Shown here: in pieces, positions 1 through 64,000 of the stretch | How positions within the stretch are numbered: position 1 is the first letter of the stretch | Layout: every line of letters begins with the position of its first letter | NCBI GenBank assembly: GCA_041946735.1 | Contig: JBHGAY010000005.1 | Location: 64,001-128,000 of the forward strand | Reading direction: 5' to 3' | DNA length: 64,000 nucleotides | DNA from: Candidatus Eiseniibacteriota bacterium | GTDB lineage: Bacteria; Eisenbacteria; RBG-16-71-46; CAIMUX01; VGJL01 | Translations under genes and position numbers: made by a program | The notes under the pieces: generated by a model | What the model was told of the DNA's origin: nothing | Databases searched by the model: none | The model's input: the letters and a program-made list of their open reading frames with translations, nothing else

Positions 1-1503
1 CGACCCTCCCCGGCGGTCGAGCAGGCAGACGTCGATGGCGTAGGTGTCGAGGAAGGCCTCGACGGCCTGCCGGTCGCCGGCGTCCGCGGCGAGGCGCGCG
101 GCGTCGAGGTCGCGCGCGACGCTCGCGGGGTAGGCCGCCTGGGCCCGCCCGTCGATGTAGATGCGATAGCGCGGTCCGTCCCGCTCCAGCGGAGCGCGGA
201 AGAGCAGGTAGCCGCCCCACGTCCAGTCGGTCAGAACGCGGCCGCTCACTCCCGTCGCCACGAGGAAGGCCGTCGCTTCCTCCGGCTGCTCGTCCACGCG
301 GAGGAGGCGGGACGGCCAGGCGACCGAGCGCGGCCAGAGCGCGTTCCCGAGGACGAGGCGCTGGGCGAAGTCGATGCCTGTGCCGGCGAGCGCAAGGGCC
401 GGCAGCGCGAGGACGGCGGCGGCCGGGATCCGCGGCGCGCGCCAACGGCGGCCGAGGAAGCCAAGGGTGGCCGGCAGCGCGGTCACCGCGAAGAGCGGCG
501 CGAAGCGCCGGCTGGCGAGCGCGAGGAGTAGAGCCAGCAGCGCGACGCAGACGAGAGGGAGGAGGGAGGGTCGGCGCTCCGCGGATCGCGGCGACTCGCC
601 GCGCCTGGCGGGAAGGAGCGCGCCGAGCGCGACCGCCGCGAGAAGACCGGCGAGAAGGATCCAGAATCCGAGAACTCCGGGTTCGTGCAGCGCTTGGGGA
701 GCGAGCGGCGAACGCCATTCGATCACGTCACGCCAGTAGTGCGCCTCGGGTCCCACCGTGACGGCATACGGATGAGTCAGGTTCCGGATTCCGTACGGGC
801 TGGCGATCGCCGCCACCATCCCGGCGAACGGAAGAGCGAGCGGAAGGAGGCCGGCGCGCGCCGGTCGCTTCTCGATGGCGTGGGCGAGGAGCGTCCCGCC
901 CGCAGCGGCGGCCAGCGCCGCGATTCCGAAGAGGAAACCGCCGTGGAGGTTCGCCCAAAGGAGCAGGAGTGCGGGGGCGAAGAGAAGCTCCCGAGCCGTC
1001 CGCTGCTCCAGGCCGGCGATCCAGCGGCCGAGGATCGCCGCGAGGAGGATCGAGTGAGGATTCGCGCGGACATCGAGGGTGCTGCGGAGGACGGCTGCCG
1101 CGCCCAGCACTCCCGCCGCGGCGAGCAGATTCCCCGACCCCAGGCGGCGCGCCGTCGAGGCGAGGAGCGCGAGGACGGCGGTCGCCACGGCGATCTTCCA
1201 CAGGCCGAGGGCGGTCGTTCCGCCCGCCCCGTAAAGCAAGGCGAGCAGCGCGTGGCTGCCCCAGTTCTGATTCACCCAGGCGCCGGCGGGTGAAGTGAAG
1301 GAGAACGGGTCGATCGAGCCCACGCCGTGGGAGAGGATCCAGCGGCCGCAGCCGAGGGAGACCCAGAGATCCCCCGAGCTGATCGGATGCGAAGCGGCGG
1401 CCACGCCGGCGAGAAGCACCAAGATGGCGAGCGAAGCGGTCTGGACGCGCGCAGAGGCGAGCGCCTCGACCGTCCCGCCTCGGCCGCCGGCCACCGTTCC
1501 CAT
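1..1503 (-). CDS. Polytopic membrane protein, GT-C-like; 3' end outside the window
   Basis: Not in the ORF track. Manual translation from ATG 1503 gives DLW..LG.GRWI, DPFSFT, WVNQNW, LWANLHGGF, SPYG, IEWRSP, WGGYL and IYIDGR, with many hydrophobic segments; no stop was seen before position 1. Confidence 0.75.
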   Translation of the reverse strand, partial: MGTVAGGRGGTVEALASARVQTASLAILVLLAGVAAASHPISSGDLWVSLGCGRWILSHGVGSIDPFSFTSPAGAWVNQNWGSHALLALLYGAGGTTALGLWKIAVATAVLALLASTARRLGSGNLLAAAGVLGAAAVLRSTLDVRANPHSILLAAILGRWIAGLEQRTARELLFAPALLLLWANLHGGFLFGIAALAAAAGGTLLAHAIEKRPARAGLLPLALPFAGMVAAIASPYGIRNLTHPYAVTVGPEAHYWRDVIEWRSPLAPQALHEPGVLGFWILLAGLLAAVALGALLPARRGESPRSAERRPSLLPLVCVALLALLLALASRRFAPLFAVTALPATLGFLGRRWRAPRIPAAAVLALPALALAGTGIDFAQRLVLGNALWPRSVAWPSRLLRVDEQPEEATAFLVATGVSGRVLTDWTWGGYLLFRAPLERDGPRYRIYIDGRAQAAYPASVARDLDAARLAADAGDRQAVEAFLDTYAIDVCLLDRRGGS

Positions 1504-1724
1504 GGGCAGGAGGGGACCCGATCCGCGGGGGGACGTCAAGCGATAGCCAGGGAGGAGCGGCGGGACCGTGGGCCGAACGGCGGCTACGGGCTGAGGCGGC
1601 GCCGCGGCAGGGGCGGGTGCGAGCCGGAGCATGTGCCGGCTCTTGGGAACGAGCCGGAAGTGAGGACCCCCGAATCCGGCCGGTTCGCCTTGACGAGTCG
1701 CGGCCGGGTCCCGACCCTGGAGCG

Positions 1725-2711
1725 ATGGGAATCGAAACGGTCGGCAGCCCCGCCCTCTGGACGGGCTTTCTCGCCCTGGTGCTCCTGCTCCTCGCCGTCG
1801 ATCTCGGCATCTTCCATCGCAAAGCGCACGCGGTCTCGGTCAAGGAGGCCGCGATCTGGAGCGCCGTCTGGGTCGGCCTCGCCGTTCTCGCGAACCTGGC
1901 GATCGCGCTCCGGTTCGGACCCGACAAGGGGCTCGAGTTCGCCACCGGCTACCTGATCGAGAAGGCTCTCGCCGTCGACAACATCTTCGTCTTCGTCGTG
2001 ATCTTCTCCTCCTTCGGAATCCCCGCGCTCTATCAGCACCGAATCCTCTTCTGGGGGATCCTCGGGGCGCTCGTGCTTCGCGCCGCGTTCATTCTGGCCG
2101 GTGGCTACTTCCTCCACCGCTTCCACTGGATGATCTATCTCTTCGGCGGGCTGCTGCTCGCGACCGGCATCCGCCTCTTCCTCCAGAGGAAGGAGGAGCC
2201 GCATCCGGAGAATCACGTCGCCGTCCGCGCCTTTCGGCGGCTGATGCCGGTGACCTCCGGGACAGAAGGAGGACGGTTTACCGTCGTGCGCGACGGGAAG
2301 CGATGGGCGACCCCGCTCCTTCTCGCGCTCGTGGCGGTCGAGGTGAGCGACCTCATTTTCGCGATCGATTCGATTCCGGCGATCTTCGCCGTGACCAAAG
2401 ATCCGTTCCTCGTCTTCACCTCCAATATCTTCGCGATCCTGGGGCTCCGCTCGCTCTACTTCCTGCTCGCCGGGATCATCGACCGCTTCCACTACCTGAA
2501 GCCGGCGCTGTCCTTCGTCCTCGTTTTCGTCGGCGCGAAGATGCTGCTGACCGGGATCGTGAAGATCCCGATCGGCCTCTCCCTCGCGGTGATCGGCGCC
2601 ACCATCGGCGGCGCGATCGCCCTCTCGCTGGCGCGCGGCCCGCGTGCGTCAGGGGAGCAGGCGAGCGGCCGAGGAGCCCGCTCTCCCGGATCGCCGCACA
2701 TCGAAGGATGA
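1725..2711 (+). CDS. terC: TerC/Alx family membrane protein
   Basis: GYLIEKALAVDNIFVF, QHRILFWGILGALVLR, DLIFAIDSIPAIFAVT, FTSNIFAILGLRSLYF; ATG 1725 chosen as start. Confidence 0.93.
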   Translation: MGIETVGSPALWTGFLALVLLLLAVDLGIFHRKAHAVSVKEAAIWSAVWVGLAVLANLAIALRFGPDKGLEFATGYLIEKALAVDNIFVFVVIFSSFGIPALYQHRILFWGILGALVLRAAFILAGGYFLHRFHWMIYLFGGLLLATGIRLFLQRKEEPHPENHVAVRAFRRLMPVTSGTEGGRFTVVRDGKRWATPLLLALVAVEVSDLIFAIDSIPAIFAVTKDPFLVFTSNIFAILGLRSLYFLLAGIIDRFHYLKPALSFVLVFVGAKMLLTGIVKIPIGLSLAVIGATIGGAIALSLARGPRASGEQASGRGARSPGSPHIEG

Positions 2712-2733
2712 AGCGAGCTTCGGGCCGCCCGGC

Positions 2734-2762
2734 TTGACCCGCGCCCGCCCTCCGCCTACTCT
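2734..2762 (+). promoter_or_regulatory. Putative sigma70 promoter upstream of nifJ
   Basis: TTGACC (2734-2739), 17-nt spacer, TACTCT (2757-2762). Confidence 0.6.
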
Positions 2763-3072
2763 CCTGTTGGGTCGTGCCTACGCGGCGACGGCTCCCGGAC
2801 GAGGCGTCCGGAACGCGGCGCGGGAGGTCCCTGAGTCCGCAAGGGACGGCGCACCCCGGTCGCCGCGAGGAATGGGTTGGGTGGGAAGACGGGCGGTGGC
2901 GCTGGCACGGTCGCTTTCCGTGCTCGAATCGGTGAGTTCTCCACGGGGGCACGAACGCTCAGAACGTCCCCTGCGACAGAATCCCTCTATCCCCTTCCCC
3001 TCTCGTCGGCATTCCGATCCTGATCGGAGATCCCAGGTGGCCCTCGGGCTCGCCTGAAGGAGGCATCGAGAC

Positions 3073-6690
<3,618 letters not shown>

Positions 6691-6702
6691 GGGAGGACGA
6701 CG

Positions 6703-7692
6703 ATGGACCTTTCGACGAAGTACCTGGGGTTCGACCTCCCGCACCCGCTGATGCCGGGAGCCTCACCACTGGTCGATGACCTGGACACCGTGCGCCGGCT
6801 CGAGGACGCGGGGGCGGCGGCGATCGTCCTGCACTCGCTCTTCGAGGAGCAGCTCACGAGCGAACAGATGACGATGGCCCGGCTTCTCGCCTTCGAGCAC
6901 GTGACGGCGGAGGCGTCGACGTACCTGCCCGAGGCGCCGCACTGGAACCTCGGCCCGGACGAGTACCTCGATCAGGTTCGCAAGATCAAGGCGGCGGTCA
7001 AGGTCCCGGTGATCGGCTCGCTGAACGGCTCGACGCTGGGCGGCTGGCTGGACTATGCGAAGAAGATCGAGCAGGCGGGGGCGGACGCGCTCGAGCTGAA
7101 CGTCTACGCGCTGGCGACGGAGGCCGCGACGTCCGGCGAGATGGTGGAGAGCAAGACGATCGAGATGGTTCGCACGGTCCGCGCGAGCGTCCGGATCCCG
7201 ATCGCCGTCAAGCTCTCCCCGTTCTACTCCGCCCTGCCGCACTTCATCCACCGTCTGGAGGAGGCGGGAGCGAACGGCTTCGTCCTGTTCAATCGTTTCT
7301 ACCAGCCGGACATCGACGTCGAGGAGCTGGAAGTCGACCGGACGCTGCACCTCTCCGACCCCTCGGAGCTGCCCCTGCGGCTCCGGTGGCTGGCCGTCCT
7401 CTCCGGGCACGTGAAGGGATCGCTCGCGGCGAGCGGGGGCGTGCACTCCGCGATCGACGCGCTGAAGGCGGTGATGAGCGGGGCGCACGCCGTGCAGCTC
7501 GTCTCCGTTCTGCTCGCGCGCGGGCCGGGGCACCTGCAGACGGTGCGCGAGCAGCTCGCGCAATGGCTCGAGCAGCACGAGTACCAGTCGCTGCGCCAGG
7601 CGCAAGGGAGCATGAGCCTGATGCGGTGCCCGGATCCTGCTGGGTACGAGCGGGCGAACTACACGCAGATTCTCCAGAGCTGGAGGGCGTAG
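6703..7692 (+). CDS. Dihydroorotate dehydrogenase-like flavoprotein (nifJ-associated family)
   Basis: MDLSTKYLG, SLFEEQL, ALELNVY, VKLSPFYS, LFNRFYQPDID; RBS GGAGG; 12 nt downstream of nifJ. Confidence 0.9.
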   Translation: MDLSTKYLGFDLPHPLMPGASPLVDDLDTVRRLEDAGAAAIVLHSLFEEQLTSEQMTMARLLAFEHVTAEASTYLPEAPHWNLGPDEYLDQVRKIKAAVKVPVIGSLNGSTLGGWLDYAKKIEQAGADALELNVYALATEAATSGEMVESKTIEMVRTVRASVRIPIAVKLSPFYSALPHFIHRLEEAGANGFVLFNRFYQPDIDVEELEVDRTLHLSDPSELPLRLRWLAVLSGHVKGSLAASGGVHSAIDALKAVMSGAHAVQLVSVLLARGPGHLQTVREQLAQWLEQHEYQSLRQAQGSMSLMRCPDPAGYERANYTQILQSWRA

Positions 7693-7756
7693 CCGGACAG
7701 CCGAACGAAGCGTCCTCCGCGCATGCAGGGCCGGAAGGCGCTGCGGCCGGGATGGG

Positions 7757-7796
7757 AAGCCGACAGGGACCGGGCGACCGGTCCCTTCGGTTTTTT
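7757..7796 (+). terminator. Intrinsic terminator of the nifJ operon
   Basis: Stem GGGACCGG, GCGA loop, CCGGTCCC, extended by AGCCGA/TCGGTT, then a T6 tract. Confidence 0.8.
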
Positions 7797-7875
7797 GGGG
7801 GCCTCGAAGGAGCGCGCCCGGCGTCGGCAAGATCGGAAGCGTTGCGCCGGGCGCACTCGCGCGGCCATAGTGCGG

Positions 7876-7919
7876 GGACGGCCGGACAGCCGGACGGCCG
7901 GATGGCAGGATGGCAGGAC
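7876..7919. repeat. Imperfect 8-nt tandem repeat, about 5.5 units
   Basis: GGACGGCC GGACAGCC GGACGGCC GGATGGCA GGATGGCA GGAC, upstream of rmuC. Confidence 0.8.
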
Positions 7920-7957
7920 CGCCGGGCGGCCGCCGCACGTCAGGGAGGATCGGTCGG

Positions 7958-9370
7958 ATGGTGGCGATCATGGGGCTGCTCGGTCTGGCGGTGGGTCTCC
8001 TGCTTGGAGTCCTGCTCGCGCATCTCCTGAACGGGAGGCGGATCGAGCAGGCGGTCGCCTCGGCCCGGAGCGCCGCGCAGGCCGATCTGGCGGCCGCGGC
8101 GGCGCGCCTCGAGGAGCGGACGCGAGAGCGGGACGAGGCGCGCTCCGTCCAGCCGGAGAACGCGGAGCTGCGGGCGCAGGTCGCCACGCTGCAGGCGCAG
8201 CTCGAGGCCCAGGCGGTCGCGCTCTCCGAGAACCGGCGGCTGCTCGGCGAGGCTCAGGTCGCCCTGTCGGACGCCTTCAAGGCGCTCGCCTCCGACGCGT
8301 TGCAGAGCAACAGCGAGTCGTTCCTGCAGCTCGCCCGCGCCACGCTCGAGCGGTTCGCCGGTGAGGCGAAGAACGACCTCGAGCAGCGGCAGAAGGGGAT
8401 CGAGACGCTCCTCGCCCCCGTGCGCGAGGCGCTCGCGAAAGTCGACTCCCAGATCACGGAGGTGGAGAAGAGTCGCAAGGAGGCTTACGGCTCGCTCTCC
8501 GCGCAGCTTCAGTCGTTCCTCCAGGTGCAGCAGAAGCTCGAGACGCAGACCGGCAAGCTCGTCACGGCGCTGCGCGCGCCGACCGTGCGGGGACGGTGGG
8601 GGGAGATGCAGCTCCGGCGGGTCGTGGAGATGGCCGGGATGCTCCCGTACTGCGACTTCGACGAGCAGGTGTCGGTGACGACCGGCGAGGGGAAGAACCT
8701 GCGCCCCGATCTCGTCGTCCGACTTCCCGGGGGACGGAGCATCGTGGTCGACGCGAAGACCCCGCTCCTCGCCTACCTGGAAGCGACCGAGGCGGAGGGC
8801 GAGGAGCAGCGCGACGCCCGCCTGAAGGAGCACGCGCGGCAGCTCCGCGCGCACATGGCGCGCCTGTCCGAGAAGGGGTACGTCGCCGGCTTCCAGCCCG
8901 CGCCCGAGCTGATCGTGATGTTCCTTCCCGCGGAGAGCGTCTTCCTCGAGGCTCTGCAGCACGACCCGAAGCTGATCGAGCAAGGAGTGAGTCAGCGCAT
9001 CCTGCCGGTCTCGCCGGTGACGCTGATCGCACTCTTGCTCGCCGTCTCGCGGGGATGGCAGGAGCAGCGGATCGCCGAGAGCGCGGAGACGATCCGGGAC
9101 CTCGGGCGCGAGCTGCACGACCGGCTGCGCAAGCTCGCGGATCATCTGACCGCGGTCGGGACGAACCTGGACCGGGCGGTCCGCGCGTACAACGAGGCGG
9201 TCGGGTCCTACGAGAGCCGCGTCCTCGTGTCGGCGCGGCGGTTCAAGGAGCTGGGGGTGCCGGCGCTGCAGGAGATCCCCCAGGTCGATCCGGTGGAGCG
9301 GACGGCCCGGCCGTGCCAGGAGCCCCTCGCGCTACCGTCGATCGAGGACGCGGTGCAGTCCCGCGACTGA
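7958..9370 (+). CDS. rmuC: DNA recombination protein RmuC
   Basis: N-terminal TM segment, coiled coil, RGRWGEMQLRRVVEMAG, LRPDLVVRLPGGRSIVVDAKTPL; RBS GGAGG before ATG 7958. Confidence 0.95.
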   Translation: MVAIMGLLGLAVGLLLGVLLAHLLNGRRIEQAVASARSAAQADLAAAAARLEERTRERDEARSVQPENAELRAQVATLQAQLEAQAVALSENRRLLGEAQVALSDAFKALASDALQSNSESFLQLARATLERFAGEAKNDLEQRQKGIETLLAPVREALAKVDSQITEVEKSRKEAYGSLSAQLQSFLQVQQKLETQTGKLVTALRAPTVRGRWGEMQLRRVVEMAGMLPYCDFDEQVSVTTGEGKNLRPDLVVRLPGGRSIVVDAKTPLLAYLEATEAEGEEQRDARLKEHARQLRAHMARLSEKGYVAGFQPAPELIVMFLPAESVFLEALQHDPKLIEQGVSQRILPVSPVTLIALLLAVSRGWQEQRIAESAETIRDLGRELHDRLRKLADHLTAVGTNLDRAVRAYNEAVGSYESRVLVSARRFKELGVPALQEIPQVDPVERTARPCQEPLALPSIEDAVQSRD

Positions 9371-9408
9371 AGATCGGCGAGAGGCGGCAGGGAAGCGGGC
9401 GAGGCGAG

Positions 9409-10065
9409 ATGCGGCATCCCTGGATCGTCCTGATCTACTCGATCGCGATGGGCGTGCTCGAGGCTGCGGTCGTCGTCTACCTGCGACGCATCTACTATCC
9501 CGCCGGCTTCGGGCTGCCGCTCGTGGCGATGGACCCCTTCGTCCTGCGCGTCGAGATCGCGCGCGAGGCGGCGACGATCGTGATGATCGCCTGCGTGGCG
9601 CTGCTCGCGGCGCCGCAGCCGTGGTCGAGGCTGATGGCGTTCCTCGTGGTCTTCGGGGCGTGGGATCTGGCGTACTACGCCGGGCTCAAGCTCTGGCTCG
9701 GGTGGCCGGCGCGGCTCTTCGAGCCGGACATCCTGTTCCTTATCCCGAAGGTCTGGGTCGGGCCGGTGATCGCGCCGGCGCTCGTCGCCGCCACGTGGGT
9801 GGCGGGCGGCCTTCTGCTGCACCGGCGGCGGTTCCGCGATCTGCGCATGGGATGGAAGAGCTGGGCCGCTGCCATCGCGGCGGCGGCGCTGATCCTCGCG
9901 TCCTTCCTCGGCCCGCTTGGGCCGGCCGGGGAGATGCGATTCTCCTGGGGGATCTACCTCGCCGGATATGCGCTGGGTCTCGTCACTCTCGCGCGTCTGA
10001 TCGTCCTGGGAAGGAAGGCGGAACGAAGGAAGGCGGAACCGTTGCGAGCGAAGGAGTCGGCGTAG
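9409..10065 (+). CDS. Hypothetical membrane protein
   Basis: AMGVLEAAVVVYLR, EIAREAATIVM, WDLAYY, DILFLIP..WVGPVIAP; several TM segments; true start lies inside the longer track ORF. Confidence 0.8.
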   Translation: MRHPWIVLIYSIAMGVLEAAVVVYLRRIYYPAGFGLPLVAMDPFVLRVEIAREAATIVMIACVALLAAPQPWSRLMAFLVVFGAWDLAYYAGLKLWLGWPARLFEPDILFLIPKVWVGPVIAPALVAATWVAGGLLLHRRRFRDLRMGWKSWAAAIAAAALILASFLGPLGPAGEMRFSWGIYLAGYALGLVTLARLIVLGRKAERRKAEPLRAKESA

Positions 10066-10177
10066 CACGAAGACGAAACGAGCGGGCGGCCGGGATCGCT
10101 CCCGCCCGCCCGCCGTGTAAGCCCCATCGGTCCGATTTCGAGGAACGGCGTCGTCGTTCGTCGTCGTCGGGCGTGAG

Positions 10178-10483
10178 CTAGAGGCCCAGCGCCTTCTTCT
10201 TCTCCTCCGCCGTGGGAAGAGGGTCCATCTTCGTGTTCACGACCGGCAAGCCCGGGGAACGGTCCGCATTGATCTCGATCCACTTCTTCTGATCCTCGGG
10301 CACGTCCTCGAGCGCGAAGATCGCCTCGACCGGACAAGCCGGGACGCAGGCGCCGCAGTCGATGCACTCATCCGGATGGATGTAGAGCATCTCGTCGTCG
10401 CCGTGGAAGCAATCGACAGGGCAGACCGTCACGCAGTCCGTGAAGCGACAGAGGTGACAGTTGTCCGTTACGACGTACGCCAT
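10178..10483 (-). CDS. fdxA: 7Fe-type ferredoxin (FdxA-like), copy 1
   Basis: CxxCxxxxCxxxCPxxC and CxxCxxCxxxCP; RBS AAGGAG. Confidence 0.92.
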   Translation of the reverse strand: MAYVVTDNCHLCRFTDCVTVCPVDCFHGDDEMLYIHPDECIDCGACVPACPVEAIFALEDVPEDQKKWIEINADRSPGLPVVNTKMDPLPTAEEKKKALGL

Positions 10484-10567
10484 TTCTTGTTTCACTCCTT
10501 CGGCCGAATCGGGCGGCGCGATGCGGCGGAGCGAGCGCTTCCGGTTCGCCGGCGGATGCCGGCGGAC

Positions 10568-10873
10568 CTAGAAGCCCAGCTTCGCCTTCTTCGCCTCCGC
10601 CGTCGGGAGCGGATCCTGCTTCGAGTTCACGACCGGCAGGCCGGGTGCCCGCTCGGCATTGATCTCGATCCACTTCTTCTGGTCATCCGGACAGTCCTCG
10701 ATTGCGTAGATCGCTTCCACGGGGCAGGCCGGCGCGCAGGCGGCGCAGTCCATGCACTCGTTCGGATCGATGTAGAGCATCTCATCATCGCCGTGGAAGC
10801 TGTCGGTCGGGCAGCCAACCACGCAATCGGTGAACCGGCACATGTGGCAGTTTTCGGTGACTACGTGAGCCAT
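10568..10873 (-). CDS. fdxA: 7Fe-type ferredoxin (FdxA-like), copy 2
   Basis: Paralogue of the same length, MAHVVTENCHMCRFTDCVVGCP...CMDCAACAPACP; RBS AAGGAG. Confidence 0.92.
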   Translation of the reverse strand: MAHVVTENCHMCRFTDCVVGCPTDSFHGDDEMLYIDPNECMDCAACAPACPVEAIYAIEDCPDDQKKWIEINAERAPGLPVVNSKQDPLPTAEAKKAKLGF

Positions 10874-11103
10874 GACCCCACTCCTTCCCACGCGAACGAC
10901 CCCGGGATCGCACGCGTCCGACCCATCACGTAGCGACGAACCGGTTCGGTGCCGGAACGCCGCCCCGCCTGGCGGCGGGACTACTCGCAACGAGACTAGC
11001 GAAACCGTTCTCGATCGGGAAGGGTGCAAAACCATTCATGATTTGCAGTATCCTCGCGCGCGTTGCGCCGGGCGGCGAGGACCGCAGGAGGGGAGGGCGC
11101 CGG

Positions 11104-14100
11104 ATGGAGCGGCAGGGCGTTCGTTGGCTTCGATCGGGTTTCGGCATCGCGGCGGCGTCGGCTGCGGCTGCGGTTGCGGCTGCTTGGGCGGCTTCGATGT
11201 TCGCCGGGACGGCTCCGGCCGTGGCGTCGTCGGCGATTTCCGCGCCGGCCGGCCCACCGGCGGAGCGTACGGCGCTGCTGGAGGGATACCTGCCGAAGGA
11301 GGACCTCGGCGTCCTCGACTTCCTGGCGAAGCACCCTGAGAGCGACGGCCGCGGCGTCATCGTTGCGATTCTCGACACCGGGATCGAGCTGGGCCATCCC
11401 GCCCTTCAGCGGACCTCGACGGGGGAGCCGAAGATCCTCGACGTCTACGACGCGACCGACGACGGCTACCTCGCGCTTCCGGTGCAAGCACGGGTGGGCG
11501 ACCGGGACCTGGTCGGACTGAGCGGGCGCGCGCTGGTCCTTCCGTCAGACGTCGAGGCGGGGGCGGAGGCGCGGCTCGGCGTCCTGCTGGGACGGCGGAA
11601 CTTCCCGGGCGGACTCCAGGAGCGTCGCGAGCGCGAGCGGCGCGACGCGTGGCAGCGCCTTCGGGCGAGGTGGGAAGCGGCTGCCGATGCGGCCGCCGAT
11701 GCGGCCGCGGACAGCGCCGTCGGCGCGGCCCCGCGCTCAGGCGAGCGGGCGGATGAACCTGCGGACGAACGTGCGAACGAGCACCGCGAGGCGGCCGCCG
11801 AGGCGCTCGACCGGATCCTCGAGCATGGGGAGGACCCGGGCGATCGGTTCGACGTGGTGGCGCTGCGGCGCGCCGGCGGCTGGGAGGTGCGGATCGACAC
11901 CGACGCCGACGGCGATCTCGCCGAGGAGACGCCGCTGCGCCCGTATCGCGAGCGCCGCGACGTCGCCCGCTTCGGGGATCCGGAGCAGCTGACGGTCGCG
12001 CTCGAACGCATCGCGGGCGACGGGTCTTCTCTCTTCCTCTTCTACGACGAGGGCGGCCACGGCACCCACGTCGCCGGCATCGTCGCCGGCTACTACGGCG
12101 ACGGCGATCCGCTGAACGGCCTCGCTCCGGGAGCGAAGCTGATCGCGGCGAAGGTCGGCAACGGCCGGATGGGCGGCTCGACGTCCCACAACAGCATCGT
12201 GAAGGCTGCGCAGTGGGCGGTCGACCACGGCGCCGACGTGATCAACATCTCCTTCGGCGGCACCAGCTTCTTCGATGATGGGACGGAGCTGACCTCGGTC
12301 TTCCTCGACGAGCTGGCGCAGGCGACGGGCGTCGTGATCTGTTCGAGCGCCGGCAACGAGGGTCCCGCCCTTTCGACGATCGGCTCGCCGGGCAGCGCGC
12401 GGCGCGTCTTCGGATGGGGCGCCGCCATCTCGCGCAAGACGCAGCAGACGAACTATGCGTCGCTCGATCCGCGACGCGACGACCTCTTCGACTTCTCCTC
12501 GCGCGGTCCGCTGCTGAGCGGAGATCCGGGCGTCGACTTCATCGCGCCGGGCGCCGCGTTGAGCACGCTTCCGGTCTGGGGACTGCTGAAGGGGGAGTCG
12601 TGGAACGGGACGAGCATGGCGAGCCCGCAGGGGGCGGGATTCTGCGCGCTGATGCTCTCCGCATGCCGCCAGCAGGGGATCCCAGTCACCGTGGACCGGC
12701 TGCGTCGCGCGATGCGCGCGGGGGCGCGGCGCCTGCCGGGCCTCTCGGTGATCGAGCAGGGGGACGGGATGCCGCAGGCGGAGGCGACGCTCGGCGCGCT
12801 GCGGGCGCTCGCGCAAGCATATCCGGCGGAAGCGAGCGCGGCGCGCGTGCCGCACGACGTTGGCGCGGCGGAGCCGGTCATCGGTTATCGCGTGCAGGTG
12901 CACAACGCGACGGGGAGTGGGGGCGGCTACTACGAGCGCGACCTGCTCGCGACCGAGAAGTTCCGCGTGCCGTTCGGCGTCGCGCCGGACTTCCCCGGCG
13001 ATTCCCTGCAGGCGGCGCGAGCCGGCTTCCTGCGAATTGTGCAGCTCGAGAGCGAGGTCCCGTGGATGCGTCCTCCCGCGCAGGCGGCGATCCACTCGAA
13101 CGGGACGCGGATCCCGATCGAGATCGATCCGGCGAAGCTCGCGGCGGGGCTGAACGTCGGGCGGGTCGTGGCGCGGGACGTGAAGCATCCGGAGGCGGGG
13201 ATCGAGTTCGCGCTCGTGGCGACCGTGATCCGGCCGATGGATGTCGATCCGCGGAGGCCGGTCGTCGAAGGGACGTGGGAGGTCGCGCGCGGCGACCGGG
13301 TGTCGGCGTTCGTGAGGGTCCCGGCGGGAGCGACGCTCGCGCGGCTCACGCTGCGGGAGCTTGCGGCCGAGCCGGCGAACAGCTACGAGGCGGCCCTGTC
13401 CGACCCGGACCGGCTGCGCGCGCCCGAGGAGCGGGTCGCGACACGCTACCTCGATCTCGCGCGCGAGCAGGAGGCCACGATCGACCTGGGCGTCCTGGCG
13501 GGAACGGTGGTCGAGGCGGTCGCGTTCAGCCGCTGGCAGGACAACCGGCCCGGGCGGCTGCGCTGGCGCCTCGAGTTCGATGGCGTGGACGCGACGCAGG
13601 AGCCGCCGCTCGCCATCGACGTCGACCGGCCGGGGAGCGGCTTCGTGATCGGCGCATCGACGTGGCCGGTTACGGTCCGTTTCGAAGGAACCCTCGACCG
13701 CGTCGAGGAGCCGCTCGACGTGCGATGGGACGTGCGGCCGGACTCGCTCGTGGCTTTCTCGCTTCACGGCATCCCGGCGCTCGTGGAGCGTGGAGAAGCC
13801 TACCTTGCGGTCGATCGCGACAAGGAGGTGCGGATCGACCTCGGCGTCGGCCCGGAGTTCGAGGATCTCCTCGACGATGCCATCTTTCGCGTCTTCGACG
13901 ACTCGGGACGCGAGGTGGCGCACGGGTACCTGTACGAGGGCACCGCTTCCTTCACCCCGCCGGCCGGCGGGACGGTCAAGATCGTCTTCGACATCTGGAC
14001 GCGCGGAGGCGAGTTCTTCGACCAGGGGACGGTGGTACGACCGGTGGTTCTGCGCGAGCGCGAAGCGATCCCGATCGTCGTGCACGCGGATCCCGTCGGC

Positions 14101-15087
14101 GGATTCCGGCGCGGGCCCGACAGCTTGACGGCGATCGCGTTGGTGCCGGGCGAGAAGCGGCGGCTGTTCGCGGGAGTCGACGACCTGCCGCAGGGGGAGC
14201 GGCTGCGCGGGACGCTGCGCCTGCTCGGAGAGCGGGAAGCGACGGTCTACGCCGAGATCCCCGTGCGCGCCGACACGCGACCGCTGGCGCCGGCCGATGA
14301 GGAGCGCGTCGATGCGATCGCGGCGGCGGCCGTCACGCGGGCGCGGCTCCTCGCCGATCGTACGGACGTCGCGGCCGACGATCGCAACGAGGCCTTGGCG
14401 CGGCTCGACCGGGCCGCGCGGATCGCGGAGGCGGCGCCGGCATCGCATTCCGGCCGTGCAGGAGACGAGGACGAGGACGAGGACGAGGAGAGCGAGAAGA
14501 GGCTCCCGCAAGGATGGGAGATCGCGGTCGCCAAGGCCAGGCTGCTCCTCGCCGGGGGCGAAGAGGATCTCGATGCGGCGGCGGACGCGATCGACCGCGT
14601 CGCGGAGCTCGCGGGCCCGGAGAGCGGGGCGGATCCGGAGGAGATCGCGCGGGCGCGCGGCCGAGAGGCCGTCGCCGCGGCTCTGAGCGCGCAGCTCGCC
14701 ATCGAGCGCGGACGGACCGGAGAGGCGCGGGAGCGGTTCGACGAGGCGCGTTCCCTCGATCCGAGTGCGCCCGGCCTGGACCGGCTCGAGCCGCTGCTCC
14801 TCCTCGCCGAAGGGAAGCCGGAGCAGGCGCGCGAGCCGGCGGAGTCGTACCTGCGCGAGCATCCGGACGACGTCGAGGTCGACGCCTCGCTCGTGCGCGA
14901 CTACGTCGCGCTCGGCTGGTGGGACCTGGCGACGCTCATCCTCGAGCGGTGGCCCGAGCGCCATCCGCGCGCGAACGACACGCTGCTCGCACTCTGGCGG
15001 GATCTCGACGAGAGCCGCTCGCGCGGGGCGCGCGAGGCCGCTCCGAGCCCGCTGCTTCCGGTTCCTCTGCTGTCGCGGGGAGAGTGA
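11104..15087 (+). CDS. Secreted S8 protease, tripeptidyl-peptidase II-like, with C-terminal TPR-like region
   Basis: LPKEDLGVLDFLAKHPESDGRGVIVAILDTG (Asp), GGHGTHVAGI (His), NGTSMASP (Ser); long Asp-His insertion; Ala-rich signal-like N-terminus; start uncertain. Confidence 0.88.
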   Translation: MERQGVRWLRSGFGIAAASAAAAVAAAWAASMFAGTAPAVASSAISAPAGPPAERTALLEGYLPKEDLGVLDFLAKHPESDGRGVIVAILDTGIELGHPALQRTSTGEPKILDVYDATDDGYLALPVQARVGDRDLVGLSGRALVLPSDVEAGAEARLGVLLGRRNFPGGLQERRERERRDAWQRLRARWEAAADAAADAAADSAVGAAPRSGERADEPADERANEHREAAAEALDRILEHGEDPGDRFDVVALRRAGGWEVRIDTDADGDLAEETPLRPYRERRDVARFGDPEQLTVALERIAGDGSSLFLFYDEGGHGTHVAGIVAGYYGDGDPLNGLAPGAKLIAAKVGNGRMGGSTSHNSIVKAAQWAVDHGADVINISFGGTSFFDDGTELTSVFLDELAQATGVVICSSAGNEGPALSTIGSPGSARRVFGWGAAISRKTQQTNYASLDPRRDDLFDFSSRGPLLSGDPGVDFIAPGAALSTLPVWGLLKGESWNGTSMASPQGAGFCALMLSACRQQGIPVTVDRLRRAMRAGARRLPGLSVIEQGDGMPQAEATLGALRALAQAYPAEASAARVPHDVGAAEPVIGYRVQVHNATGSGGGYYERDLLATEKFRVPFGVAPDFPGDSLQAARAGFLRIVQLESEVPWMRPPAQAAIHSNGTRIPIEIDPAKLAAGLNVGRVVARDVKHPEAGIEFALVATVIRPMDVDPRRPVVEGTWEVARGDRVSAFVRVPAGATLARLTLRELAAEPANSYEAALSDPDRLRAPEERVATRYLDLAREQEATIDLGVLAGTVVEAVAFSRWQDNRPGRLRWRLEFDGVDATQEPPLAIDVDRPGSGFVIGASTWPVTVRFEGTLDRVEEPLDVRWDVRPDSLVAFSLHGIPALVERGEAYLAVDRDKEVRIDLGVGPEFEDLLDDAIFRVFDDSGREVAHGYLYEGTASFTPPAGGTVKIVFDIWTRGGEFFDQGTVVRPVVLREREAIPIVVHADPVGGFRRGPDSLTAIALVPGEKRRLFAGVDDLPQGERLRGTLRLLGEREATVYAEIPVRADTRPLAPADEERVDAIAAAAVTRARLLADRTDVAADDRNEALARLDRAARIAEAAPASHSGRAGDEDEDEDEESEKRLPQGWEIAVAKARLLLAGGEEDLDAAADAIDRVAELAGPESGADPEEIARARGREAVAAALSAQLAIERGRTGEARERFDEARSLDPSAPGLDRLEPLLLLAEGKPEQAREPAESYLREHPDDVEVDASLVRDYVALGWWDLATLILERWPERHPRANDTLLALWRDLDESRSRGAREAAPSPLLPVPLLSRGE

Positions 15088-15366
15088 GAGGAGCAAGCGC
15101 CTCCAGGGACCTCCCAAACCACGCGTCTCCAACTTCCACCCCACCGGCCGGACCGGTCGCGATTTGGCCGCCTGCGACCGGCGCCGGCGCAAATCCGTCC
15201 CCCGAGCCCGACCGGGCGCCGGCATGCCGCGAAACGATCTTGCAAGTGCCCACGGCGCCTTGACTTGCCGATGGACGTCGCAGCCTCCCCTGGTACGGAA
15301 CTTGATGGCTCTCGAGGCGGGCGGGACAGGAGTGTCCCGCTCTTGGAGTCGCGTCAGGAGGCAACC

Positions 15367-15960
15367 ATGCGCGCCATGTCCGCGATGCCCGCCGTGCCGG
15401 CCATGTCTGCCACGTCCAGGATGGCCGCCGCGCCCGCCACGTCCGCCCTGTTCCGATTTCCCTTCCTCGCAGCGCTCGTCTGTCTCGCCGCCGGCCTCTT
15501 CTGCGCGTCCGCCGACGCCCAGGACCGGGACCGGCGCGACATCTTCTTCGGCGGCAGCGCGTCGGATGCGTCGCCCGGGCGCTACGTGATCCGCAACGGC
15601 CTCGAGGACGAGCTGCTCGTCGACGTGCAGATCTGGGGGCAGGTCCATCGCCCCGGCCAGTACTCCGTGCCGGACCGCACGGACCTGATCGGTCTCATGT
15701 CCTACGCGGGAGGACCGACCGAGGACGCGAAGATCCGGAAGATCCAGATCGTGAGTCCGATCGGCAAAGGTCCGCGCGTCCAGACGATCGACGTCGAGAG
15801 TTTCGTGCGAACGGGAGATTCCAACCTGATCCCAACCCTTCATCCGGGCGACGTGGTCGTCGTCCCGGCATCCCGTTCGCACAACCTGTACCGGTGGGGC
15901 GGCATCATCTCGGTCGCCGCCCTCGTCGCGAACGTCGCGATCCTCGCGACCCGCAACTGA
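15367..15960 (+). CDS. SLBB-domain protein (Wza-like polysaccharide export component)
   Basis: VQIWGQVHRPGQY..LIGLMSYAGGPTEDA, LHPGDVVVVP; signal-like N-terminus and hydrophobic C-terminal helix; RBS CAGGAG. Confidence 0.85.
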   Translation: MRAMSAMPAVPAMSATSRMAAAPATSALFRFPFLAALVCLAAGLFCASADAQDRDRRDIFFGGSASDASPGRYVIRNGLEDELLVDVQIWGQVHRPGQYSVPDRTDLIGLMSYAGGPTEDAKIRKIQIVSPIGKGPRVQTIDVESFVRTGDSNLIPTLHPGDVVVVPASRSHNLYRWGGIISVAALVANVAILATRN

Positions 15961-16218
15961 GTCCGGCGCGCGCGCGCTTCCAGCCGCCCTCGGAGCAACG
16001 GCGGCCGGCGATCACGCCGGCCGCTTGCCGCGCCTCGTCTCCGCCGGGCGGCCGCGTGCATCCGTCCCTCCCCGATGCGCTATCCTCGGTCCTCCACAGG
16101 GCTACGCTTTCACGGCCGTGGCCTCGATGGCATCGATGACGAAGGAGCGGGGAGATGCGCATCAGTCCCACGATTCCGATTCGTTTCCTTCTTTCGCTCG
16201 CCGCCGTCCGATCGTCGT

Positions 16219-17328
16219 ATGCGCGCTGATCTCTTCGTGCCCGGACGCGTCTGCCTCTTCGGGGAGCATTCGGACTGGGCCGGCGGCTTCCGGCGCTCCC
16301 ACCCCGGGATCGCGAAAGGGCATGCCATCATCGCCGGCACGAGCCAGGGAATCCATGCGACCGCATCTCCGCACGCAGGCGCGCTTCTGCTCTCGTCGGT
16401 CACGGCGGACGGGGCGCATCACGGTCCCGTGGAGATTCCGATGGAGGCGGACGCGCTCCTCGCCGCCGCTCGTGGCAACGGCTTCTTCCGCTACGTCGCG
16501 GGCGTTGCCTACCGGATCCTCGAGCGTGCGCCGGCCGCCGCCGGCGGGCTACGCCTCGACAACGATGCGACCGATCTGCCTGTGGGGAAGGGGCTGTCGT
16601 CGAGCGCGGCGATCTGCGTGCTGACCGCCCGGGCATTCAACGTCCTGTACGATCTGGGGCTCACTCTCGCCGAGGAGATGGAGATCGCCTACGAGGGGGA
16701 GATCACGACGCCTTCGCGATGCGGGCGCATGGATCAGGGATGCGCCTATGGAAGCCGTCCGATCCACATGACTTTCGATGGGGACCGCGTCGAAGTCGAG
16801 GAGATCCGAGTCGGCGCCCCGTTGCACCTGCTTCTCGTCGATCTGGGAGCGGGCAAGGACACCGCGGCGATTCTCGCGGACCTGCAACACTCCTACCCGG
16901 TCGCCGTGACCGACCTGGACCGGGGCGTGCAGCATCTGCTCGGGGAGGCGAACGAGCGGACCGTGCGCGCCGCGATCGCCGCGATCGAGGCGGGAGACGC
17001 GCCCGGGCTCGGGCGGATGATGGCCGAGGCGCAGGAGCTCTTCGACCGCTATGCGGCTCCCGCCTCCCCGCGCGAGCTTGCCGCTCCCGCGCTGCACCGG
17101 GTGCTGCGCCATACTCCCTTGGCCGGCGTGGTTTGGGGAGGCAAAGGCGTCGGCTCGCAAGGCGACGGGGCGGCGCAGCTTCTGGCTCGAGGCGCCGGAG
17201 CGAGGGAGGAGGCGATCGAGATCCTGCGGCGCGACTTCGGCCTGCACTCGCTCCGCCTGACGATCGAACCGGGAAGCGGATCGCGAGCCTCCGGAATCGC
17301 TCGCGTGACGGACCAGGACTACGCGTGA
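16219..17328 (+). CDS. GHMP-family sugar kinase (galactokinase-like)
   Basis: PGRVCLFGEHSDW, LPVGKGLSSSAA, CGRMDQ, GGKGVGSQGDG. Confidence 0.9.
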   Translation: MRADLFVPGRVCLFGEHSDWAGGFRRSHPGIAKGHAIIAGTSQGIHATASPHAGALLLSSVTADGAHHGPVEIPMEADALLAAARGNGFFRYVAGVAYRILERAPAAAGGLRLDNDATDLPVGKGLSSSAAICVLTARAFNVLYDLGLTLAEEMEIAYEGEITTPSRCGRMDQGCAYGSRPIHMTFDGDRVEVEEIRVGAPLHLLLVDLGAGKDTAAILADLQHSYPVAVTDLDRGVQHLLGEANERTVRAAIAAIEAGDAPGLGRMMAEAQELFDRYAAPASPRELAAPALHRVLRHTPLAGVVWGGKGVGSQGDGAAQLLARGAGAREEAIEILRRDFGLHSLRLTIEPGSGSRASGIARVTDQDYA

Positions 17329-17341
17329 CGGACCAGGACTA
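17302..17341. repeat. Perfect 20-nt tandem duplication spanning the kinase stop codon
   Basis: CGCGTGACGGACCAGGACTA x2. Confidence 0.95.
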
Positions 17342-17352
17342 GGAGAACGCAC

Positions 17353-17784
17353 ATGCCGAAGAAAGAAGCGGCCGGCCATTGGCTCTTCAAGACCGAACCG
17401 TCCACCTTCTCGTTCGAGGATCTCGAGGCCAAGAAGAACGGCGATGTGTGGGACGGCGTCAAGAACGCCCTCGCCTTGAAGCATCTCGCGCAGGTACGGC
17501 GCGGAGACGAGATCCTGATCTACCACACCGGCGACGAGAAGGCGATCGTCGGCGTTGCGCGCGCGGTGCGCGATCCGTATCCCGATCCGAAGCAGGACGA
17601 TCCGAAGCTCCTCGTCGTCGACGTGCAAGCGGTTCGCAGGCTCCCCTTCCCCGTCGCGCTATCGGTGCTGAAGAAGGAGCCGCGCTATGCGGAGTTCGAC
17701 CTCGTCCGCCTGCCGCGCCTCTCGGTGATGCCGGTGCCGGGTGGCCTGTGGAAGGACATCCTGGGCCGTGGAGGGCTGACCTAG
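17353..17784 (+). CDS. EVE domain protein
   Basis: WLFKTEP..FSFEDL, WDGVKN, IYHTG, RLPRLSVMPV; RBS AGGAG. Confidence 0.93.
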   Translation: MPKKEAAGHWLFKTEPSTFSFEDLEAKKNGDVWDGVKNALALKHLAQVRRGDEILIYHTGDEKAIVGVARAVRDPYPDPKQDDPKLLVVDVQAVRRLPFPVALSVLKKEPRYAEFDLVRLPRLSVMPVPGGLWKDILGRGGLT

Positions 17785-17860
17785 ACTGCGCGCTCCGGCG
17801 GGCGCCGCCTCGGCGGATCCGCGAAGAAGCTCCGGCGGGCGACGGCGCGAAGAAGAGACG

Positions 17861-19420
17861 CTACCGGGTCAGCACCACCCGAGATGCGGCCGGGGATCCT
17901 CCACGATCGGGATCGATTCGGACGAAGTAGGTTCCGGCCGGCAATATGCGGCCTCGCTCGTCCCGCCCGTCCCATCGCGCGGCGCCGTCCCGCAGGACCA
18001 GCCTCCGCAGGAGACGCCCCGAGACGTCGAGCACACGGACCGCTGCGCTTCCGCCGTTCTTGATCCCCGCTCTGCCGGCCTTGCTCAGGCGGAGGTCGAT
18101 GGCCGCCCCGGCGGCGCCGGGATTCGGGTAGCAGACGAGCGGAGCGTTCCCGGCGAAGAAGGAGCCGCTTCCCGCGCCGACGGCCGCGTTGCCGGCGAGC
18201 GCATCCCGCAGCGCGAGCCCATCCAGGCGCCCGCTTCCCAACTTCCCGATGTAGGGCTCGTTCTCCACGATGTCATAGATGTCGATGACGCCGGTGCGAA
18301 CCAGCTCCCAGAGCGCCTCGCTCTCCAGTTCGGGAAACAGCGACAGGAGCAGCGCGGACTGCGCCGAGATGAAGGGGGTGGCGAACGAGGTCCCGGCGCC
18401 GATCGCATACTGGCCGTCGTGGTAAGGGGCGAGAACGCCCATTCCCGGAGCGGAGACCGAGACGTGGGAGTGGAAGTTCGAGAAGTCCGCCTTCACGTCG
18501 GCGGAGTCCAGGGCGGCGACCGAAAGCACGTTCGAATCGGAGGCCGGGAAGTACTGAGGGTTTTCGAGATTCATGTTGCCCGCGGCGGCCGCCATCACGA
18601 CCTGCAGCGTATCCGCGACCTCGATCTCACGGTGGATCACGAAGGAGCGATTCGTGAGCCCGAAGCTCATGTTGATCACATCCGCTCCGTGCTCGGTCGC
18701 GTACCGGATCGCTTTCGCCACGTCGAAGGTCGTCCCGGTCCCCTCGTCATCGAGGACCCGGATCGGCAGGATCTTTGCCCCCGGTGCGACCAGATGGACG
18801 ATCCCCGCGATCATCGTGCCATGTCCGGCGCCCTCGTCGATGGCGCCGTCATTGTCGTCGTCGAGGCCGTTCGCGCTGTCCGTCGGGTCCGCGTCGTCGG
18901 CCACGAAGTCCCACCCATCCGGCAATACCGCGCCCTCGAGCGCCGGGTGCTCGGCAAGGATTCCGGAGTCCAGGATCGCGACGGTGACACCGGAGCCGAT
19001 CGTCACCTCATGAATCTCGGCGAGATGGAGGCGCTCGGCCAGGCGTTGATCAAGGTAGTCGTCGATGGTTCCGCCCACGGCCGTCACGACCATCTGCCCG
19101 GTTCCTTCCGGGGTCTCGTTCTCGTAGGAATACTCGCCGTCCTCTACGTCGGGGTCGTCGAGGAGCGCGTCGAGAAGATCGTCCTCGTTTCCGCCGACCG
19201 GAACTTGCAGGAGGTAGAGGGGCGGCAGCGAATCGAGGGTCGTGGAGCCGTAGCGGGCGTTGATCGCCTCGATCGATGCCCCGGGGACCAGCTCGAGCTG
19301 CACCTGCCCGCTCTCCCAATCCGCCCACGCGGCGGAAGAGAAGAGCGCGAGCGTGAGAACGCCTGCGGCGGCGCACCAACGGAGGACCGGGCGGCCGGCG
19401 ATCGGCATTGGTCGTTTCAT
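17861..19420 (-). CDS. Secreted S8 (subtilisin-like) protease with C-terminal FlgD-Ig/CTD-like domain
   Basis: Signal peptide, VAILDSG, GHGTMIAG, AAAAGN, GTSFATP; C-terminal YPNP..DVSGRLLR..WDGRDERG..PAGTYFVR; RBS GGAGGAG. Confidence 0.92.
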   Translation of the reverse strand: MKRPMPIAGRPVLRWCAAAGVLTLALFSSAAWADWESGQVQLELVPGASIEAINARYGSTTLDSLPPLYLLQVPVGGNEDDLLDALLDDPDVEDGEYSYENETPEGTGQMVVTAVGGTIDDYLDQRLAERLHLAEIHEVTIGSGVTVAILDSGILAEHPALEGAVLPDGWDFVADDADPTDSANGLDDDNDGAIDEGAGHGTMIAGIVHLVAPGAKILPIRVLDDEGTGTTFDVAKAIRYATEHGADVINMSFGLTNRSFVIHREIEVADTLQVVMAAAAGNMNLENPQYFPASDSNVLSVAALDSADVKADFSNFHSHVSVSAPGMGVLAPYHDGQYAIGAGTSFATPFISAQSALLLSLFPELESEALWELVRTGVIDIYDIVENEPYIGKLGSGRLDGLALRDALAGNAAVGAGSGSFFAGNAPLVCYPNPGAAGAAIDLRLSKAGRAGIKNGGSAAVRVLDVSGRLLRRLVLRDGAARWDGRDERGRILPAGTYFVRIDPDRGGSPAASRVVLTR

Positions 19421-19495
19421 GTTGCGTTCTCCTCCGGGCATCGTGACCAGGATCGAATCCGATGACCAAGCATTATACATGGCGGGCTGCCGAGT

Positions 19496-22417
19496 TCATA
19501 CCGCCCCGGTGACGGCAAACGGCGCCCATTCCCAGGGATGCGGACGCCGTACGAGCGCCCGGCGCATCGCCCGACCCAGCGCTCGGGATGCGGAAGCGCC
19601 CGCGCCGAACGACTCGTAAAAGCCTTCCATCAGGTCGAGGGTCGATTCGTCCCCGACCGGCCAAAGGCTGCCGACGACCGTGGAGGCTCCGGCGCCGAGG
19701 AAGCCGCGCGCGAGGCCGACCCACTCCTCTCCGGCAGGAGCCGCCCCTCGCCCCGACGAACAGGCGGAAAGCACGACCGTCGATGCGGGCAGCCGCAGCC
19801 ACGCGAGATCGTGGACGAAGAAAGGGCCGTCGGCGAGCGCGAGGTACGAGTAGGCCGGGTTGTCGGAGCGCAGCGATCCGTGCGCCGCAATGTGGATGAG
19901 GCTCGCGTCTGGGCCGTTCTCCTTGAGTTGCGATGCCGTCGCGTCGACGTCGCGTCGAACGGTCCACCCCGGCAGGCGGGAGGACACCATCTCGATCTCT
20001 TGGCGCACGATCGGGAGATTCGGGGAGTCGACACCGCCGATCCAGGCAACCGGAGGCGTCGCGACCCGGCTGGACGCTTGGGCAATTCGCTGCGCGGGCG
20101 CCTGAGCCTGCGCGGGCGCACGCGCATCTCTGCCTCCGACTCCGGGGAGGCCTCTCCAGATTCTGGCGCTGGGGACGATCGCCAAGTCGCAACGCTCGAC
20201 GAGGTATCCGGAAGGATCGCGCAGCGCGTGCATCGGGACACGGTGCACCGCTCCGTGCGGCGAGATCATCCAGGAGCGGGAACGATCGATGCCCATCTCC
20301 TCGATCGGCTGCCACAGCAGCCGGTGGAGGTCGTGGAGGATCCGGTCCGCAGTCGAACGGAGAAGCTTGGCGGCTCCGGTCGTGCCGAGCGGGGCGAGCC
20401 GTCCCCGCCCTCCGGTCATCGCCGCTGCTCTCCACTGGAAGTCCAGCCGCTCGATCAGCTCGACGAGTCGAGCCGGCGTTTCGTCCGGGAGCCGACGCAC
20501 CGCGGCGCCGTGCTCGTCGATCACGACGGCCAGGGGGACTGTGCCGATGTGGTAGCTGACGAACCCCCACCCGGCCGGCAGGACGCTCGTGACGCCGGAG
20601 ACGGACGGAACTCCGTCCTCCATGGCGACTCCGCCCGGGCCTGCCGCGGTTCCTCCCTGTTCCTCCGCGAATTGCCGCAGCCCACGAGACCACTCCGACT
20701 CGGCCGTCCCAAGGCGCTCTCGCAGCGCGGCGATCTGCTCCCGTTCCGCCGCTGAACCCAGCTCCAGCCGGGCCAGACGCGCGTGGAGCCACGTGAGGCG
20801 CTGCCGCATGCTCTGTAGACGGCGGGACGAAGGAGTGTCGTGTTGCGAGAGCCCTGCCGCATGGAGGCCGCCAGGAGTCGGAAGGTTCCAGTCGGCCGAG
20901 GGAGAACGGAGGCGATCCCACAGTGCCTGGGCTCGGGAACGTTCCATGATCTCGAAGATGCGATCGACGGAGACGCTCCTTCTTCGCATCTCCAGAGCGA
21001 GGAGGCGGTCGTAGAGATGGCTCTTGTCCTCGAGGAAGGAGATCTTCGATTGCTCGGTCGGGATGCGGACCCGCAAGTCCTCGAGCTTGCCGATGGCCCT
21101 CCTGTAGCTCGTCACTGCCGCCGGCGTCGCGCCGGATCGCTCCTGAGCTTCACCGAGAGCCTCCAGGATCTGATACGCGGAGAGGGGATAGATCTTTTCC
21201 GGGAGCCGCCGGTGAAGTTCGCGCAGGCGGGTCGCGCCGCCGGCAGCGGCAGCCGGTCCTTGTCCCCCCCGCGCTTCCAGGCGGACGCGAAGCACCTCCG
21301 CCGCGGCCTCCCATCGCACGAGGCCGAGATCCGCGAATGCGGTCGCCGCACTCGCTGCGAGCTGAGCCGCCTCGGGCGTGTCCCCCCGGCGCGCGAGCGC
21401 CCTGCCAAGCAGCAGATCCATCAAAGCGACCCGTGCCTGGTTCTTCTCTTTCTGGAAGAGGGCGCGGGCGCGGCGGATCGTCCGGATCGCTTCGGAAGTC
21501 CGGCCGAGAGCGAGACGCGAAAGCCCTGCCTGGGCGAGTGCCGAGCCGCGGTCATACGCGAGGCCCGCAGCGGCGAACAGCGGAATCGCGAGCTCGCTCA
21601 GCTCCAGCGCTTCGGCGTGGAGGTTGAGCTGGTGATAGATCTCGGCGCGATTCAGGCGGCACGCGGCGAGAAAGGCAGGATGGTCGGTACGCTCGAAGTA
21701 CTCCGTGGCGCGAAGAAGCTGCGAAAGGGCGGAATCGAACTCGGCGCGCATCGCGTGAACGTAGGCGGCGTTCATGAGAGCTTGCGCGAGGAGCAGATGG
21801 TGTCCTGCCTCTTCGCACTCCTTCTCGATCCGTACGAAGAGGTCCAAGGCCTCTTGATCCCGGTCGAGCTGGGAGAGCGCCACTCCGCGGTTGATCTCGA
21901 GTCCGAGCACCGCGGCGTCACGAACTCCAAGGGATCGGAAGATCGCGGCGGCGCGGTCGTACTCCTCGAGAGCCGGACCGTAGCGATCCTCGCGAAACCG
22001 GCGGTTGCCGAGGTTCATCGCGAGTTTGGCGAGATAGGCGCGGTCGCCGGCCGCCTCGAGAAGACGTCGCGCCTCGCGAGCTGCCTCCTCGGCCTGGTCG
22101 AACCGGCCCATGAGCGCAAGGATGCTGGTGCGCCCTACGAGTAGTTGGCCCAGCAGCCCGTCGGCCCGCGCCTTTCGCCATGCGGCAGCGGCTTTTTCGT
22201 ACGAGCGATCCGCGGCTGCGAGGCGACCGGAGAAGAGCAGCGCCTCGGCCATCGCGCGGTGGCCCCAGCCAAGGGCGAGCGGGTCCTTCGAAGCTTGCGC
22301 CAGCGCGAGGGCTCGGCCGGCGATTCTCACGGCGGCCGGCGCATCGGAGTTGTAGAAGCGCGCGGCCTCGTCCCGCAGCGCCTCCACATCGGACGCCGTG
22401 GGGAGGGAAGGTTCCAT
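19496..22417 (-). CDS. TPR-CHAT caspase-like protease
   Basis: Long helical TPR-like N-terminus, ERSRAQAL, PHGAVHRVPMHAL, IHIAAHG (His), VVLSACSSG (Cys), SLWPVGD, HPWEWAPF. Confidence 0.93.
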   Translation of the reverse strand: MEPSLPTASDVEALRDEAARFYNSDAPAAVRIAGRALALAQASKDPLALGWGHRAMAEALLFSGRLAAADRSYEKAAAAWRKARADGLLGQLLVGRTSILALMGRFDQAEEAAREARRLLEAAGDRAYLAKLAMNLGNRRFREDRYGPALEEYDRAAAIFRSLGVRDAAVLGLEINRGVALSQLDRDQEALDLFVRIEKECEEAGHHLLLAQALMNAAYVHAMRAEFDSALSQLLRATEYFERTDHPAFLAACRLNRAEIYHQLNLHAEALELSELAIPLFAAAGLAYDRGSALAQAGLSRLALGRTSEAIRTIRRARALFQKEKNQARVALMDLLLGRALARRGDTPEAAQLAASAATAFADLGLVRWEAAAEVLRVRLEARGGQGPAAAAGGATRLRELHRRLPEKIYPLSAYQILEALGEAQERSGATPAAVTSYRRAIGKLEDLRVRIPTEQSKISFLEDKSHLYDRLLALEMRRRSVSVDRIFEIMERSRAQALWDRLRSPSADWNLPTPGGLHAAGLSQHDTPSSRRLQSMRQRLTWLHARLARLELGSAAEREQIAALRERLGTAESEWSRGLRQFAEEQGGTAAGPGGVAMEDGVPSVSGVTSVLPAGWGFVSYHIGTVPLAVVIDEHGAAVRRLPDETPARLVELIERLDFQWRAAAMTGGRGRLAPLGTTGAAKLLRSTADRILHDLHRLLWQPIEEMGIDRSRSWMISPHGAVHRVPMHALRDPSGYLVERCDLAIVPSARIWRGLPGVGGRDARAPAQAQAPAQRIAQASSRVATPPVAWIGGVDSPNLPIVRQEIEMVSSRLPGWTVRRDVDATASQLKENGPDASLIHIAAHGSLRSDNPAYSYLALADGPFFVHDLAWLRLPASTVVLSACSSGRGAAPAGEEWVGLARGFLGAGASTVVGSLWPVGDESTLDLMEGFYESFGAGASASRALGRAMRRALVRRPHPWEWAPFAVTGAV

Positions 22418-22435
22418 CGCTTGGGGAGCCGGTCC

Positions 22436-23137
22436 CTACTCGGGGTCCGAACCGCCGCTCGGACTTGCCGCCGCCGTTCCCAGATCGAGAGGGCCAACGA
22501 GGAGCGCCACGTCCCGCCACTCGATCCGGAGTCGCACTCCCTGAGCTGGGACCGATGGGAACCGGAACTCGCCCGTCTCCGCGAGCACGGCACGTCGAGC
22601 CCGGCCCCCTCGCTCCAGGAACACCTGCCCCGTCTCGCCCCCGAACTCGCCCTCGGAAGGCAGGAACTGGCCGCTGAGATCGACGCGTCCGCGCGCCCCT
22701 CGGTCGATCTGCAAATGCAGACTCCCGCGCGATGCTTCGAAGAGAAGACGCCGGGGTTGCATCGATGCGGCGGCCTGGGACCGAGTTCCGGGGATCACGG
22801 CCAACGTCCCGGTGTCGAGGCGCAGCGCCATCGGCACCCTTTCCAGCGCTTCGCGGGCGGTGGCCACGATCCGGGACGTCGTCCGGCTTCGGGATACGGC
22901 GCGGATCGCACCGGCCTCCCGGAGCGCGTCCATGGCGGCCTCTCGCGCTCGATCCGGCATCTTCTCGAGCGGCCCGGCGGCGAGCAGAGCGAGGGCCGTG
23001 CGGAATCCTTCGATCTTCGAACGGCAGGCGGGACAGCCTCCCGCGAGGTGAGACTCGATCCTCTCGCGCGCTTCATCCGTGCGCGATTCCCCCTCGCTGT
23101 ATTCCAGAAGCTGCTCGTCTCGAGGATGCGGCTTCAT
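22436..23137 (-). CDS. Putative soluble zinc-finger anti-sigma factor with C-terminal beta-sandwich
   Basis: HP..EQLLEY..HLAGGCPAC (zf-HC2-like); no TM segment; C-terminal LSGQ..GEFRF..VP; ATGA overlap with the sigma stop. Confidence 0.8.
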   Translation of the reverse strand: MKPHPRDEQLLEYSEGESRTDEARERIESHLAGGCPACRSKIEGFRTALALLAAGPLEKMPDRAREAAMDALREAGAIRAVSRSRTTSRIVATAREALERVPMALRLDTGTLAVIPGTRSQAAASMQPRRLLFEASRGSLHLQIDRGARGRVDLSGQFLPSEGEFGGETGQVFLERGGRARRAVLAETGEFRFPSVPAQGVRLRIEWRDVALLVGPLDLGTAAASPSGGSDPE

Positions 23138-23886
23138 TCGTGTCTCCCCCCTCGCCGGGTCGTCCCCGCGGTTCCGGTCTGGTCCTTCTGTTGACCAGAC
23201 GCGACGGGGAGGCGTTCTGATACGACAGCGCTGGCATCGGCGAGAATGCGCCGCATCTTCTCGAGACAGCGAGCGCGTGTCGGTCCGATGCTGCCGATCG
23301 GCAGGGCCGCGCGGCGGGCGACTTCCGCGTAGTCGAGCGGCGGATCCTCGTAGAAGAGCAGCCGGATCAGGAGCCGGCACCGTTCGGGAAGGCGGGAGAG
23401 CGCTTGACGCGCAGCCTGCGCCCGCTCGAGGGCGAGGTACATCTCCTCGGCGGGCGGCGCCGGGTCCTCGATCCGCCTCACCTCGTTCAGGCTCGACTCG
23501 GAGAGATCGTCGATCGGCGTCTCCTGCAGCTTCTTGCGCATCCGGAGGGTGTCGATCCCTTGGGTGTAGGCGATGCGGACCATCCACGGGACGATCTTGT
23601 CGAAGTCCCGCAAGTCGGCCAGATTCTTATAGATCGACAGGACGGCGTTCTGAAACGCGTCCTCGCGATCCTCCGCCCGCGTGAGACCGGCCCTGCGGCG
23701 AATCGTCGAGTAGATCAGGTCTCCGTATCGCCGGAGGAACTCCTCCCACGCGCTTTCCCGTCCCTCGCGGCATCCCCGGAGCAACTCCTCGACCGAAGTG
23801 GCAGCGAGGTTGCGGGGACGTGCGAGGGCCGGGAGGGCCAACGAGAGGCGAGCCTTCCCGGCGGTCCCGCCTGCCTTCCGGTGCAT
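23134..23886 (-). CDS. ECF sigma-70 factor
   Basis: Region 2 (AWEEFLRRYGDLIY, EDAFQ, PWMVRIA) and region 4 (LPERCRLLIRLLF..YAEVA..PIGSIGPTRARCL). Confidence 0.93.
   Translation of the reverse strand: MHRKAGGTAGKARLSLALPALARPRNLAATSVEELLRGCREGRESAWEEFLRRYGDLIYSTIRRRAGLTRAEDREDAFQNAVLSIYKNLADLRDFDKIVPWMVRIAYTQGIDTLRMRKKLQETPIDDLSESSLNEVRRIEDPAPPAEEMYLALERAQAARQALSRLPERCRLLIRLLFYEDPPLDYAEVARRAALPIGSIGPTRARCLEKMRRILADASAVVSERLPVASGQQKDQTGTAGTTRRGGRHE
23198..23223 (-). promoter_or_regulatory. Candidate ECF promoter inside the sigma 3' end, facing the anti-sigma/CHAT genes
   Basis: Minus strand GTATCAG-N15-CGTC. Confidence 0.45.
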
Positions 23887-23894
23887 AGCCGGCC

Positions 23895-23903
23895 AGGATA
23901 GCA
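23895..23903 (-). promoter_or_regulatory. Candidate extended -10 promoter for the sigma gene
   Basis: TGcTATCCT 8 nt before ATG 23886; no RBS. Confidence 0.45.
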
Positions 23904-24011
23904 CAGCCGGCCACGAGGTTCCCTTCAACCGGGCGACCGGCGGTGCGGGTAGGCGCGGGCCCACGCGCTGGCTTCCGCGCGGGCTTCTTCCATCCACGGT
24001 CGGAATTCCTG

Positions 24012-24036
24012 GTATCAGCGGAGCCGCCCCGCCGTC
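24012..24036 (+). promoter_or_regulatory. Candidate ECF promoter for the glycosyltransferase operon
   Basis: GTATCAG-N14-CGTC ending 32 nt before ATG 24069. Confidence 0.45.
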
Positions 24037-24068
24037 AGATCCAGTGCAAGGGTCGCATCGAGGGGGAC

Positions 24069-25436
24069 ATGCATCCAAACGGCTCGATTCGAATCCTGAT
24101 GTACTCGCACGATACCTTCGGGCTGGGGCACCTGACCCGCACCGTGCGTATCGCGCGAGCATTGCGGGCCCGTTACGGGACCGCTTCGATCCTCATTCTG
24201 ACCGGCTCCCCCGTGGCGACCTACATGCCGCTTCCCGAAGGCGCGGATCTCGTTAAGCTCCCGACGGTCGTCAAGGCAGGGGCGGAGCGCTACCGGGCCC
24301 GCGACCTCGAAGTGACCTTCGGCCAGGTGAAGCGTCTGCGTCGCGATCTGATACGGAGGGCGGCCGAGTCGTTCCGTCCTCACCTGTTCCTGGTCGACAA
24401 CGTCCCCCTCGGAATGAAGGGGGAGATCCTGCCCACCCTTCGATGGTTTCGGGCATCGAGTCCCGGAACGAAGATCGCGCTCGATCTTCGCGACATTCTC
24501 GACGATCCGTCGGTCATTCGCGAAGCCTGGCGCCGGGATGGAGTGCCGGAGGCGCTCGACAGCCTCTACGATCGCATCTTCGTTTTAGGGGACTCGGTCT
24601 TCTTCGACTCGGCAGCGGCCTACGACTTGCCGTCGTCGAAGACCGTCCATCTCGGGTACGGCACGCCGGAAGTGCGGGCATCGAAGCGGCCCGGAACGAA
24701 GAGGACCCGTGCGCCTCGAATTCTCCTCACCGTCGGAGGAGGCGGCGATGGCGCGGGGTTCCTGGAGCGGGCGCTCCTCGGCCTCTCGGACGGCGCTATC
24801 GACGAAGTGTCGGGGCGGCGGCCCCGGGCGTCGGCGCGGATCGAGGTCGTGACGGGTCCTCTCATGGATCCGGAGGGGAAGCGGCGGATCGCCGCACGGG
24901 CGATGCAGATTGGCGCGCTCGTTCACGAGTTCGTGCCCGATCTGCCGGCGCGGATGTCACGGGCCGACCTCGTCGTCGCGATGGCGGGATACAACACCTG
25001 CTGCGAGATCCTATCCCACGCCCGGGCCGCGCTCGTCGTGCCTCGCCGGACCCCGAGGATCGAGCAGCTCCTGCGCGCCGAGGCGTTCGAGCGCCGAGGT
25101 CTGGTTCGAGTCCTCCCCTCGATCGAATCGGAGCCGGGCGAGATCGCCGCCGCGATCCGGCGGGCCTTGGAGCAAGGCCCGTGGATCGACCAGGGGCAGA
25201 TGCCGGTGGTCGGCGGGTTCGCGCGACTCGCTGAGGAGGCGGGCTCGCTCTGCCCGGAGCTCGAGCGCCCGCCGGCGGTCGTGGTCTCGCAGCCCGCGCA
25301 ACGCGCGCGCGCCGCGCCCGCCCCATCCCCGCGGGGTGGGGGCGCAAGCGCGCCATCCACGGGCGGCCACGACGTGTGGCTCCGGCCGGGGACCTCGGCC
25401 CGCATCCCGGCGGGCTCGCGCCAGTCGGAATCCTGA
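24069..25436 (+). CDS. GT-B glycosyltransferase (COG4671-like, GT28-C-like C-terminus)
   Basis: MYSHDTFGLGHLTR, LVDNVPLG, LRDILD, TVGGGGDG, AMAGYNTCCE, EQLLRA. Confidence 0.88.
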   Translation: MHPNGSIRILMYSHDTFGLGHLTRTVRIARALRARYGTASILILTGSPVATYMPLPEGADLVKLPTVVKAGAERYRARDLEVTFGQVKRLRRDLIRRAAESFRPHLFLVDNVPLGMKGEILPTLRWFRASSPGTKIALDLRDILDDPSVIREAWRRDGVPEALDSLYDRIFVLGDSVFFDSAAAYDLPSSKTVHLGYGTPEVRASKRPGTKRTRAPRILLTVGGGGDGAGFLERALLGLSDGAIDEVSGRRPRASARIEVVTGPLMDPEGKRRIAARAMQIGALVHEFVPDLPARMSRADLVVAMAGYNTCCEILSHARAALVVPRRTPRIEQLLRAEAFERRGLVRVLPSIESEPGEIAAAIRRALEQGPWIDQGQMPVVGGFARLAEEAGSLCPELERPPAVVVSQPAQRARAAPAPSPRGGGASAPSTGGHDVWLRPGTSARIPAGSRQSES

Positions 25437-25444
25437 GGACCGCC

Positions 25445-26602
25445 GTGCGTGACTCTCGAACCAAACGGAACGGCTCAGCGGCGCGCCTCTCGGTGTGCCT
25501 CTCGGCGGCCTTCTCGGCGGGCCATCTCTCGCCGGCGTTCTCGGCGGCCCGCCTCCGCGCTGGCTGCCTCGCGATCCTTCTCCTCGCGGGAGCTCTCCTC
25601 GGCGCGCCTGCCGGCTCGAGCGCCCGCTCCTCCCCGCTCCGTCCATCGTCCTGGGGAGGAGAAGTGGCTTTCGGCTGGGATTCGAATCTGCTTTCTTCGT
25701 CCACCGCCGAAACGCGGGCTTTCGACACCGGCGGAGGGGACTCCTTCTTCGCCGTCGATCGTCTGGAGGATGCGCGCGCCCGTGCCGGCTTCTGGGGTCG
25801 CTGGGAGGTGCCGTCGTTCTACAAGAGCCTTCGCATCGAGGGCTCGTACGAACGCTTCGAGGCGCTTCACGAGTCGATCGTCGGGTCGGGAGTGTATGCC
25901 ATCGGGCTGCGCCAGAAGCTCCCCGATGGATCGAGGATCGACCTGTCCGCTGCGTATTGTCCCCAGATCTATCTCCGTCACCGGACGAACAAGGAAGCCC
26001 TCCCGGGCGAGCCGCAATTCCGTCCGGAGGCGTCGCGCCAGATGGAGCTGGAGATCGCGCACTCCCGGCCTTTCGCCGGCACGCGCCTGGAGGCTTCGAT
26101 CGACTACGAGACCGAACGGAGGATTCGCTGGTTCCGCGAACGGGACGAAGAGACGTGGACCGCCGGCCTCAATGTCGAAGTGCCCCTCGTCTCGTCGATC
26201 GATCTCATCGGCGCCGGGTTCGTCGGAGGCAGCCGCACCGTGGCGCCGAATCGCGAGCCTGGGCTCGACCGCTCCCATCGGCAGGCGATCACCGGGCTGC
26301 GCCTGAGCGCCGAGCCGGGCCTGCCGGCCGGTCCCTGGGAGATGCAGGCGGGCACCCGGTGGAAGTTCCGCGACTACACGACAGACGATCCGACCGACTC
26401 GAGCCGCTATCACCGCAACGACCGGATCGTCAGCTGGGATGTTCGCATCGGCCGTCCCATGGGCGCATTCGTTCCCTTCGTCTCCTACGAAGGGAGCTTG
26501 CGCCGGGTGCATCTGCCGTCCGGGGCACAATCCTCCAACGAGGAGGGGGAGTATGACGACACCCTGATCTCGCTCGGGGTGCAATGGGAGTTCTCAAGGT
26601 GA
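25445..26602 (+). CDS. Putative outer-membrane beta-barrel protein
   Basis: Signal-like N-terminus, GWDSNL, alternating aromatic/polar strands, C-terminal SLGVQWEF; GTG start inferred. Confidence 0.65.
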   Translation: MRDSRTKRNGSAARLSVCLSAAFSAGHLSPAFSAARLRAGCLAILLLAGALLGAPAGSSARSSPLRPSSWGGEVAFGWDSNLLSSSTAETRAFDTGGGDSFFAVDRLEDARARAGFWGRWEVPSFYKSLRIEGSYERFEALHESIVGSGVYAIGLRQKLPDGSRIDLSAAYCPQIYLRHRTNKEALPGEPQFRPEASRQMELEIAHSRPFAGTRLEASIDYETERRIRWFRERDEETWTAGLNVEVPLVSSIDLIGAGFVGGSRTVAPNREPGLDRSHRQAITGLRLSAEPGLPAGPWEMQAGTRWKFRDYTTDDPTDSSRYHRNDRIVSWDVRIGRPMGAFVPFVSYEGSLRRVHLPSGAQSSNEEGEYDDTLISLGVQWEFSR

Positions 26603-28089
26603 TTCAAAGGAAAGGCAACGGTTGCGCGCTGCGCATCGCTCCGAGGTCGCAGCCTCTCCGCGCGGTCCTTCTCGCCGTCCTGCTCTCCTCGATCGCGGGG
26701 ATGGCGGCACCCCTCAGGGCGTCGCTCGATTCGGGAAGCTGGCCGATGTTCCATCGCGATGCGGGCCACACGGGGCTTTCTCCCCTCCTCGCACCGGAGA
26801 TCGGCGTCATCGCCTGGACGAGATCGCTGAGCGACACGGTGGAGTTCTCCTCCCCCGCCGTCACATCGTCGGCGACGGTTTTGGTCGGTGACCAGGGAAA
26901 GGAGCTTTGGGCGTTCGATCTGTGGGGGAACGAGCGCTGGAACTACCACGCGCTCGGGAACATCCGCTACAGCAGCCCGGCAGTCAGGTCCAACGGGACG
27001 GTCTACTTCGGGGCGGGAGACGGCAAACTCTACGCGGTCTGGCCGAGCGGACGCCTGGCTTGGAGCGTGCAAACAGGCGCAGCCGTGAAGACATCCCCGG
27101 CGATCGCGCCCGATGGGACGATCTACGCCGGCAGCGACGATGGCAGTCTCTGGGCCGTTCGCGCCGACGGATCGGTCAAGTTCACGTTCGCGACCGGCGA
27201 CACCGTCCGCTCCTCGCCCGCCCTGGCAGCGGACGGCACCATCGTCTTCGGATCGCATGACGGGATGGTGAGAGCGCTTTGGCCCAATGGCAGCCTTCGC
27301 TGGGAGGTGGCTACGGGCGGCCCGATCAAGACCGCGCCCGCGATCCGGCAGAACCATGTCATCGTCGCGTCGTCCGATGGCTTCCTCTACGACTTCTCGA
27401 TCGACGGGACGTTCAACTGGGCGACCTACACCGGGAACAATCTCCGCTCCTCGCCTGCATTCGGCTCCACCGGGAAGATCTACCTGGGCGTCGACACGAA
27501 GATCTCCTGCTTCCACGACGACGGGAGCCCCTCGTTCTCTTACGAGACCGGAGCGAAGATCTACTCCTCGCCCGCCGTAACTTCCGACTACGACGGCCAG
27601 GACATTGTCCTCTGCGGCTCGGACAGCGGGTACCTCTACGCGGTCAAAGCGGGCACGCTCCTCTGGTCGTGCAACTTGGGAGCGCCGGTCCGCTCCTCGC
27701 CCGCGATCGGACCGAACCGGATCGCCTACGTGGGAGCCATGAACGGCAACCTCTACGCGATCGGGTACGTGAATCCCGCCTCCGCCGGCGGCGACGCCGC
27801 CACTTCGACGGTAGGCCTCGCCCTCAGCCCCAACCCCGTCCGAGGCGACTCGCCCGTTTCGATCCACCTGCTCGATCCGCGGGGGGCGGGTCGGCTCGGG
27901 GACGCGCCGATCCTGATCCTCGATCCTTCCGGACGAAGGATCCGTTCGCTTCAGGCTGCGGCGGGGGAGGGGATCGCCGTGTGGGACGGCCGGGACATGG
28001 CCGGCCGGCGAGTGCCGGCGGGAGTCTACTGGATCCGTGTCGGCGAGCTCGATCGACGGACGAGCACGCGTCTCGTCCGGATACCTTGA
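26599..28089 (+). CDS. Secreted PQQ/BamB-like beta-propeller protein with FlgD-Ig/CTD-like domain
   Basis: WPMFHRDAGHTG, about 8 SSPA..GTIYxGSxDGxLYA repeats, C-terminal SPNP..WDGRDMAG..PAGVYW; GTGA overlap with the previous stop. Confidence 0.88.
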   Translation: MIQRKGNGCALRIAPRSQPLRAVLLAVLLSSIAGMAAPLRASLDSGSWPMFHRDAGHTGLSPLLAPEIGVIAWTRSLSDTVEFSSPAVTSSATVLVGDQGKELWAFDLWGNERWNYHALGNIRYSSPAVRSNGTVYFGAGDGKLYAVWPSGRLAWSVQTGAAVKTSPAIAPDGTIYAGSDDGSLWAVRADGSVKFTFATGDTVRSSPALAADGTIVFGSHDGMVRALWPNGSLRWEVATGGPIKTAPAIRQNHVIVASSDGFLYDFSIDGTFNWATYTGNNLRSSPAFGSTGKIYLGVDTKISCFHDDGSPSFSYETGAKIYSSPAVTSDYDGQDIVLCGSDSGYLYAVKAGTLLWSCNLGAPVRSSPAIGPNRIAYVGAMNGNLYAIGYVNPASAGGDAATSTVGLALSPNPVRGDSPVSIHLLDPRGAGRLGDAPILILDPSGRRIRSLQAAAGEGIAVWDGRDMAGRRVPAGVYWIRVGELDRRTSTRLVRIP

Positions 28090-28105
28090 GGCATGATTTG
28101 AGGCG

Positions 28106-28813
28106 ATGAAGAGAATCGTTCCATCTCTCGCGGCCCTCCTGCTCCTGCCGGTCCTCGGCTGCTCGCCCGACCTGCGGGAGGAGCTGGGCCCCATCGTTCC
28201 GTTTCCGAACGTTCAGGGCACGGTCGTACGGGCCGGCGCCCCGGCCGAGGGGCTGAAAGTGAGGCTCCTCGAAACGGCGACCGATTCGGCGAGGAGCGAG
28301 GACCGAACGGCGCCAGACGGCCGCTACGCATTCAGCGAGGTGGGAGCGGGGGAGTGGACTCTGGAAGCGCGCTCGAACGACCCTGCCGACTTCTCGAGCG
28401 TGACCTATCCATTTGCGTTCGGGACTCCGGACACCTCGCTCGAGGCCCCGCCGCTCGAGATGTCGTTGCGCGGTCTCGCGCTTGGCTCGCCCGCCGACGG
28501 AGACACCTTGCCTGTGGCGAGTCCCGCAGCCCCGCTCACCTTCTCCTGGATCGCGCCGCAGCTTCCTCCGCAGGTCCAGGGCGTGACGATCCAGGTGCGC
28601 GTCTATGACGGTCAGGGCGATCCGGTCTGGTATTCCGAGAAGGTCGGCGCGGCGAGCGTCCGCTGGAACGGCCTGCAGAACCGGGGATCGGGGACGAACC
28701 GGCCGGCCTCGCCCGGCGCCTACAGCTGGAAGCTCCGGATGGAGATCGATGGCTCGGTGATCGAATGGACCACCTCCCGCCGGTCGTTCCTCTTCTCGGA
28801 GTCGATCCCATGA
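28106..28813 (+). CDS. Lipoprotein with carboxypeptidase-regulatory-like and FlgD-like domains
   Basis: Lipobox VLGC; TAPDGRYAFSEV..GEWTL; VRWNG..PGAYSWKL. Confidence 0.75.
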   Translation: MKRIVPSLAALLLLPVLGCSPDLREELGPIVPFPNVQGTVVRAGAPAEGLKVRLLETATDSARSEDRTAPDGRYAFSEVGAGEWTLEARSNDPADFSSVTYPFAFGTPDTSLEAPPLEMSLRGLALGSPADGDTLPVASPAAPLTFSWIAPQLPPQVQGVTIQVRVYDGQGDPVWYSEKVGAASVRWNGLQNRGSGTNRPASPGAYSWKLRMEIDGSVIEWTTSRRSFLFSESIP

Positions 28814-31800
28814 GCCCGGTGCCAGGAGATGATCGGGGGAGAGGACCGATCGCGTATGTCGTGAAGATGTTTCCCCGACTCTCGGAGACATTCGTCACAA
28901 ATGAGCTTCTCGAGCTGAAGCGCCGCGGCCTCGACGTGCGGGTGCTTTCGCTGCTCCCGCCGACCGGCGCCGTCCAGTCGGAAGAGTCTCGCGCGCTGCT
29001 CGCGGATACGATCCAGGTGCCTCACTACCGGAACGGAACCGGGTTCGCTTCCCTCGTCCGATCGCATCGCCGTCTCTTGCGCCGGGATGCCGGCCGCTAT
29101 CTGCGGACCTTTGGGCTCGTCGCGCGCCGGTTTTCGGGATCTGCCTGGAAGAGGTTCCTGCAGGCGGGCGCTGTGGCGGAATGGTGCTTGGACAACGAGG
29201 TCCGACACCTGCATGCCGGCTTCGCCCACGTTCCCGCCAGCGTCGTCTGGTGGGCGAGCCGCCTGACCGGGATTCCATGGAGCTTTGCCGCTCATGCGAA
29301 GGACCTCTACCTCTCGGATCGTCGATCGCTTCGCAACAAGATGGACGCTGCCCGCTTCGTGTGGACCTGCACGGAAGCGAACGGCCGCTACCTCCGATCG
29401 CTGGGCAGCGCGACGGATGTCCACGTCGGGTATCACGGAGTCGACCTGGAGCGTTTCGGCCCGCCGCTTCACCCGACGTCTCGCGAAGGGTCAGGGTCCC
29501 GAGCGGGCGGTGCATCGATGGGCGACGGGCCGCCCACGATCCTCGCCGTCGGGCGGCTCGTCCCGAAGAAAGGCTTCGACGACCTGCTTCGCGCGGCCGC
29601 GATCCTGCAGGAGAAGCGGCTGGACTTCCGTCTCGTCTTCGTCGGCGATGGACCGCAGCGCGGCCCCCTGACGGACCTCGCCGGTCGCCTCGGCGTCGCG
29701 GGTCGCGCGCGGTTTCTCGGGAGCCTGCCTCCCGATCAGGTCAGCCGGGAATATGCGGGCGCCCGGCTGCTCGTGCTCCCTTCCATCGTCCTCGACAATG
29801 GGGACCGCGACGGAATCCCCAACGTCCTCGTGGAAGCGATGGCGATGGGGGTGCCGGTCGTCAGCACCCGGGTCTCGGCCATCCCCGAGCTGATCCGCGA
29901 CGGCGAAAACGGTCTGCTCGTCGATCCGGGCGCTCCGGCGCAGCTCGCGCGCGCGATCGACGCGGTGCTGGAGGATGCGCCGGCCGCGGCAGGCCGGGCG
30001 GCGCGCGCTCGCCTCGACGTGGCCGAGCGGTTCGATCTTCATGCGAACAGCGGAGCTCTGGCCGAACTGCTTCGCCGCCACTGCAGAGCGACGCGCGCTC
30101 TGTACGTGAGCGCCGACCTGGGAGTGCCGGTCCGGGGACACAAGGGCGCCTCGGCCCACGTCCGCGCGATCGCCAACGGTCTCGTGGAGGCGGGCCTCGC
30201 CGTGCGCGTCGTGACTCCATCGGCTGGCGAGGAGGCTTCGGAGGGCGGGAATCGATTCGACCCCCCCATCGACATCGTCTCCTGCCCTCGGTGGGCCGGC
30301 GCCCTCGTTGACCGCTCCCGGGAGCGCCGGTCTCTCTACGCATGGGCCAAAGAGGTGAGGCGCCTCGCATGGAACGGCCCGATGCATCGCCGGGTGCAGC
30401 AACTGCTCTCCGACTTCCGCCCCGACTTCGTGTACGAGCGCTATTCGCTCTGCTCGATCGCGACCGGACTCGCGTGCCGTCGCCGCCGGGTCCCATGGCT
30501 CCTCGAGGTCAACGCCCCGCTGGCGGATGAGGAGGCGGCGTATCGCGGGCTTCGGTTCCGGTGGCTGACGCGGCGACTCGAGCGCTGGATCCTCCGCCAT
30601 GCCGACCACGTATTTGTGGTCTCGCACCCGCTCCGGAGATGGGCTCTCGATGCCGGCGTATCTCCCGAGCGGTTGTCGGTCCTTCCGAATGCGGTCGACA
30701 CCGGGCTCTTCCGTCCCGGCGTCCCGGGCGTTGTCGAGAGGCGCCGCTCGTGGGAGTGGAGCGAAGAGGAGATCATCGTTGGCTTCGCTGGCTCCCTCAA
30801 GCCATGGCACGGAGGAGCTCTGCTGCTCGCCGCGTTCGAGCGCGCCATGGAAAGGGATCCGCGCCTCCGCCTCTGCATCATCGGGGACGGTCCGGAGAGG
30901 AAGGAGATCGAAAGGCGTGCGCGGCGCCGCGGCCTCGCCTCCGTCGTCCGCCTGACCGGTGCGGTGCCTCAGCGGGAAGTTCCGTCCATGCTCCGGGCAT
31001 GCGACATCCTCGTCGCCCCGTACCTGCCGCAGCCGAACCCCTACTTCTCGCCGCTGAAGGTCCTCGAGTATCTCGCCGTCGGGCGGCCCGTCCTCGCTTC
31101 CCGGATCGCGGACCTACCGGACCTCGTCACACCGGAATGCGGTCTTCTCCTCCCTCCCGGGGATCGTGCGGCTCTGCGCGATGCGATCCTCGACCTCGCC
31201 CGAGACCCGCGTCGGCGTGAGGCGATGGGGAAGGCGGCCGCCGACCGCGCGGCTCGCGAGGATTGGTCGGGCCGGGTCCGAACGATTCTCCTCGAGGCGC
31301 GACAGCGGCGGAGCGGCGGCGCGGCCCGGCCGCCCGCCACGTCGACGCGCGTCGCCTACGTGCTCAAGATGTTTCCCCGCTTCTCGGAGACTTTCATCGT
31401 CTCGGAGATCGTCGAGCTGGAGCGCCAGGGGCTCGAGATCCGCGTCTTCTCGATGAAGCAGCCGGCAGGCCGGCGGCAGGACGATGTGGACCGGGTCCGA
31501 GCGCGGGTGAGCGTGCTGCCGTGCGGCCTGGCCGCCCGCGGCGCGGTCCCCGCCGCCATCCGATGCCTGATCCACCATCCGCGCGGCTCGTTCCGCGCCT
31601 TCCGTTTCGCCGTCGGGCGCCGCGACCACCGGGCGCTCGTCAAGCTGTGGCAGGCGGCATTCGTCGCCGACCGCTCGCGGCGCGAGGGGATCGGGCACCT
31701 CCATGCGCACTTCGCGAGCGGTCCGACGCGAGTCGCGAAGCTCGCCTCGATGATCAGCGGGATTCCGTTCTCCTTCACGGCGCATGCGAAGGATCTCTAC

Positions 31801-32823
31801 TGGAGCGGGCACCAGCACACCGAGAGCCACAAGCTGAAGAAGCGGGTGAAGCTCGCGCGTTTCGTCGTCTCGGTCAGCAAGCGCAACGAGGACTTCCTCG
31901 GCAGCCTCGGATTCAGGGTCAAGGAGGGGAGGATCCGGACGATCTATCTCGGGCTGCGCCTCGAGGAGTTCCCCTTCGTGCCCCCCTCGGCCCGTCCGTC
32001 CGTTCGAGTGCCTCTGATTCTCGCGGTCGGGCGCCTGGTCGAGAAGAAGGGATTCCATCCGCTGATCGAAGCTTTGGCAACGTTGCGCGACCGTGGGGTC
32101 GCGTTTCGATGCATCGTGGCCGGTGAGGGTCCGGAGAAGGACCGGCTGCAGGATCGAATCCGAACGGCGCGGCTCGCCGGTCGGGTCCGTCTGGCAGGAC
32201 CGGTGCCTTTGACTCGCCTGAAGAGCCGTCTTTACCCCGCCGCGCGCGTCCTGGCGCAGCCATGCGTCGTAAGCGGCGACGGGGACCAGGACGGGATCCC
32301 CATCGTGCTCATGGAGGCGATGGCGAGCGGCCTGCCAATCGTCTCCACGCGCGTTTCGGGGATCCCTGAAGCGATCGAGGACGGGGTGGAAGGATTTCTG
32401 ACCGAGCCGGGGGACGTCGAGGCCCTCGCCGGCCGGATCGAACAGCTCCTCACGCGCCCCATCCTCGCGGAGCGGATCGCGCACGCCGCCCGGGCGCGGG
32501 CGGAGCGGCAGTTCAACCTGCACGCCAACGTCGGGTCGTTGCGGAAGCTGTTTCTTCGATCGCTCGCGGGATGGCCCGCCCCCGCTGTGCCGCCAGGGAT
32601 CTCCCGGCCGGCCGAACGATCCGAAGCGGGAGCGGAAGCGGGAATCGCGCCATCCGGGATCTTCGTGCCCGAGGAGGAGACCGCGCCGGCGCAGGCCGCC
32701 CCGGCGCAGGCACGGGGCGGCTGCGTGTCCGCCGCCGTTCCGGCCCATGCCGAGGCGGCTCTCCTCGCCGGCGCTCCTTGCGAGGCGCGCGGACAGTCCA
32801 CCGCCTCCCGGGCCGGCTCATGA
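28810..32823 (+). CDS. Triple GT4 glycosyltransferase fusion
   Basis: Three complete GT-B modules in one frame, with signatures RDGIPNVLVEAMA, FSPLKVLEYLA and QDGIPIVLMEAMA; ATGA overlaps at both ends. Confidence 0.92.
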   Translation: MSPVPGDDRGRGPIAYVVKMFPRLSETFVTNELLELKRRGLDVRVLSLLPPTGAVQSEESRALLADTIQVPHYRNGTGFASLVRSHRRLLRRDAGRYLRTFGLVARRFSGSAWKRFLQAGAVAEWCLDNEVRHLHAGFAHVPASVVWWASRLTGIPWSFAAHAKDLYLSDRRSLRNKMDAARFVWTCTEANGRYLRSLGSATDVHVGYHGVDLERFGPPLHPTSREGSGSRAGGASMGDGPPTILAVGRLVPKKGFDDLLRAAAILQEKRLDFRLVFVGDGPQRGPLTDLAGRLGVAGRARFLGSLPPDQVSREYAGARLLVLPSIVLDNGDRDGIPNVLVEAMAMGVPVVSTRVSAIPELIRDGENGLLVDPGAPAQLARAIDAVLEDAPAAAGRAARARLDVAERFDLHANSGALAELLRRHCRATRALYVSADLGVPVRGHKGASAHVRAIANGLVEAGLAVRVVTPSAGEEASEGGNRFDPPIDIVSCPRWAGALVDRSRERRSLYAWAKEVRRLAWNGPMHRRVQQLLSDFRPDFVYERYSLCSIATGLACRRRRVPWLLEVNAPLADEEAAYRGLRFRWLTRRLERWILRHADHVFVVSHPLRRWALDAGVSPERLSVLPNAVDTGLFRPGVPGVVERRRSWEWSEEEIIVGFAGSLKPWHGGALLLAAFERAMERDPRLRLCIIGDGPERKEIERRARRRGLASVVRLTGAVPQREVPSMLRACDILVAPYLPQPNPYFSPLKVLEYLAVGRPVLASRIADLPDLVTPECGLLLPPGDRAALRDAILDLARDPRRREAMGKAAADRAAREDWSGRVRTILLEARQRRSGGAARPPATSTRVAYVLKMFPRFSETFIVSEIVELERQGLEIRVFSMKQPAGRRQDDVDRVRARVSVLPCGLAARGAVPAAIRCLIHHPRGSFRAFRFAVGRRDHRALVKLWQAAFVADRSRREGIGHLHAHFASGPTRVAKLASMISGIPFSFTAHAKDLYWSGHQHTESHKLKKRVKLARFVVSVSKRNEDFLGSLGFRVKEGRIRTIYLGLRLEEFPFVPPSARPSVRVPLILAVGRLVEKKGFHPLIEALATLRDRGVAFRCIVAGEGPEKDRLQDRIRTARLAGRVRLAGPVPLTRLKSRLYPAARVLAQPCVVSGDGDQDGIPIVLMEAMASGLPIVSTRVSGIPEAIEDGVEGFLTEPGDVEALAGRIEQLLTRPILAERIAHAARARAERQFNLHANVGSLRKLFLRSLAGWPAPAVPPGISRPAERSEAGAEAGIAPSGIFVPEEETAPAQAAPAQARGGCVSAAVPAHAEAALLAGAPCEARGQSTASRAGS

Positions 32824-34697
32824 TCGCGACGGTGCGCCGGCGACTACGGGACTTGCGGCGCGCCCTGCGCCTTCAGAGCGAGTTCCGCGTCTATCTCCGC
32901 CCGCATCGTGGCCGGCTGGCGATCGTGATCCTGCTCTCGGCGCTGTACGCGTCGCTGCGTCTGCTCGAGCCGTGGCCGCTGCAGATCGTCTTCGATGGCG
33001 TCTTGCTGGGCAAGACAGTCCACTTCCTCGGCATCGACGTGCTGAAACTCGCGGGAGGGGATCGCGGGACGCTGCTCGCCCTCGGATCGCTCGCCTTGCT
33101 CGGGGTCGCGAGCCTCTCCGGTTTCGTCTACTACATCCAGAGCGTGATGATCGCGAGGATCGGGCAGGACGTGGTGCGATCGATGCGCGAGGACGTGTTC
33201 CATCAGCTGCAGCGCCTCTCCCTCCCGTTCCATCACCGCACCACCAGCGGCGACCTGCTGATGCGACTGACGGGCGACATGATCCTGCTGCGCGAGATGA
33301 TCCTGGCAAGCCTGGTCACTCTCGCGACGCAGATGCTCGTCCTGATCGCCGTCCTCGCTCTCATGCTGACGGTCAGCCCGCCGCTCACGCTCGTGGCGGT
33401 CGTGCTGGCTCCGCTGCTGTTCCTCCTGTTCCGCTCCTTCCGCACGAAGATGGTGGCGGCCGCTCGCGCGCAACGCCGCCGCGAGGGGTCGCTCGCTTCC
33501 TCGCTCGAGGAAGTGCTGCTCTCGATGCCGATGATCCAGGCGTACACCGCGGAGGCTCTCGAGGATGAGCGATTCCGGCACCTGTCGAAGAGGAGCGCGC
33601 GCGCGGGCCTGCGTGGCGCGCGTCTCGAGGCGGGCATGCAGCGGATGGTGGAGATCAGCGTGGCGCTCGGAACCTGTCTGGTCCTCTGGATCGGGGCGCG
33701 CCAGGTGCTGGGCGGCTCTCTGACGCCCGGAGAGTTCCTCGTCTTCCTCGCCTACCTGAGAACCCTCTATCGTCCGGTGCGCGGAATCGCGAAGGTGGCG
33801 GAGCGAACGGCGCGCGCTTCGGCCGCGGCGGAGAGGGTGCTGGAGATCCTCCGGGCGAAGAGGGAGACGCGCGACAGCAAGGATGCCGTCGTCGCCCCGC
33901 CCCTGCGGGGAGAGATCCGTTTCACGAACGTCGGCTTCACGTACGAGAACGGGACGACCGCGCTGCGGGACGTCAGCTTCCACATTCGGCCCGGGGAGCG
34001 GATCGCGCTGGTCGGGCCGACGGGCGCGGGGAAGTCCACCCTGTTCGCGCTGCTGCTCCGCTTCTACCGCCCGGCTTCGGGCCGGATCGAGATCGACGGC
34101 CGGAAGGTCCGGCACTATACCCTCGCGAGCCTGCGGCGTCAGATCACCCTTCTTCCGCAGGAGCCTTTCCTCGTCGCCGCCACGGTGCGCGAGAACCTGC
34201 TGTACGGCAAGCCCGAGGCGAGCGATGAGGAACTGATCCTCGCGCTCCGGGCCGCGGCCTTGGAGGACTGGTTCGCCTCGCTCCCGCATGGGCTCGACAC
34301 GAGGATCCAGTCCCGTGGCCAGTCCCTCTCGGGCGGGCAGCGTCAAAGGATCGCGATCGCCCGCGCGACCCTGAAGGACGCGCCGATTCTCCTGCTCGAC
34401 GAGCCGACGACGGGTCTCGACGCGAGGAGCGAGCGGGAGGTGCTCGACAGCCTCGATCGCTTGCTGCACCGCCGGACCACGATCACGATCGCGCATCGCT
34501 TCTCCACGTTTCGCGGAGCAGACCGGGTCCTCGTCCTCGATCGGGGAGAGCTGATCGAGGATGGCTCCCCGGATCGCCTGCTCGCCACCGATTCGCTGTT
34601 TCGAGTGCTTTCGGAGATCCAGGGGGTGGCCGCCTCCGGCACGAACGAAGGCAGGCCGTCCCAGGGACCCAGGGAGGGGACGGTATGGTGTCCATGA
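32820..34697 (+). CDS. ABC exporter, fused TMD-NBD (MsbA-like)
   Basis: TM domain, GPTGAGKST, LSGGQRQRIAIARA, LLLDEPT, IAHR. Confidence 0.95.
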   Translation: MIATVRRRLRDLRRALRLQSEFRVYLRPHRGRLAIVILLSALYASLRLLEPWPLQIVFDGVLLGKTVHFLGIDVLKLAGGDRGTLLALGSLALLGVASLSGFVYYIQSVMIARIGQDVVRSMREDVFHQLQRLSLPFHHRTTSGDLLMRLTGDMILLREMILASLVTLATQMLVLIAVLALMLTVSPPLTLVAVVLAPLLFLLFRSFRTKMVAAARAQRRREGSLASSLEEVLLSMPMIQAYTAEALEDERFRHLSKRSARAGLRGARLEAGMQRMVEISVALGTCLVLWIGARQVLGGSLTPGEFLVFLAYLRTLYRPVRGIAKVAERTARASAAAERVLEILRAKRETRDSKDAVVAPPLRGEIRFTNVGFTYENGTTALRDVSFHIRPGERIALVGPTGAGKSTLFALLLRFYRPASGRIEIDGRKVRHYTLASLRRQITLLPQEPFLVAATVRENLLYGKPEASDEELILALRAAALEDWFASLPHGLDTRIQSRGQSLSGGQRQRIAIARATLKDAPILLLDEPTTGLDARSEREVLDSLDRLLHRRTTITIAHRFSTFRGADRVLVLDRGELIEDGSPDRLLATDSLFRVLSEIQGVAASGTNEGRPSQGPREGTVWCP

Positions 34698-35854
34698 GGT
34701 TCCATCTGGAGGGAAGCCTGTCTCCCGATCCCGCGGTGCGAGGAGTGGAGCGGCTTCTGGAACCGGACGGGGCGCGGCGATTCGTGCGAGACCTGCGGGC
34801 GAACGGGATCGCGAGCCGGTCCGCACGCGTCCGCGCTGCCGTCGTCAAGCAACGGCCCGGCCAGCGCGCCGTCCTGCGGATCGAGGTGGAAGAAGGCGGA
34901 CCGGGAGATGGCAGCGATGCGGACATCACCCGGGACGAGGCAGTCGCGGTGTGGTACGCGAAGCTCTGCCGGTCCTCTTCGGCGTGGAAACGTCTCTACG
35001 ATCCCGGCCTCTTCGAGCTGGCGGACCGCGCCGCGCAGGCGGGTGTCCAGGTTCCGTTGCCGGTCGTCTGGCTCCCGCGCTTCCGGGCGCTCCTCACGAA
35101 GTACGCGCCGGGCACTCCTCTCGTCGGCATCCTCGGTACGGAGACTTCCGGCGACACGCTGGCGCAATTCGGGCTGGCGCTGGGACGCCTGCACCTGCTT
35201 CTCCCTTTGTGCGGCGAGGCGCGAGGCCCGGCGTTCGAGAGAGAGCAGATCCTTCATGCACGGGATCGCTACTTGAAGGACAACCGGCCGGAGCTGCTCG
35301 CCTCCTTCGACGAGAGGATGCGCGACTGGTGGGAGCAGCGTCCGGCGGAACTCGACGAAGCGGATCGCCCGCTCGTCTGTCTCCACGGGGACCTTCATCT
35401 CCGGCAGATCCTGTGCCGTGATCGGGACGAGGAGGCTTTCCCATTCGCGCTCCTCGACTGGGACAGCGTCTGTTCGGGGGATGCCGAGCGGGACGTGGCG
35501 AATCTCCTGGCGCATCTGCTGCTCGAGGCCGAAGCAGGACGCTGCCCGCGCGAGAAGTGCTACGCGGGGATCCGCCGCCTGCTCCATGGGTACGAGGCCG
35601 TTCGGTCCCTCGACCCTGCCCGCACGAACTGGTACCTGACGGGGACGCTGCTGCGCCTGGCCGCGCTCCACGCATCGCCCGTCTTCGGACCGATCACCCC
35701 TGTCCCGGCCTCACTCTCTCCGGCGATTCTCGCCGCCACGCGGAGGGTGGAGACGTTTGGCGGCGGGAACGGGATCGAAGGGTCCTCGGCACGCGAGACG
35801 CTCGAGAAAGGCGCGCCCTCGTGGCCGATAGGCAACGGTTCGGGTCTGTGCTAG
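34685..35854 (+). CDS. APH/choline kinase-like phosphotransferase
   Basis: WYAKL, LHGDLHLRQIL, LLDWD, GDAERDVANL. Confidence 0.85.
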   Translation: MVSMRFHLEGSLSPDPAVRGVERLLEPDGARRFVRDLRANGIASRSARVRAAVVKQRPGQRAVLRIEVEEGGPGDGSDADITRDEAVAVWYAKLCRSSSAWKRLYDPGLFELADRAAQAGVQVPLPVVWLPRFRALLTKYAPGTPLVGILGTETSGDTLAQFGLALGRLHLLLPLCGEARGPAFEREQILHARDRYLKDNRPELLASFDERMRDWWEQRPAELDEADRPLVCLHGDLHLRQILCRDRDEEAFPFALLDWDSVCSGDAERDVANLLAHLLLEAEAGRCPREKCYAGIRRLLHGYEAVRSLDPARTNWYLTGTLLRLAALHASPVFGPITPVPASLSPAILAATRRVETFGGGNGIEGSSARETLEKGAPSWPIGNGSGLC

Positions 35855-37143
35855 GCGGCTCGTGAGGCGCGCCGGTTTCGGATCGGCTCGCCCCGGAGCG
35901 AGCCGCCCCGGATCCCTTTCTCCTCGAGCAGCTCGTCGTAGAGCGCCTCGATGTCGCGTAGCAGGCGATCGGCGCCGAAGCGTTGCACGACCTTTGCGAC
36001 GTCCGAGCGTTCCGCGCGCTGCCCTGGACGATCGAGGTAGCGCCGCATCGCCGCGGCGAGAGCCCGCGGATCGCGATCGGCGACGAGCGTCGCCAGCGGA
36101 TAGCCGCGCACGATCTCCGGCACCCCACCCACGCTCGTGCAGACGACCGGGATGCCCGCCGCCATCGCTTCGATCACGGCGACCGGCGTCCCCTCGTTCT
36201 TCGAGGTGAGCAGCAGAAGGTCGAGATCGGCGAGGATTCGATCGAGATCGGTCCGGTAGCCGAGGAAGGTGATGCGTCCGGCAAGGCCGAGCGAACGCGC
36301 CTGCTCTTCGAGCGGCCCGCGTAGCGCGCCATCCCCGACGACGACGAACCGGACGGGATGGGGAAGCGTCTCGATGGCGGCCGACGCCGCCTGCAGAAGC
36401 AGGTCGGGGTTCTTCACATCCGTCAATCGTCCCACCCAACCGACCAGCCGTTCCCGTGCGCCCGCCCCGATCTCGGCCCGCAGCGAACGGCGCAGCGCGC
36501 TCGACGCGGCGAAGCGGGCGAGGTCCAACCCCAGCGGCACGACCCGCACCTTCTCGGGCGGGGCGACGCGATGCCGTTCGCACAGCTCGCGCTTCTGGCT
36601 CTCGGAGATCACGACGATCCGGTCGCTGACCGCCGCGAGCATCCGCTCCGCCTCGGTGAACGCCTGGCTGACCGGGGCTGCGAAATAGCCGTCGAGGACA
36701 TGTCCATGGAAGGTGTGGACGACGATCGGCACGCCGCACGCGCGCGCCGCAAGCCGGCCGAGGGCGCCGGCCTTCGCGGTATGCGTGTGGACGATCCAAG
36801 GCCGCTCCCGCCGGAAGATCCGGCAGAGATCGGCGAATGCGGCGACGTCGCGCACCGGATGGACGCTCCGGCGCATCCTACCAAGCCGGTGCGCCCGCAC
36901 GCCGATCGCCCGCGCCGCATCGAGGAGGTCCTTCTCGCCTGGCTCCGTCGCACCGCCGATCAGGACGGTCCGGAAGCGCGAGGGATTCAGCCGGGACGAG
37001 AGCAGGATCGTCTGCTGCGCCGGGCCGCCGACGCAGATCCGGCTCTGCACGCGGCAGATCGGAATCCGCCCGCCACGCTCGCTTCGCCCGCTCCGCCCGC
37101 TCCGGCCGCTCTTCTCGATCCGCCCGCTCCGCCCGCTCCTCAC
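35851..37143 (-). CDS. GT4 glycosyltransferase
   Basis: GGPAQQ, HTHTAKAGALGRLAA, VHTFHGH, NEGTPVAVIEAMAAG. Confidence 0.93.
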   Translation of the reverse strand: MRSGRSGRIEKSGRSGRSGRSERGGRIPICRVQSRICVGGPAQQTILLSSRLNPSRFRTVLIGGATEPGEKDLLDAARAIGVRAHRLGRMRRSVHPVRDVAAFADLCRIFRRERPWIVHTHTAKAGALGRLAARACGVPIVVHTFHGHVLDGYFAAPVSQAFTEAERMLAAVSDRIVVISESQKRELCERHRVAPPEKVRVVPLGLDLARFAASSALRRSLRAEIGAGARERLVGWVGRLTDVKNPDLLLQAASAAIETLPHPVRFVVVGDGALRGPLEEQARSLGLAGRITFLGYRTDLDRILADLDLLLLTSKNEGTPVAVIEAMAAGIPVVCTSVGGVPEIVRGYPLATLVADRDPRALAAAMRRYLDRPGQRAERSDVAKVVQRFGADRLLRDIEALYDELLEEKGIRGGSLRGEPIRNRRASRAA

Positions 37144-39560
37144 GCGGCGCGCCGCTCCCGGTCGCCGTCGGGCCGGGGCGATCCCGCGTGCTCCGCCGGC
37201 CGTCCCGAGCCGTTGCCGCCGTTGCCGCCATTGGTCCCGTGGGTCCCGTTGGCGCCATAGGCGCCGCTGGCCCCGCTGCCTGCCGCGCTTCCCCCGGTCG
37301 TCGCCTCGAGCAGGCGCCGTTCGGGACGGTGATAGTAATAGCCGCCGTAGCGCTTGCCGCCGATCGGCGCCGGGTCGGCGTTCCAGACCATCCCGGCGAT
37401 CGTGACGCCGAGCGACCGCAGCACCTGGCCGGCATGGGCGAGCGCCTCGCAGTCGCTATGGCGGGCCCGCACGACGAGGAGCGTCGCGTCCGCGGCCCCG
37501 CTCAGAATGCCGGTATCGGCGACCGGCAGGATCGGTGGCGCGTCGACGATCACATAGTCGTATGCGGCGCGCAGCTCCTCGAAGAGCGGAGCGAGGCGCG
37601 GACTCGTCAGCACGTCGTACGGATTCTCCGCGGGGCCGTCGAGGGCGAGGAGGCTCAGATTGTGCAAGCTGGTGGTTACGATCGCCTCGCCGGGACGGAT
37701 CCGGCCCACGAGCAGATCGACCAGGCCGTAGCGAGGACGCACGCGGAAGCGTCGCGCAACCTGCGGGCGGCGCAGGTCGGCGTCGACCAGGAGCACGCGC
37801 GAGCCGGCGCCGGCGAGGACGAGCGCGAGGTTGCAGGAGACCATCGTCTTGCCGTCGCCCAGCCCCGGGCTCGTGACGACGAGACATTTCGCCTCGGGAC
37901 CGGACTGCCGCACGAGCGCGAGCCGCAGCGAGCGGAAGGCCTCGACCGTCCGTGACCAGGGATTCATCGCGAGGATGAGCGAGCCGGAGGCGACGAGAAG
38001 CTTGCGCTTGCGGCGGAGCCGCGCGCGCCGGATCGGTCCCGCCTTGAGCTGGACCGCCCATTCCTTCAGATCGGTTGTGGCGATCGCGGGGATCCGGCCG
38101 GTCGCGGCGAGCCCCGAGAGGCGCGACGCCTCGTGCACCGACTGGACGCGGTGGTGCAGGCGATCGGCGAGCAGGCAGGCGAAGGTGGCGACGATCCCGC
38201 CGAGCAGAACCCCGAAGAACAGGTTGAGCCGCCAATCGGGCCGCACGGGGAATCTCGGGACCGAGGCCCGGTCGATGATCCGCGCCGTTCCGACCATCCC
38301 CGCCTCCTCGATCCGCGCCTCCTCGTAGCGCTGGAGGAGCATCGCGAGGATCTTCTGATCGACCTCCGCGTTGTAGGCGAGTTGCCCCATCCGATACGAC
38401 TTCTCCGGCACGCCGGCGAGGCGGCGCGCGTGCTCGTCCATCGATCCCTTCAGCGCCTCGACGCGTGCCTGCAGCGCGCTCGTCTCCACCTCCTCGACGA
38501 GGATCTGGTCGAGGAGGTCCTCGAACTGCGCGAGCGGATCGAACGGCAGGTCCTTCCCCTTGACGACCTCGCCCACCGTCGCGGCGAGCCGTGCGCGGAT
38601 CTCCCCGATCTCCGCCTCCAGCTCCTGCATTTTCGGATGGTCGGGGTCGTAGCCTTGCGCGAGGAACTTCTCGCGATAGGTCATGCGATCGGCCAGCTCG
38701 GCGCGAAGCTGGTTCACGATCGGCCCGGTCACGACCGGGATCTCGTCGGCGAGGCGGGACTGCGCGGCGTCGAGCCGGCCCTGCAGCAGGCGCAGCCGCT
38801 CCTGATGGGCGAGCAGGTCGGCGCGCGCCTGGTTGTAGGAGACCTCGAACGTCGAAACCTGCTCGACGAGCGCGCGCGTCTCGTCCTCGAGGCTCGCGAC
38901 GTTCGACTGCCGCCGCACGTCGCGCAGGCTCGTCTCGCTCCCCTGCAGGCGGTCGCGGACGAGCGCGACCTGCTCGGCGAGGAACTCGCGGACGCGCCGC
39001 ACCTCGGAGCGGGCGCGGTCGCCGGAGATCTCGATGTAGACGTCGGCGCAGGCGTTGGCGATCCCCGCCGCCTCGCGCGGCGTGGATGCCTGCGCGCGGA
39101 TCTCGACGACGTCGGAGCCTTGGAGGGGCCGGATCGTCGTGTGATCGAGGATCCAGGCGGCGCGCAGGAGCGAATCGGCCGGAAGGCCCGGAAGGCCCGG
39201 AAGGCCTCGAAGGCTCGGAAGTTTCCGATGGCTCCGACCAGCCCCAAGGCTCGCGTCGTTGCCGGGATCGTCCGAGGCGAGGCGGCGCGCGACCGCGGCG
39301 GCGAGCGCGCGGCTGCGAAGCGTCTGGATCTCGTTGTTCGTGTCGGAGCGCGGCTGGAACGGGTTCTGCCCCGTGACGAGACTGATCTGATCCTGCGCCT
39401 GGTTCGTGTCGAGCAGGACGGCCGTCTTCGCCTCGAAGACCGGCGGCATCCGCCAGGTCACGAGCACCACGATCGCGAGGAAGGCGAGGAAGACTCCGGC
39501 AAAGAGCGCTTTCCTCTCGACGAGGATCCTTCCGATTCCTGGCGCGGTCTCCTGACTCAT
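37140..39560 (-). CDS. wzc: Polysaccharide co-polymerase / tyrosine autokinase
   Basis: Two TM segments around a coiled coil, EAFRSLR, SPGLGDGKT, VDADLRRP, IVDAPP, C-terminal YGGYYY. Confidence 0.93.
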   Translation of the reverse strand: MSQETAPGIGRILVERKALFAGVFLAFLAIVVLVTWRMPPVFEAKTAVLLDTNQAQDQISLVTGQNPFQPRSDTNNEIQTLRSRALAAAVARRLASDDPGNDASLGAGRSHRKLPSLRGLPGLPGLPADSLLRAAWILDHTTIRPLQGSDVVEIRAQASTPREAAGIANACADVYIEISGDRARSEVRRVREFLAEQVALVRDRLQGSETSLRDVRRQSNVASLEDETRALVEQVSTFEVSYNQARADLLAHQERLRLLQGRLDAAQSRLADEIPVVTGPIVNQLRAELADRMTYREKFLAQGYDPDHPKMQELEAEIGEIRARLAATVGEVVKGKDLPFDPLAQFEDLLDQILVEEVETSALQARVEALKGSMDEHARRLAGVPEKSYRMGQLAYNAEVDQKILAMLLQRYEEARIEEAGMVGTARIIDRASVPRFPVRPDWRLNLFFGVLLGGIVATFACLLADRLHHRVQSVHEASRLSGLAATGRIPAIATTDLKEWAVQLKAGPIRRARLRRKRKLLVASGSLILAMNPWSRTVEAFRSLRLALVRQSGPEAKCLVVTSPGLGDGKTMVSCNLALVLAGAGSRVLLVDADLRRPQVARRFRVRPRYGLVDLLVGRIRPGEAIVTTSLHNLSLLALDGPAENPYDVLTSPRLAPLFEELRAAYDYVIVDAPPILPVADTGILSGAADATLLVVRARHSDCEALAHAGQVLRSLGVTIAGMVWNADPAPIGGKRYGGYYYHRPERRLLEATTGGSAAGSGASGAYGANGTHGTNGGNGGNGSGRPAEHAGSPRPDGDRERRAA

Positions 39561-40846
39561 CGTTCCTCCGATTCCATGGCGGTGGCTGCGAGGGGCTCAC
39601 AAGCGAAACGTGCGGACATCCCCTTGCGTCCTGTGGCGGCGTGCGAGCGGTATCGCTGCCGCGCGAGAAGATTCCGGTAGACGGCGGCGAGGGCCGCCGC
39701 GGACCGGCGGGTCGTGAACTGGGCCTCGAAGCGAGCGCGGCCCGCCTCTCCCATGCGGGCGGCTCGCGTGGGATCGGCGAAGAGCGCGGCGATCGCGCGG
39801 GCGAGGGCTTCCGGGTCGCGAGGGGGGACAAGGATGCCCTCGATCCCATCGCGGATCGCTTCGGGAATCCCGCTGACCGCCGTCGCCACGACCGGCCGGC
39901 GTGCGCGCATCGCCTCGAGGATCGAGATCGGCAGTCCCTCCCAATCCGAGGAGAGGACGAACAGGTCCGAGGCCGCGAGAAGCGCGTCGACGTCCGGACG
40001 CGGGCCGAGGAAGAGGACGGAGCCGGCGAGACCGGCCGCGGCGGCGCGCCGCTGGACCGCGCCGCCCATGCGATCCTCTCCAGCGAGAAGCAGGCGGGCG
40101 CCCGGGTGCTCCTCGCGAACGTGCGTGAACGCGTCGAGAAGCGTGGCGTGCCCCTTCATCGGGCGAAGGTTCGCGACGCAGAGCGCGACCGGATCGTTTG
40201 CGTCGATTCCGAGCGAGCGGCGCACGGCGGCGCGGAGGGGCGCCACGCCAGAGGCGGAGGCGAAGTCATCGTGGACCTCGATCCCGTCGTGGACGACGCA
40301 CACCGAAGCCGGAGCGAGGCGGTCGGACGCGATGCGCGCGCGCGCCACCGCGGCGGCGTTGGCGACGTGAAGGTCGTTGCCGATCCTCGTCACGCGCTCC
40401 GCGATCCACTGGGCGCGTGAACGGTCCGCGTTCGTGCTCAACAGCCCGGTGACGACACGCGGGCGCGGTCCGGAGCCTGCCGCGGCGAGATGGGCCGCGA
40501 TCCGGGAGGCGGCGATGGCGCGGGTCCCGTAGGCGTGCAGGACGTCGAAGCGGCCAGCGCGCACGATCGCCCGCAGCGCCAGGATCTGTTCGATGGGATG
40601 GCGGGCCGCGACGGCGTGGAACGCGAGTCCGCAGCGGCGGGCGAGGGACGCCGCCGGACCGTCCCCCGCAAGCCCCGCCGCCTCGATCTCGATCCCTTCA
40701 CGGAGGAGCGGTTCGCGCAGGCGCGGGAGCATCCGTTCGATCCCCCCGATGGCGGAGGAAGAGACGACCTGGAGAACGCGGACGTTCCGGGCGCCGTCTC
40801 CGGCCCCTACCCAGCCATTCGCGCGCGCGCCGTCCTTTTCGCTCAC
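39557..40846 (-). CDS. GT4 glycosyltransferase
   Basis: VLQVVSS..GGIER, ANLRPMKGH, WEGLPISILEAM; GTGA overlap start. Confidence 0.92.
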   Translation of the reverse strand: MSEKDGARANGWVGAGDGARNVRVLQVVSSSAIGGIERMLPRLREPLLREGIEIEAAGLAGDGPAASLARRCGLAFHAVAARHPIEQILALRAIVRAGRFDVLHAYGTRAIAASRIAAHLAAAGSGPRPRVVTGLLSTNADRSRAQWIAERVTRIGNDLHVANAAAVARARIASDRLAPASVCVVHDGIEVHDDFASASGVAPLRAAVRRSLGIDANDPVALCVANLRPMKGHATLLDAFTHVREEHPGARLLLAGEDRMGGAVQRRAAAAGLAGSVLFLGPRPDVDALLAASDLFVLSSDWEGLPISILEAMRARRPVVATAVSGIPEAIRDGIEGILVPPRDPEALARAIAALFADPTRAARMGEAGRARFEAQFTTRRSAAALAAVYRNLLARQRYRSHAATGRKGMSARFACEPLAATAMESEER

Positions 40847-41928
40847 GCCGCCGTCCTCCGTGCCGGCTCCTTCCGGCCGCCCGCGCGCCCGGCGTCGGCG
40901 CGCCCGGCGTCGGCGAGCCCGGCGTCCTCCAGGACGCGCTTCATGCGGCAGCGGTAGGTATGGTCCTGGTGGGCGCGCTCGCGCCCCCGCGCGCCGATCG
41001 CCTGCGCCTTTTCGGGACGGGCGAGGAGGTGATGGAGCTTGCCGCGCAGCTCGTCGACGCTCCGCCACGAGACGATCTCCTCTCCTTCACGGAAGAGGTT
41101 CGGCAGCTCCTCGGTCCATTCGGTGAGCGTGAGAGCGCCGCAGGCCGGGCCCTCGAACGTCCGCATGTTTTGCGCGAGCTTCGACTGTGGATGCTGGATG
41201 TTCAGCACGGCGCGGTGCCCGCTGTAGATCCGGACCATCTCCCCGCCGCTGGCCCTCCCTCGATAGTGGGGCGCGAGCGGATGCAGGGGCCGGCGGGCGA
41301 GAGCGAGCGGCCAGCCGCCTCCCCAGATGGAGAGCGGAAGGTCGCGGATCTCGCGCAGGAGCCGGTCGCGGTTCGGGTACCAGGTGCCGACGAAGCAGAG
41401 AATCCCTCCCAGCTCGCGGCGCTCCGCCTGGGAGAGCGGGATCGGCCGGTGCACCTTCGGATCGCACGCCATGGGGAGGTACTGCGGGCGGGCGACGCCG
41501 CGCTTGCGCAGCGCCTCTCGATAGTACGGGTCGAAGACGTAGACGAGATCGAACGCGGGGGCCGCTACGATCTCGCGGCCGCGCTGATACGGGTCGTCGG
41601 CGATCCACAGGGCCGTGCGGATCCCGCGGCGCGAGATCCGCTGGATCGTCCGCGCATCGAACACCTCGCCGCCGATCACGAACAGGAGCTGCGGGCGGAA
41701 CTCGTCGACCGCTCGAAGCAGTCCCTGCCGCCGCGGGGGATAGAGGACGTGACCGAGGGGGCGGAACTTGAGGCGCGCCCGATTGCCCAGCTTCCAGACG
41801 GCGTGATCGCGGAAACCGAGGTAGTCGAACAGGCGCACCTCATGGCCGATCTCCTCGAAGGCGCGGACCGTCCCGGTCGCCAAATGTCCGGGAAGGTGGG
41901 GAAAGGTGCCGGCGACGAGGACTCTCAT
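40843..41928 (-). CDS. CgeB-family glycosyltransferase
   Basis: WIADDPY, YLPMACDP, FVGTWYPNR, NMRTFEGPACG; ATGA overlap. Confidence 0.88.
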   Translation of the reverse strand: MRVLVAGTFPHLPGHLATGTVRAFEEIGHEVRLFDYLGFRDHAVWKLGNRARLKFRPLGHVLYPPRRQGLLRAVDEFRPQLLFVIGGEVFDARTIQRISRRGIRTALWIADDPYQRGREIVAAPAFDLVYVFDPYYREALRKRGVARPQYLPMACDPKVHRPIPLSQAERRELGGILCFVGTWYPNRDRLLREIRDLPLSIWGGGWPLALARRPLHPLAPHYRGRASGGEMVRIYSGHRAVLNIQHPQSKLAQNMRTFEGPACGALTLTEWTEELPNLFREGEEIVSWRSVDELRGKLHHLLARPEKAQAIGARGRERAHQDHTYRCRMKRVLEDAGLADAGRADAGRAGGRKEPARRTAA

Positions 41929-43256
41929 GCGACTCGCCTCCTTTCGGACGTCTCGATCGAAGGAACGCGACCGGCGAGGACGCGGGCGAAAGCCGCGGCG
42001 ACGGCCCTGGCGCTCTCTTCCCATTCGAACCGGCCGGCGCGGGCGAGCCCGGCCGCCGTCATCGACCGGCGCAGGCCGGCGTCCCCCGCGATTCTCTCCA
42101 GCGCGGCGGCGATCTCCTCGATCGACGCGGGGTCGAAGCGCAGGAGCGCTTCCCCTCCGACCTCGGGTAGGCTCGACGCGTTCGATCCGAGGACGGGACA
42201 GCCGCACGCCATCGATTCCAGCACGGGGAAGCCGAACCCCTCGTAGAACGACGCGTCGACGCTGGCGAGCGCCCCGCCGTAGAGCAGGCGGATCTGCTCG
42301 CGCGAGAGAAAGCCGGGGAAGCGGACCCGCTCCTCGATCCCATGCATGCGCGAGCGGCGCCGCAGCTCCTCCACGTACTCCCCGTTGCCGCCGGCGCCGA
42401 TCCGCCCGGTCAGCACGAGGCTCGGCGCGGGGGCGCGGCTTCCGGCGCCGAACGCGCGCGCGAAGGCTTCCAAGATCCCGTGCGCGTTCTTGCGGGGCAG
42501 CAGTCCGGCGGTCGAGAGGAAGTACGGGCGCCGGATGCCGAGATCGCGGAGGCAATGCTGGAGCGCCGGCTCCTCGTGCGCGCCGAGCGGGCGGAAGATC
42601 GGCTCGCAGCCGTTCGGGATCGCTTCGATCCTCTCGCGCGGGACTGCGAGACGCGATTCGAGGTCGCGAGCCGACGCTTGCGAGACGGTGAGGACGAGAT
42701 CCGCCCGGCGCGCGCTGACGCGAAGCAGGGTGTGGTAGACGGCGCGCCGGGCGAGAGTCGCTTCGCGGGCGAAGACGAGAGGGATGACGTCGTGCATCGT
42801 GACGACGTGAGGGCGGTCCTTCCAGAGCGGAAGGACGAAGACGGGCGACCAGAGCAGGTCGCAGCCGTCGCGCACGATCGCGCGCGGCAGCAGCACCTGC
42901 TCGAAGAGCAGGTTCCCCGCGCGGCGGCCGACCGGCCGGCCGAGATCGCGCGTGACGACATTCGCTCCGCCCGGCGGAATCGTTCCCGGCTCGCGCTTCG
43001 CCCAATAGAGGTGGAAGGTGGCGGCGGGACAGAGGCGCGAGAGGCGCTCGACCAGCTGCCGCGTGTAGATTCCCGGGCCGGTCTCCACCGTCCCGATCGA
43101 GCGGGCGTCGATCGCGATGCGGCGGCCGGCCAGCTCGCCGGCTCCAGCGGCGACATCGGCCGCGGCGACATCGGCCGCGGCGACCGCGGCGGCAGCGACA
43201 TCGACGGCGGGGGCATCGGCGACGCGGGCGACGTCCTCGGCGTCTCGCGAGGTCAC
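41925..43256 (-). CDS. GT4 glycosyltransferase (mannosyltransferase-like)
   Basis: IAIDAR..GPGIY, VTMHDVIP, PRKN, FYEGFGFPVLESMACG, SSLPEV. Confidence 0.92.
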   Translation of the reverse strand: MTSRDAEDVARVADAPAVDVAAAAVAAADVAAADVAAGAGELAGRRIAIDARSIGTVETGPGIYTRQLVERLSRLCPAATFHLYWAKREPGTIPPGGANVVTRDLGRPVGRRAGNLLFEQVLLPRAIVRDGCDLLWSPVFVLPLWKDRPHVVTMHDVIPLVFAREATLARRAVYHTLLRVSARRADLVLTVSQASARDLESRLAVPRERIEAIPNGCEPIFRPLGAHEEPALQHCLRDLGIRRPYFLSTAGLLPRKNAHGILEAFARAFGAGSRAPAPSLVLTGRIGAGGNGEYVEELRRRSRMHGIEERVRFPGFLSREQIRLLYGGALASVDASFYEGFGFPVLESMACGCPVLGSNASSLPEVGGEALLRFDPASIEEIAAALERIAGDAGLRRSMTAAGLARAGRFEWEESARAVAAAFARVLAGRVPSIETSERRRVA

Positions 43257-44098
43257 GGCAGCCTCCGGAAGACGCCGGTCACGTTCATGAGCCACCACGG
43301 ACCGAAGCGCTCCTCGAGCGCGCGCCAGGGGGCCTCCCAGACCGGCTCGAGGAAGCGGGCGTGCAGGCGGTCGATCGAGCGCAGCGCCGCGCTCCGCTCG
43401 AGCGGGAGCCGCGAGGAGACCTTCCGCCACGGCCAGCGGGCGAGCGCCGAGTAGCGCTCGTACCCCCATCCGGAAAGGCGGAGCAGCTCGAGCGGCAACC
43501 CGAGGACGAGCCGCTCGATCTCGCGCGGCGTGTACTCGCGTTCCCAGCCCCAAGGCCAATCCCCCCGCCGCATCCGGAGCCGTTTGCGCAGCGTGTAGAG
43601 GTTGTACCGTTGCGGGACGTCCACCACCAGGATCCCGCCGGGACGGAGCAGCCGCACGTTCTCGGCGAGCAGCGGCCGTGGGTTTGCGAAATGCTCCAGC
43701 AGTCCCTGATGGAACAGGACGTCGAACGTCCCGCCGGCGAACGGAGCGCGGAAGCCATCCCCGCGATGCAGGTGCACCCGACGGGGAAAAAGCCGCCCGA
43801 CCCGGCGCGCATGCTCGGCGGCCGTCGCGGCGGCGTCGAGCGCGTGGAACTCCGCCTCGCACCGGGCGGCGAGCCAGCAGGAATCGATCGTCGATCCGGC
43901 GCCGACCTCGAGCACGCGGCGGGCCTCCGTCTCGGCGATCGCCTCGAGAAGGACCGCGTAGAGCGGGCGCTTCAGGTGCACCTGGTGCTCGATGTCGCGC
44001 ATCAGGCGCGCGTCGTCGGCCGCAAGCCGCCAGAAGGCGGCGTGGTCGGGGATCCGCTCGTCACCGCCTCGCGGGGCCTCGGCTAGAGCTGCACGCAC
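43253..44098 (-). CDS. Class I SAM-dependent methyltransferase
   Basis: VLEVGAGS, FDVLFHQGLLEHF, RLLRPGG; RBS GGAGGAGG before GTG. Confidence 0.88.
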   Translation of the reverse strand: MRAALAEAPRGGDERIPDHAAFWRLAADDARLMRDIEHQVHLKRPLYAVLLEAIAETEARRVLEVGAGSTIDSCWLAARCEAEFHALDAAATAAEHARRVGRLFPRRVHLHRGDGFRAPFAGGTFDVLFHQGLLEHFANPRPLLAENVRLLRPGGILVVDVPQRYNLYTLRKRLRMRRGDWPWGWEREYTPREIERLVLGLPLELLRLSGWGYERYSALARWPWRKVSSRLPLERSAALRSIDRLHARFLEPVWEAPWRALEERFGPWWLMNVTGVFRRLP

Positions 44099-45090
44099 GA
44101 GTCCTCCTCCTCCTCGGGCCCGCCCGCCTCGGACGCCGGTTGTTCCGGAACGGGACGATCGAGCGCCACGAACGCGCGGCGCATCCAGCGCAGCTTGGCT
44201 GCCGCGGCGGCGTCGCGCAGAAGGCAAGAACGCGCCAAGGCCCTCGCCATGCGCGGAAGGAGCGAAAGGCGCAAGGCGAGGGCCAGCGCGACGGCGAAGG
44301 GGAGCCCGAAGCGCTTGCGCGCGTAGAGAACCTGGCTCCGCATCCCCTCGATCCGGGTCCGCCCTCCGTCCCTCCCGGGATTGCGCCGTGAGGATTGCGC
44401 GACGGAATGCGCGAGCGAGACGCCGCGGTGGCGGGCGATCCGGAATCCGTGGATGCGGAGGCGATGGCAGAGGTCGACGTCTTCCCGATAGAGGAAGAAC
44501 GATTCGTCGAAGGCGCCGGCCCGCTCGAGCGCGTCGCGGCGCAGGAACAGGCACGCTCCGGCGAGCCAGTCGGTCTCGTGCAGCTCCGGGCCGAGGAGGC
44601 GGCCGACGTCGTGGAGCCGTCCCGGGTCGCGCGGAGCGAGCAGGGCGTAGCGCAGCAGTCGTGCGCGCGTCGGGAAGCGGTCGTCGTATTCCCAGATGGA
44701 GCCGTCGCCGCGGAGGAGCAACGGGGCGAGCGCGCCGATGTCGGGGCGGGCCGCGAGGACTCCGGCGCACGCGCGGAGCGCCCGCGGCTCGATCGCGACG
44801 TCCGGATTCAAGATGCAGACGATGGAGGCGCGGGTGGCGGCGATCCCTTGGTTGGCGGCGCGGGCGAAACCCAGGTTCGCGCGGTTGGCGATCCGCACCG
44901 CCCAGGGATGTGCGCGCTCGACCAGGGCGGCGCTGCCGTCGCTCGAGGCGTTGTCGACCACCACCACTTCGGCCTCTCCGCCGATGGCGAGGGGACGGAG
45001 GGCGGAGAGCGCTTCGTCGAGGAGATCCGCGGTGTTCCAGTTCACCAGGACGTAGGCGACTCGCGGAGCGAGGCGGTCGCGGGGCGTCAT
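44083..45090 (-). CDS. GT2 glycosyltransferase (rhamnosyltransferase-like)
   Basis: VNWN, VVDNASSDGS, NLGFARAANQG, LNPD, GACL, FFLYREDVDLC. Confidence 0.93.
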   Translation of the reverse strand: MTPRDRLAPRVAYVLVNWNTADLLDEALSALRPLAIGGEAEVVVVDNASSDGSAALVERAHPWAVRIANRANLGFARAANQGIAATRASIVCILNPDVAIEPRALRACAGVLAARPDIGALAPLLLRGDGSIWEYDDRFPTRARLLRYALLAPRDPGRLHDVGRLLGPELHETDWLAGACLFLRRDALERAGAFDESFFLYREDVDLCHRLRIHGFRIARHRGVSLAHSVAQSSRRNPGRDGGRTRIEGMRSQVLYARKRFGLPFAVALALALRLSLLPRMARALARSCLLRDAAAAAKLRWMRRAFVALDRPVPEQPASEAGGPEEEEDSCVQL

Positions 45091-46709
45091 GGCGTGGGCT
45101 CCGCGAGAAGCGCGCCGGCGGCCCGGGGCGTCGGCTCAGGCGCTTGCGCGCTGCGCGCGACGGGCACGGGCGCGGCAGGCGCGTTGCGAACCACTGGCGC
45201 GGCGAGCGTGACGGCCGTGGCGGTCACGGCCGGCGCCGTCGCGGTCGCGGGCACGGCGGTCCGCGCGGCGCACGCGCAGCGCCTCGCCTCCGCCGTCCCG
45301 AGGACGAGTCCCGTCCAGGCGCAGCCGACATAGTGGGTGAGCCACGGAGCGGTCAGCGAGATCGCGAGGATCGCGACGAAGCCGGAGAGGAGCCCGGCCG
45401 CGAGGGCCTTCTCTTCCTCGTCAGGCGCGGCGCGCAGCCAGCCGGCGAACGCGGCGCTCCCGAGAGCGAGCAGCGCGCCGATCACGAGCGCGCCGGCCAG
45501 CCCGAGCTTCAGGAGGTAATGCGCGTAGCTGTTGTGGATGTACTCCCACTCCCGGAAGCCGTGCGCCTCGGGCGAGTAGAAGACGTAGGTGCCTCCCCAT
45601 CCGGTGCCGAACCACGGGGAACTGCGAAGCGCCTCCTTCACCCCCTCGGTCTCGGCGAGCCGTTCGAGCGCGGAGGTGTCCGGGCGGCCGGCGAGAAGTC
45701 CGCCGAGGCGCCCGCCGATCGGCTCCCAGAGCGCCCGCAGGGAGAAGCCTTCCACCATCCTCTGGACGACAAGAACGACGCAGGCGGCGGCGGTGGCGAA
45801 GCCGCACAGCTCCGCGAGGGCGGCGATTCCTTTGCGCGGCGGCCGGCAGAGGAGGAGCGCGGCGAGGCCGGCGGCGAGGCCGAGCCAGTAGCTCCGGGTC
45901 AGCGAGATCGCGAGGGCGAGGAAGAGCGGGGTGAGCGCGAACCATATCGCCACCCGTGCGCCGGCCCGGCGGATCCGGGGCGCGTTCGCGAGCAGCAGGA
46001 GAATCGCGAGGACGGGGAAGATCTCTCCGCCGTGCGCGATGACCCGCTTCGCGCCGCTGCTGTTCATGACGCGGGTCGCGAGGATCCGCTGCTCCTCTCC
46101 GCCCGGGATGCCGAGCGGAACGGAGGCGTAGACGAACAGGACCTTCACCGCGGTCGCCACGCTGACGGCGATCAGCGCGGCGAAGACGACCCGGTGCGTG
46201 AGACGCCAACCGCGCGCCGAAGCCGCCCCACCGTCCGTTCGAGTCCCCATCGCGCCGCGCGCGAGGGCGTAGGTCACGAGCAGGTAGAGGGGCGGGCGCA
46301 GCTCCGAGCGAAGGAGAGGGAAGTCTGCCCCGCGAGCGATCCCGCGATAGGCGCCGAAGAGGACCAGCGCGGCGAACGCGGCGAACGCGATATCGAGGCG
46401 CGTGGCGCGGAGCGATCCGCCGCCCGCGATCCAGCGCGCGGCCGCGCCGGCGCCCGCCGCGAGAAGGACGAGGTCCGCCTCGACGATCTCGACTCCGAGG
46501 CGCAGCCGCAGGATCGAGTCGGATCCGAGGAGGGCGATCCCGGCGAGGATCGTGACGAGGCCCACCGCCGGACTGCGCATCGACAGCAGGATCAGCGCGG
46601 TCCCGCCTGCCGCTCCGGCCGCGACGAGCGGGCGCCACGCGGCCAGGCCGGCGATCGCGAGCGAGCCGGCCGCGAAGAGGACGCAGGCGAGCGCGCGGCC
46701 GCGGGTCAT
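45087..46709 (-). CDS. O-antigen ligase / Wzy-like polymerase
   Basis: Many TM segments, SLTRSYW, PWFGTGWG, IHNSY..LLKLGL. Confidence 0.85.
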   Translation of the reverse strand: MTRGRALACVLFAAGSLAIAGLAAWRPLVAAGAAGGTALILLSMRSPAVGLVTILAGIALLGSDSILRLRLGVEIVEADLVLLAAGAGAAARWIAGGGSLRATRLDIAFAAFAALVLFGAYRGIARGADFPLLRSELRPPLYLLVTYALARGAMGTRTDGGAASARGWRLTHRVVFAALIAVSVATAVKVLFVYASVPLGIPGGEEQRILATRVMNSSGAKRVIAHGGEIFPVLAILLLLANAPRIRRAGARVAIWFALTPLFLALAISLTRSYWLGLAAGLAALLLCRPPRKGIAALAELCGFATAAACVVLVVQRMVEGFSLRALWEPIGGRLGGLLAGRPDTSALERLAETEGVKEALRSSPWFGTGWGGTYVFYSPEAHGFREWEYIHNSYAHYLLKLGLAGALVIGALLALGSAAFAGWLRAAPDEEEKALAAGLLSGFVAILAISLTAPWLTHYVGCAWTGLVLGTAEARRCACAARTAVPATATAPAVTATAVTLAAPVVRNAPAAPVPVARSAQAPEPTPRAAGALLAEPTP

Positions 46710-48235
46710 CGGCCGGCTCCGGCGGCGCGGCTGCGCGCCGGCTCCTTGCCGGGGGCCCCGCAGTCCCCTTGGCGGACCCACCCGAGGCGCTCGAGAAGGC
46801 GGCGGGACCGGCCCGCGCCGGCGTTCGCCGCGAGCCACTCGCGATCGATCGGGCGGATCCCGCCGAGGGCGATCCAGATCGTCGCGTAGATCGCGCCGCC
46901 GAGGAACAAGCGCGGGAGCGGCGGCGCGCCCAGCGGCCCGACGATCGCCGCAGCGAGGAACGCCGCCGGAACGGCCGGGAGGAGCGATTCGCCGAGGACC
47001 ACCGCGCCGAAGCGATCGCGCAGAAGCCACAGGTTGCGTCCCACGACGAGCGCCTGCGTGGCCACGGCGGCGAGAGCCGCTCCGCGCAAGCCGGCCCGCG
47101 GGATCAGGAGCAGAGCGGCGGCGACGCTCGCGGCGAGGCCGATCGCCTCGCTCAGCAGCACCTGGCGCGCCCGGCCGAGCGCGTACAGCGCGCCGCCCGC
47201 GATGTGGTTCAGCGACAGGAGGGGCAGGCAGGCGACCAGTATCGCGAGGCAGGGGCCGGCCGTGGCGTAGTCCGGTCCGTAGACCCAGTCGATCCATCGT
47301 CCCGCATCGAACGCGAGGAGCGTCGCGAAGGGGATCGTGACGGCGAGAAGCCCGTGCGAGGCGAGCCGGCAGCTCGACGTGAACGAGGCGCCGGAGCGGT
47401 CGGCCGCGCGCGAGAGGATCGGATAGATCGCGGCGGCGACGCTCCCGGGGATGAGGATCCACAGGTCGACGACCTTGAAGGTCGCCGCGTACAGCCCGGT
47501 CGCGTGATCGTCGAGCAGCGCGGGCAGCAGCATCACGTTCATGCGGAAGTAGAGCGCGAAGAGGATCCCGGCGACGCCGAAGGAGGCGGAGCGCCGAAGC
47601 ATCGTGCCGACGAGGCGCCAGCGGAAGGTCAGGAAGCGGACCCGGCGGCGGCGCACGAGCGCCAGCCCGGCGAGCGCCCCGCAAAAGGAGGAGACGATCA
47701 TCGCTCCCGCGATTCCCGGCACTCCGAGGCCGCCGCGCAACGCCGCGTAGCCGAGCGCGACGCGTAGAAGATTCGTCGATGCCTCGACGATCACTCGCGG
47801 GGCGAACTCTTCCCGCGAGGAGAGGACCGCCAGACCGCAGCTACCGAGCAGCGAGAAGAGCGTCCCGGCCGCCATGAGCCCGACGGCGAGGCGGACGTCG
47901 GCCGCCTGGTGGAGCAGGAACGCGAGCGGGAGCAACGTGAGCATGCCGCAGGCCCAGAGCAGGGCGCGGGTCAGCATCGAAGCGGTGAAGACCTCCGAGC
48001 TTCCCCAAGGATCGCGCGCCATCTCGCGAATCGCGTGGAGGTCGATCCCGAAGGCGGCCCCGATCGAGAGGTAGGAGGCGAGCGCGACGGCGAGGGAGTA
48101 TTGCCCGAAGCGGTCGGTTCCCAGCTCGCGCGCCGCGAAGACGACGAAGGCGAGCGAGAATGCCTGGGTCGCGAGACGGCCGGACAGAATCCAGACCGAG
48201 TTGCGCGAGGCCCTCCGCATCGTCTTCCTGTCCAT
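46706..48235 (-). CDS. wzx: Oligosaccharide flippase
   Basis: RNSVW..ARELG..FGQYS, many TM segments, GLYAA, LIPRAGLRGAA; RBS GGAGG. Confidence 0.9.
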   Translation of the reverse strand: MDRKTMRRASRNSVWILSGRLATQAFSLAFVVFAARELGTDRFGQYSLAVALASYLSIGAAFGIDLHAIREMARDPWGSSEVFTASMLTRALLWACGMLTLLPLAFLLHQAADVRLAVGLMAAGTLFSLLGSCGLAVLSSREEFAPRVIVEASTNLLRVALGYAALRGGLGVPGIAGAMIVSSFCGALAGLALVRRRRVRFLTFRWRLVGTMLRRSASFGVAGILFALYFRMNVMLLPALLDDHATGLYAATFKVVDLWILIPGSVAAAIYPILSRAADRSGASFTSSCRLASHGLLAVTIPFATLLAFDAGRWIDWVYGPDYATAGPCLAILVACLPLLSLNHIAGGALYALGRARQVLLSEAIGLAASVAAALLLIPRAGLRGAALAAVATQALVVGRNLWLLRDRFGAVVLGESLLPAVPAAFLAAAIVGPLGAPPLPRLFLGGAIYATIWIALGGIRPIDREWLAANAGAGRSRRLLERLGWVRQGDCGAPGKEPARSRAAGAGR

Positions 48236-48629
48236 GCTCCTCCCGGACGTCCTGGCCGGAACGGCCATCCGCCCGCGCGCGAGCGACCCGTCGGGCCGCG
48301 CCGACGGCGCAGCCAGGGCGTTCCTCCCCGGCCCTCTTGGCCGGGGCGCGCGGTTTCCTCTCCTCCCCTGGTTTCGGCAGATCGGCCGGGCGAGAACATC
48401 CGAAAGAAATCGACGGTTGCGACCGAACGCAACGGATTGCGCGCCGCTTCCCGGACCTCAAGGAGCGGACGATTCCACCGATAGTGTGAGGGAGTGGACT
48501 TCCCGGGAGGGAATGCCGGGGGCCACGGCAGGAAGCATCGAGGAAAGGAAGGTTCGAGGAGAGGATCCGAGGACCCCGGATGGGGAGCGGCCGCGAGGGA
48601 CGAAGGATGGCGAGGGTTTGGCCGGTGGC

Positions 48630-49913
48630 ATGGACGCCTTCTGTTTGAGCTTCTGCGTCGCGATCGCGACGACGCTCGTTCTTACCCCCGCGGCCGCCAG
48701 GCTTGCCCGCCTCCGCCGCATCGTCGACGTTCCCGGAGGCCGCAAGACGCATTCCCGCCTGACACCGCTCCTCGGTGGCCTGTCGATCTTCCTTGGCGCC
48801 GCGATCCCGACCGCCTTCTTCCTGCTGCACGCCGGCGCCGCCGCCTCAGGCGGCCGGCCGTGGCTCGTGGCCGCCGCCGGCGCCGTGCTCGTTCTCTGTC
48901 TCGGGATCTGGGATGACGCGCGTGACCTTCGGCCGCGGCGCAAGCTCGCCGCGCAGCTCGCCATCGCGCTGCTGGTCGGCGTGGCTGGCGCGCGCGTCGC
49001 GGCGATCGATCTCCCCGGCTCCGTGCGGCTCGGCCTCGGCGTCGCGTCGCTGCCTTTGACCGTCCTCTGGATCACCGCGTCGATGAACGCGTGGAACCTG
49101 ATCGACGGGATGGACGGGCTCGCGGCGGGGCTCGCCGCTCTCGCCGCCGGCCTGCTCGGCTGGCGCGCGGCCGCCGCGGGCGAGATGGCCTGCGCGGTCC
49201 TCTACCTGTCGCTTGCCGGAGCGTGCCTGGCCTTCCTGCGCCACAACTTCCATCCGGCGTCGATCTTCATGGGGGACTGTGGAAGCCTCTTCCTCGGCTA
49301 CGTCTTCGCCGTCGGTCCGTTGATGGCCGGGCAGCGGGTGGCGGGACACGGCGCGACAGGATACGGCGCGACGGGATACGGCGCGGCGGGATATGCCGCG
49401 ACGGGATACGCAGGGGAGGGCGCGGCGCTCGATGCCGCCATTCCGATGCTGATCCTGCTCTTGCCGATCGCCGACATGACGGCCGCGGTCGTGCGGCGCG
49501 CGCGCCTGTTCGCGCGCGTGCGCGCCGCCTGGGGAATGCCGACCTGGGATGTGATCCGGATGGTCGGCGCTGCTGACCGCCGCCACGTCCACCATCTGCT
49601 GCTCGCGCGCGGTCTCGGCCAGCGTCGTGCGGCCATCGCGCTCTATGGAGTCGCCCTTCTGCTCGGCGGCGTGGCGATGGCGCGCGGGCCGATCGCGTTC
49701 CAGTGGGCCGCGCTCGCCGCCGGCCCTCTCGCTCTCGGCATCTTTCTCTTGCGGCTCGGCTGCGCGACACCCGGATCGGCGTCGCGCGCGAGAGCCGCGA
49801 CGGCACCGGGTGCGCCCATCGCCGCGACGCCGCCCCCGATGGCCGGCCTGCGCCGGCCCCGCCCGCGCCAGCCTCGCCCCCACCAGCCCGACGAGCGACG
49901 CTCCGCCGCGTGA
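48630..49913 (+). CDS. wecA: MraY/WecA-family undecaprenyl-phosphate HexNAc-1-P transferase
   Basis: DVPGGRKTH..TPLLGG, GIWDD, NAWNLIDGMDGL, NFHPASIFMGDCGS, DRRHVHH; start uncertain. Confidence 0.88.
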   Translation: MDAFCLSFCVAIATTLVLTPAAARLARLRRIVDVPGGRKTHSRLTPLLGGLSIFLGAAIPTAFFLLHAGAAASGGRPWLVAAAGAVLVLCLGIWDDARDLRPRRKLAAQLAIALLVGVAGARVAAIDLPGSVRLGLGVASLPLTVLWITASMNAWNLIDGMDGLAAGLAALAAGLLGWRAAAAGEMACAVLYLSLAGACLAFLRHNFHPASIFMGDCGSLFLGYVFAVGPLMAGQRVAGHGATGYGATGYGAAGYAATGYAGEGAALDAAIPMLILLLPIADMTAAVVRRARLFARVRAAWGMPTWDVIRMVGAADRRHVHHLLLARGLGQRRAAIALYGVALLLGGVAMARGPIAFQWAALAAGPLALGIFLLRLGCATPGSASRARAATAPGAPIAATPPPMAGLRRPRPRQPRPHQPDERRSAA

Positions 49914-49963
49914 CGGGGAAAAGTCCCCAGCTCCAGATCGCCGATCGTCTGCCGCCATCCGAA

Positions 49964-49972
49964 TGTTAAAAT
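49964..49972 (+). promoter_or_regulatory. Extended -10 promoter, predicted leaderless transcript
   Basis: TGtTAAAAT followed 6 nt later by ATG 49979; no RBS. Confidence 0.6.
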
Positions 49973-49978
49973 CGATGC

Positions 49979-51181
49979 ATGGCGAAACGCTCGCGGCTGC
50001 TCCCCCTCCTCCCCGCGATCCTCGGGATGGTCGTCCTCCTGATCCAGACCGCGCTGCCCGGTTGCCCGACGAAGCCTGCCGTCGCCGAGGAGCCGGAGCA
50101 TCCGGCGGAGTCCCCGGAGGACGGCGCGAATCTCGAGATCCGCCCGGGCGCGGAGATCGAGTCGCTTCTCGCCGCGGCTCCCGACGGCGGCACCGTCCGC
50201 CTCGCACGCGCCCGCTACCGGCTGAGCCGCTCCCTCGAGATCCGCCGCCCGGTCCATCTCCTCGGCGAGGACGGCACGGTCCTCGAGATGCAGCCGGGCG
50301 CCTCGACGAGCCTCTTCGACGTCCGTGACGTCGACGCGCGGGAAGACGGAGGGCCGGTCGTGATCGAGAGGATGATGCTCTCCGGCAATCGCGAAGCGCA
50401 GCGAGGAGGCAGCGGCATCCTGCTGCTCTCCTGCGCCGGGTGCATCGTTCGCGACGTCACGATCCGCTCCTTCTGGCAGGACGGCCTCTACGCCTCCGAC
50501 GCCCGCGAATGTCTCTTCGAGCGGATCATTCTCGAGGACTGCGGGCGCAACGGCCTCTCGTTCGGCGAGCGGATCGTCGAGCCGGCGAGCGAAGGAAACC
50601 GCATCCTAGGGGCGGCGGCGCGCGACAACGCGAGCATCGGATTCGACGTCGAGCCGGGGATCGGCAACCGGTTCGAGGATTGCGTCGCGACGGGGAACGG
50701 GAGCTACGGCTTTTCCGTCGGGGCGGGAGCGCGCAGCCACGGCAACGCTCTCGTGCGATGCCGGGCAGAAAGGAACGGCGACCACGGCATCAATCTCTGG
50801 AGCGGGGAAAACGAGGTCCTCTCGTGCGAATCGCGCCGCAACGCGGGCGACGGGATCTCGATCGTGCTCGCGGCCGGCAACACGATCTCCGATTGCGCCG
50901 CATCCGAGAACGGCCGCCATGGGATCGGCCTGGACCGCGCCAGCGGCTCGCTCCTCCGCGCCAACCTCGCCGAATCCAACGGACGAACCGGCCTCGGCGA
51001 CGGCATCGCGCTCGTCGCCGGAACGCCGGTCTACGACAATCTCCTGACCGGCAATCTCGTGCGCGGCGACTCCCACCGCTACGCGCTGGTCGTGACGGCG
51101 AAGGTGCTTCGCACCGTCCTCGAGGGGAATAGCTTCGAAGGCCCCCTCTCCGTGGCCGCGCGCGACGTCACCTGGCGCTGA
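49979..51181 (+). CDS. Right-handed parallel beta-helix protein (pectate lyase/NosD-like), possible lipoprotein
   Basis: Hydrophobic N-terminus ending LPGC; repeated CxAxxNGxxGI turns. Confidence 0.82.
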   Translation: MAKRSRLLPLLPAILGMVVLLIQTALPGCPTKPAVAEEPEHPAESPEDGANLEIRPGAEIESLLAAAPDGGTVRLARARYRLSRSLEIRRPVHLLGEDGTVLEMQPGASTSLFDVRDVDAREDGGPVVIERMMLSGNREAQRGGSGILLLSCAGCIVRDVTIRSFWQDGLYASDARECLFERIILEDCGRNGLSFGERIVEPASEGNRILGAAARDNASIGFDVEPGIGNRFEDCVATGNGSYGFSVGAGARSHGNALVRCRAERNGDHGINLWSGENEVLSCESRRNAGDGISIVLAAGNTISDCAASENGRHGIGLDRASGSLLRANLAESNGRTGLGDGIALVAGTPVYDNLLTGNLVRGDSHRYALVVTAKVLRTVLEGNSFEGPLSVAARDVTWR

Positions 51182-51196
51182 CCGGGACGGCCGGGT

Positions 51197-52030
51197 CTAG
51201 ATCAGGGTTCGCTTCCACGCGCGCGCCGGTTCGCTCGACCTCGCGCTCGTCGAGATCGAGGGAGCGCGGGCCGGCCGGGGGGCGTCGGCGGAGCCGTCGG
51301 TCCGGATCTCTTCGATCGACCGATCGGGCGCGATCCGCAGGACGAGGTCGGCGGGCTGGGAGGAGGCGAGAGCCTCCATGCGGCTGCGCGTCGACAGCAG
51401 GCACGAGAGCACCCGATTCACCGATTGATGCGCGAGGACGAGCGTCGGCGCGAACGCCAGCGCGGGTGCGGGCGCGAACGCCAGCGCGGGTACGGGTGCG
51501 AGCGCGAGCGCGGGTGCGGGCACGCGCGCGGGTGCGGGCGCGAGGGTTCGCGCCAGGGCGGGCGCGAGTTCCCCGCCCGCTGTCGTCGCCTCGGCCGCGA
51601 GATCCTGCACGAGCGAATGCAGCCGCGCGACTACGTCGGCGTAGCTTTCTCCTCCGGGCCAGCGGGCATGCCACTTGTCGCGCCGCCGCTGCTCGAGCAG
51701 CTCGGGAAAGCGCGCCTCGGCCTGAGCGACCGTGCCGCCCGAGCAGAGGCCGAAGTCCATCTCGACCAACTCTGCCCGCGTTTCCACGAGGGCGCCGGTT
51801 GCCTCGGCGACAATGCGGGCCGTCGCCTGGCAGCGTCCGAGGGGAGAGGCGAGGATCCTCGAGACGCCGCAGGTGCGCGCGAAGGCGGCGAGGCGCCGCG
51901 CCTGCTCCCAGCCAAGCGGCGTGAGCGGCGCGTCGCTCCGTCCCTGCATGCGTCCGTCCCGGTTCCAACGCGTCTCGCCATGGCGGGCCAGGTAGACCTC
52001 CCCGGCGAGGGCCGCGCTCGGCGCGTTCAT
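51197..52030 (-). CDS. Histidine phosphatase family protein
   Basis: LARHGETRWN, SPLGRC, EMDFG, PGGES, VLAH; ATGA overlap. Confidence 0.9.
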   Translation of the reverse strand: MNAPSAALAGEVYLARHGETRWNRDGRMQGRSDAPLTPLGWEQARRLAAFARTCGVSRILASPLGRCQATARIVAEATGALVETRAELVEMDFGLCSGGTVAQAEARFPELLEQRRRDKWHARWPGGESYADVVARLHSLVQDLAAEATTAGGELAPALARTLAPAPARVPAPALALAPVPALAFAPAPALAFAPTLVLAHQSVNRVLSCLLSTRSRMEALASSQPADLVLRIAPDRSIEEIRTDGSADAPRPARAPSISTSARSSEPARAWKRTLI

Positions 52031-52809
52031 CCGGCCGTCCCGCATGCGGGAGAGCTGGAGTCCGAGGCCGCGGGGGCGGAGCGTGAGGGGGAGAGCGCGA
52101 GCGAGGCGGCCGCAGGAACGCTTCGGCCCGCCGCGCTCGCGACGCGCAAGCCCCGCCAGATCGCCTCGGCGAACTCGAAGTCCTCGACAGTGTTCACGTC
52201 GACCGCCTCGATTCGCGAGAGCCGCAGCAGCCGGCATCGGTCCGGGCTCAGGCGGCGCCCGGTGGCCAGGACCGCCTCGGTGCGGTTCGCGTAGAGGCCG
52301 GTCGTCTCGTAGACGAACGGCTCCATCTCGAAGGAGTTCGGGATCGTGCCGTCCGGGTGGTAGTACGCCGGCCTCCCGGCGCTCCACAGGTAGAGCGGCT
52401 CCGCGAAGACGCCGACGACGCTGTGCGCGAGCGGGTCTTCGAGGAGCATCTCGACGGCGCGGTCGATGCTCGTGGGCGAGAGAAACGGCGAGGTCGGCAC
52501 GACCTGCACGACGATCCGCGAGTCGGCGAAGCTCTGCGCCTGCCACAGGGCGAGGTCGTCGCCGGTGGCAAGGTTCGAGGCGAGCGAGGCGGGACGGCGC
52601 AACGCCTCCGCTCCCCACTCGCAGCCGATTCGCAGGATCTCCTCCGCTTCGCTGTCGATCACGACGCGATCGACCCTGCGCGCGGCGCGCGCGTTGGCGA
52701 TCGCGTGGCAGAAGAGGGGACGGTCCCCCAGCATCCGGAGATTCTTGCCAGGGACGCGAAGGCTCGTGCCTTTCGCATGGACGACGGCGATGACCTCGCC
52801 CGCGCTCAC
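52027..52809 (-). CDS. neuA: Acylneuraminate cytidylyltransferase-like protein
   Basis: AKGTSLRVPGKN, IDSE, RRPASLA, PTSPF, YETTGLY, DVNTVEDF. Confidence 0.85.
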   Translation of the reverse strand: MSAGEVIAVVHAKGTSLRVPGKNLRMLGDRPLFCHAIANARAARRVDRVVIDSEAEEILRIGCEWGAEALRRPASLASNLATGDDLALWQAQSFADSRIVVQVVPTSPFLSPTSIDRAVEMLLEDPLAHSVVGVFAEPLYLWSAGRPAYYHPDGTIPNSFEMEPFVYETTGLYANRTEAVLATGRRLSPDRCRLLRLSRIEAVDVNTVEDFEFAEAIWRGLRVASAAGRSVPAAASLALSPSRSAPAASDSSSPACGTAG

Positions 52810-53885
52810 GCCGCCTTCCGGCGTCGCACCTCACCGGCCTCCTTCGCCTGCCTGGCTTCCTTCCCCTGCTCTGCCCCTCGCGTCGCTTGCTCCGCCGCGC
52901 GCGCGGCCTGCTCCGCCGTCTGCGCCCGCGCCGGAACCGGCGCCAGCTCGACCCCCGGCTCCCGCTTCGCCTTCGCCGTCCTGCCCGCCTCGAACCGGCT
53001 GGCGTCTCCGACGTAGCGATTGCCGTAGGTCTGCTCGACGAGGAAGCTTCGTTCGACGTTCGTCATCCCGAAATGGGTGGACAAGGCTGTCTCGGGGAGG
53101 TCTTCCCACCCTTCTCCCGGCCTGCGGCCCTCGCGATCGCGCCTCACCATCTCACGGAACTCATCGGGCTCGAGCGAGCACTCGATGTGATGGACGAAGG
53201 AATGGCGGGAGAGGCAGAAGTGGCGCTCGACGATCTTGGCTCCCTGGTCGATCGCGGCGAAGGTCGGCGCGATGCCGATCTCATGGCCGCTGTAGCCGAT
53301 CGTCACCCGCGGGCCTCCGAAGCGCCGCTCGAGGGAGAGGATGTTGCCCAGGCGCAACGATTCGGGTGGGCAAGGGTATTCCGCGACGCAGTGGAGCAGC
53401 CATACCGGGTGATGGCGGAAGATCGAGAGCGAATCTTCGATCTGGTCCAGCGTCGAGCCGCCGACCGACATCACGATGGTCCGGTCGCGCGGGATGTTGC
53501 GGGCCAGCTCCTCGAGGAAGGGACGGTTCCGCGCGTTCGACGACGCGACCTTGTAGCGCTTCAGGTCGAAGTCGAGCATGAACCGCAGGCTCGGGAGATC
53601 CTGGACCGTGCAGAACCATTCGATGCCGTGCTCCCGGCACTTCGCGTCGAAGCGGCGGAAGTCCTCTTCGCAGAACTCGAAGATCGTGCGGTAGTCGCGA
53701 TAGCTCTTGCCGTAAGGGCTCGCGAACGGGGCGTCGAGCTTCTCGCGTGAATAGAACGATTCCACGTCCTTCTTCTGCATCTTGATCGCGTCGCACCCGG
53801 CCCAGGCCGCGCGCTCGACCATCCGCTGGAGAACGTTCAGGTTCCCCATGTGGTTCGTCGTGAACTCCGCCACGAATCGGGTCAT
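52806..53885 (-). CDS. neuB: NeuB-family nonulosonate synthase, atypical
   Basis: AEFTTNHMG, DAIKMQK, KVASS, LHCVAEYP, GYSGHE, VERHF, SLEPDEF; RBS AAGGAGG. Confidence 0.88.
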   Translation of the reverse strand: MTRFVAEFTTNHMGNLNVLQRMVERAAWAGCDAIKMQKKDVESFYSREKLDAPFASPYGKSYRDYRTIFEFCEEDFRRFDAKCREHGIEWFCTVQDLPSLRFMLDFDLKRYKVASSNARNRPFLEELARNIPRDRTIVMSVGGSTLDQIEDSLSIFRHHPVWLLHCVAEYPCPPESLRLGNILSLERRFGGPRVTIGYSGHEIGIAPTFAAIDQGAKIVERHFCLSRHSFVHHIECSLEPDEFREMVRRDREGRRPGEGWEDLPETALSTHFGMTNVERSFLVEQTYGNRYVGDASRFEAGRTAKAKREPGVELAPVPARAQTAEQAARAAEQATRGAEQGKEARQAKEAGEVRRRKAA

Positions 53886-53908
53886 CCAATCCTCCTTGGC
53901 GCGCCGGA

Positions 53909-53980
53909 CGAGCCGGGTTCTGCGCTCGAGCCGGGTTCTGCGCTCCAGCCGGGTTCCTCGCTCGAGCCGGGTTCTTCGCT
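53909..53980. repeat. 18-nt tandem repeat x4 filling most of the rraA-neuB spacer
   Basis: CGAGCCGGGTTCTGCGCT x2 plus two variant copies; no spacers. Confidence 0.95.
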
Positions 53981-54735
53981 CACCATCGGCCGATGCGGTC
54001 GTAGAGGGACTGCACGTCGTCGGTGCCCTCCAGAGCACGCCGCACCTCGTCCTCGCGCGCGAGGCGCTGGGAGGCGAGGTAGGCCACGCGCTCCGCGAGG
54101 TCCTGCGGAACGACGATCACGCCGTCCGGGTCACCGTAGACCAGGTCGCCCGGACGGACCGGAACCGGTCCTTCGATCCCGGACAGCGCGATCGGCTGCT
54201 GGTAGTCGACGATCTGCCAGCGCCCGAAGGCGTCGATCGGCTGGGCTCCGCGGCAGAAGACGGGGAAGCGGTCCTCCTCGAGGCGCCGCGCGTCGCGCGT
54301 CCACCCATCGACGACCGCTCCGGTCGCGCCGAACTTGCGGGCCAGCCTCCCGCTGATATCGCCGAAGTGGGCTACGGACGCGTCGCCCCCCGCGTCGATC
54401 ACCTGCACGCAGCCGGGGGTGAAGGAGCGGAACATGCGGATGCGCACGGTGTCGTCGACGTGACGCTCGTCCAAGACGCGAGCGCCGGTGCAGGTGAAGG
54501 CGGGACCGAAGAGGATCGCGCCGCGTGGCAGCGACCAGAGCGGCTTGACCGCCGCATGCACGACGAACGGCCGCGGCCAGTTGAGATCGAAGCGGAGGGC
54601 GTCGTAGATCACCCCCGCGTAGAGGCCGGCGTAAGCGTCGCGCAGATCGCTCCGTTCCAGGACATCGACCGCCGGTTTCGGTTTCGGCTGTGGCTTGGAC
54701 TCCCGCCTCGATTCCGGCTCCAGAATTGGCTCCAC
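53980..54735 (-). CDS. RraA/HMG-CHA aldolase family protein
   Basis: IYDAL, GPAFT, AHFGDISG, VVDGWTRD, VRPGDLVYGDPDGVIVVP; RBS GGAGGAGG before GTG. Confidence 0.9.
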   Translation of the reverse strand: MEPILEPESRRESKPQPKPKPAVDVLERSDLRDAYAGLYAGVIYDALRFDLNWPRPFVVHAAVKPLWSLPRGAILFGPAFTCTGARVLDERHVDDTVRIRMFRSFTPGCVQVIDAGGDASVAHFGDISGRLARKFGATGAVVDGWTRDARRLEEDRFPVFCRGAQPIDAFGRWQIVDYQQPIALSGIEGPVPVRPGDLVYGDPDGVIVVPQDLAERVAYLASQRLAREDEVRRALEGTDDVQSLYDRIGRW

Positions 54736-54781
54736 GGCATCCTCCTCCCCGCGACGCGGGTCGCTCCCGCGGCGGACCTCA

Positions 54782-54797
54782 AGCAAGAAGCCTGCCG
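54782..54797 (-). promoter_or_regulatory. Putative sigma54 (-24/-12) promoter
   Basis: Minus strand CGGCAGGCTTCTTGCT, i.e. GG-N10-GC with GGCA and TTGC; 46 nt upstream of the RraA-like start. Confidence 0.6.
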
Positions 54798-54905
54798 GGG
54801 TGGGCGAGGACGCTAAGTGCCTTGAAAGCGCCCGATAAGGGTCGGCGGGGGGGTGGCCCGGTTCGGCCCGATGGGCGGAAGGACTTGCCGCGACAGCGGC
54901 CGCGG

Positions 54906-56750
54906 TTACCGCCCCGCGCCCGCCCGGGCGGGATCCGAAGCCGGCGCCTGCGCCCAGCGCGGCGGAGCGTCGGGGCGGATCGGGATCGAGTCGGGGATCA
55001 CCTCGCCGCCGATGGCTTCCTTCGCCTCGCGGAGGAGCGAGCGCACCTCTTCTCCTTCGGCCGATCGGAAGGTCGCTGCGGTCAGGCCGGACATCAGCGC
55101 GCGCTCCATCCGCTGCAACGTGCGGCGTTGCGCCTCGACCTCCTTGCGCGCCGGCCGCCGCCGGCCTCCCGGATCGCGGATCTTCTCGATCCAGGCGCGC
55201 ATCTCAGCCCTCGCCGAGTCCGGATCGAGGGGCAGGACGTCGAACCGTCCCGGCGCGCTGCGATACTCGTGATCGAACTCCTGGGACCACGCATAGCGCC
55301 AGGGACCGGGCTCCTCCGGATGGAAGCGAATCGTCCAGCGGTAATCGCCCTCGTAGCTCGCGAGCAGATCCCATCTTCGTCCGCTGGGCGACTGGAACGT
55401 CCAACGCACCTTCTGCTTCTCGGGAGCCGCGGTCCGGATCCAGGTGTCGCGCAGCTCCGCTTCGAAATCGCCGCCGAGCGGAATGGGATCGACGGCGGCG
55501 AGGATGCGCGCCTGCAAGCGGCGCGCTCCGGCGCAATCCCACAGCGGCTCGCGATGCCAGGCGGTGGCCCTGGCGCTGGTGGCGGTGGCGGCGAGGTCGG
55601 CCGCCATCGTTTCGCCACCTGCCGTCCGTATCTCGACGGTCGCGCGCGGCGAGCCGGGGTCGGGAAGCCACGTGCAGGCGATGCGCGCCGCGCCCGCCGC
55701 GAGATCGAGTTCCGGCAGGGCGAGCACGCGTCCCGGTTCCAGCCGCACCGCCTGCTCGATGCGAGCCACCTCGCCGGGCGCCTCCCATTCCAGCTCGAGT
55801 CGCGGGCGCCGGGCCACGTTGCGAGAGTCCCCCTCGTTGGCCGAATAGAGGGTGACGACACTGCCCGGCGTGTCTTCCTCGACGTCCCCGACCTTCAACA
55901 GGAAGAGGAGCGGACGGCCGGCCGCGATCCGGCGCGTTGCGCAGGACGCGAGCCCGGCGGAGTCGAAGATGACCCGCGAAGCGCCGGGGACGTACACCGC
56001 GTCCGCGAGCGGCATCGCGCCGGTGTCGGCCTGCCGATCGGTGTCAGAGGCGTAGCCCGCGCCGGGAAGGGCCCAGGCCTCCTCGCCGAAGGCGGCGTCG
56101 TTCCACCACACCTCGCCGGGGCGTGGGGGGCTCACGTTGTCTCCGAGCGTCCCGCCGCCGCCCGTTCGATAGTCCCTCTTCATCTCATAGAGAACGAGGC
56201 GCACGCTGTCGGCCGGGCCGCTCTCGACGCCGATCGTGAGCGTCCCGCGCGTTACGATCGCCCCCGGCGGCAGCTCGATCCCCTCCCAGCGCTGCACGAC
56301 GCGGAACAGCTCGTACTCCCCGTACGCTTCGCTCCCGTCGCGGCGCCCGACCCGCACGTGCACCTGTCGCGCCTGGTTCCACGCATGCTTGTACGTTCCG
56401 TCGAGGAACCCTCGCAGATCGTTGTCTTCCATCCCGGAATAGGTAGGGCCGTCGACGAATGTGAAAACGTGGCGCTGCGAGAGGACGCTCCTCGCGCCGC
56501 CTCGGGCGTCGCCGGCTCCGCCGGCGAAAGCGGAGACGCGAAGCGTCCCGGAGAAGGGGGCGGACAGCGCCACGTCGGAGCGAAACGGTTCGATCTCCAT
56601 CCGGCGAAGCAGGCGGCGGCCGGCGAGGAAGGCGCCGCCGGCGAGCGCGAGCGCAAGCGCGAGAAGCGCGAGGGCGAGAAGCGGGCGACGGATGGGGAGC
56701 AAGCGGTTTCGGCCCGGTCTGCCGCCGGGCGCGCGAGCCGTGACGGACAA
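54906..56750 (-). CDS. Membrane-anchored or secreted multidomain hypothetical protein
   Basis: N-terminal hydrophobic helix; LPPGAIVTRGTL..W..PGA..RPRLEL resembles DNRLRE-type domains; C-terminal WTIRFHP..PGPWRY Ig-like part; TTG start after GAGGAGG. Confidence 0.65.
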   Translation of the reverse strand: MSVTARAPGGRPGRNRLLPIRRPLLALALLALALALAGGAFLAGRRLLRRMEIEPFRSDVALSAPFSGTLRVSAFAGGAGDARGGARSVLSQRHVFTFVDGPTYSGMEDNDLRGFLDGTYKHAWNQARQVHVRVGRRDGSEAYGEYELFRVVQRWEGIELPPGAIVTRGTLTIGVESGPADSVRLVLYEMKRDYRTGGGGTLGDNVSPPRPGEVWWNDAAFGEEAWALPGAGYASDTDRQADTGAMPLADAVYVPGASRVIFDSAGLASCATRRIAAGRPLLFLLKVGDVEEDTPGSVVTLYSANEGDSRNVARRPRLELEWEAPGEVARIEQAVRLEPGRVLALPELDLAAGAARIACTWLPDPGSPRATVEIRTAGGETMAADLAATATSARATAWHREPLWDCAGARRLQARILAAVDPIPLGGDFEAELRDTWIRTAAPEKQKVRWTFQSPSGRRWDLLASYEGDYRWTIRFHPEEPGPWRYAWSQEFDHEYRSAPGRFDVLPLDPDSARAEMRAWIEKIRDPGGRRRPARKEVEAQRRTLQRMERALMSGLTAATFRSAEGEEVRSLLREAKEAIGGEVIPDSIPIRPDAPPRWAQAPASDPARAGAGR

Positions 56751-57034
56751 GTGCCCCTCCTCTTCCGTTCCCTTCGTGCGATCGCGTCCCTTCGTGCGAT
56801 CGCGCGTCTCTGTCGATCGCTTGGTCGCCAGGGTAGGCGAAAGGCGGCTCGGAGGCGATGCCGATCGTGCATGCGATCGGTCCATGGACGGCTGCCGCTC
56901 CCGGCCGGATTCCCGATCAGACGTTCCGCGTCGCCAGCGAGATGGCGATGGGTCTATGCTCACAGGCCGCGGATTCGGAGGGACCAAGGCTTCGCTGCGA
57001 CCGGCCGCTTTCGCCGACAGGGGAGGCGGCTATC

Positions 57035-57826
57035 ATGAGTCAACCCTCAGGTTCCGGTGCCGGCAGATTCCTGCTGAGCGGCCGGGTCGCGCTCGTTACC
57101 GGTGGAAACGGGGGGCTGGGACGCGCGATAGCGCTCGGACTCCGCGAAGCCGGGGCCTCGGTGGCTGTCACCGGCCGCGATCCCGCGAAGAACGCGGCGA
57201 TCGCTGCCGAGCTCGGCGGCGCGTCGCGAGCTTTCGCTGTCGACGTTCGCGATGAGGAAGCGGTTTCCCAGATGATCGGAGGCGTCGTCGAGCAGCTGGG
57301 GCGCCTGGACATCCTCGTATGCTGCGCGGGAGATTTCGCAGGAGGGCCAGCCCTCGATCTCTCCCTTGCCGACTGGGAGCGAGTGCTCGGGTCCCATCTG
57401 ACAGGGACGTTTCTTTGCGCAAAGCACGCCGCCCGCGAGATGGCGAAGGGCGGGGAGGGGGGGAAGATCGTGGCGATCGGCTCGATGTACTCCCTGTTCG
57501 GACCTCCCCGATACGCCAACTATGCCGCCGCCAAATCCGGCATTCTCGGTCTCACGCGCGCACTCGCGGTCGAACTGGCCATGCACCGGATCCAGGTAAA
57601 CGCGATCCTGCCTGGCTGGTTCGAGACCGCGCTCACAGGAACCTCGCGCCATACCGAATGGGGCGAGCGGATCCGGCGAAAGACCCCGGCGGCGAGGTGG
57701 GGCGAGCCCGAGGACCTTGTCGGGGCGGCGATCTTCCTCAGCTCGCGCGCGTCTGACTTCGTGACTGGAGTCGCGCTGCCCGTCGACGGCGGTTACGCGG
57801 TCGCCGATCGCCTCCTGCCGGAGTAG
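57035..57826 (+). CDS. SDR family oxidoreductase (KduD/gluconate dehydrogenase-like)
   Basis: TGGNGGLG, YAAAK, VNAILPGW, VDGG; RBS GGAGG. Confidence 0.93.
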   Translation: MSQPSGSGAGRFLLSGRVALVTGGNGGLGRAIALGLREAGASVAVTGRDPAKNAAIAAELGGASRAFAVDVRDEEAVSQMIGGVVEQLGRLDILVCCAGDFAGGPALDLSLADWERVLGSHLTGTFLCAKHAAREMAKGGEGGKIVAIGSMYSLFGPPRYANYAAAKSGILGLTRALAVELAMHRIQVNAILPGWFETALTGTSRHTEWGERIRRKTPAARWGEPEDLVGAAIFLSSRASDFVTGVALPVDGGYAVADRLLPE

Positions 57827-57950
57827 GTCCGTTACGCGGGCCGCTTCCTGGACCGCCGCGCCGCGCGCCCCGGCGAAGAGTCGCATTCACTCAGGCCTCC
57901 CGGCCGGCGTGCGCGCCGTCGATGACCGATGACCCTTCTCCCCGCCGACG

Positions 57951-58725
57951 CTACGGCGATTCGGCCGCGAGCATCGCCCGGACGCCCGCCGCCTCGCTCG
58001 AGCGGCCACTTCCTTCGAGGAAGGCGATCGCGTGGGAGAAGGTCCGGCCTTCCAGGTCGACCGGGATCGAGGAAGGTCGGGCGAGCAGGATCTTCTTCCC
58101 CTGCTCCCATAGCCGGACCGCCTCCCCCGCCTGCTCCGTGCCCGCGGGACCTGTGAGGCAGCATGCGAGGTGGACCCGGGCGACGGCGCCGAGCCGCTCT
58201 TGATCCAGCCCGGCCCTCGCCGATTCCTCCAAGCATCGACGGAGGGCGGGGACGCCCTCGTCCTTCCGCCCCTCCTCGTCAAGGAGCATGCCGAGATCGA
58301 GAAGCGCGCGTGCGTTCTCGCGCGAGTCGGGAACCGCGGCCGTCTCGAGAGCGGCGTGCGATTCCGCGAGGAGCGATTCCGCTTCGGGGAACCGGCCTTC
58401 CCGCCGCCGCAGGTCTGCGAGAGCGCGTAGCAGGACACCGACGAGCACATCGTCCCGGCTGCCGATGAGGCGGGCCCGAGCATGGCTGGCGGCGAGGAGG
58501 CTCTCCGCCGGCGCGAAGCGCGCGCTCGAGACGGAGATACGCCTCATGGACGAGCGCGGTCGGCTGAAGGGTCTGCCCGGGACCTTCGCGGCGAAGTATG
58601 TGGGCCGCCAGCTCGCGAAGCTCGCCATAGACCTGCTCGAAGAGCTTCTCCTGGATCGAAGGATCTCTCTGCTCGGGAAGCAGCGCGAAGATCGTCTGGG
58701 TGATGTCGCAGCGTTGCGGCTGCAT
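57951..58725 (-). pseudogene. Deletion remnant: N-terminus of an ECF sigma joined out of frame to a TPR C-terminus
   Basis: From 58725 to about 58528: VYGELRELAAHILRRE..TLQPTALVHEAYLRL, after which sigma similarity ends. Another frame from about 58528 to 57951 gives TPR-like LADL..EGRFPEAESLL.. Confidence 0.75.
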
Positions 58726-58983
58726 GAGCGGCTTGCCCCCCGATTGCATGAAGCTCTCGCGGCCGAGTTACGGTTCGACGCTGCATGTGCGACGCAGAGG
58801 ATGGTGTGAAAACGGGGCAGTCTAGCACGGAATCGGAGGGCGTCCGAGCGAAACAAGTGTGTGGTGTGTGGGAGGGGGAAAGTCCGCGGTGGAGCAACAC
58901 CGGAACATGCGTCGGCTTGACGAAGACTCCGCGAAGGGCCGGGCTCGCGCTCGTAGCGCGTGGCGGCCCGCCCCATCCTCATC

Positions 58984-59186
58984 TCATGGGCGCCGGATGA
59001 CCGACGGGCCGTTTCTCGCCACTACCCTGCCCCTCTTGTCGAAGGTAGGACTCTCGGTGTATGTCCCCGTCTCAATGGAGATCGTCGTCCCGTGTCCGGC
59101 CGCGTCGATCCCCTCCTGGACCGTGTCGAAGGGGTGCGACAGGGAGCCATCCTCGTCTCCGGAATTGTTCCAGTCCACGTAGACGG
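58984..59186 (-). pseudogene. Orphan C-terminal domain fragment of a secreted protein (DUF1565-like)
   Basis: VYVDWNNSG.EDGS..HPFDTVQEGI..GTY; no signal peptide and no convincing start or RBS. Confidence 0.55.
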
Positions 59187-59431
59187 TTCGAAGCGGGCGG
59201 CACCGGATCATCCCCCGGCCATGGGTGGCTGGGACAGCGACGCGACCGGCGCCCCGCCGCGCTCACGTAGAGCCGTTCGGGGCCAGGCGAGAGACGTGTC
59301 TTTCGCCGCCCTGTCGCCTGCATGCGGGGGACCGATGCGAAGAATGGAGGCTTGGGCGATCGCGGCAATCGCCCTTTTCCTCGAAGCCAGGCGTCGAGGA
59401 CCGGGTTACAATCCCTTTCCCGGAGGTGACG

Positions 59432-60628
59432 ATGCAGCAATCGCAGCGGCAGGCATCCCAGGTGCGTACCGGACTCGACGTCGTCCTGCGCGATGGGATC
59501 GGCCTTCCCGGCGAAGGCCGGGCGGGACTGTTGTGCAATAGCGCGGCCACCGACCGGCTCCTGCGCGCGACCCCGCAGGCGCTCGCGCAGGTCCGCGGCC
59601 TCCGGCTCATCAGGATCTTCTCGCCGCAGCACGGATTCGCCGGCGAGAAGCAGGACAACATGGTCGAGTCGCCCGACGCGACGCACGAGCCGACCAGCTT
59701 GCCGATCGTGAGCCTCTACGGCCGCGTCCGCCGGCCGGAACCGGCGATGCTCGACGACCTTGACGCAGTGATCGTCGATCTTCCCGACGTCGGCACGCGC
59801 GTCTACACGTTCCTGACGACCGCTCTCTACATGCTCCGCGCGTGCGCCGAAGCGGGCGTGGCGGTGATCGTCCTCGACCGGCCCAATCCGATCGGAGGCG
59901 ATGCTGTCGAAGGCCCCATGCTCGAGGCCGGTTTCACCTCGTTCGTCGGGGAGATCCCGATCCCGCTGCGCCATGGCCTGACGCCGGGCGAGTTTCTCCG
60001 CCTCGGCGCGCGGGCGCTCGATCTCGAGCCGGCGCTCGATCTCACCGTCATCCCGATGGAGGGATGGCGCCGCGACCTCTGGTTCGACGAAACGGGGCTG
60101 ACCTGGGTCATGCCCTCTCCGAACCTTCCGACCCTCGAGAGCACCGTCGTCTACCCGGGCCAGGTGCTGCTCGAGGGCACGACCCTCTCCGAAGGGCGCG
60201 GGACGACCCGGCCGTTCGAGCTTTGGGGCGCCCCGTGGCTCGACACGCGGGCGGTCGCCAACGCGATCGGCCCGCTGGAGGGCTGCCTGCTGCGCGAGGT
60301 CGCCTTCGAGCCGACCTTCCAGAAGCACGCGGGGCAGTTGGTGCGCGGCTTCCAGATCCACGTGACGGACCGCGACCGCTATCGCCCGGTGCGCACCACC
60401 GTCGCGCTCCTCGCCGCCGTGCGCTCGATCCATCCGGAAAGGAAGCTCTGGCGCGAGCCGCCCTACGAGTACGAGACGAAGCGGATGCCGATCGACCTCA
60501 TCAGCGGGAGCGATCGGCTGCGGGCGGCGATCGACGCCGGCGCTTCCGTCGACGACATCGCCGGCCGTTGGGACGAGCAGGTCGCGGCGTTCCGCGAGCG
60601 GCGGCAGGGCTTCCTCCTCTACGAATGA
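59432..60628 (+). CDS. namZ: Exo-beta-N-acetylmuramidase NamZ (DUF1343)
   Basis: VRTGLD, FSPQHG, SLYG, DVGTRVYTF, LDRPNP, PSPNLPT, SEGRGTTRPFE; RBS GGAGG, upstream TACAAT. Confidence 0.93.
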   Translation: MQQSQRQASQVRTGLDVVLRDGIGLPGEGRAGLLCNSAATDRLLRATPQALAQVRGLRLIRIFSPQHGFAGEKQDNMVESPDATHEPTSLPIVSLYGRVRRPEPAMLDDLDAVIVDLPDVGTRVYTFLTTALYMLRACAEAGVAVIVLDRPNPIGGDAVEGPMLEAGFTSFVGEIPIPLRHGLTPGEFLRLGARALDLEPALDLTVIPMEGWRRDLWFDETGLTWVMPSPNLPTLESTVVYPGQVLLEGTTLSEGRGTTRPFELWGAPWLDTRAVANAIGPLEGCLLREVAFEPTFQKHAGQLVRGFQIHVTDRDRYRPVRTTVALLAAVRSIHPERKLWREPPYEYETKRMPIDLISGSDRLRAAIDAGASVDDIAGRWDEQVAAFRERRQGFLLYE

Positions 60629-62673
60629 GCGAAGAACGGCCAGGAAGGAGCGAAGAACGGCCAGGAAGGAGCGAAGCCGGGCTGCCCCGCTCCGCTCCGG
60701 CGCTCGACCGCCACGGCGCGCCCCTCCGCGCGATCGTGCTCGCCGCGGGATTCGGCACGCGGATGCTCCCGCTCACACGCACGATGCCGAAGGCGCTCCT
60801 CCCGGTCGCCGGCCGGCCGCTGCTCGAATGGACGCTGCGCCTCCTCGCCCGTTCCGGCATCGACGAGGCCGTCGTGAACGCTCACCATCATGCCGCGGCG
60901 ATCCGCGGCTGGATCGAGCAACGGCGCGGCGATCCGCGGCTCCCCCGCGTGGACGTCGTCGTCGAGGAGCCGGAGATCCTCGGTTCGGCGGGCGGCATCG
61001 CAAACGCCGCCGCTCTCGGGCTGCTGCAGTCCGACCCGATCGTCGTCGCGAACTCCGACCAGATCCTCCGCGTCGATCTCCGCGCGGTCCTCGCCCGGCA
61101 CCTGGAGCGCGGGGCGATCGCGACGCTCGTCTGCTCTCCGCATCCGCTGCTGCGCCAGGTCCGAGTCGCCGGCGAGCGCGTGACGGAGATCCTTCCCTAT
61201 CCGATGCCGACCGGCCAGTCGCTCTACAGCTTCACCGGGATCTGGCTCCTCGCGCGCGAAGGGCTCGAGGAGCTGCCCCGTGGCCGCTTCGAGGAGATCG
61301 GACCGCACTGGCGGCGATGGGTTGCGGCCGATCGCGTCGCGGCCGTCGTCGTGAAGGATGCGCCGTTCCGGGAAGCGGGGACCCCCGAGGCCTGGCTCGA
61401 GGTCGAGCGCGCCGTCGGCCGGCTTCGCGAGGAGCCGCCGGCGATCGAGGAATCGATCGTCCTGCCCGGAGCGAGCGTCGCTCCGGGAGCGCGCGTGCGT
61501 CGCTCGATCCTCGGTCCGGACGCCGTCCTGTCGGCGGGCGAGCAATGCTACCGGCGGATCGTGGCGGCCGGCGAGTCGCGCGCGCTGCGCGTGCTTTCGC
61601 GCGACGAAGAGGAGGCGCTGCGTGCGGTGCTCGAACGGTCGCGGGGGAAGCTGCCGGTCGTCGCGCGAACGCCGGCGTTCGGGATCCGCCTGCTCGCCGG
61701 GGACGGATCGAACCGGCGCTTCGCGCGCCTGCTCTTCGAGCGCGGGAGCCTGGTCGCCATCTTGAATCCACCGGGGGGGGCGCCGCCGGCTTCGGTCTAT
61801 CCGCATCGCGAGACCGCGGGCGGTCCCGACGAGAACGACAGCTACCTCTACGTGCAGCGGTTCCTCGCCGCGCGAGGCGTGCGCGTGCCGGCGATCCATG
61901 CGTTCGATCGCGAGAGCGGGACGATCCTGCTCGAGGATCTCGGCGATCGCCTACTGCTCGAGGAGATCCAAGGCCGGGACGAGGAGGCGCTGAAGGCACA
62001 CTACCGGCAAGCGCTCGAGATGCTCGAGCGGATGCAGGCGCCGGCGCCGCCGGCGTTCGACGCGGCGCAGACGTGGAACGTCGCGTACGACGAGGCGTTC
62101 GTGCTGCGCTTCGAGGCCGGGTATTTCCATCGGGAAATGGTCGAGTCGATCGCGGGACTCGCCGTCCCGTTCTCCGAGATGGAGGGGATCTACCGGCGCA
62201 TCGCGCAGCGGTCGCTGGCAGGCGCTCCGCGGGTCGCGATGCACCGCGATTTCCAGTCCCGCAACCTGATGATCGTCGAAGGCGGTCTCGCCCTTCTCGA
62301 CTTGCAGGGGATGCGTCTCGGGCCGCCGGAGTACGACCTCGCCTCGCTCCTCCTCGATCCGTATGCCGATCTGCCGGCGCGGCTGCGCGAGGAGCTGCTC
62401 GAGGAGGCGATCGCCGCGAGCGCGGGGCGGATCGATCGCGGCCGGTTCGTCGCTTCGGGGATCGACCGGATGATGCAGGCGCTCGGCGCCTACGCGTATC
62501 TAGGCGGGCGTCTCGGCAAGCCGGGATTCCTCGAGCACGCGCCGGTCGCGCTGCGGCGCCTGCGGGAGCTGGCCGAGGAGGCGTCGCTCCCGGAGATGGC
62601 GGGACTGGCCGACCGCGTCACCGAGGCGCTCACGCGCCGCGCGCACCGGGAGCACCGCGCCGAGCCGGCTTAG
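60625..62673 (+). CDS. Fused MurU-like nucleotidyltransferase and AmgK-like anomeric kinase
   Basis: N-terminal LAAGFGTRMLPLT..PKALLPV; C-terminal GDGSNRRFAR, LEDLGD, HRDFQSRNLM, GPPEYDLASLL.DPY; ATGA overlap with namZ. Confidence 0.88.
   Translation: MSEERPGRSEERPGRSEAGLPRSAPALDRHGAPLRAIVLAAGFGTRMLPLTRTMPKALLPVAGRPLLEWTLRLLARSGIDEAVVNAHHHAAAIRGWIEQRRGDPRLPRVDVVVEEPEILGSAGGIANAAALGLLQSDPIVVANSDQILRVDLRAVLARHLERGAIATLVCSPHPLLRQVRVAGERVTEILPYPMPTGQSLYSFTGIWLLAREGLEELPRGRFEEIGPHWRRWVAADRVAAVVVKDAPFREAGTPEAWLEVERAVGRLREEPPAIEESIVLPGASVAPGARVRRSILGPDAVLSAGEQCYRRIVAAGESRALRVLSRDEEEALRAVLERSRGKLPVVARTPAFGIRLLAGDGSNRRFARLLFERGSLVAILNPPGGAPPASVYPHRETAGGPDENDSYLYVQRFLAARGVRVPAIHAFDRESGTILLEDLGDRLLLEEIQGRDEEALKAHYRQALEMLERMQAPAPPAFDAAQTWNVAYDEAFVLRFEAGYFHREMVESIAGLAVPFSEMEGIYRRIAQRSLAGAPRVAMHRDFQSRNLMIVEGGLALLDLQGMRLGPPEYDLASLLLDPYADLPARLREELLEEAIAASAGRIDRGRFVASGIDRMMQALGAYAYLGGRLGKPGFLEHAPVALRRLRELAEEASLPEMAGLADRVTEALTRRAHREHRAEPA
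60627..60676. repeat. 21-nt tandem duplication at the gene start
   Basis: GAGCGAAGAACGGCCAGGAAG x2 plus a partial copy (SEERPGR x2). Confidence 0.95.
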
Positions 62674-64000
62674 CGGCGGAGGGAGATCTTGCGGGTCGTC
62701 TCGATCCCGCCGGCGGCCCCCCGGACGCGGACGAAGTAGATCCCGCTCGGCACCGGGTTGCCCGCCTCGTTCTCGCCGCGCCAGACGAAGGCGAGCGTTC
62801 CGCCGGCGGCGACCGGACCAGCGGTCGCAGCGAGCGAGCGCACGAGCCGCCCGCTTGCGTCGATGACCTCGACGTCCGCGGACCGCCCGTCTCCCACCGC
62901 CGCCGCAGCCCCCGCCGCCATCTCCAGCCGGAGCGTTACTTCGCCGGCGAACGGGTTCGGGTAGGCGGCGAGGCGGACCGGCGGGCGCAGCGTCGCGTCC
63001 GCCACCGAGGCCCCGGAGTCCTGTCGATAGCCGATCGAGAGCAGGTCCTGCTGCGTGATCCAGGTGTAGCCGTACCCGACCGCGTAGAGGTCGCCGAGCG
63101 GGCTTGCGGCGATCGCGGAAACCTCGTCGGTCAGGCCGTCCCCCGAATCCCGGATGGACGACCAGGCGATCGAGCCGTCTGCCGGGTCGAAGCCGACGAG
63201 GGTCGCGTCCCAACCGGTGGCGGCGGCGCTGCTGAAGCCGCCCGCAACGATCTCCCCGGATGCCGCCCCGGAGACGGCGATCGCGGACGCGCCGTCGTAG
63301 TCGTGCGCGGGCGCATCCCACAGGGACCGCCACTGCAGCTCGCCATCGCCACAGGCGAACTTGCACACGAGGAAGTCGCCGCTCTGCACGCCTGCCACGA
63401 GGAGGTTGCCGTCGCGATCGCTCGCGGCGGCGCGCGGATTGTCGGAGACGGCCCCAGGTGCGCCGTAGCGGGACTGCCAGACGACCTCGCCATCCGACGC
63501 ATCGAAGCGGAAGGCGACCACGTCGAAGAGGGTGGCCGGCTCCCACATCCGGTTCGTGACGAGAGCGTCGTCGTCCGAGCAGAGGAGGATCCATCCGGCC
63601 CGCTCGCCGATGTTGTTGACGGCCCCGGGCAGGACCTTCTGCCAGATCGTCGTGCCGTCGGCCGAGTCCAGCTTCGCCGTGCAGAAATCGGCGTTGCCGT
63701 CCGCGCGTCCGAAGATGCCGGTCAGGACGGGATCGCCGTCGGATCCGACGGCGATCGCCCAGGCTGCGTCGTCCTGATGGTCGGCGCCGCCGAGGAGCCT
63801 GGTCCAGACGACGTGCCCGTCGGCGGCGTCGAGCTTCATCGCGACGACGTCGTCCAGTTCCGATTCGCCGTTGTACATGCGGCCGGTCAGGAAGACGTTG
63901 CCGCCGGAGTCGCAGGCGATCGCGTAGACGGATTCGTTCGTTCCGGTGGGGCTGGCGTAGTGCTGCAACCAGAGAGACTCTCCGGTCTCACCGTCCCGCT
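62670..64000 (-). CDS. Secreted beta-propeller (SBBP/PQQ-like) protein with FlgD-Ig/CTD-like domain; 5' end outside the window
   Basis: Repeats AIAxDxxGNxxxTG..KLDxxDGxxxW; C-terminal YPNPF..DASGRLVRSL..WRGENEAG..SGIYFVR. Confidence 0.85.
   Translation of the reverse strand, partial: RDGETGESLWLQHYASPTGTNESVYAIACDSGGNVFLTGRMYNGESELDDVVAMKLDAADGHVVWTRLLGGADHQDDAAWAIAVGSDGDPVLTGIFGRADGNADFCTAKLDSADGTTIWQKVLPGAVNNIGERAGWILLCSDDDALVTNRMWEPATLFDVVAFRFDASDGEVVWQSRYGAPGAVSDNPRAAASDRDGNLLVAGVQSGDFLVCKFACGDGELQWRSLWDAPAHDYDGASAIAVSGAASGEIVAGGFSSAAATGWDATLVGFDPADGSIAWSSIRDSGDGLTDEVSAIAASPLGDLYAVGYGYTWITQQDLLSIGYRQDSGASVADATLRPPVRLAAYPNPFAGEVTLRLEMAAGAAAAVGDGRSADVEVIDASGRLVRSLAATAGPVAAGGTLAFVWRGENEAGNPVPSGIYFVRVRGAAGGIETTRKISLRR

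Follow-up and report, generated by a model that had tools for sequence, protein, structure and literature searches.

An actinobacterial gene neighbourhood of the ECF54 type was reportedly described by Huang et al. in 2015. A cyclic-oligoadenylate-driven type III CRISPR cascade, CalpL/CalpT/CalpS, is said to proteolyse an anti-sigma-like inhibitor and so set an ECF sigma factor free. In print, the actinobacterial ECF54 neighbourhood comprises the sigma factor, a carboxypeptidase-regulatory-like protein, a subtilase and a TPR-CHAT protein, and proteolytic control of the sigma factor has already been proposed (PMC7826278, PMC8999054). As described by Casas-Pastor et al. (2021; PMC7826278), the group is 100 per cent actinobacterial, has no anti-sigma factor, and uses a target promoter with GTATCAG at −35 and CTCC at −10; by the same account, genomic context cannot separate regulators from targets.

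Three further systems couple a CHAT protease to a sigma factor or its inhibitor. DdvA of Myxococcus xanthus is a ZAS-TM-TPR-CHAT anti-sigma factor of DdvS, presented as a single polypeptide that spans the membrane and whose TPR-CHAT part is periplasmic and dimeric and lacks three active-site helices; it depends on RseP and controls a CBASS-CRISPR island (PMC11506125). In Craspase, Csx29 cleaves Csx30, an inhibitor of an ECF sigma factor. The N-terminal part of Csx30 binds sigma, the cut falls in the C-terminal part, and later breakdown of the leftover fragment is invoked (PMC10028731). SAVED-CHAT/PCaspase is described as a cyclic-oligoadenylate-driven type III CRISPR protease cascade (bioRxiv 10.1101/2023.06.23.546230).

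The window, a stretch of 64,000 nucleotides from a Candidatus Eiseniibacteriota bacterium, carries a related set of genes:

17861..19420, minus strand: secreted subtilisin-like S8 protease, 519 aa (Pfam)
19496..22417, minus strand: cytoplasmic TPR-CHAT caspase-like protein, 973 aa (Pfam CHAT, TPR_12)
22436..23137, minus strand: soluble two-domain anti-sigma-like protein, 233 aa (alignment A1, AF2 model, profiles)
23134..23886, minus strand: ECF sigma factor, 250 aa, sigma-2 and sigma-4 regions only (Pfam, TIGR02937)

The initial annotation had described four co-oriented genes with close spacing, and the open reading frames and the sequence agree on each point: the sigma stop overlaps the anti-sigma start by ATGA, the anti-sigma stop and the CHAT ATG are 18 nt apart, and a gap of 75 nt separates the CHAT stop from the S8 ATG at 19420. 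Its claim of similar neighbourhoods in other bacteria, and the synteny search it proposed, came out in the same sense. The complete four-gene set is present in 18/21 related loci that bear an anti-sigma homologue (twenty from relatives, recorded as Candidatus Eisenbacteria, plus a second copy of the cassette in the same genome), fifteen of the eighteen running sigma, anti-sigma, CHAT, S8, and four further loci (L069-L072) are also complete. One related locus (L036) has the anti-sigma and CHAT genes, with no sigma or S8 gene within 9 kb. Several paralogous copies may occur in one genome, with up to four matches. The linkage is far above chance, and the four-gene cassette is a real, conserved unit. 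The implied novelty of the combination was overstated, as the same genes are already in print as ECF54 (PMC7826278, PMC8999054).

The sigma gene encodes an ECF (group IV) sigma-70 factor, with only regions sigma-2 and sigma-4 and a match to the ECF superfamily model (TIGR02937, E 2.6e-21, 75.9 bits, cut-off 42.9). Sigma70_r2 scores above its cut-off of 24 (26.8 bits, E 4.6e-06) and Sigma70_r4 slightly below its cut-off of 24.1 (21.3 bits, E 1.9e-04). The region-4 motif P-x-GS-x-GPTR-x-RC is invariant among the seventeen sequences of alignment A3. Candidate promoters and predicted target genes around the sigma gene are as follows:

23198..23223, minus strand: GTATCAG-N15-CGTC (GTATCAG-N15-CGTCTGG), inside the sigma gene's 3′ end and 60 nt 5′ of the anti-sigma ATG (pattern match)
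23895..23903, minus strand: extended −10-like element TGCTATCCT, 8 nt 5′ of the sigma ATG (comparative)
24012..24036, plus strand: second ECF54-type motif, GTATCAG-N14-CGTC, directed away from the cassette (pattern match)
24069..25436, plus strand: GT28-like glycosyltransferase gene, first of a divergent operon (Glyco_tran_28_C, E 4.8e-09)
26584-28089, plus strand: secreted beta-propeller protein with a FlgD_ig tail, divergent operon
28765-32823, plus strand: triple GT4 protein, 1352 aa, divergent operon

The pattern TGnTAnnnT, followed within 4–12 nt by the predicted sigma ATG, was found in 13/20 homologous loci; shuffled sequences averaged 0.19 such loci, with 2 at most. We consider TGCTATCCT a candidate housekeeping-type promoter, which would give a leaderless sigma mRNA. 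The ECF54-type motif has two matches in the window, against 0.2 expected. GTATCA lies 50–117 nt 5′ of the anti-sigma start in 20/22 loci, with one-base variants in the other two (shuffle control: mean 0.26, maximum 3), and in loci with the motif CGAC or CGTC follows after 14–16 nt, the fuller form being GTATCA(G)-N14-16-CGAC(C/T)(C/T)CT. The second motif of the window is 32 nt 5′ of the GT28-like gene. Where a homologue of this gene adjoins the cassette, the motif precedes it in 4/4 loci: the window, L039, L041 and L054, the last with the variant GTATCT. A GHMP kinase gene and an EVE-domain gene are further neighbours of the cassette.

From these patterns we predict that the GT28-like gene is a target of the sigma factor, and that GTATCA-N14-16-CGAC/CGTC promoters, new here, stand 5′ of anti-sigma-CHAT(-S8) and of the divergent glycosyltransferase operon. 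The initial annotation had stated that neither trigger nor output was established; for the output, there is now this prediction. An ECF promoter 5′ of anti-sigma-CHAT-S8 would be just as expected if these genes were no more than targets.

The +1 protein consists of an N-terminal zinc-finger-like helical domain, a variable linker, a strand-loop with conserved residues L105, D108, R119 and R129, and a C-terminal carboxypeptidase-regulatory-like beta-sandwich. In the AF2 model (mean pLDDT 84.2), the N-domain is made of helices 7-14, 21-32, 36-53 and 62-81. H4, H30, C35 and C38 are all present in the window copy, and H4, C35 and C38 are near-invariant across the homologues (A1). Searched against the PDB, the family profile matched NOMO2 (7.6e-05), RsiW (0.001) and ChrR (0.004), the last two over the N-terminal 80 residues; among the anti-sigma-relevant matches there were only such classical zinc anti-sigma domains and the NOMO-type beta-sandwich. 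NCBIfam NF052375 ('anti-sigma factor') scored 29.2 bits (E 8.7e-07), under its cut-off of 100. The initial annotation had called this protein a zinc-finger partner with no transmembrane helix. The second half stands, as the highest 19-residue Kyte-Doolittle window is 1.08 (threshold 1.6). The first half needs qualifying: the spacing is H-x4-C-x2-C (homologues have x3 or x4), against the canonical H-x3-C-x2-C of class I zinc-binding (ZAS) anti-sigma domains, which also have an upstream ligand on a helical bundle, and Pfam zf-HC2 matches 2/22 family members and not the window copy, which has no Pfam match at all. Given the near-invariant H4, C35 and C38, the RsiW and ChrR matches, the helical N-domain and the ATGA overlap with the sigma gene, the +1 protein appears to be an anti-sigma factor in nature. 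That it would bind and inhibit this sigma factor is suggested by the gene overlap and by family resemblance.

The zinc-finger domains of RsrA and ChrR are sensors of oxidants or electrophiles. The cassette might likewise encode an ordinary thiol/zinc-sensing pair, with sigma released without proteolysis and with CHAT and S8 as regulon members only. The near-invariance of H4, C35 and C38 would suit such a pair, as would the ECF-type promoter directly 5′ of anti-sigma-CHAT(-S8) in 20/22 loci, which makes these genes predicted targets; regulators and targets are, moreover, inseparable by context in the published account (PMC7826278). Yet two of the twenty-two homologues (L045 and L055) have lost the Cys ligands and retained the C-domain, and actinobacterial +1 proteins without a zinc finger keep the beta-sandwich and the neighbouring CHAT gene. 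The docking predicted below, which would place the anti-sigma C-domain specifically on CHAT through the best-conserved residues of both families, also argues against this reading, and we consider it unlikely.

The cassette has the partner set of ECF54: an ECF sigma factor, a carboxypeptidase-regulatory-like +1 protein, a subtilase and a TPR-CHAT protein. The +1 assignment was made through family members, of which 7/22 match CarboxypepD_reg (best E 1.8e-05; the window copy is not among them), and through the NOMO2 match. The promoter motif in 20/22 loci also agrees with ECF54. In contrast to a group described as confined to Actinobacteria and lacking an anti-sigma factor, the relatives here are recorded as Candidatus Eisenbacteria and the +1 protein carries, in addition, a zinc-finger-like anti-sigma N-domain. 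Gene order differs too, with S8 last here and the ECF54 subtilase at +2 or −1 in the published description, and so does the placement of the promoter, which here follows a sigma gene with its own candidate leaderless promoter. Among the actinobacterial loci retrieved by the CHAT profile, 23/26 carried a sigma homologue (A3 profile, E 5e-13 to 1e-42), 16/26 a homologue of the C-terminal half of the +1 protein and 16/26 an S8 homologue. Their +1 proteins lack the zinc finger and retain even the LxLxxDS...G-V/I-R...R-x-L-x-F strand-loop motif. Given its relatives and its anti-sigma N-domain, we class the window cassette as an ECF54-like variant and not as a member of the published ECF54 group, and the anti-sigma N-terminus on its +1 protein is new here.

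The third protein is a CHAT peptidase (PF12770, E 6.5e-55, 187 bits, cut-off 24) with TPR repeats (TPR_12, E 2.2e-15). Over 19-residue windows its hydropathy peaks at 1.38, short of the 1.6 threshold, and we read no signal-peptide-like stretch at its N-terminus. The IAAHG and LSAC motifs are intact, as first annotated. The dyad His846/Cys886 and the surrounding motifs are invariant in 17/17 aligned homologues (A2), with a mean column identity of 55 per cent, so protease activity appears to be under selection.

Structure prediction of the CHAT:anti-sigma complex, another check proposed with the initial annotation, supported docking. With CHAT residues 125-973 and anti-sigma residues 86-233, ipSAE was 0.72, 0.73 and 0.70 in three runs, against 0.00 for the best of three controls. 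The mark for this score is reached by 116/157 solved complexes and 2/215 mismatched pairs, a calibration that holds only roughly, since our own alignments were used. The runs share at least 75 per cent of contacts, with a partner pLDDT of at least 72. On the CHAT protein, the predicted site is a conserved helix (657-668, containing LDFQW) plus segment 681-692, just before the CHAT domain. Confident contacts involve R657, L658, D659, F660, Q661, W662 and A664-666 in the helix and G156, Q157, P160, G189 and F191 of the anti-sigma, so that the interface would join the best-conserved residues of both families; the actinobacterial homologues do not share this LDFQW helix. We predict that the anti-sigma beta-sandwich docks on this helix, an arrangement new here, and that this docking of a caspase-like protease onto a soluble sigma inhibitor probably serves to switch genes on.

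Neither His846 nor Cys886 is among the confident contacts, to which the candidate cleavage loop (109-128) contributes only residues 109, 115, 127 and 128; the model thus supports docking, not cutting. The TPR-CHAT protein could instead be a non-cutting sensor or scaffold that acts by partner switching, its protease working on itself or on other substrates. A docking site outside the catalytic residues would suit such a role, and the CHAT domain of DdvA is itself proposed to be self-cleaving, its dyad mutation being reported without phenotype in unstimulated cells (PMC11506125). The invariant dyad speaks against a non-cutting role, as does the presence, beside the docked domain, of a conserved loop of lower model confidence in which Arg119 is invariant across twenty-two aligned sequences. 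We regard a non-cutting role as quite unlikely.

Among solved structures, Csx29 is the nearest in sequence, matched by the CHAT profile in the CHAT domain only (E 1.4e-13). The likeness to Craspase lies in the pairing of a TPR-CHAT protease of the cytoplasm with a sigma inhibitor that is soluble and has two parts (PMC10028731). The window has no Cas7-11, crRNA or Csx31. The earlier claim that cas genes are absent from the window holds, and in the genome (94.8 per cent complete) neither RAMP nor Cas1 families were matched, although both were in control genomes; target RNA cannot be the activator here. The Csx29 model (NCBIfam NF041237, cut-off 300) scored 29.1 bits, its match being limited to the CHAT core, and type III-E Craspase identity was ruled out. 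DdvS/DdvA resembles the cassette in an ECF sigma factor held by a zinc-bound helical domain coupled to a separase/craspase-type TPR-CHAT, with CHAT-triggered proteolysis proposed as the releasing step (PMC11506125). Here, however, two separate soluble cytoplasmic proteins would be joined through the predicted beta-sandwich contact, a domain that does not figure in the description of DdvA, and the sigma factor is predicted to act on genes for glycosyltransferases and secreted proteins. DdvA-type identity was rejected on the two separate genes and the lack of a transmembrane helix in either protein, and a weak search found no fused anti-sigma-CHAT long form. Proteolysis of an anti-sigma-like inhibitor to free an ECF sigma factor would be shared with SAVED-CHAT/PCaspase. 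That protease and CalpL respond to cyclic nucleotides via SAVED domains, whereas no SAVED domain or Cas10 context is present here.

The sigma-coupled CHAT systems for which we found experimental work, Craspase and DdvA, both have a link to defence (PMC10028731, PMC11506125). By analogy, the cassette might be a stand-alone anti-phage or cell-suicide module, with a phage protein as cue, as has been proposed for DdvA and in parallel to target RNA for Craspase, and with defence as output in place of surface remodelling, and its multiple paralogous copies per genome recall diversifying conflict systems. We find this very unlikely. At system level PADLOC matched nothing, its hits being confined to weak BovA and generic subtilase ones, and no cas genes were found. 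Nearby lie a glycosyltransferase operon, a GHMP kinase gene and an EVE-domain gene, and glycosyltransferases and secreted proteins are the predicted targets.

The S8 protein has a signal peptide, a propeptide-like N-domain, a catalytic domain (Peptidase_S8, E 6.1e-43, 147.6 bits) and a FlgD_ig-type C-terminal tail (E 1.2e-04). Asp151/His200/Ser345 and the oxyanion Asn250 are invariant in 19/19 homologues, all nineteen of which also have an N-terminal hydrophobic stretch. We chose the start at 19420 over the first ATG at 19480 because GGAGGAG lies 7–8 nt 5′ of it and the 19480 ATG falls inside a promoter-like element:

19472..19479, minus strand: extended −10-like element TGTATAAT in the CHAT-S8 gap, candidate separate S8 promoter (by eye)

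By eye, and with no control count, most loci inspected showed TGnTAnaAT-like elements between CHAT and S8. A purely cytoplasmic switch gives no account of what the secreted S8 protease, always linked to it, would do.

Taken together, we propose with a probability of about one half that the cassette is an ECF54-type, cytoplasmic, protease-gated sigma switch. Its own leaderless housekeeping-type promoter would drive constitutive production of the sigma factor, which would be held by the zinc-finger-like domain of the soluble +1 protein, whose beta-sandwich would sit on the CHAT-protein helix, so that sigma, inhibitor and protease form a single assembly. A cytoplasmic cue on the long TPR array would activate the His846/Cys886 dyad, and the protease would cut the docked inhibitor, the best candidate site being Arg119 in loop 109-128. 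General proteases would then clear the remaining N-terminal piece, and free sigma would transcribe from GTATCA-N14-16-CGAC/CGTC promoters. Renewed expression of anti-sigma-CHAT(-S8) would provide negative feedback and reset the switch, and the glycosyltransferase/secreted-protein operon would also be turned on; with such targets, the output is most likely a changed cell surface and secreted proteome. Sigma binding, anti-sigma cleavage, the cut site, the cue and release are steps that we infer. In its most specific form, that a CRISPR-independent TPR-CHAT protease cuts the anti-sigma at the Arg119 loop and frees an ECF54-like sigma factor to remodel surface glycosylation and the secreted proteome, the proposal is tentative, at somewhat less than even odds.

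The analysis supplies start codons and promoter motifs, predicts target genes and an interface in which CHAT F660/Q661/W662 meets anti-sigma Q157/P160/F191, and offers the Arg119 loop as candidate for the cut. If the proposal is true, this would be the first CHAT-gated sigma switch to need neither CRISPR nor a membrane. The caspase-like step would thus be simple to rebuild in E. coli from three genes and one reporter promoter, and synthetic biology could gain from it an orthogonal sigma switch worked by a protease. ECF54 is an ECF sigma group without a known regulator, and the cassette offers a concrete candidate, a soluble anti-sigma factor docked on a caspase-like protease. The 'orphan' group would then have had a hidden regulator throughout, and a widespread cassette would represent the kind of module behind the assembly of Craspase (Csx29-Csx30-sigma) and DdvA. 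For an uncultured phylum, it would be a first regulatory circuit, with surface glycosylation as its predicted output.

The cassette consists of four closely packed genes on the minus strand, arranged as the initial annotation had read them:

23886-23134, minus strand: ECF sigma factor, 250 aa, with Sigma70_r2 and r4 (TIGR02937, E 2.6e-21)
23137-22436, minus strand: anti-sigma-like protein, 233 aa, its ATG overlapping the sigma stop as ATGA
22417-19496, minus strand: TPR-CHAT protein, 973 aa, with TPR repeats and a C-terminal CHAT domain (E 6.5e-55)
19420-17861, minus strand: S8 subtilase with an N-terminal signal-like stretch and a FlgD_ig-type tail

The gaps of 18 nt (anti-sigma to CHAT) and 75 nt (CHAT to S8) were likewise confirmed. 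A GGAGGAG ribosome site precedes the S8 start at 19420; an earlier in-frame ATG (19480) lies inside the TGTATAAT element. The CHAT motifs that had been called intact, IAAHG and LSAC, are present, and the dyad of His846 and Cys886 is invariant in all 17 aligned CHAT homologues. The anti-sigma partner had been described as soluble, and we found no membrane-spanning window in it (maximum Kyte-Doolittle value over 19 residues, 1.08). Absence of cas genes was also upheld when the search covered the window's whole genome (94.8% complete): RAMP and Cas1 families gave no match there, and the same searches were positive in control genomes. PADLOC, which bears on a rival reading of the cassette as a phage-triggered defence module, returned no system-level match. 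The cassette is real, conserved and CRISPR-free.

Two plus-strand genes converge on the S8 end, one for an EVE-domain protein (17353-17784, E 3.6e-35) and one for a GHMP/galactokinase-like kinase (16075-17328). Neither lies beside the cassette in the other loci compared. A very large S8 protease (1349 aa, 11038-15087, plus strand) is encoded 3 kb from the cassette on the opposite strand; it contains an Ig-like domain of tripeptidyl-peptidase II and has a TPR_19 repeat at its C-terminus.

The protein directly after the sigma factor (+1) was examined in an alignment of 22 sequences. In its N-terminal part P61 never varies, and H4, C35 and C38 hardly do. The zinc finger proposed from the sequence was borne out in part: the H/C motif is there, but in the window copy it is spaced H-x4-C-x2-C, where H-x3-C-x2-C is canonical, and this copy is missed by Pfam zf-HC2. 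Across the family, zf-HC2 matches 2/22 members and CarboxypepD_reg 7/22. A rival reading takes sigma and anti-sigma as a plain zinc- or thiol-sensing pair, with CHAT and S8 as its targets. After the N-terminal part comes a linker that varies in length and composition, then a conserved segment (L-V-L-D-S-x-x-G-A-x-L-x-G-I-R-G-x5-P-R-Q-L-L-F-E, with L105, D108, R119 and R129 invariant), followed by G-Q-F-L-P and G-E-F-x-F.

An AlphaFold2 model of the protein (mean pLDDT 84.2) places helices at 7-14, 21-32, 36-53 and 62-81, a strand pair at 99-108 and a beta-sandwich at 129-217, with lower confidence in the loop at 109-128 (pLDDT 69 for 111-120 and 76 for 121-130). When the profile was compared with solved structures, the first 80 residues matched RsiW (0.001) and ChrR (0.004), and the C-terminal part matched NOMO2 (7.6e-05), in repeats that we take to be of the carboxypeptidase-regulatory-like kind. 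Foldseek with the model against the PDB gave nothing at E <= 0.001, returning only generic beta-sandwiches and a weak ChrR hit. We consider the +1 protein a candidate soluble two-domain anti-sigma factor. Searched with the family profile, a set of 1.84 billion cluster representatives yielded 119 matches at E <= 1e-30 and 2241 at E <= 1e-10. Of the best 150, nearly all span the full profile and measure 180-245 residues. Relatives found by a word-indexed search (11 matches) are named 'hypothetical protein' or, rarely, 'anti-sigma factor RsiW'. A search for longer fused forms, which carries little weight as evidence, gave one match, to a 1346-aa multi-repeat beta-sandwich protein that is not a fusion to CHAT or sigma.

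A six-frame search of 206 genomes from the same phylum, with the 233-aa protein as query, gave matches in 77, many covering the N-terminal zinc domain only. We compared twenty-one loci (the best twenty full-length matches and the genome's own second copy, with about 9 kb of flank on each side), using the four window proteins as queries. All four genes are present in eighteen of them; the synteny check suggested earlier thus came out as conserved linkage. In 15 of the 21 loci the genes run sigma, anti-sigma, CHAT, S8 along one strand; one of these is L041, where the contig start cuts the sigma gene. The S8 gene is divergent and upstream of sigma in L051 and L053. In L054 it lies downstream of CHAT, beyond an extra, oppositely oriented ECF sigma gene of the same family (5479-6237, minus strand) from which it diverges. 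L045 and L050 are cut by contig ends. L036 holds only the anti-sigma (8954-9604) and CHAT (6039-8957) genes, with no sigma or S8 within 9 kb. This pair sits directly downstream of a tRNA gene, with a GTATCA...CGACCTCT promoter, and a second CHAT copy is found elsewhere in that genome.

The CHAT profile matched 64/206 genomes at E <= 1e-50, and in forty of the 206 the best match reached E <= 1e-100. Because these full-length relatives occur in many genomes, with up to four matches in each, the cassette is a multi-copy family in the lineage. In the subtilase, the triad D151, H200, S345 and the oxyanion Asn250 are invariant in 19/19 homologues. An N-terminal hydrophobic stretch is also present in all nineteen, and for this reason export of the protease is predicted throughout the family. 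Its FlgD_ig tail looks like the general sorting signal of the lineage for secreted proteins; this domain has at least 150 six-frame matches genome-wide, nearly all C-terminal in long open frames.

The window's genome carries a second full cassette (contig C34; locus L004, 6368-12671), with identities to the window copy of 47% for sigma, 30% for anti-sigma, 50% for CHAT and 52% for S8. A third CHAT gene (L005) has no cassette partners at its locus. Divergent from the second copy is a gene for a RecD2-like helicase (801 aa) with GTATCAGG-N-CGAC 153 nt upstream (C34:180770-180794), a candidate target only.

Similar neighbourhoods had been said to occur in other bacteria, and a locus search with the CHAT alignment, taking one genome per species, located them. 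Its 43 loci comprise seventeen full-length CHAT matches, in records titled Candidatus Eisenbacteria or other MAGs, and twenty-six matches to the CHAT domain only, in Actinobacteria (Saccharopolyspora, Actinomadura, Pseudonocardiaceae, Acidimicrobiia and others). The profile scan covered L069-L098, L056-L068 being left out as most coincide with loci already analysed. All four genes are present in the four Eisenbacteria-type loci (L069-L072). Among the actinobacterial loci, 23/26 have a sigma factor matching our profile (E 5e-13 to 1e-42), 16/26 have a small protein directly beside it that matches the C-terminal half of the anti-sigma (about 81-208; E 1e-4 to 3e-13), and S8 is encoded in 16/26, in most cases immediately upstream of sigma. 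Zinc-finger helices are missing from these +1 proteins, in which the sandwich, a 'DPVP' helix and the L-x-L-x-x-D-S...G-V-R...R-x-L-T-F segment are retained.

This is the neighbourhood of the published sigma group ECF54, reportedly first described by Huang et al. 2015. In the portion available to us of the later classification by Casas-Pastor et al. 2021, ECF54 is 100% actinobacterial, with a carboxypeptidase-regulatory-like domain protein at +1 (0.61 per ECF), a subtilase at +2 or -1 (0.68), a CHAT domain with TPR repeats at +3 or -2 (0.71), a 'lack of putative AS factor', and a promoter of GTATCAG (-35) and CTCC (-10) (PMC7826278). The cassette shares the partner genes and the promoter, but its lineage and gene order are different, and an anti-sigma domain can be recognised in it.

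Structure prediction of the CHAT:anti-sigma complex had also been suggested at the outset. With CHAT 125-973 and anti-sigma 86-233 as chains, each with its own alignment, the complex scored 0.72 (runs 0.72, 0.73 and 0.70), compared with 0.00 for the best of three controls. The score mark was reached by 116/157 solved complexes and 2/215 mismatched pairs, a calibration that is rough here because our own alignments were used. Contacts agree to at least 75% between runs, and partner pLDDT is at least 72. The confident interface involves CHAT residues 657-668 and 681-692, which make up an L-D-F-Q-W-x-A-A-A helix and the stretch that immediately precedes the CHAT domain. On the anti-sigma it comprises 107, 109, 115, 127-132, 138-143, 155-164 and 188-190, taking in the G-Q-F-L-P and G-E-F motifs. 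That these residues are the most conserved of both families argues independently for a real contact. The model supports binding of CHAT to the anti-sigma but does not prove it. Since His846 and Cys886 are absent from the confident contacts, it speaks for docking and not for cutting, and a rival reading treats CHAT as a non-cutting scaffold. The LDFQW helix is not conserved in the actinobacterial homologues, so the predicted interface cannot carry over to ECF54 proper.

Promoter motifs were found by reading aligned upstream regions side by side. An exact bipartite k-mer search upstream of sigma gave GC-rich noise only, and a consensus scan of 17300-24300 found no sigma-70-type sites and terminator-like sites at chance (3 vs 2.8). 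The predicted elements and the divergent operon are as follows:

23903-23895, minus strand: extended -10 element of the sigma gene, TGCTATCCT, read from aligned upstream regions
23223-23198, minus strand: ECF54-type motif inside the end of the sigma gene, before anti-sigma
24012-24036, plus strand: ECF54-type motif GTATCAG-N14-CGTC, the only other match in the window (0.2 expected in 64 kb)
24069-25436, plus strand: GT28-like glycosyltransferase gene heading the divergent operon, 32 nt downstream of the motif
about 25449-26602, plus strand: ORF in the divergent operon
26584-28089, plus strand: secreted PQQ-like beta-propeller with a FlgD_ig tail, divergent operon
28765-32823, plus strand: 1352-aa protein with three GT4 modules, divergent operon

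TGnTAnnnT ends 4-12 nt before the sigma ATG in 13/20 loci (shuffles: mean 0.19, maximum 2). This is a predicted housekeeping-type extended -10 placed for a leaderless mRNA, and the position of the TGCTATCCT element fixes the sigma start codon at 23886. Upstream of anti-sigma, GTATCA occurs 50-117 nt before the start in 20/22 loci (GTATCT and CTATCA in the other two), followed 14-16 nt on by CGAC(C/T)(C/T)CT or CGTC (shuffles: mean 0.26, maximum 3). The homologous GT28-like gene neighbours the cassette in three further loci, arranged differently, and the motif is present in 4/4 including the window. Read by eye, the divergent S8 genes of L051 and L053 are preceded by GTATCA-N15-CGTC, and S8 genes following CHAT have their own TGnTAnaAT-like element, TGTATAAT in the window. 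In L042, L044, L045, L048 and L055, though not in the window, a second conserved bipartite element, AATTTGCGG-N15/16-CCTGA(A/C), precedes the -10 element of sigma by 60-90 nt; it could be an additional promoter or an operator.

Genome-wide, GTATCAG-N14-15-CGWC has seventeen sites, compared with 5-11 at other spacings of the same elements; this count is not exceptional against 120 permuted heptamers (mean 10.8, with 22/120 reaching 17). Several sites precede secreted proteins and several lie inside genes such as those for EF-G, FtsW and a C1 peptidase; perhaps about ten are real. Enrichment of FlgD_ig-tailed proteins downstream (4/14) was not established, because the genome has so many such matches. 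Only the cassette and the glycosyltransferase operon are well-supported as predicted targets of the sigma factor.

From the genes, their conservation, the motifs and the computed docking, we infer a scheme of sigma binding, cue, cleavage and release, the simplest one in which every part has a place. The sigma factor would be made constitutively and sequestered by the N-terminal domain of the +1 protein, whose beta-sandwich would sit on TPR-CHAT. A cue received by the TPR region of about 650 residues would activate the CHAT dyad, and the inhibitor would be cut. The favoured site is the conserved loop with Arg119, because separase cuts after Arg in the part of that report available (PMC11506125) and the variable linker has no conserved site. 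The remainder of the inhibitor would be degraded; the accessible text of PMC10028731 invokes further fragment degradation for Csx30 and RseA. Once released, sigma would transcribe the glycosyltransferase operon and also renew anti-sigma, CHAT and S8, resetting the switch. For the secreted S8 the best reading is that of an output, though its very tight linkage across two phyla is then not fully accounted for. We put the probability that the cassette is a protease-gated sigma switch at about one half.

The proposed way of working resembles that of the Csx29-Csx30-sigma arm of Craspase, the type III-E CRISPR system, and of DdvA-DdvS in Myxococcus xanthus. Unlike the former, the cassette lacks Cas7-11 and crRNA and scores far under the Csx29 cut-off; unlike DdvA, it is not one transmembrane polypeptide. 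In a full-text search, literature from 2022 on that treats TPR-CHAT with sigma factors concerned CRISPR systems or DdvA only. Literature joining a CHAT domain, ECF and anti-sigma held the same two kinds, with no bench test of a stand-alone cassette found. This kind of cassette is already in print, both as a gene combination and in the idea of proteolytic control, which the consulted part of a review proposes for ECF54 (PMC8999054). What we add is the hidden anti-sigma, a model of its docking and the layout of the promoters; the cassette now has a predicted interface for docking, a candidate loop for the cut and a set of predicted target promoters.

Follow-up and report, generated by a model that had tools for sequence, protein, structure and literature searches.

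Promoter-like GTATCAG motifs probably link an ECF54-like sigma factor module to a divergent glycosyltransferase operon in uncultured Eisenbacteria

In a window of 64,000 nucleotides from an uncultured member of the Eisenbacteria we found an ECF sigma factor gene accompanied by two copies of a promoter-like motif, one ahead of the next gene of the sigma module, termed P(+1), and one ahead of a divergent glycosyltransferase (GT) operon, termed P(GT). We consider it likely that both are promoters of this ECF54-like sigma factor, within a full switch that would comprise a separate promoter for the sigma gene, an anti-sigma factor, release by a CHAT protease, and dispersed target genes. The features of the window are the following:

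17864..19480, minus strand: secreted S8 subtilase with a FlgD_ig-type C-terminal domain (Peptidase_S8, E 6.6e-43; FlgD_ig, E 1.2e-4)
19476..19501, minus strand: GTATGAA-N15-TGTA, present in the sequence and rejected as an ECF site
19499..22417, minus strand: TPR-CHAT caspase-like protease, 973 aa (Pfam CHAT, E 6.5e-55; TPR_12, E 2.2e-15)
22439..23137, minus strand: +1 gene, encoding a soluble candidate anti-sigma factor of 233 aa (alignment A1, complex model)
23137..23886, minus strand: ECF sigma factor, 250 aa (sigma2 and sigma4; Pfam)
23198..23223, minus strand: P(+1), promoter-like motif GTATCAG-N15-CGTC, 61 nt upstream of the ATG of the anti-sigma candidate
23895..23905, minus strand: TGTGCTATCCT, extended -10 element (TGnTAnnnT), 8 nt upstream of the sigma ATG
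24012..24036, plus strand: P(GT), promoter-like motif GTATCAG-N14-CGTC, 32 nt upstream of the GT28-like ATG at 24069
24069..35854, plus strand: co-directional gene row of 11.8 kb (Pfam, open reading frames)
24329..24354, minus strand (that of sigma): extra site GTATCAG-N15-CTTC-ACCTGG, matrix score 17.9

The motif in the window and in related loci

A preliminary description of this DNA had reported P(+1) and P(GT) as two strong sites, and their coordinates, strands and sequence were confirmed. The window holds two matches to GTATCAG-N13-17-CGTC where 0.09 were expected, and two or more matches occurred in 0 of 100 shuffles. P(+1) is situated in the non-conserved 3' tail of the sigma open reading frame, among its final ~35 codons. 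An alternative register for this site, with a spacer of 12 to match a downstream CTGG, gave a poorer fit to the consensus and was dropped.

Between the sigma gene and the +1 gene, GTATCA(G)-N14/15-CGAC/CGTC was present in 19 of 19 related loci, always 50-147 nt upstream of the +1 start and within a spacer whose flanking sequence could not be aligned. The -35 block reads GTATCA in 18 of these sites and ATATCA in one, with G at position 7 in 13; the spacer is N14 in 13 and N15 in six. CGAC forms the second block in 17 sites and CGTC in two, followed by nn and then by C (14/19) and T (17/19). The architecture is one of two fixed blocks separated by 14-15 nt that are constant in length and variable in sequence; orientation is strict, and sigma-to-+1 and GT28 sites together lie 27-147 nt upstream of start codons. 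The earlier proposal of CGTC as the -10 element holds for the window, both sites of which do carry the minority T, while the consensus is CGAC followed by nnCT(G). Conservation in orthologous loci, named earlier as a check on the motif, was found for all 19 sigma-to-+1 spacers and for 9 of 17 GT28 upstream regions; the related genomes are kin, so these counts overstate independence. Motif, position and spacing are established by this comparison, and from them we infer the promoter nature of the element.

Genome-wide occurrence and association with the sigma family

The exact pattern first described was at background genome-wide, with 7 matches against 6 for a reversed control. Enrichment appeared with the orthologue-derived consensus GTATCA-N15/16-CGAC-NN-CT, a regular expression designed after the data had been seen, with which motif and control had 6 matches and 1 match, respectively, in this genome, and 97 and 31 across 41 genomes. 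A matrix scan of the genome returned 158 matches against 112 in the reversed null at a score level of 12.0 and 13 against 6 above 18, a modest enrichment. P(+1) scores 18.8 (rank 11 in the genome) and P(GT) only 12.0, a level reached nearly as often by the reversed null, with a matrix that was built from sigma-to-+1 sites. GTATCA itself occurs 295 times on both strands of the 4.89 Mb, and a spacing test in this genome gave 26 matches at N15-16 against 14, 9 and 9 at shifted spacings.

It might be argued that two regions of ~200 nt share a 7-mer by accident and that CGTC is common in DNA of 68% G+C. The background count of the exact pattern and the null-level score of P(GT) would fit this, as would the fact that the motif was picked after looking. 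However, the element recurs at the orthologous place despite diverged flanks, GTATCA is rare, the window exceeds expectation, and the same -35 was independently published for ECF54 (in the part of PMC7826278 on this group). Conservation at orthologous sites contradicts an accidental origin, which we regard as very improbable.

All 19 genomes with a best sigma match at E<=1e-38 had at least two matches to the strict pattern, and all nine with a best sigma match at E>1e-15 had none, a comparison that establishes the co-occurrence of motif and sigma family. It is from co-occurrence only that we infer recognition of P(+1) and P(GT) by this sigma. The genome encodes at least seven sigma homologues at E<=0.001, and a paralogous sigma module is located on another contig; since both modules share the motif, either sigma might drive the GT operon. 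A search of genome contigs with the sigma protein yielded only distant ECFs of 23-38% identity from Bacteroidota and Anaerolineales, which were left out.

The sigma gene and its own promoter

The sigma protein matches Sigma70_r2 (E 4.6e-6; 26.8 bits, cut-off 24) and Sigma70_r4 (E 1.9e-4; 21.3 bits, just below the cut-off of 24.1) and no further Pfam domain. Its stop codon at 23134-23136 overlaps the +1 ATG at 23137 as ATGA. Residues ~217-250 represent a lineage-specific read-through tail: orthologous sigma genes stop about 20-30 nt past sigma4, and genome G027 has TAG where the window reads through.

An extended -10 element of the form TGnTAnnnT is found 6-8 nt ahead of an in-frame ATG in 17 of 21 sigma loci. 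In the window this is TGTGCTATCCT, a candidate housekeeping-type promoter that would give rise to a leaderless sigma mRNA. With such a separate promoter the sigma would probably be made constitutively. Autoregulation via the shared motif was considered and rejected as a general feature; a same-strand GTATCA within 1.6 kb upstream was seen only in the window (-468) and in loci L044 (-163), L053 (-699) and L050 (-1059). The extra candidate site of the window falls within the coding sequence of GT28, 468 nt ahead of the sigma ATG, and is window-specific, its positional equivalent being absent in L049 and a different one being present in L044.

ECF sigma factors usually autoregulate, and the GTATCAG motif is not found upstream of the sigma gene as a general feature. 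This, together with the number of sigma homologues in the genome, could indicate that the motif is real but serves as the operator of a DNA-binding regulator or as the promoter of a non-adjacent sigma. Against such a role, two blocks with a spacer of fixed length, strict orientation and a short distance to start codons are promoter-like, the motif accompanies close homologues of this sigma only and is always present inside the module, and it matches the ECF54 prediction. An operator or a foreign promoter is in our view improbable, and recognition by the adjacent sigma family is the reading followed below.

Comparison with ECF54

The sigma module shares with ECF54 the published GTATCAG -35 and the CHAT-TPR, subtilase and carboxypeptidase-regulatory-like neighbours, and on these grounds we describe it as ECF54-like, in a different phylum that carries the label Eisenbacteria. 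The ECF54 group is attributed to Huang et al. 2015 in the papers citing that work. In the parts of Casas-Pastor et al. 2021 (PMC7826278) that describe it, ECF54 has a predicted -35 of GTATCAG and a predicted -10 of CTCC, is neighboured by a carboxypeptidase-regulatory-like protein at +1, a subtilase at +2 or -1 and CHAT with TPR repeats, consists to 100% of Actinobacteria in that classification, and is described as having no anti-sigma factor in its context. It belongs to those ECF groups for which control by proteases in place of an anti-sigma has been suggested, with control by proteolysis proposed in the relevant part of PMC8999054. The papers found contain no experimental work on any ECF54 member.

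The window sigma likewise consists of sigma2 and sigma4 only (ECF architecture), its module encodes CHAT with TPR, Peptidase_S8 and a +1 protein resembling CarboxypepD_reg (sub-threshold), and the sigma-to-+1 sites share the GTATCAG -35. There are also differences. A possible one lies in the second block, which is CGAC or CGTC followed by nnCT here; the published -10 string, CTCC, occurs across the block junction in a few sigma-to-+1 sites only, e.g. CGACTCCT. The relatives are labelled Candidatus Eisenbacteria and not Actinobacteria, the +1 protein is a predicted anti-sigma where ECF54 is said to have none, the gene order is +1, CHAT, S8, and the motif lies behind the sigma gene instead of ahead of it. 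In the Atlas the sigma is neighboured by generic ECF clusters, for which Acidobacteriota are the most frequent source and Actinomycetota rank sixth.

The +1 protein and the CHAT protease

The +1 protein combines an N-terminal helical domain carrying H-x4-C-x2-C with a C-terminal carboxypeptidase-regulatory-like beta domain. Among its relatives in alignment A1, H-x3/4-C-x2-C is present in 14 of 19 and CxxC in 15 of 19, the Cys pair being lost in four. Pfam support was sub-threshold throughout: CarboxypepD_reg was matched below the curated cut-off only (3 of 11 and 10 of 72 sequences), and zf-HC2 at E 0.001-0.03. A complex model of sigma and +1 protein scored 0.80 against 0.00 for the best control; 116 of 157 solved complexes attain this mark, as do 2 of 215 mismatched pairs. 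Runs agreed in at least 97% of contacts, pLDDT of the partner was at least 87, and contacts were placed on both sigma2 and sigma4. This score is probably due to the similarity of the pair to ECF sigma/anti-sigma complexes of solved structure, and we predict that the +1 protein is an anti-sigma factor.

In class I zinc-binding (ZAS) anti-sigmas, such as those of the RsrA/SigR and ChrR/RpoE pairs, a sigma-binding helical domain at the N-terminus carries a His/Cys-x2-Cys motif, the zinc motif His-x3-Cys-x2-Cys. The +1 protein is similar in that its N-terminal domain is modelled between sigma2 and sigma4, and differs in a His-to-Cys spacing of x4 and in a C-terminal beta domain of the CarboxypepD_reg type. 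A word-indexed protein search with the +1 alignment gave only four proteins. An exhaustive search gave 4815 representatives at E<=0.001, of which 1252 reached E<=1e-10 and 83 reached E<=1e-30. The closest named homologues are entered at NCBI as Candidatus Eisenbacteria bacterium. Ten representatives of the wider family were nearly all metagenome proteins, and one cluster member is named 'anti-sigma factor RsiW' (JGI/IMG).

The TPR-CHAT protein showed neither an N-terminal signal nor a membrane segment when its sequence was read. Fifteen of 20 related loci have the full order sigma, +1, CHAT, S8; one is cut by a contig end, two have S8 at -1, one is without +1 and CHAT, and one is uninformative. 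In L044 (genome G005) the sigma gene is followed by S8, and the +1 gene, the CHAT gene and the downstream motif are absent. Directly after the +1 gene CHAT-TPR was present in all 18 fetched loci having that gene, in one of them cut by a contig end.

RsrA is an example of an anti-sigma that senses thiol or redox stress directly. If the +1 protein did the same, the promoters could depend on sigma as proposed while release would proceed without CHAT, and CHAT and S8 would be outputs. The Cys pair in 15 of 19 +1 proteins is in line with this, as is the location of both protease genes, like outputs, downstream of a predicted sigma-dependent promoter, S8 being secreted. On the other hand, the four +1 proteins without the Cys pair retain module and motif, CHAT-TPR follows the +1 gene without exception in the fetched loci, and there is experimental precedent for a TPR-CHAT protease cutting a sigma inhibitor (PMC10028731, in the part describing this cleavage). 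We regard release without CHAT, by redox sensing or otherwise, as rather unlikely and favour release by CHAT, which is the most speculative step of the scheme.

That precedent is the Csx29 (TPR-CHAT)/Csx30/CASP-sigma system of type III-E CRISPR, in which, according to the relevant part of Strecker et al. 2022 (PMC10028731), cleavage of Csx30 relieves sigma inhibition. Both systems co-encode a TPR-CHAT protease, an ECF sigma and a soluble inhibitor with a sigma-binding N-terminal domain, a role that is predicted here, and both have sigma-dependent promoters within their own locus, again predicted here. The module here showed no CRISPR genes, however, and Csx30, with 565 aa, has an architecture unlike that of the 233-aa +1 protein. 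In Myxococcus xanthus the CHAT-linked ECF sigma/anti-sigma pair DdvS/DdvA controls a neighbouring gene island, as described in parts of PMC11506125 and PMC6061681. DdvA is a transmembrane anti-sigma, whereas no membrane segment was seen in the anti-sigma candidate or CHAT protein here, and the DdvS/DdvA targets are CBASS/CRISPR defence genes rather than, as predicted here, glycosylation genes and secreted proteins.

The glycosyltransferase operon

The row of roughly 12 kb of GT, ABC and kinase genes described earlier measures 11.8 kb and has every gene on the plus strand. It encodes a GT28-like glycosyltransferase, an unknown open reading frame, a PQQ-like propeller with C-terminal domain, a CarboxypepD_reg protein, a triple GT4 protein (1352 aa), an ABC exporter and an APH-like kinase. 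The order GT28-orf2-PQQ-CarbReg-GT4x3 is also found in L044 and L049. A scan of 17500-36500 for terminators and the sigma-70 consensus gave nothing above shuffles, terminators numbering 7 against 7.0 expected.

The motif was located upstream of GT28 in all three loci with GT28 divergent from sigma, at 32, 35 and 43 nt. The nine orthologues with a GTATCA -35 within 140 nt upstream include unlinked copies, in G025 (on the contig of the module but 345 kb away) and in G013 and G019 (on other contigs). Eight of the 17 are without it, three of them showing GTATCT/GTATTT variants and five nothing similar. MAFFT aligned the three sigma/GT28 intergenic regions poorly, and the motif of the window was not aligned with the other two, so motif positions were taken from pattern scans. 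The claim that the divergent GT operon has an ECF-type motif in common with the anti-sigma and CHAT genes is supported by the sigma-to-+1 spacers, the adjacent GT28 genes and unlinked copies such as that in G025.

Dispersed target genes

A single regulon block of ~18 kb, as first suggested, was not supported; motif sites are dispersed in the genome instead. An open reading frame with the C-terminal domain stood downstream of 10 of 26 motif sites; the figures were 31 of 269 for other GTATCA sites, 82 of 1500 for random positions, and 20 of 40 for motif sites in 8 other genomes. These counts depend on a purpose-built HMM of the domain that was designed after the data had been seen, and the random base rate comes from G000 only. 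Among complete open reading frames downstream of the motif, 16 of 31 matched Pfam FlgD_ig or Por_Secre_tail. Families recurring downstream across genomes were BNR/sortilin propellers, Reg_prop, CHRD and SBBP. This points to a dispersed regulon in which secreted proteins bearing a T9SS-type C-terminal domain are prominent.

Proposed circuit

Both GTATCAG sites would be read by the ECF54-like sigma encoded between them, possibly also by its paralogue on another contig. The mRNA of this sigma would be leaderless, made from the conserved promoter with the extended -10 element, and the protein would be held by the soluble product of the next gene; the likeliest release would be cleavage of this anti-sigma by the cytoplasmic TPR-CHAT protease. 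The freed sigma would then act on the internal promoter ahead of anti-sigma, CHAT and S8, providing negative feedback and a renewed sensor, on the divergent promoter of the GT/ABC/kinase operon, and on the dispersed promoters ahead of secreted proteins with T9SS-type C-terminal domains. The complete combination of a constitutive leaderless sigma, a soluble zinc-finger-like and CarboxypepD_reg-like anti-sigma, CHAT release, and a glycosylation/export operon with T9SS-type secreted beta-propellers as output is put forward as a tentative possibility.

If true, an ECF54-type switch would for the first time have a regulon and a wiring diagram, outside Actinobacteria, and coordinated remodelling of a glycosylated cell surface would be implied. 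The anti-sigma would then be the '+1 protein', which is not listed as one in the literature. For ECF54 the loci offer a testable consensus (GTATCAG-N14/15-CGAC-nnCT), a candidate anti-sigma and a candidate target set of the glycosyltransferase/ABC operon and T9SS-type-tailed secreted proteins. The layout is unusual, in that a predicted sigma-dependent promoter behind the sigma gene would direct feedback onto inhibitor and protease and not onto sigma. For uncultured Eisenbacteria this might be among the few regulatory circuits readable from sequence alone.

The S8 subtilase gene

A third, weak ECF site, GTATGAA-N15-TGTA, had been proposed ahead of the S8 gene and was discarded; its matrix score is only 2.8, and none of 15 orthologous CHAT-to-S8 junctions had an equivalent (best scores -3.3 to 7.2). 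Its TGA is the stop codon of CHAT, and its TGTA lies within TGTATAAT. S8 is probably co-transcribed with CHAT, and its true start is probably the ATG at 19420, located behind GGAGGAG.

A predicted promoter element shared by the sigma module and the glycosyltransferase operon

The window encodes an ECF sigma factor, followed on the same strand by a 233 aa anti-sigma candidate (the +1 protein), a TPR-CHAT protein and an S8 subtilase, which together form a module. The divergent operon encodes a GT28-like glycosyltransferase, an unknown ORF, a PQQ-like propeller, a CarboxypepD_reg protein, a 1352-aa triple GT4, an ABC exporter and an APH-like kinase.

Features of the locus (window coordinates)
24069 to 35854, plus strand: GT operon, a co-directional row diverging from the sigma gene
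24012..24036, plus strand: site 2, GTATCAG-N14-CGTC
23905..23895, minus strand: candidate extended -10 of the sigma gene, TGTGCTATCCT, pattern TGnTAnnnT
23886..23137, minus strand: ECF sigma gene, 250 aa
23223..23198, minus strand: site 1, GTATCAG-N15-CGTC
23137-23134, minus strand: ATGA in which the ATG of the +1 gene (233 aa) overlaps the sigma stop codon
22417..19499, minus strand: TPR-CHAT gene, 973 aa
19480..17864, minus strand: S8 subtilase gene
19479..19472, minus strand: perfect TGTATAAT in the CHAT-S8 gap, a housekeeping-type extended -10

The preliminary description proposed that an ECF promoter motif links the module to the GT operon, with a third site before the S8 gene. This main interpretation holds on comparative grounds, with one of the three sites rejected. 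Sites 1 and 2 lie exactly at the coordinates and on the strands originally reported. The exact pattern matched twice in the window versus 0.09 expected; genome-wide it was at background (7 matches versus 6 for the reversed control), and frequency alone therefore cannot decide whether the motif is real. Of the 295 GTATCA occurrences in this genome, 26 were followed at the consensus distance by CG[AT]C; when the spacing was displaced in steps of 4 nt, the counts were 14, 9 and 9.

The sigma protein had close homologues in related genomes (E down to 6.5e-56). The best 20 loci were fetched and the window proteins mapped onto each. Gene order was sigma, +1, CHAT, S8 as in the window in 15 loci. Among the remaining five, one contig ended after CHAT begins, two carried S8 divergently at -1, and L046 stopped inside sigma at the locus end. 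The fifth, L044 from related genome G005, had S8 directly after sigma with neither +1 nor CHAT; it kept the divergent GT operon and its motif, had no motif after sigma, and may be a natural regulator-less variant. All 18 loci having a +1 gene, plus the window (n = 19), carried a bipartite element between the sigma4 region and the +1 start. Its -35 block was GTATCA in 18 and ATATCA in one, with G next in 13/19; the spacer was 14 nt in 13 and 15 nt in six; and the -10 block was CGAC in 17 and CGTC in two, one of them the window. Two free bases then preceded C (14/19), T (17/19) and G (14/19). The +1 start codon lay 50-147 nt beyond the start of the motif, and the remainder of the spacer did not align between loci. 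The motif was intergenic in most loci; in the window the stop usual for the sigma ORF is lost, and the frame runs on for about 34 codons across the motif. Related genome G027 has TAG at the place of this stop.

One of the 20 loci, L045, belongs to this genome too and is a second, paralogous sigma/+1/CHAT/S8 module (contig C34, ~171960-188622; sigma 43% identical). Its +1 gene is preceded by GTATCAT-N14-CGAC; divergently, GTATCAG-N14-CGAC lies 153 nt 5' of a RecD2-like helicase gene. The sigma-to-+1 spacer of L045 (oriented 8604-8730) contained near-tandem units of ~38 nt (GGCCGGCAGGCCGGGATGGAG...) 5' of the motif.

For site 2, only L044 and L049 among the fetched loci had the GT operon adjoining the module. 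Both carried GTATCAA-N14-CGAC on the GT strand, 35 and 43 nt 5' of the GT28 start (32 nt in the window), in intergenic regions otherwise too diverged for alignment. GT28 orthologues (E<=1e-30) were found in 17 of the 41 genomes compared (this genome is G000), and we took the best match to a scoring matrix within 400 nt 5' of each. A GTATCA -35 lay no more than 140 nt from the start in nine (G000, G001, G005, G013, G019, G025, G017, G034, G038), three had GTATCT or GTATTT variants, and nothing similar was found in this upstream scan for five. In G025, 345 kb of one contig separate the operon from the module, and in G013 and G019 the operon is on a separate contig, so adjacency does not explain the shared motif. 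The matrix was built from sigma-to-+1 sites of other genomes and scored site 1 at 18.8 and the GT site at 12.0, a level reached by 158 matches in the genome versus 112 in the reversed null. The case for the GT site is one of orthology and not of matrix score.

The GT28-like gene has an open frame of 820-850 aa in several relatives (L067, L068 and others) versus 455 aa here. These lengths suggest that the unknown ORF after GT28 (~25376-26602 in the window) is fused to it in those relatives, the two being split in this family. A third perfect GTATCAG (24329-24354, minus strand; N15-CTTC-ACCTGG) lies within the GT28 coding region, 468 nt 5' of the sigma ATG. It dictates the codons CTG ATA on the GT28 strand, and its position is not kept in L044 or L049. 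Four of the five GTATCAG copies in the window fall within 21170-24354; 1.31 are expected for the whole window.

A separate predicted promoter for the sigma gene

The sigma gene itself was not preceded by the motif: a same-strand GTATCA occurred within 1.6 kb upstream in only 4 of 21 loci, at unrelated distances. In 17 of 21 sigma loci (the window and the equivalent place in L044-L061) TGnTAnnnT was found 6-8 nt 5' of an in-frame ATG; by a rough estimate from base composition, chance matches to this pattern alone amount to ~0.04 per 170-nt stretch scanned. An extended -10 abutting the start codon is a signature of leaderless mRNA transcribed by the housekeeping sigma factor. The conserved element near the ATG therefore implies a leaderless sigma mRNA and a housekeeping-type promoter. 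Sigma would be expressed constitutively, and feedback from the ECF promoter would reach only the anti-sigma, CHAT and S8 genes.

Relation to the ECF54 family

The strict consensus GTATCA-N15/16-CGAC-NN-CT gave 97 matches in the 41 genomes versus 31 for the reversed control. With genomes binned by best sigma E-value and not by motif, at least two matches occurred in 19/19 genomes with best sigma E<=1e-38, a match was found in 6/13 with E 1e-27 to 1e-37, and none in the nine with E>1e-15, where the control gave four. As the genomes are kin, these counts overstate independence.

In the 2021 ECF re-classification, ECF54 is 100% actinobacterial and 'lacks a putative anti-sigma factor'; position +1 is taken by a carboxypeptidase-regulatory-like protein and position +2 or -1 by a subtilase, a CHAT protein with TPR repeats lies nearby, and its predicted promoter is GTATCAG (-35) and CTCC (-10), features attributed there to Huang et al. 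2015 (PMC7826278). A 2022 review counts ECF54, purely as a proposal, among the groups 'regulated by proteolysis' (PMC8999054). Our literature search on ECF54 and on ECF sigma factors with a CHAT domain returned neither an experimental study of ECF54 nor a report of it outside Actinobacteria. The GTATCAG noted here is a rediscovery of the predicted -35 element already in print for ECF54; new are the host phylum, the placement of the predicted promoter and a separate, predicted leaderless promoter of the sigma gene.

CHAT protein, S8 subtilase and the rejected third site

The CHAT protein matched Pfam CHAT end to end (E 6.5e-55) and had no N-terminal signal in its sequence. Inspection by eye revealed a His in AAHG and a Cys in SACSSG, which we take to be the putative caspase-like dyad. 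In the experimentally studied Csx29/Csx30/CASP-sigma system, a TPR-CHAT protease cuts a sigma-binding inhibitor and thereby activates an ECF sigma factor (PMC10028731). Because of this precedent we propose that, by analogy, sigma might be released through TPR-CHAT cleavage of the anti-sigma factor.

The third site, GTATGAA-N15-TGTA (19476-19501, minus strand), could not be upheld as an ECF promoter: it scored 2.8 with the matrix and had no counterpart in 15/15 orthologous junctions. It overlies both the stop codon of CHAT and the ATG that comes first in the S8 ORF, and its TGTA is part of TGTATAAT. The true S8 start is probably not this first ATG (19480) but ATG 19420, which stands behind GGAGGAG and opens a signal-peptide-like sequence. 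Most simply, S8 is co-transcribed with CHAT.

The +1 protein as a candidate anti-sigma factor

The 19 +1 orthologues were alignable over their full length and belong to a family of 1252 representatives at E<=1e-10; the two closest named homologues are labelled Candidatus Eisenbacteria bacterium at NCBI. An N-terminal H-x3/4-C-x2-C was present in 14/19, with CxxC kept in 15 and lost in four. Matches to zf-HC2 at the N-terminus (1/11, and 4/72 wider family representatives) and to CarboxypepD_reg at the C-terminus (3/11 and 10/72) were all below the Pfam cut-off. No membrane segment was visible in the protein.

Modelled as a complex, sigma residues 28-216 and +1 residues 1-85 scored 0.80 versus 0.00 for the best of three controls, a mark attained by 116/157 solved complexes and 2/215 mismatched pairs. 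Contact agreement between runs was at least 97%, partner pLDDT was at least 87, and the modelled contacts fell on sigma2 and sigma4 alike. As many ECF sigma/anti-sigma complexes are already solved, this result probably reflects likeness to them. The model supports +1 binding to sigma, and the predicted anti-sigma assignment is new. Should the +1 proteins of Actinobacteria prove homologous, the published description of ECF54 as lacking an anti-sigma factor would have to be revised.

Further predicted targets

Of the 26 motif sites in this genome, 10 had the start of an ORF with a C-terminal domain of the FlgD_ig/Por_Secre_tail type at most 350 nt downstream, versus 31/269 other GTATCA sites and 82/1500 random positions, as counted with a crude ad hoc rule for calling ORFs and an HMM that took six such proteins as its seed. 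Of the ten sites, two sit inside genes of this type, and the domain is very common in this genome (at least 150 matches). A UDP-glucose/GDP-mannose dehydrogenase gene also lies downstream of a motif site here.

Beyond the modules and the GT28 sites there were ~75 strict-pattern matches, of which 40 were fetched: all those of G025, G009, G006, G031, G039, G013, G004 and G005, and a single one from G040. By HMM, 20/40 had a downstream ORF with the domain, the random base rate coming from this genome alone. Pfam FlgD_ig, Por_Secre_tail or both were present in 16/31 complete downstream ORFs, and BNR/sortilin-type propellers, Reg_prop propellers, CHRD repeats and SBBP propellers recurred as cargo across genomes. 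The GT operon and these C-terminal-domain proteins are new as predicted targets.

In G025, two pairs of motif sites (contigs C25/C40 and C12/C42; L086-L090) before large C-terminal-domain proteins were identical or near-identical in sequence, with GTATCACGCTGCGTTTGCATCCGAC occurring twice in one pair and GTATCAGAAATCTTGGATTATGCGAC and GTATCAGGAAATCCTGATTATGCGAC in the other. Each pair looks like the product of a recent gene duplication in which the putative promoter was copied with the gene.

Follow-up and report, generated by a model that had tools for sequence, protein, structure and literature searches.

Organisation of the locus

The window, meaning the whole 64,000-nt stretch of DNA that was analysed, originates from an uncultured soil bacterium (Candidatus Eisenbacteria). 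At positions 24069..35854 it carries seven real genes, g1–g7, nearly all of which abut or overlap:

24069..25436, plus strand: g1, GT-B glycosyltransferase, GT1/GT28-like (Glyco_tran_28_C, 36.7 bits; cut-off 22)
25493..26602, plus strand: g2, predicted secreted 14-strand outer-membrane β-barrel of an unnamed family (AlphaFold2 model, signal-peptide-like N-terminus)
26584..28089, plus strand: g3, secreted PQQ/BamB-like β-propeller with a type IX secretion-type C-terminal tail (Beta-prop_ACSF4 PF13570, 162.5 bits; PQQ_2 PF13360, 79.5 bits)
28106..28813, plus strand: g4, lipoprotein with a CarboxypepD_reg-like domain (PF13620, 33.1 bits) and a second β-sandwich
28765/28810..32823, plus strand: g5, a single 1352-aa polypeptide with three GT4 modules, a, b and a′ (three Glycos_transf_1 stretches, PF00534/PF13692)
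~32820..34697, plus strand: g6, half-size ABC exporter, its membrane and ATPase domains fused as in ABCB, MsbA and PglK (PF00664 ABC_membrane, PF00005 ABC_tran)
34685..35854, plus strand: g7, APH-type small-molecule kinase (PF01636 APH, 61.6 bits)

Four genes form the upstream context, outside the conserved unit, and a polysaccharide locus lies downstream:

17861–19480, minus strand: S8 protease with a secretion tail
19496–22417, minus strand: TPR-CHAT protein
22436 to ~23140, minus strand: anti-sigma-like protein
23134 to ~23886 (longest ORF to 24162), minus strand: ECF sigma factor
35851..49913, both strands: Wzx/Wzy-type polysaccharide locus (minus strand: GT4, Wzc-like, three GT4-type genes, GT2, Wzy_C, Wzx)
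48201–49913, plus strand: WecA/MraY-type transferase, part of the same locus

The identities and close coupling of the seven genes, as read in the earlier note, are borne out by Pfam and NCBIfam profiles, reading frames and spacing. Six of the seven pass a GC3 frame filter; g7 fails it, yet has a Pfam match and conserved homologues. The start of g2 is uncertain (GTG 25445 or 25493; longest ORF 25376–26602) and, if GTG 25493 is used, a 56-nt gap separates it from g1. Genes g2 and g3 overlap by 19 nt and 16 nt lie between g3 and g4. The longest ORF of g5 begins at ATG 28765, overlapping g4 by 49 nt; a start at ATG 28810 leaves a 4-nt overlap. With ATG 32820 as the start of g6, g5 and g6 overlap by 4 nt, and the g6/g7 overlap is 13 nt, or 4 nt with ATG 34694.

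The seven-gene operon contains no gene for sugar-nucleotide synthesis and, as had been noted, no priming transferase, Wzx or Wzy; all three of the latter kinds are found within 13 kb, in the convergent/divergent neighbouring locus. Its description as ‘self-contained’ holds literally, but a WecA/MraY-type transferase, Wzx, a Wzy_C protein and Wzc adjoin it. No publication on the seven-gene operon was found in the literature.

Conservation and genomic neighbourhood

The arrangement is more than chance: the same seven-gene order is present in four other Eisenbacteria loci (L001, L002 (= L096), L097 and L098); L003 has this order minus the propeller only. The operon is patchy in the phylum: among 151 sampled genomes, including one unpublished genome (G019), the glycosyltransferase occurs in 39 and the barrel in 27.

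The upstream genes accompany the operon in some loci only. An S8 neighbour is present in three of the seven loci having upstream sequence (here, L001 and L097), and CHAT and anti-sigma genes recur in L001. A second, paralogous anti-sigma/CHAT/S8 module lies on another contig (C34) of the same genome, without the operon.

The operon might also be a side branch of the adjoining Wzx/Wzy polysaccharide or LPS locus, with the WecA-type enzyme of 48201–49913 making a carrier-linked primer and the operon building an alternative chain on it. GT4 genes, Wzc, GT2, Wzy_C, Wzx and the WecA/MraY-type transferase do adjoin, and the stop of g7 overlaps by 4 nt the end of a convergent GT4 gene, the first of that locus. 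However, in three relatives no homologue of any window ORF, those of the Wzx/Wzy locus included, occurs in the 13 kb that follow the operon (E ≤ 1e-15, >80 bits); Wzc-like matches in the relatives' genomes are weak or on other contigs, and in Rhizobium, Sulfuriferula and E. coli plasmids the core genes occur without a Wzx/Wzy locus. A side branch is, on this evidence, very unlikely. The neighbouring WecA-type transferase could still supply a carrier-linked primer, and the operon would then not necessarily be autonomous in this genome.

Core enzymes

The AlphaFold2 model of g1 has a GT-B fold (pLDDT 85.5), and its top Foldseek matches are the GT1 enzymes CalG1, the kitacinnamycin glycosyltransferase and OleD. 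Against the MurG equivalog TIGR01133 the protein scores 29 bits (cut-off 250). It is probably the first transferase, acting on a lipophilic acceptor. A search of genome contigs confirmed at least 546 relatives among at least 599 candidate stretches. In the polypeptide of g5, modules a and c are 39% identical; single-frame alignments of 1264–1337 aa were obtained in L097, L098, L096, L001 and L003.

The core ABC exporter is 600 residues long. Gene g6 scores 427 bits against TIGR02203 (MsbA; cut-off 602) and ranks fourth among the MsbA-like matches in its own genome, so it is not the best MsbA candidate there; it and the exporter of an E. coli plasmid cluster described below share 35% identity over 588 aa. 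In g7, residues H234, D236, Q241, D258 and D260 are invariant in all seven aligned sequences. Its profile matches are capreomycin and macrolide phosphotransferases, glucosamine kinase and maltokinase, not protein kinases, and it shares 25% identity over 280 aa (E 7e-9) with the second phosphotransferase of the E. coli cluster.

Outer-membrane and secreted proteins

No family in Pfam or NCBIfam matched g2, for which 476 representative proteins were retrieved at E ≤ 0.001. Its AlphaFold2 model, built on nine sequences and of moderate confidence (pLDDT 69.4, pTM 0.67), comprises a signal helix followed by 14 strands. The best Foldseek matches of this modelled barrel are OmpG, CymA and porins, with PgaA (structure 4y25) at rank 14; judged by OmpG and CymA, g2 could equally be an uptake porin.

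The lipoprotein g4, whose lipobox Cys19 is invariant in eight of eight aligned homologues, is the predicted partner of the barrel. Models of the g2–g4 complex scored 0.62, 0.63 and 0.62, against 0.00 for the best control; in calibration, 116 of 157 solved complexes attained 0.62, as did 2 of 215 mismatched pairs. The score is the model's own confidence, computed here from custom alignments, so this calibration is approximate. Contact agreement was at least 94% and partner pLDDT 89. The modelled interface joins barrel residues 157–180 with lipoprotein residues 20–34, and these segments contain most invariant columns of both alignments, forming the most conserved motif of each protein.

The tail of the propeller g3 matches FlgD_ig at 24.4 bits, slightly below the cut-off of 27, and shares 39% identity over 77 residues (E 2e-11) with that of the S8 protease encoded upstream. 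PorZ is itself a β-propeller protein with a type IX secretion-type tail. By analogy with the anionic LPS of Porphyromonas gingivalis, the glycan might be a surface anchor for tail-bearing secreted proteins, with g3 as a PorZ-like delivery protein. The tail common to g3 and the protease would fit such a role, as would a weak match of g3 to the C-terminal part of PorZ and the presence in the genome of SprA_N, two PorV-like genes and 16 C25 peptidases. The tail is generic, however: FlgD_ig matches in the same genome number at least 150. All 151 sampled genomes of the phylum have PorV, against the 39 and 27 that have the transferase and the barrel, and type IX secretion is not known from those E. 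coli, Rhizobium and Sulfuriferula that carry the core. Attachment of the glycan to proteins such as the S8 protease, which had been proposed earlier, thus finds no backing, and a surface anchor appears highly improbable.

A recurrent core with interchangeable barrels

The core, consisting of a GT1/GT28-like transferase, GT4 transferases and an ABC exporter, recurs in several phyla. Among 5426 complete E. coli genomes, 18 carry it, on a plasmid every time. Recurrence of the transferase–GT4–ABC–kinase set, mentioned in the earlier note, is confirmed in E. coli plasmids, Ignavibacteriales, Vicinamibacterales and a betaproteobacterial fragment. The kinase, though recurrent, is not universal: 9 of 83 loci, belonging to five lineages, have a homologue and the other 74 have none, so it is dispensable for the core chemistry. 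A full-length exporter of the same type lies downstream in L006, L007, L011, L014, L015 and the E. coli plasmid.

The outer-membrane genes are indeed an insertion. The widespread order has the GT4 gene directly after the g1 homologue, starting within 600 nt of its end in 66 of 80 related loci; in L001–L004 the cassette places 3.3–4.2 kb between the two. Linkage of outer-membrane genes to the core is also seen elsewhere, as gene fusions and as unrelated barrels. Of the 27 sampled genomes of the phylum that have the barrel, 11 encode the g1 and g2 homologues in a single open frame, with an internal signal-peptide-like stretch at the junction; L002–L005 are also single-frame, and about 10 representative proteins of 756–818 aa combine the two parts.

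Four unrelated barrel types adjoin the core: the g2 family, Alginate_exp (E. coli plasmids and Ignavibacteriales L011), BBP2 (Sulfuriferula) and CarboxypepD_reg plus OMP_b-brl_4 (Vicinamibacterales L006). The last has the same insertion position, between the transferase and GT4. Profile comparisons found g2 unrelated to two of the other types (hhalign probability 1.2% against the Alginate_exp protein). That three unrelated barrel types adjoin the core in three other lineages suggests that the glycan product crosses the outer membrane.

The same observations bear on the idea that the barrel, propeller and lipoprotein have no functional tie to the glycan genes and form an outer-membrane cassette, perhaps serving nutrient uptake, that came to lie in a glycan operon by chance. 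Uptake channels are the best structural matches of the barrel and most carriers of the core lack the cassette, but the fused frames of 11 genomes and the unrelated barrels of other lineages, once at the identical position, make a chance insertion hardly credible.

A membrane glycolipid is a rather unlikely product, though a plausible one. Here, g1 would glycosylate diacylglycerol or another lipid, the GT4 modules would add a short head group, the kinase would phosphorylate it and g6 would flip it; the product would stay in the envelope, and the barrel–lipoprotein pair would insert it into the outer leaflet or serve another purpose. The operon lacks a priming transferase, and the closest folds to g1 are GT1 enzymes that glycosylate lipophilic small molecules; its Pfam domain is common to MurG-type lipid-acceptor enzymes, GT28 includes diacylglycerol glycosyltransferases, and the architecture of g6 is that of the lipid flippases MsbA and PglK. 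Against this, Alginate_exp barrels and a UDP-glucose/GDP-mannose dehydrogenase stand beside the core in E. coli plasmids and Ignavibacteriales, a pointer to a soluble anionic polymer, and the operon contains no lipid-transport bridge gene.

Comparison with known systems

The ABC-transporter-dependent O-antigens of E. coli O8/O9a (WbdA, WbdB, WbdC, WbdD, Wzm/Wzt) are assembled in the cytoplasm by GT4 enzymes, one of them a multi-module polymerase. The chain end is modified by a kinase with the APH/protein-kinase fold, and the finished chain is exported by the ABC transporter without Wzx or Wzy. Comparable elements are present or predicted here. The present exporter, in contrast, is a fused ABC_membrane half-transporter instead of a Wzm/Wzt pair, the operon has neither a WecA-type primer gene nor a methyltransferase, and a private barrel–lipoprotein pair takes the place of lipid A ligation and the Lpt route.

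AlgE–AlgK, PgaA–PgaB and PelB–PelC are the outer-membrane export pairs of synthase-dependent exopolysaccharides. In these pairs a barrel and a lipoprotein cooperate in moving a polymer across the outer membrane, much as proposed for g2 and g4, and true Alginate_exp barrels adjoin the same core in the lineages named above. However, g2 is modelled with 14 strands and is unrelated in sequence to the Alginate_exp protein, and the inner-membrane step is served by an ABC exporter in place of a c-di-GMP-controlled synthase. The LPS core pathway with MsbA (WaaG GT4, WaaP/WaaY kinases) likewise shares GT4 enzymes, sugar kinases, an MsbA-type flippase and a lipid-anchored oligosaccharide. It differs in the flippase, g6 falling short of the MsbA cut-off and being only fourth-best in its genome; the operon, patchy in the phylum and plasmid-borne in E. 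coli, is therefore unlike an essential LPS core pathway.

The closest full analogue is the E. coli plasmid cluster (e.g., NZ_AP025748.1, 131–141 kb), annotated only in generic terms. It encodes, in one direction, a GT28-like transferase, two GT4 enzymes, an ABC exporter, two APH-type kinases, a barrel and a nucleotide-sugar dehydrogenase. Its GT4 genes are separate, whereas those of g5 are fused; its barrel is of the Alginate_exp family, and propeller and lipoprotein are absent.

In rhizobial and related alphaproteobacterial loci, g1 homologues are 33–37% identical. RedA, from the redA/redB cluster of Rhizobium etli CIAT 652 (RHECIAT_PA0000037-40; GenBank names), is one, followed directly by the GT4 gene redB and an ABC exporter; this subtype differs in its second GT28-like gene, 904-residue exporter, Opp-type importer and cyclic-nucleotide regulators, and lacks kinase and barrel. 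No publication on Rhizobium redA/redB was found in the literature. The cluster of the Sinorhizobium meliloti g1 homologue similarly contains an Opp-like importer, a second GT28-like gene, an adenylate cyclase and a Crp-like regulator. According to excerpts of two papers (PMC3687685 and PMC12239276, citing Beck 2008 and Griffitts and Long 2008), the S. meliloti msbA2 operon (SMb21188–SMb21191) combines in one transcript glycosyltransferase genes and the gene of an MsbA-like exporter, which carries a polysaccharide of unknown structure; in an excerpt of the first, the operon begins with an acyltransferase at ~938 kb on pSymB. It resembles the present operon in this gene pairing and is a separate locus from the cluster of the g1 homologue.

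Proposed pathway

We cautiously favour the reading that g1–g7 form one operon for a Wzx/Wzy-independent envelope glycan, which is assembled, phosphorylated, exported by an ABC transporter and passed on via its own barrel. At the cytoplasmic face, g1 would add the first sugar to a lipophilic acceptor (lipid or polyprenol carrier), and the three fused GT4 modules of g5 would lengthen the chain into a defined oligosaccharide or a repeating polymer. The kinase g7 would act on a sugar hydroxyl, its phosphate serving as a decoration or a chain-end cap. The product would then be moved outwards across the inner membrane by the dedicated half-size exporter g6. The propeller g3 may reach the surface by type IX secretion and there bind or trim the product, which the barrel g2, together with the lipoprotein g4 that binds it in the models, would carry through or into the outer membrane.

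Operon Layout and Genomic Neighbourhood

The operon consists of seven genes encoding a GT28-like glycosyltransferase (g1), a β-barrel (g2), a β-propeller (g3), a lipoprotein (g4), a triple GT4 glycosyltransferase (g5), an ABC exporter (g6) and an APH-type kinase (g7). Adjacent genes overlap by 4–49 nt or are separated by gaps of 16–56 nt; this coupling and the domain matches bear out, gene by gene, the description of the seven genes in the earlier note.

Features of the operon region (positions in the window)
24069–35854, + strand: the seven operon genes, g1–g7
17861–24162, upstream, divergent: ECF sigma factor, anti-sigma-like protein, TPR-CHAT protein and S8 protease with a g3-like tail
35851–54038, downstream, convergent: polysaccharide locus with GT4 genes, Wzc-like co-polymerase/kinase, GT2, Wzy_C protein and Wzx
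Within 35851–54038, after Wzx: divergent WecA/MraY-type transferase, with NeuB and a cytidylyltransferase beyond

The G+C content of the window is about 69%, and the genome it comes from is 4.9 Mb in size and 94.8% complete. The closest relatives of its genes are found in metagenome-assembled genomes (MAGs) labelled Candidatus Eisenbacteria. Contigs of one sequencing run, possibly the source, contain the whole operon stretch. Near-identical pieces, with no insertions or deletions reported, occur in two runs from other studies; the g1/g2 junction is spanned by no listed piece from an independent run, and no RNA run is listed as holding the operon. An Rfam search of the 15–50 kb part of the window found nothing, and scans for promoters and terminators gave nothing above chance.

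The complete order g1–g7 also occurs in four related loci of other genomes, L001, L002 (the same locus as L096), L097 and L098. Locus L003 contains the operon without the propeller, the sequence stops inside the operon in L004 and L008, and L005, from a Binatia MAG, has g1 and g2 followed by the contig end.

The earlier note had reported no priming transferase, Wzx or Wzy. Within the operon this holds, and g1–g7 thus lack the priming phosphoglycosyl transferase, Wzx and Wzy expected of a Wzx/Wzy-pathway unit. It does not hold for the neighbourhood, where the Wzx/Wzy-type locus at 35851–54038 is complete; its NeuB and cytidylyltransferase genes suggest a nonulosonic-acid sugar. This locus converges on the operon, the gene ends overlapping by 4 nt, and the operon might depend on it for its product. 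Such dependence is judged very unlikely: in three relatives, the 13 kb 3′ of the operon contain no homologue of any window ORF, and Wzc-like matches in their genomes are weak or located elsewhere. The neighbouring locus therefore lies outside the conserved unit.

The region 10876–15960 of the window encodes an S8 protease of 1403 residues, which has TPR repeats and a TPPII Ig-like domain, and right after it a small protein with an SLBB domain and a weak likeness to polysaccharide export proteins. A NamZ-type exo-β-N-acetylmuramidase with both domains is encoded at 59225–60628, near the polysaccharide genes.

An S8 gene lies upstream of the operon in the window, L001 and L097, and CHAT and anti-sigma genes in the window and L001; neither S8 nor CHAT/anti-sigma was found within 8–10 kb in L096, L098, L003 and L004. 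A second anti-sigma/CHAT/S8 set is located at about 174–180 kb of contig C34 of the same genome, distant from any g1 gene. The association of S8, CHAT and sigma genes with the operon is therefore loose. The anti-sigma, TPR-CHAT and S8 genes resemble an independent, recurring module with a signalling or protease function. The window and C34 copies of the anti-sigma, TPR-CHAT and tail-bearing S8 proteins are 30%, 50% and 52% identical, respectively; a search of the genome with the sigma factor found no second ECF sigma copy at E ≤ 1e-10.

Glycosyltransferases and the Distribution of the Enzyme Core

Transferase g1 belongs to the Glyco_tran_28_C family (36.7 bits, Pfam cut-off 22) and lies outside the MurG equivalog TIGR01133, where its 29.3 bits are far below the cut-off of 250. 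Its model is that of a GT-B enzyme (pLDDT 85.5), with the best structural matches to GT1 transferases acting on lipophilic small molecules, not to MurG; a PDB sequence search with g1 alone gave marginal matches only. Protein g5 has 1352 residues and comprises three GT4 modules in one chain, which align as a single frame of 1264–1337 residues in five loci. Assignment of g5 to EpsE was considered (NCBIfam score 407 bits, cut-off 400) and set aside, because this score sums the three modules.

The g1 family is large, with at least 546 confirmed relatives. In 66 of the 80 best loci, a GT4 gene of the g5a/c type begins no more than 600 nt past the end of the g1 match; the intervening g2–g4 widen this distance to 3.3–4.2 kb in L001–L004. 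Eight of the best 80 loci have no such GT4 on the g1 strand, and six of the eight are at contig ends. The core in the window is of subtype A, in which two GT4 genes are combined with an exporter of about 600 residues; this subtype is carried by Vicinamibacterales (L006, L007), Ignavibacteriales (L011), Sulfuriferula (L014, L015), Gemmatimonadota (L075) and E. coli plasmids. Subtype B, which is alphaproteobacterial and occurs also in Granulosicoccus, has a 904-residue exporter and cyclic-nucleotide regulators, together with an Opp-like importer and a second GT28-like gene; in R. etli CIAT 652, the names redA and redB are given to its first two genes. The recurrent core of GT, GT4, ABC exporter and kinase described in the earlier note holds for subtype A, with the kinase as an optional member.

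Literature searches found no paper on the g1 family or COG4671, on Rhizobium redA/redB or on the E. coli plasmid cluster, and the entries listed for Eisenbacteria glycosyltransferases included nothing relevant. The S. meliloti msbA2 operon was considered as the rhizobial homologue; it is a different locus from that of the S. meliloti g1 homologue (PMC3687685) and is a functional analogue located elsewhere (PMC3687685, PMC12239276).

Exporter and Kinase

Exporter g6 has an ABC membrane domain (PF00664, 144.6 bits) followed by an ATPase domain (PF00005, 129.6 bits) in one chain, as in a fused half-transporter, and matches the MsbA and TM287/288 chains in PDB. Its score against the MsbA model TIGR02203 is 427 bits, below the cut-off of 602, and it ranks fourth among the MsbA-like genes of the genome, behind, among others, a 549-bit gene on contig C56; it therefore fits a dedicated exporter. 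Whereas Wzm/Wzt and KpsMT exporters have a separate ABC-2 permease and ATPase, the operon contains no such genes and g6 is of the ABC_membrane type.

Kinase g7 belongs to the APH Pfam family (61.6 bits, cut-off 23.2). Residues H234, D236, Q241, D258 and D260, which we take to be those of the catalytic loop and the metal-binding site, are invariant in 7/7 aligned sequences. The g7 profile finds capreomycin and macrolide phosphotransferases, glucosamine kinase and maltokinase; a PDB sequence search with g7 alone yielded marginal matches only, and an Atlas look-up returned APH clusters only. Since the residues are retained and the profile finds small-molecule phosphotransferases and sugar kinases, g7 is classified from its sequence as a small-molecule kinase, most likely acting on a sugar hydroxyl. 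In an HMM search of 83 loci, g7-profile kinase ORFs were present in nine: five Eisenbacteria loci, L007, L009, L011 and the E. coli plasmid. The 303-aa gene after the exporter in Sulfuriferula is not a g7 relative.

Outer-Membrane Barrel and Its Fusion to the Transferase

Protein g2 matches no Pfam or NCBIfam family. Its model has a signal helix followed by 14 strands, and a Foldseek search gave a probability of 1.00 to OmpG and CymA, with a target-normalised TM of up to 0.63; these 14-strand channels are the best structural matches, followed by porins, autotransporter barrels and PgaA. The N-terminal stretches are signal-like and the protein ends in WEF-SR. As modelled, g2 is a predicted outer-membrane β-barrel with a signal peptide, a closed antiparallel barrel and an aromatic-rich C-terminal strand. 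An exhaustive search yielded 476 representatives of the family at E ≤ 0.001 and 199 at E ≤ 1e-10, versus only three proteins from a word-based search.

The family has two architectures. Free proteins have about 350 residues and a classical signal peptide. In proteins of 756–818 residues, a complete g1-type transferase comes first, and a low-complexity linker followed by a basic-then-hydrophobic stretch connects it to the barrel.

Single-frame GT–barrel genes and proteins
L096, 8663–11050: GT–barrel gene
L003, L004, L005: GT–barrel genes
P0007, P0009, P0012, P0013, P0038: GT–barrel proteins

At the DNA level, the transferase and barrel parts occupy one open frame in L002–L005; g1 and g2 are in different frames in the window, L001, L097 and L098. 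A phylum sample of 151 Eisenbacteria genomes has a g1-type transferase in 39 and the barrel in 27, and the open-frame length is equal for both matches in 11 genomes. These fusions are strong evidence that the g1-type transferase and the barrel act together. They contradict the explanation that the outer-membrane genes are a cassette hitch-hiking among the core genes, which is accordingly given hardly any credence.

The basic-then-hydrophobic stretch is present in 10/10 inspected linkers of full-length fused proteins; its hydrophobic part mostly ends in small residues and lies only about 10 residues ahead of the first barrel strand. This position suggests an internal signal sequence that is cut. 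Cleavage would release the barrel, and the transferase would retain a membrane anchor, an arrangement for which we know of no precedent.

Lipoprotein and Propeller

Protein g4 has a lipobox, with L-G-C at residues 17–19, and a CarboxypepD_reg domain. The cysteine is invariant in 8/8 homologues, and g4 is predicted to be a bacterial lipoprotein. Complex models pairing the mature forms of g2 and g4 scored 0.62, 0.63 and 0.62, versus 0.00 in all three controls; among solved complexes, 116 of 157 attain the score mark used, as do two of 215 mismatched pairs, a calibration that is only rough because the author's own alignments were used. Contact agreement was at least 94% and the pLDDT of the partner was 89. 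In the models, g4 residues 20–34, right after the predicted lipidated cysteine, contact g2 residues 157–180. The g4 stretch contains invariant G28, P29, V31, P32, P34 and N35, and the g2 stretch contains invariant P157, Q158, Y160, R162, H163, R164, G172, P174, F176, R177, P178 and E179. The model supports, rather than demonstrates, binding between g2 and g4.

Protein g3 is a PQQ/ACSF4-type β-propeller with a signal peptide. Its FlgD_ig-like tail scores 24.4 bits, below the cut-off of 27, and shows no match to TIGR04183 at E ≤ 0.01; it shares 39% identity with the tail of the upstream S8 protease. The genome of the window encodes SprA_N, two PorV-like proteins and 16 C25 peptidases, and has at least 150 FlgD_ig-type tail matches (249 candidates) and 40 Por_Secre_tail matches; GldM_1st was not found in this genome, which is 94.8% complete. 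Given the S8-like tail, these secretion genes and the number of FlgD_ig-type matches, g3 probably belongs to a very large set of type IX cargo proteins. Another PQQ-type propeller, whose FlgD_ig tail scores 36.6 bits, is encoded at 62670–63968 on the − strand; tblastn with g3 did not find it at E ≤ 1e-10, and it is no close g3 paralogue.

The tail of g3 bears on the proposal, made from the sequence at first reading, that the operon glycan is attached to CTD-bearing proteins and so anchors tail-bearing cargo. PorV, however, is present in all 151 genomes (including the unpublished G019), versus 39 for the transferase and 27 for the barrel. This weakens the proposal, and an anchoring role is considered highly improbable.

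Unrelated Barrels and the E. coli Plasmid Cluster

Outside the g2 family, other barrels accompany the core. One of the Alginate_exp type lies after the kinases in E. coli plasmids and L011 (Ignavibacteriales), a BBP2-type barrel lies ahead of the transferase in Sulfuriferula, and in L006 (Vicinamibacterales) an 858-residue protein with CarboxypepD_reg and OMP_b-brl_4 domains is encoded exactly between the GT and GT4 genes. The g2 profile showed no relation to the Sulfuriferula and E. coli barrels. Membership of g2 in the Alginate_exp (AlgE) family was rejected, with no Pfam match and an hhalign probability of 1.2% against the E. coli Alginate_exp protein. A DUF5666 domain precedes the Alginate_exp barrel in L011 (18340–20151) and the g2-family barrel in one metagenome protein, P0028; it is therefore an accessory domain common to two unrelated barrels.

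In the E. coli plasmid NZ_AP025748.1 (131–141 kb), the gene order is GT28-like, GT4, GT4, exporter, two APH-type kinases, alginate-export-family barrel and nucleotide-sugar dehydrogenase. The second kinase is 25% identical to g7 over 280 residues (E 7e-9). Of 5426 complete E. coli genomes, 18 carry the cluster, on a plasmid every time, and its genes bear generic names only. The eight genes adjoin an IS630 transposase on large IncF plasmids, and the hosts came from cattle, food, a pig and a person.

Proposed Export Route and Significance

Barrels of different kinds have been recruited repeatedly, an argument that the product must cross or enter the outer membrane. The reading that fits best, and is held to be somewhat probable, is that a glycan would be assembled in the cytoplasm on a lipophilic acceptor, then phosphorylated, exported by the ABC exporter and finally passed through the barrel–lipoprotein pair. 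The main rival, in which the product is a glycolipid that enters the envelope and is retained there, is thought unlikely. Under the preferred reading of passage through the barrel–lipoprotein pair, the operon is placed as a variant of ABC-exporter-dependent glycan export.

Every part of the operon belongs to a known kind; the combination has not been described. The new elements are the single-frame GT–barrel genes, the four barrel types, the barrel–lipoprotein model and the patchy occurrence of the operon across the phylum. A broader and rather doubtful proposal is that the core with an interchangeable outer-membrane barrel may constitute an undescribed general glycan-secretion route beside the Wzx/Wzy, Wzm/Wzt–KpsMT and synthase routes. 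In about two-fifths of barrel-bearing Eisenbacteria, the first transferase and the barrel would then be made as one polyprotein, with an internal signal sending the barrel half across the inner membrane and signal peptidase freeing the barrel, the transferase staying behind as a tail-anchored protein at the site of export.

Few routes are known for the export of cell-surface glycans, which influence biofilms, soil aggregation and recognition by phages and the immune system. The unstudied enzyme core spans several phyla, rides conjugative E. coli plasmids from cattle, food and people and is wired to four unrelated outer-membrane barrels in different lineages; its product and export path are therefore directly testable in a tractable host. 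If processed as proposed, the single-frame GT–barrel genes would represent an unusual coupling of a cytoplasmic enzyme to an outer-membrane channel. In the uncultured Eisenbacteria, the operon is an accessory surface trait, which some families possess and others lack.
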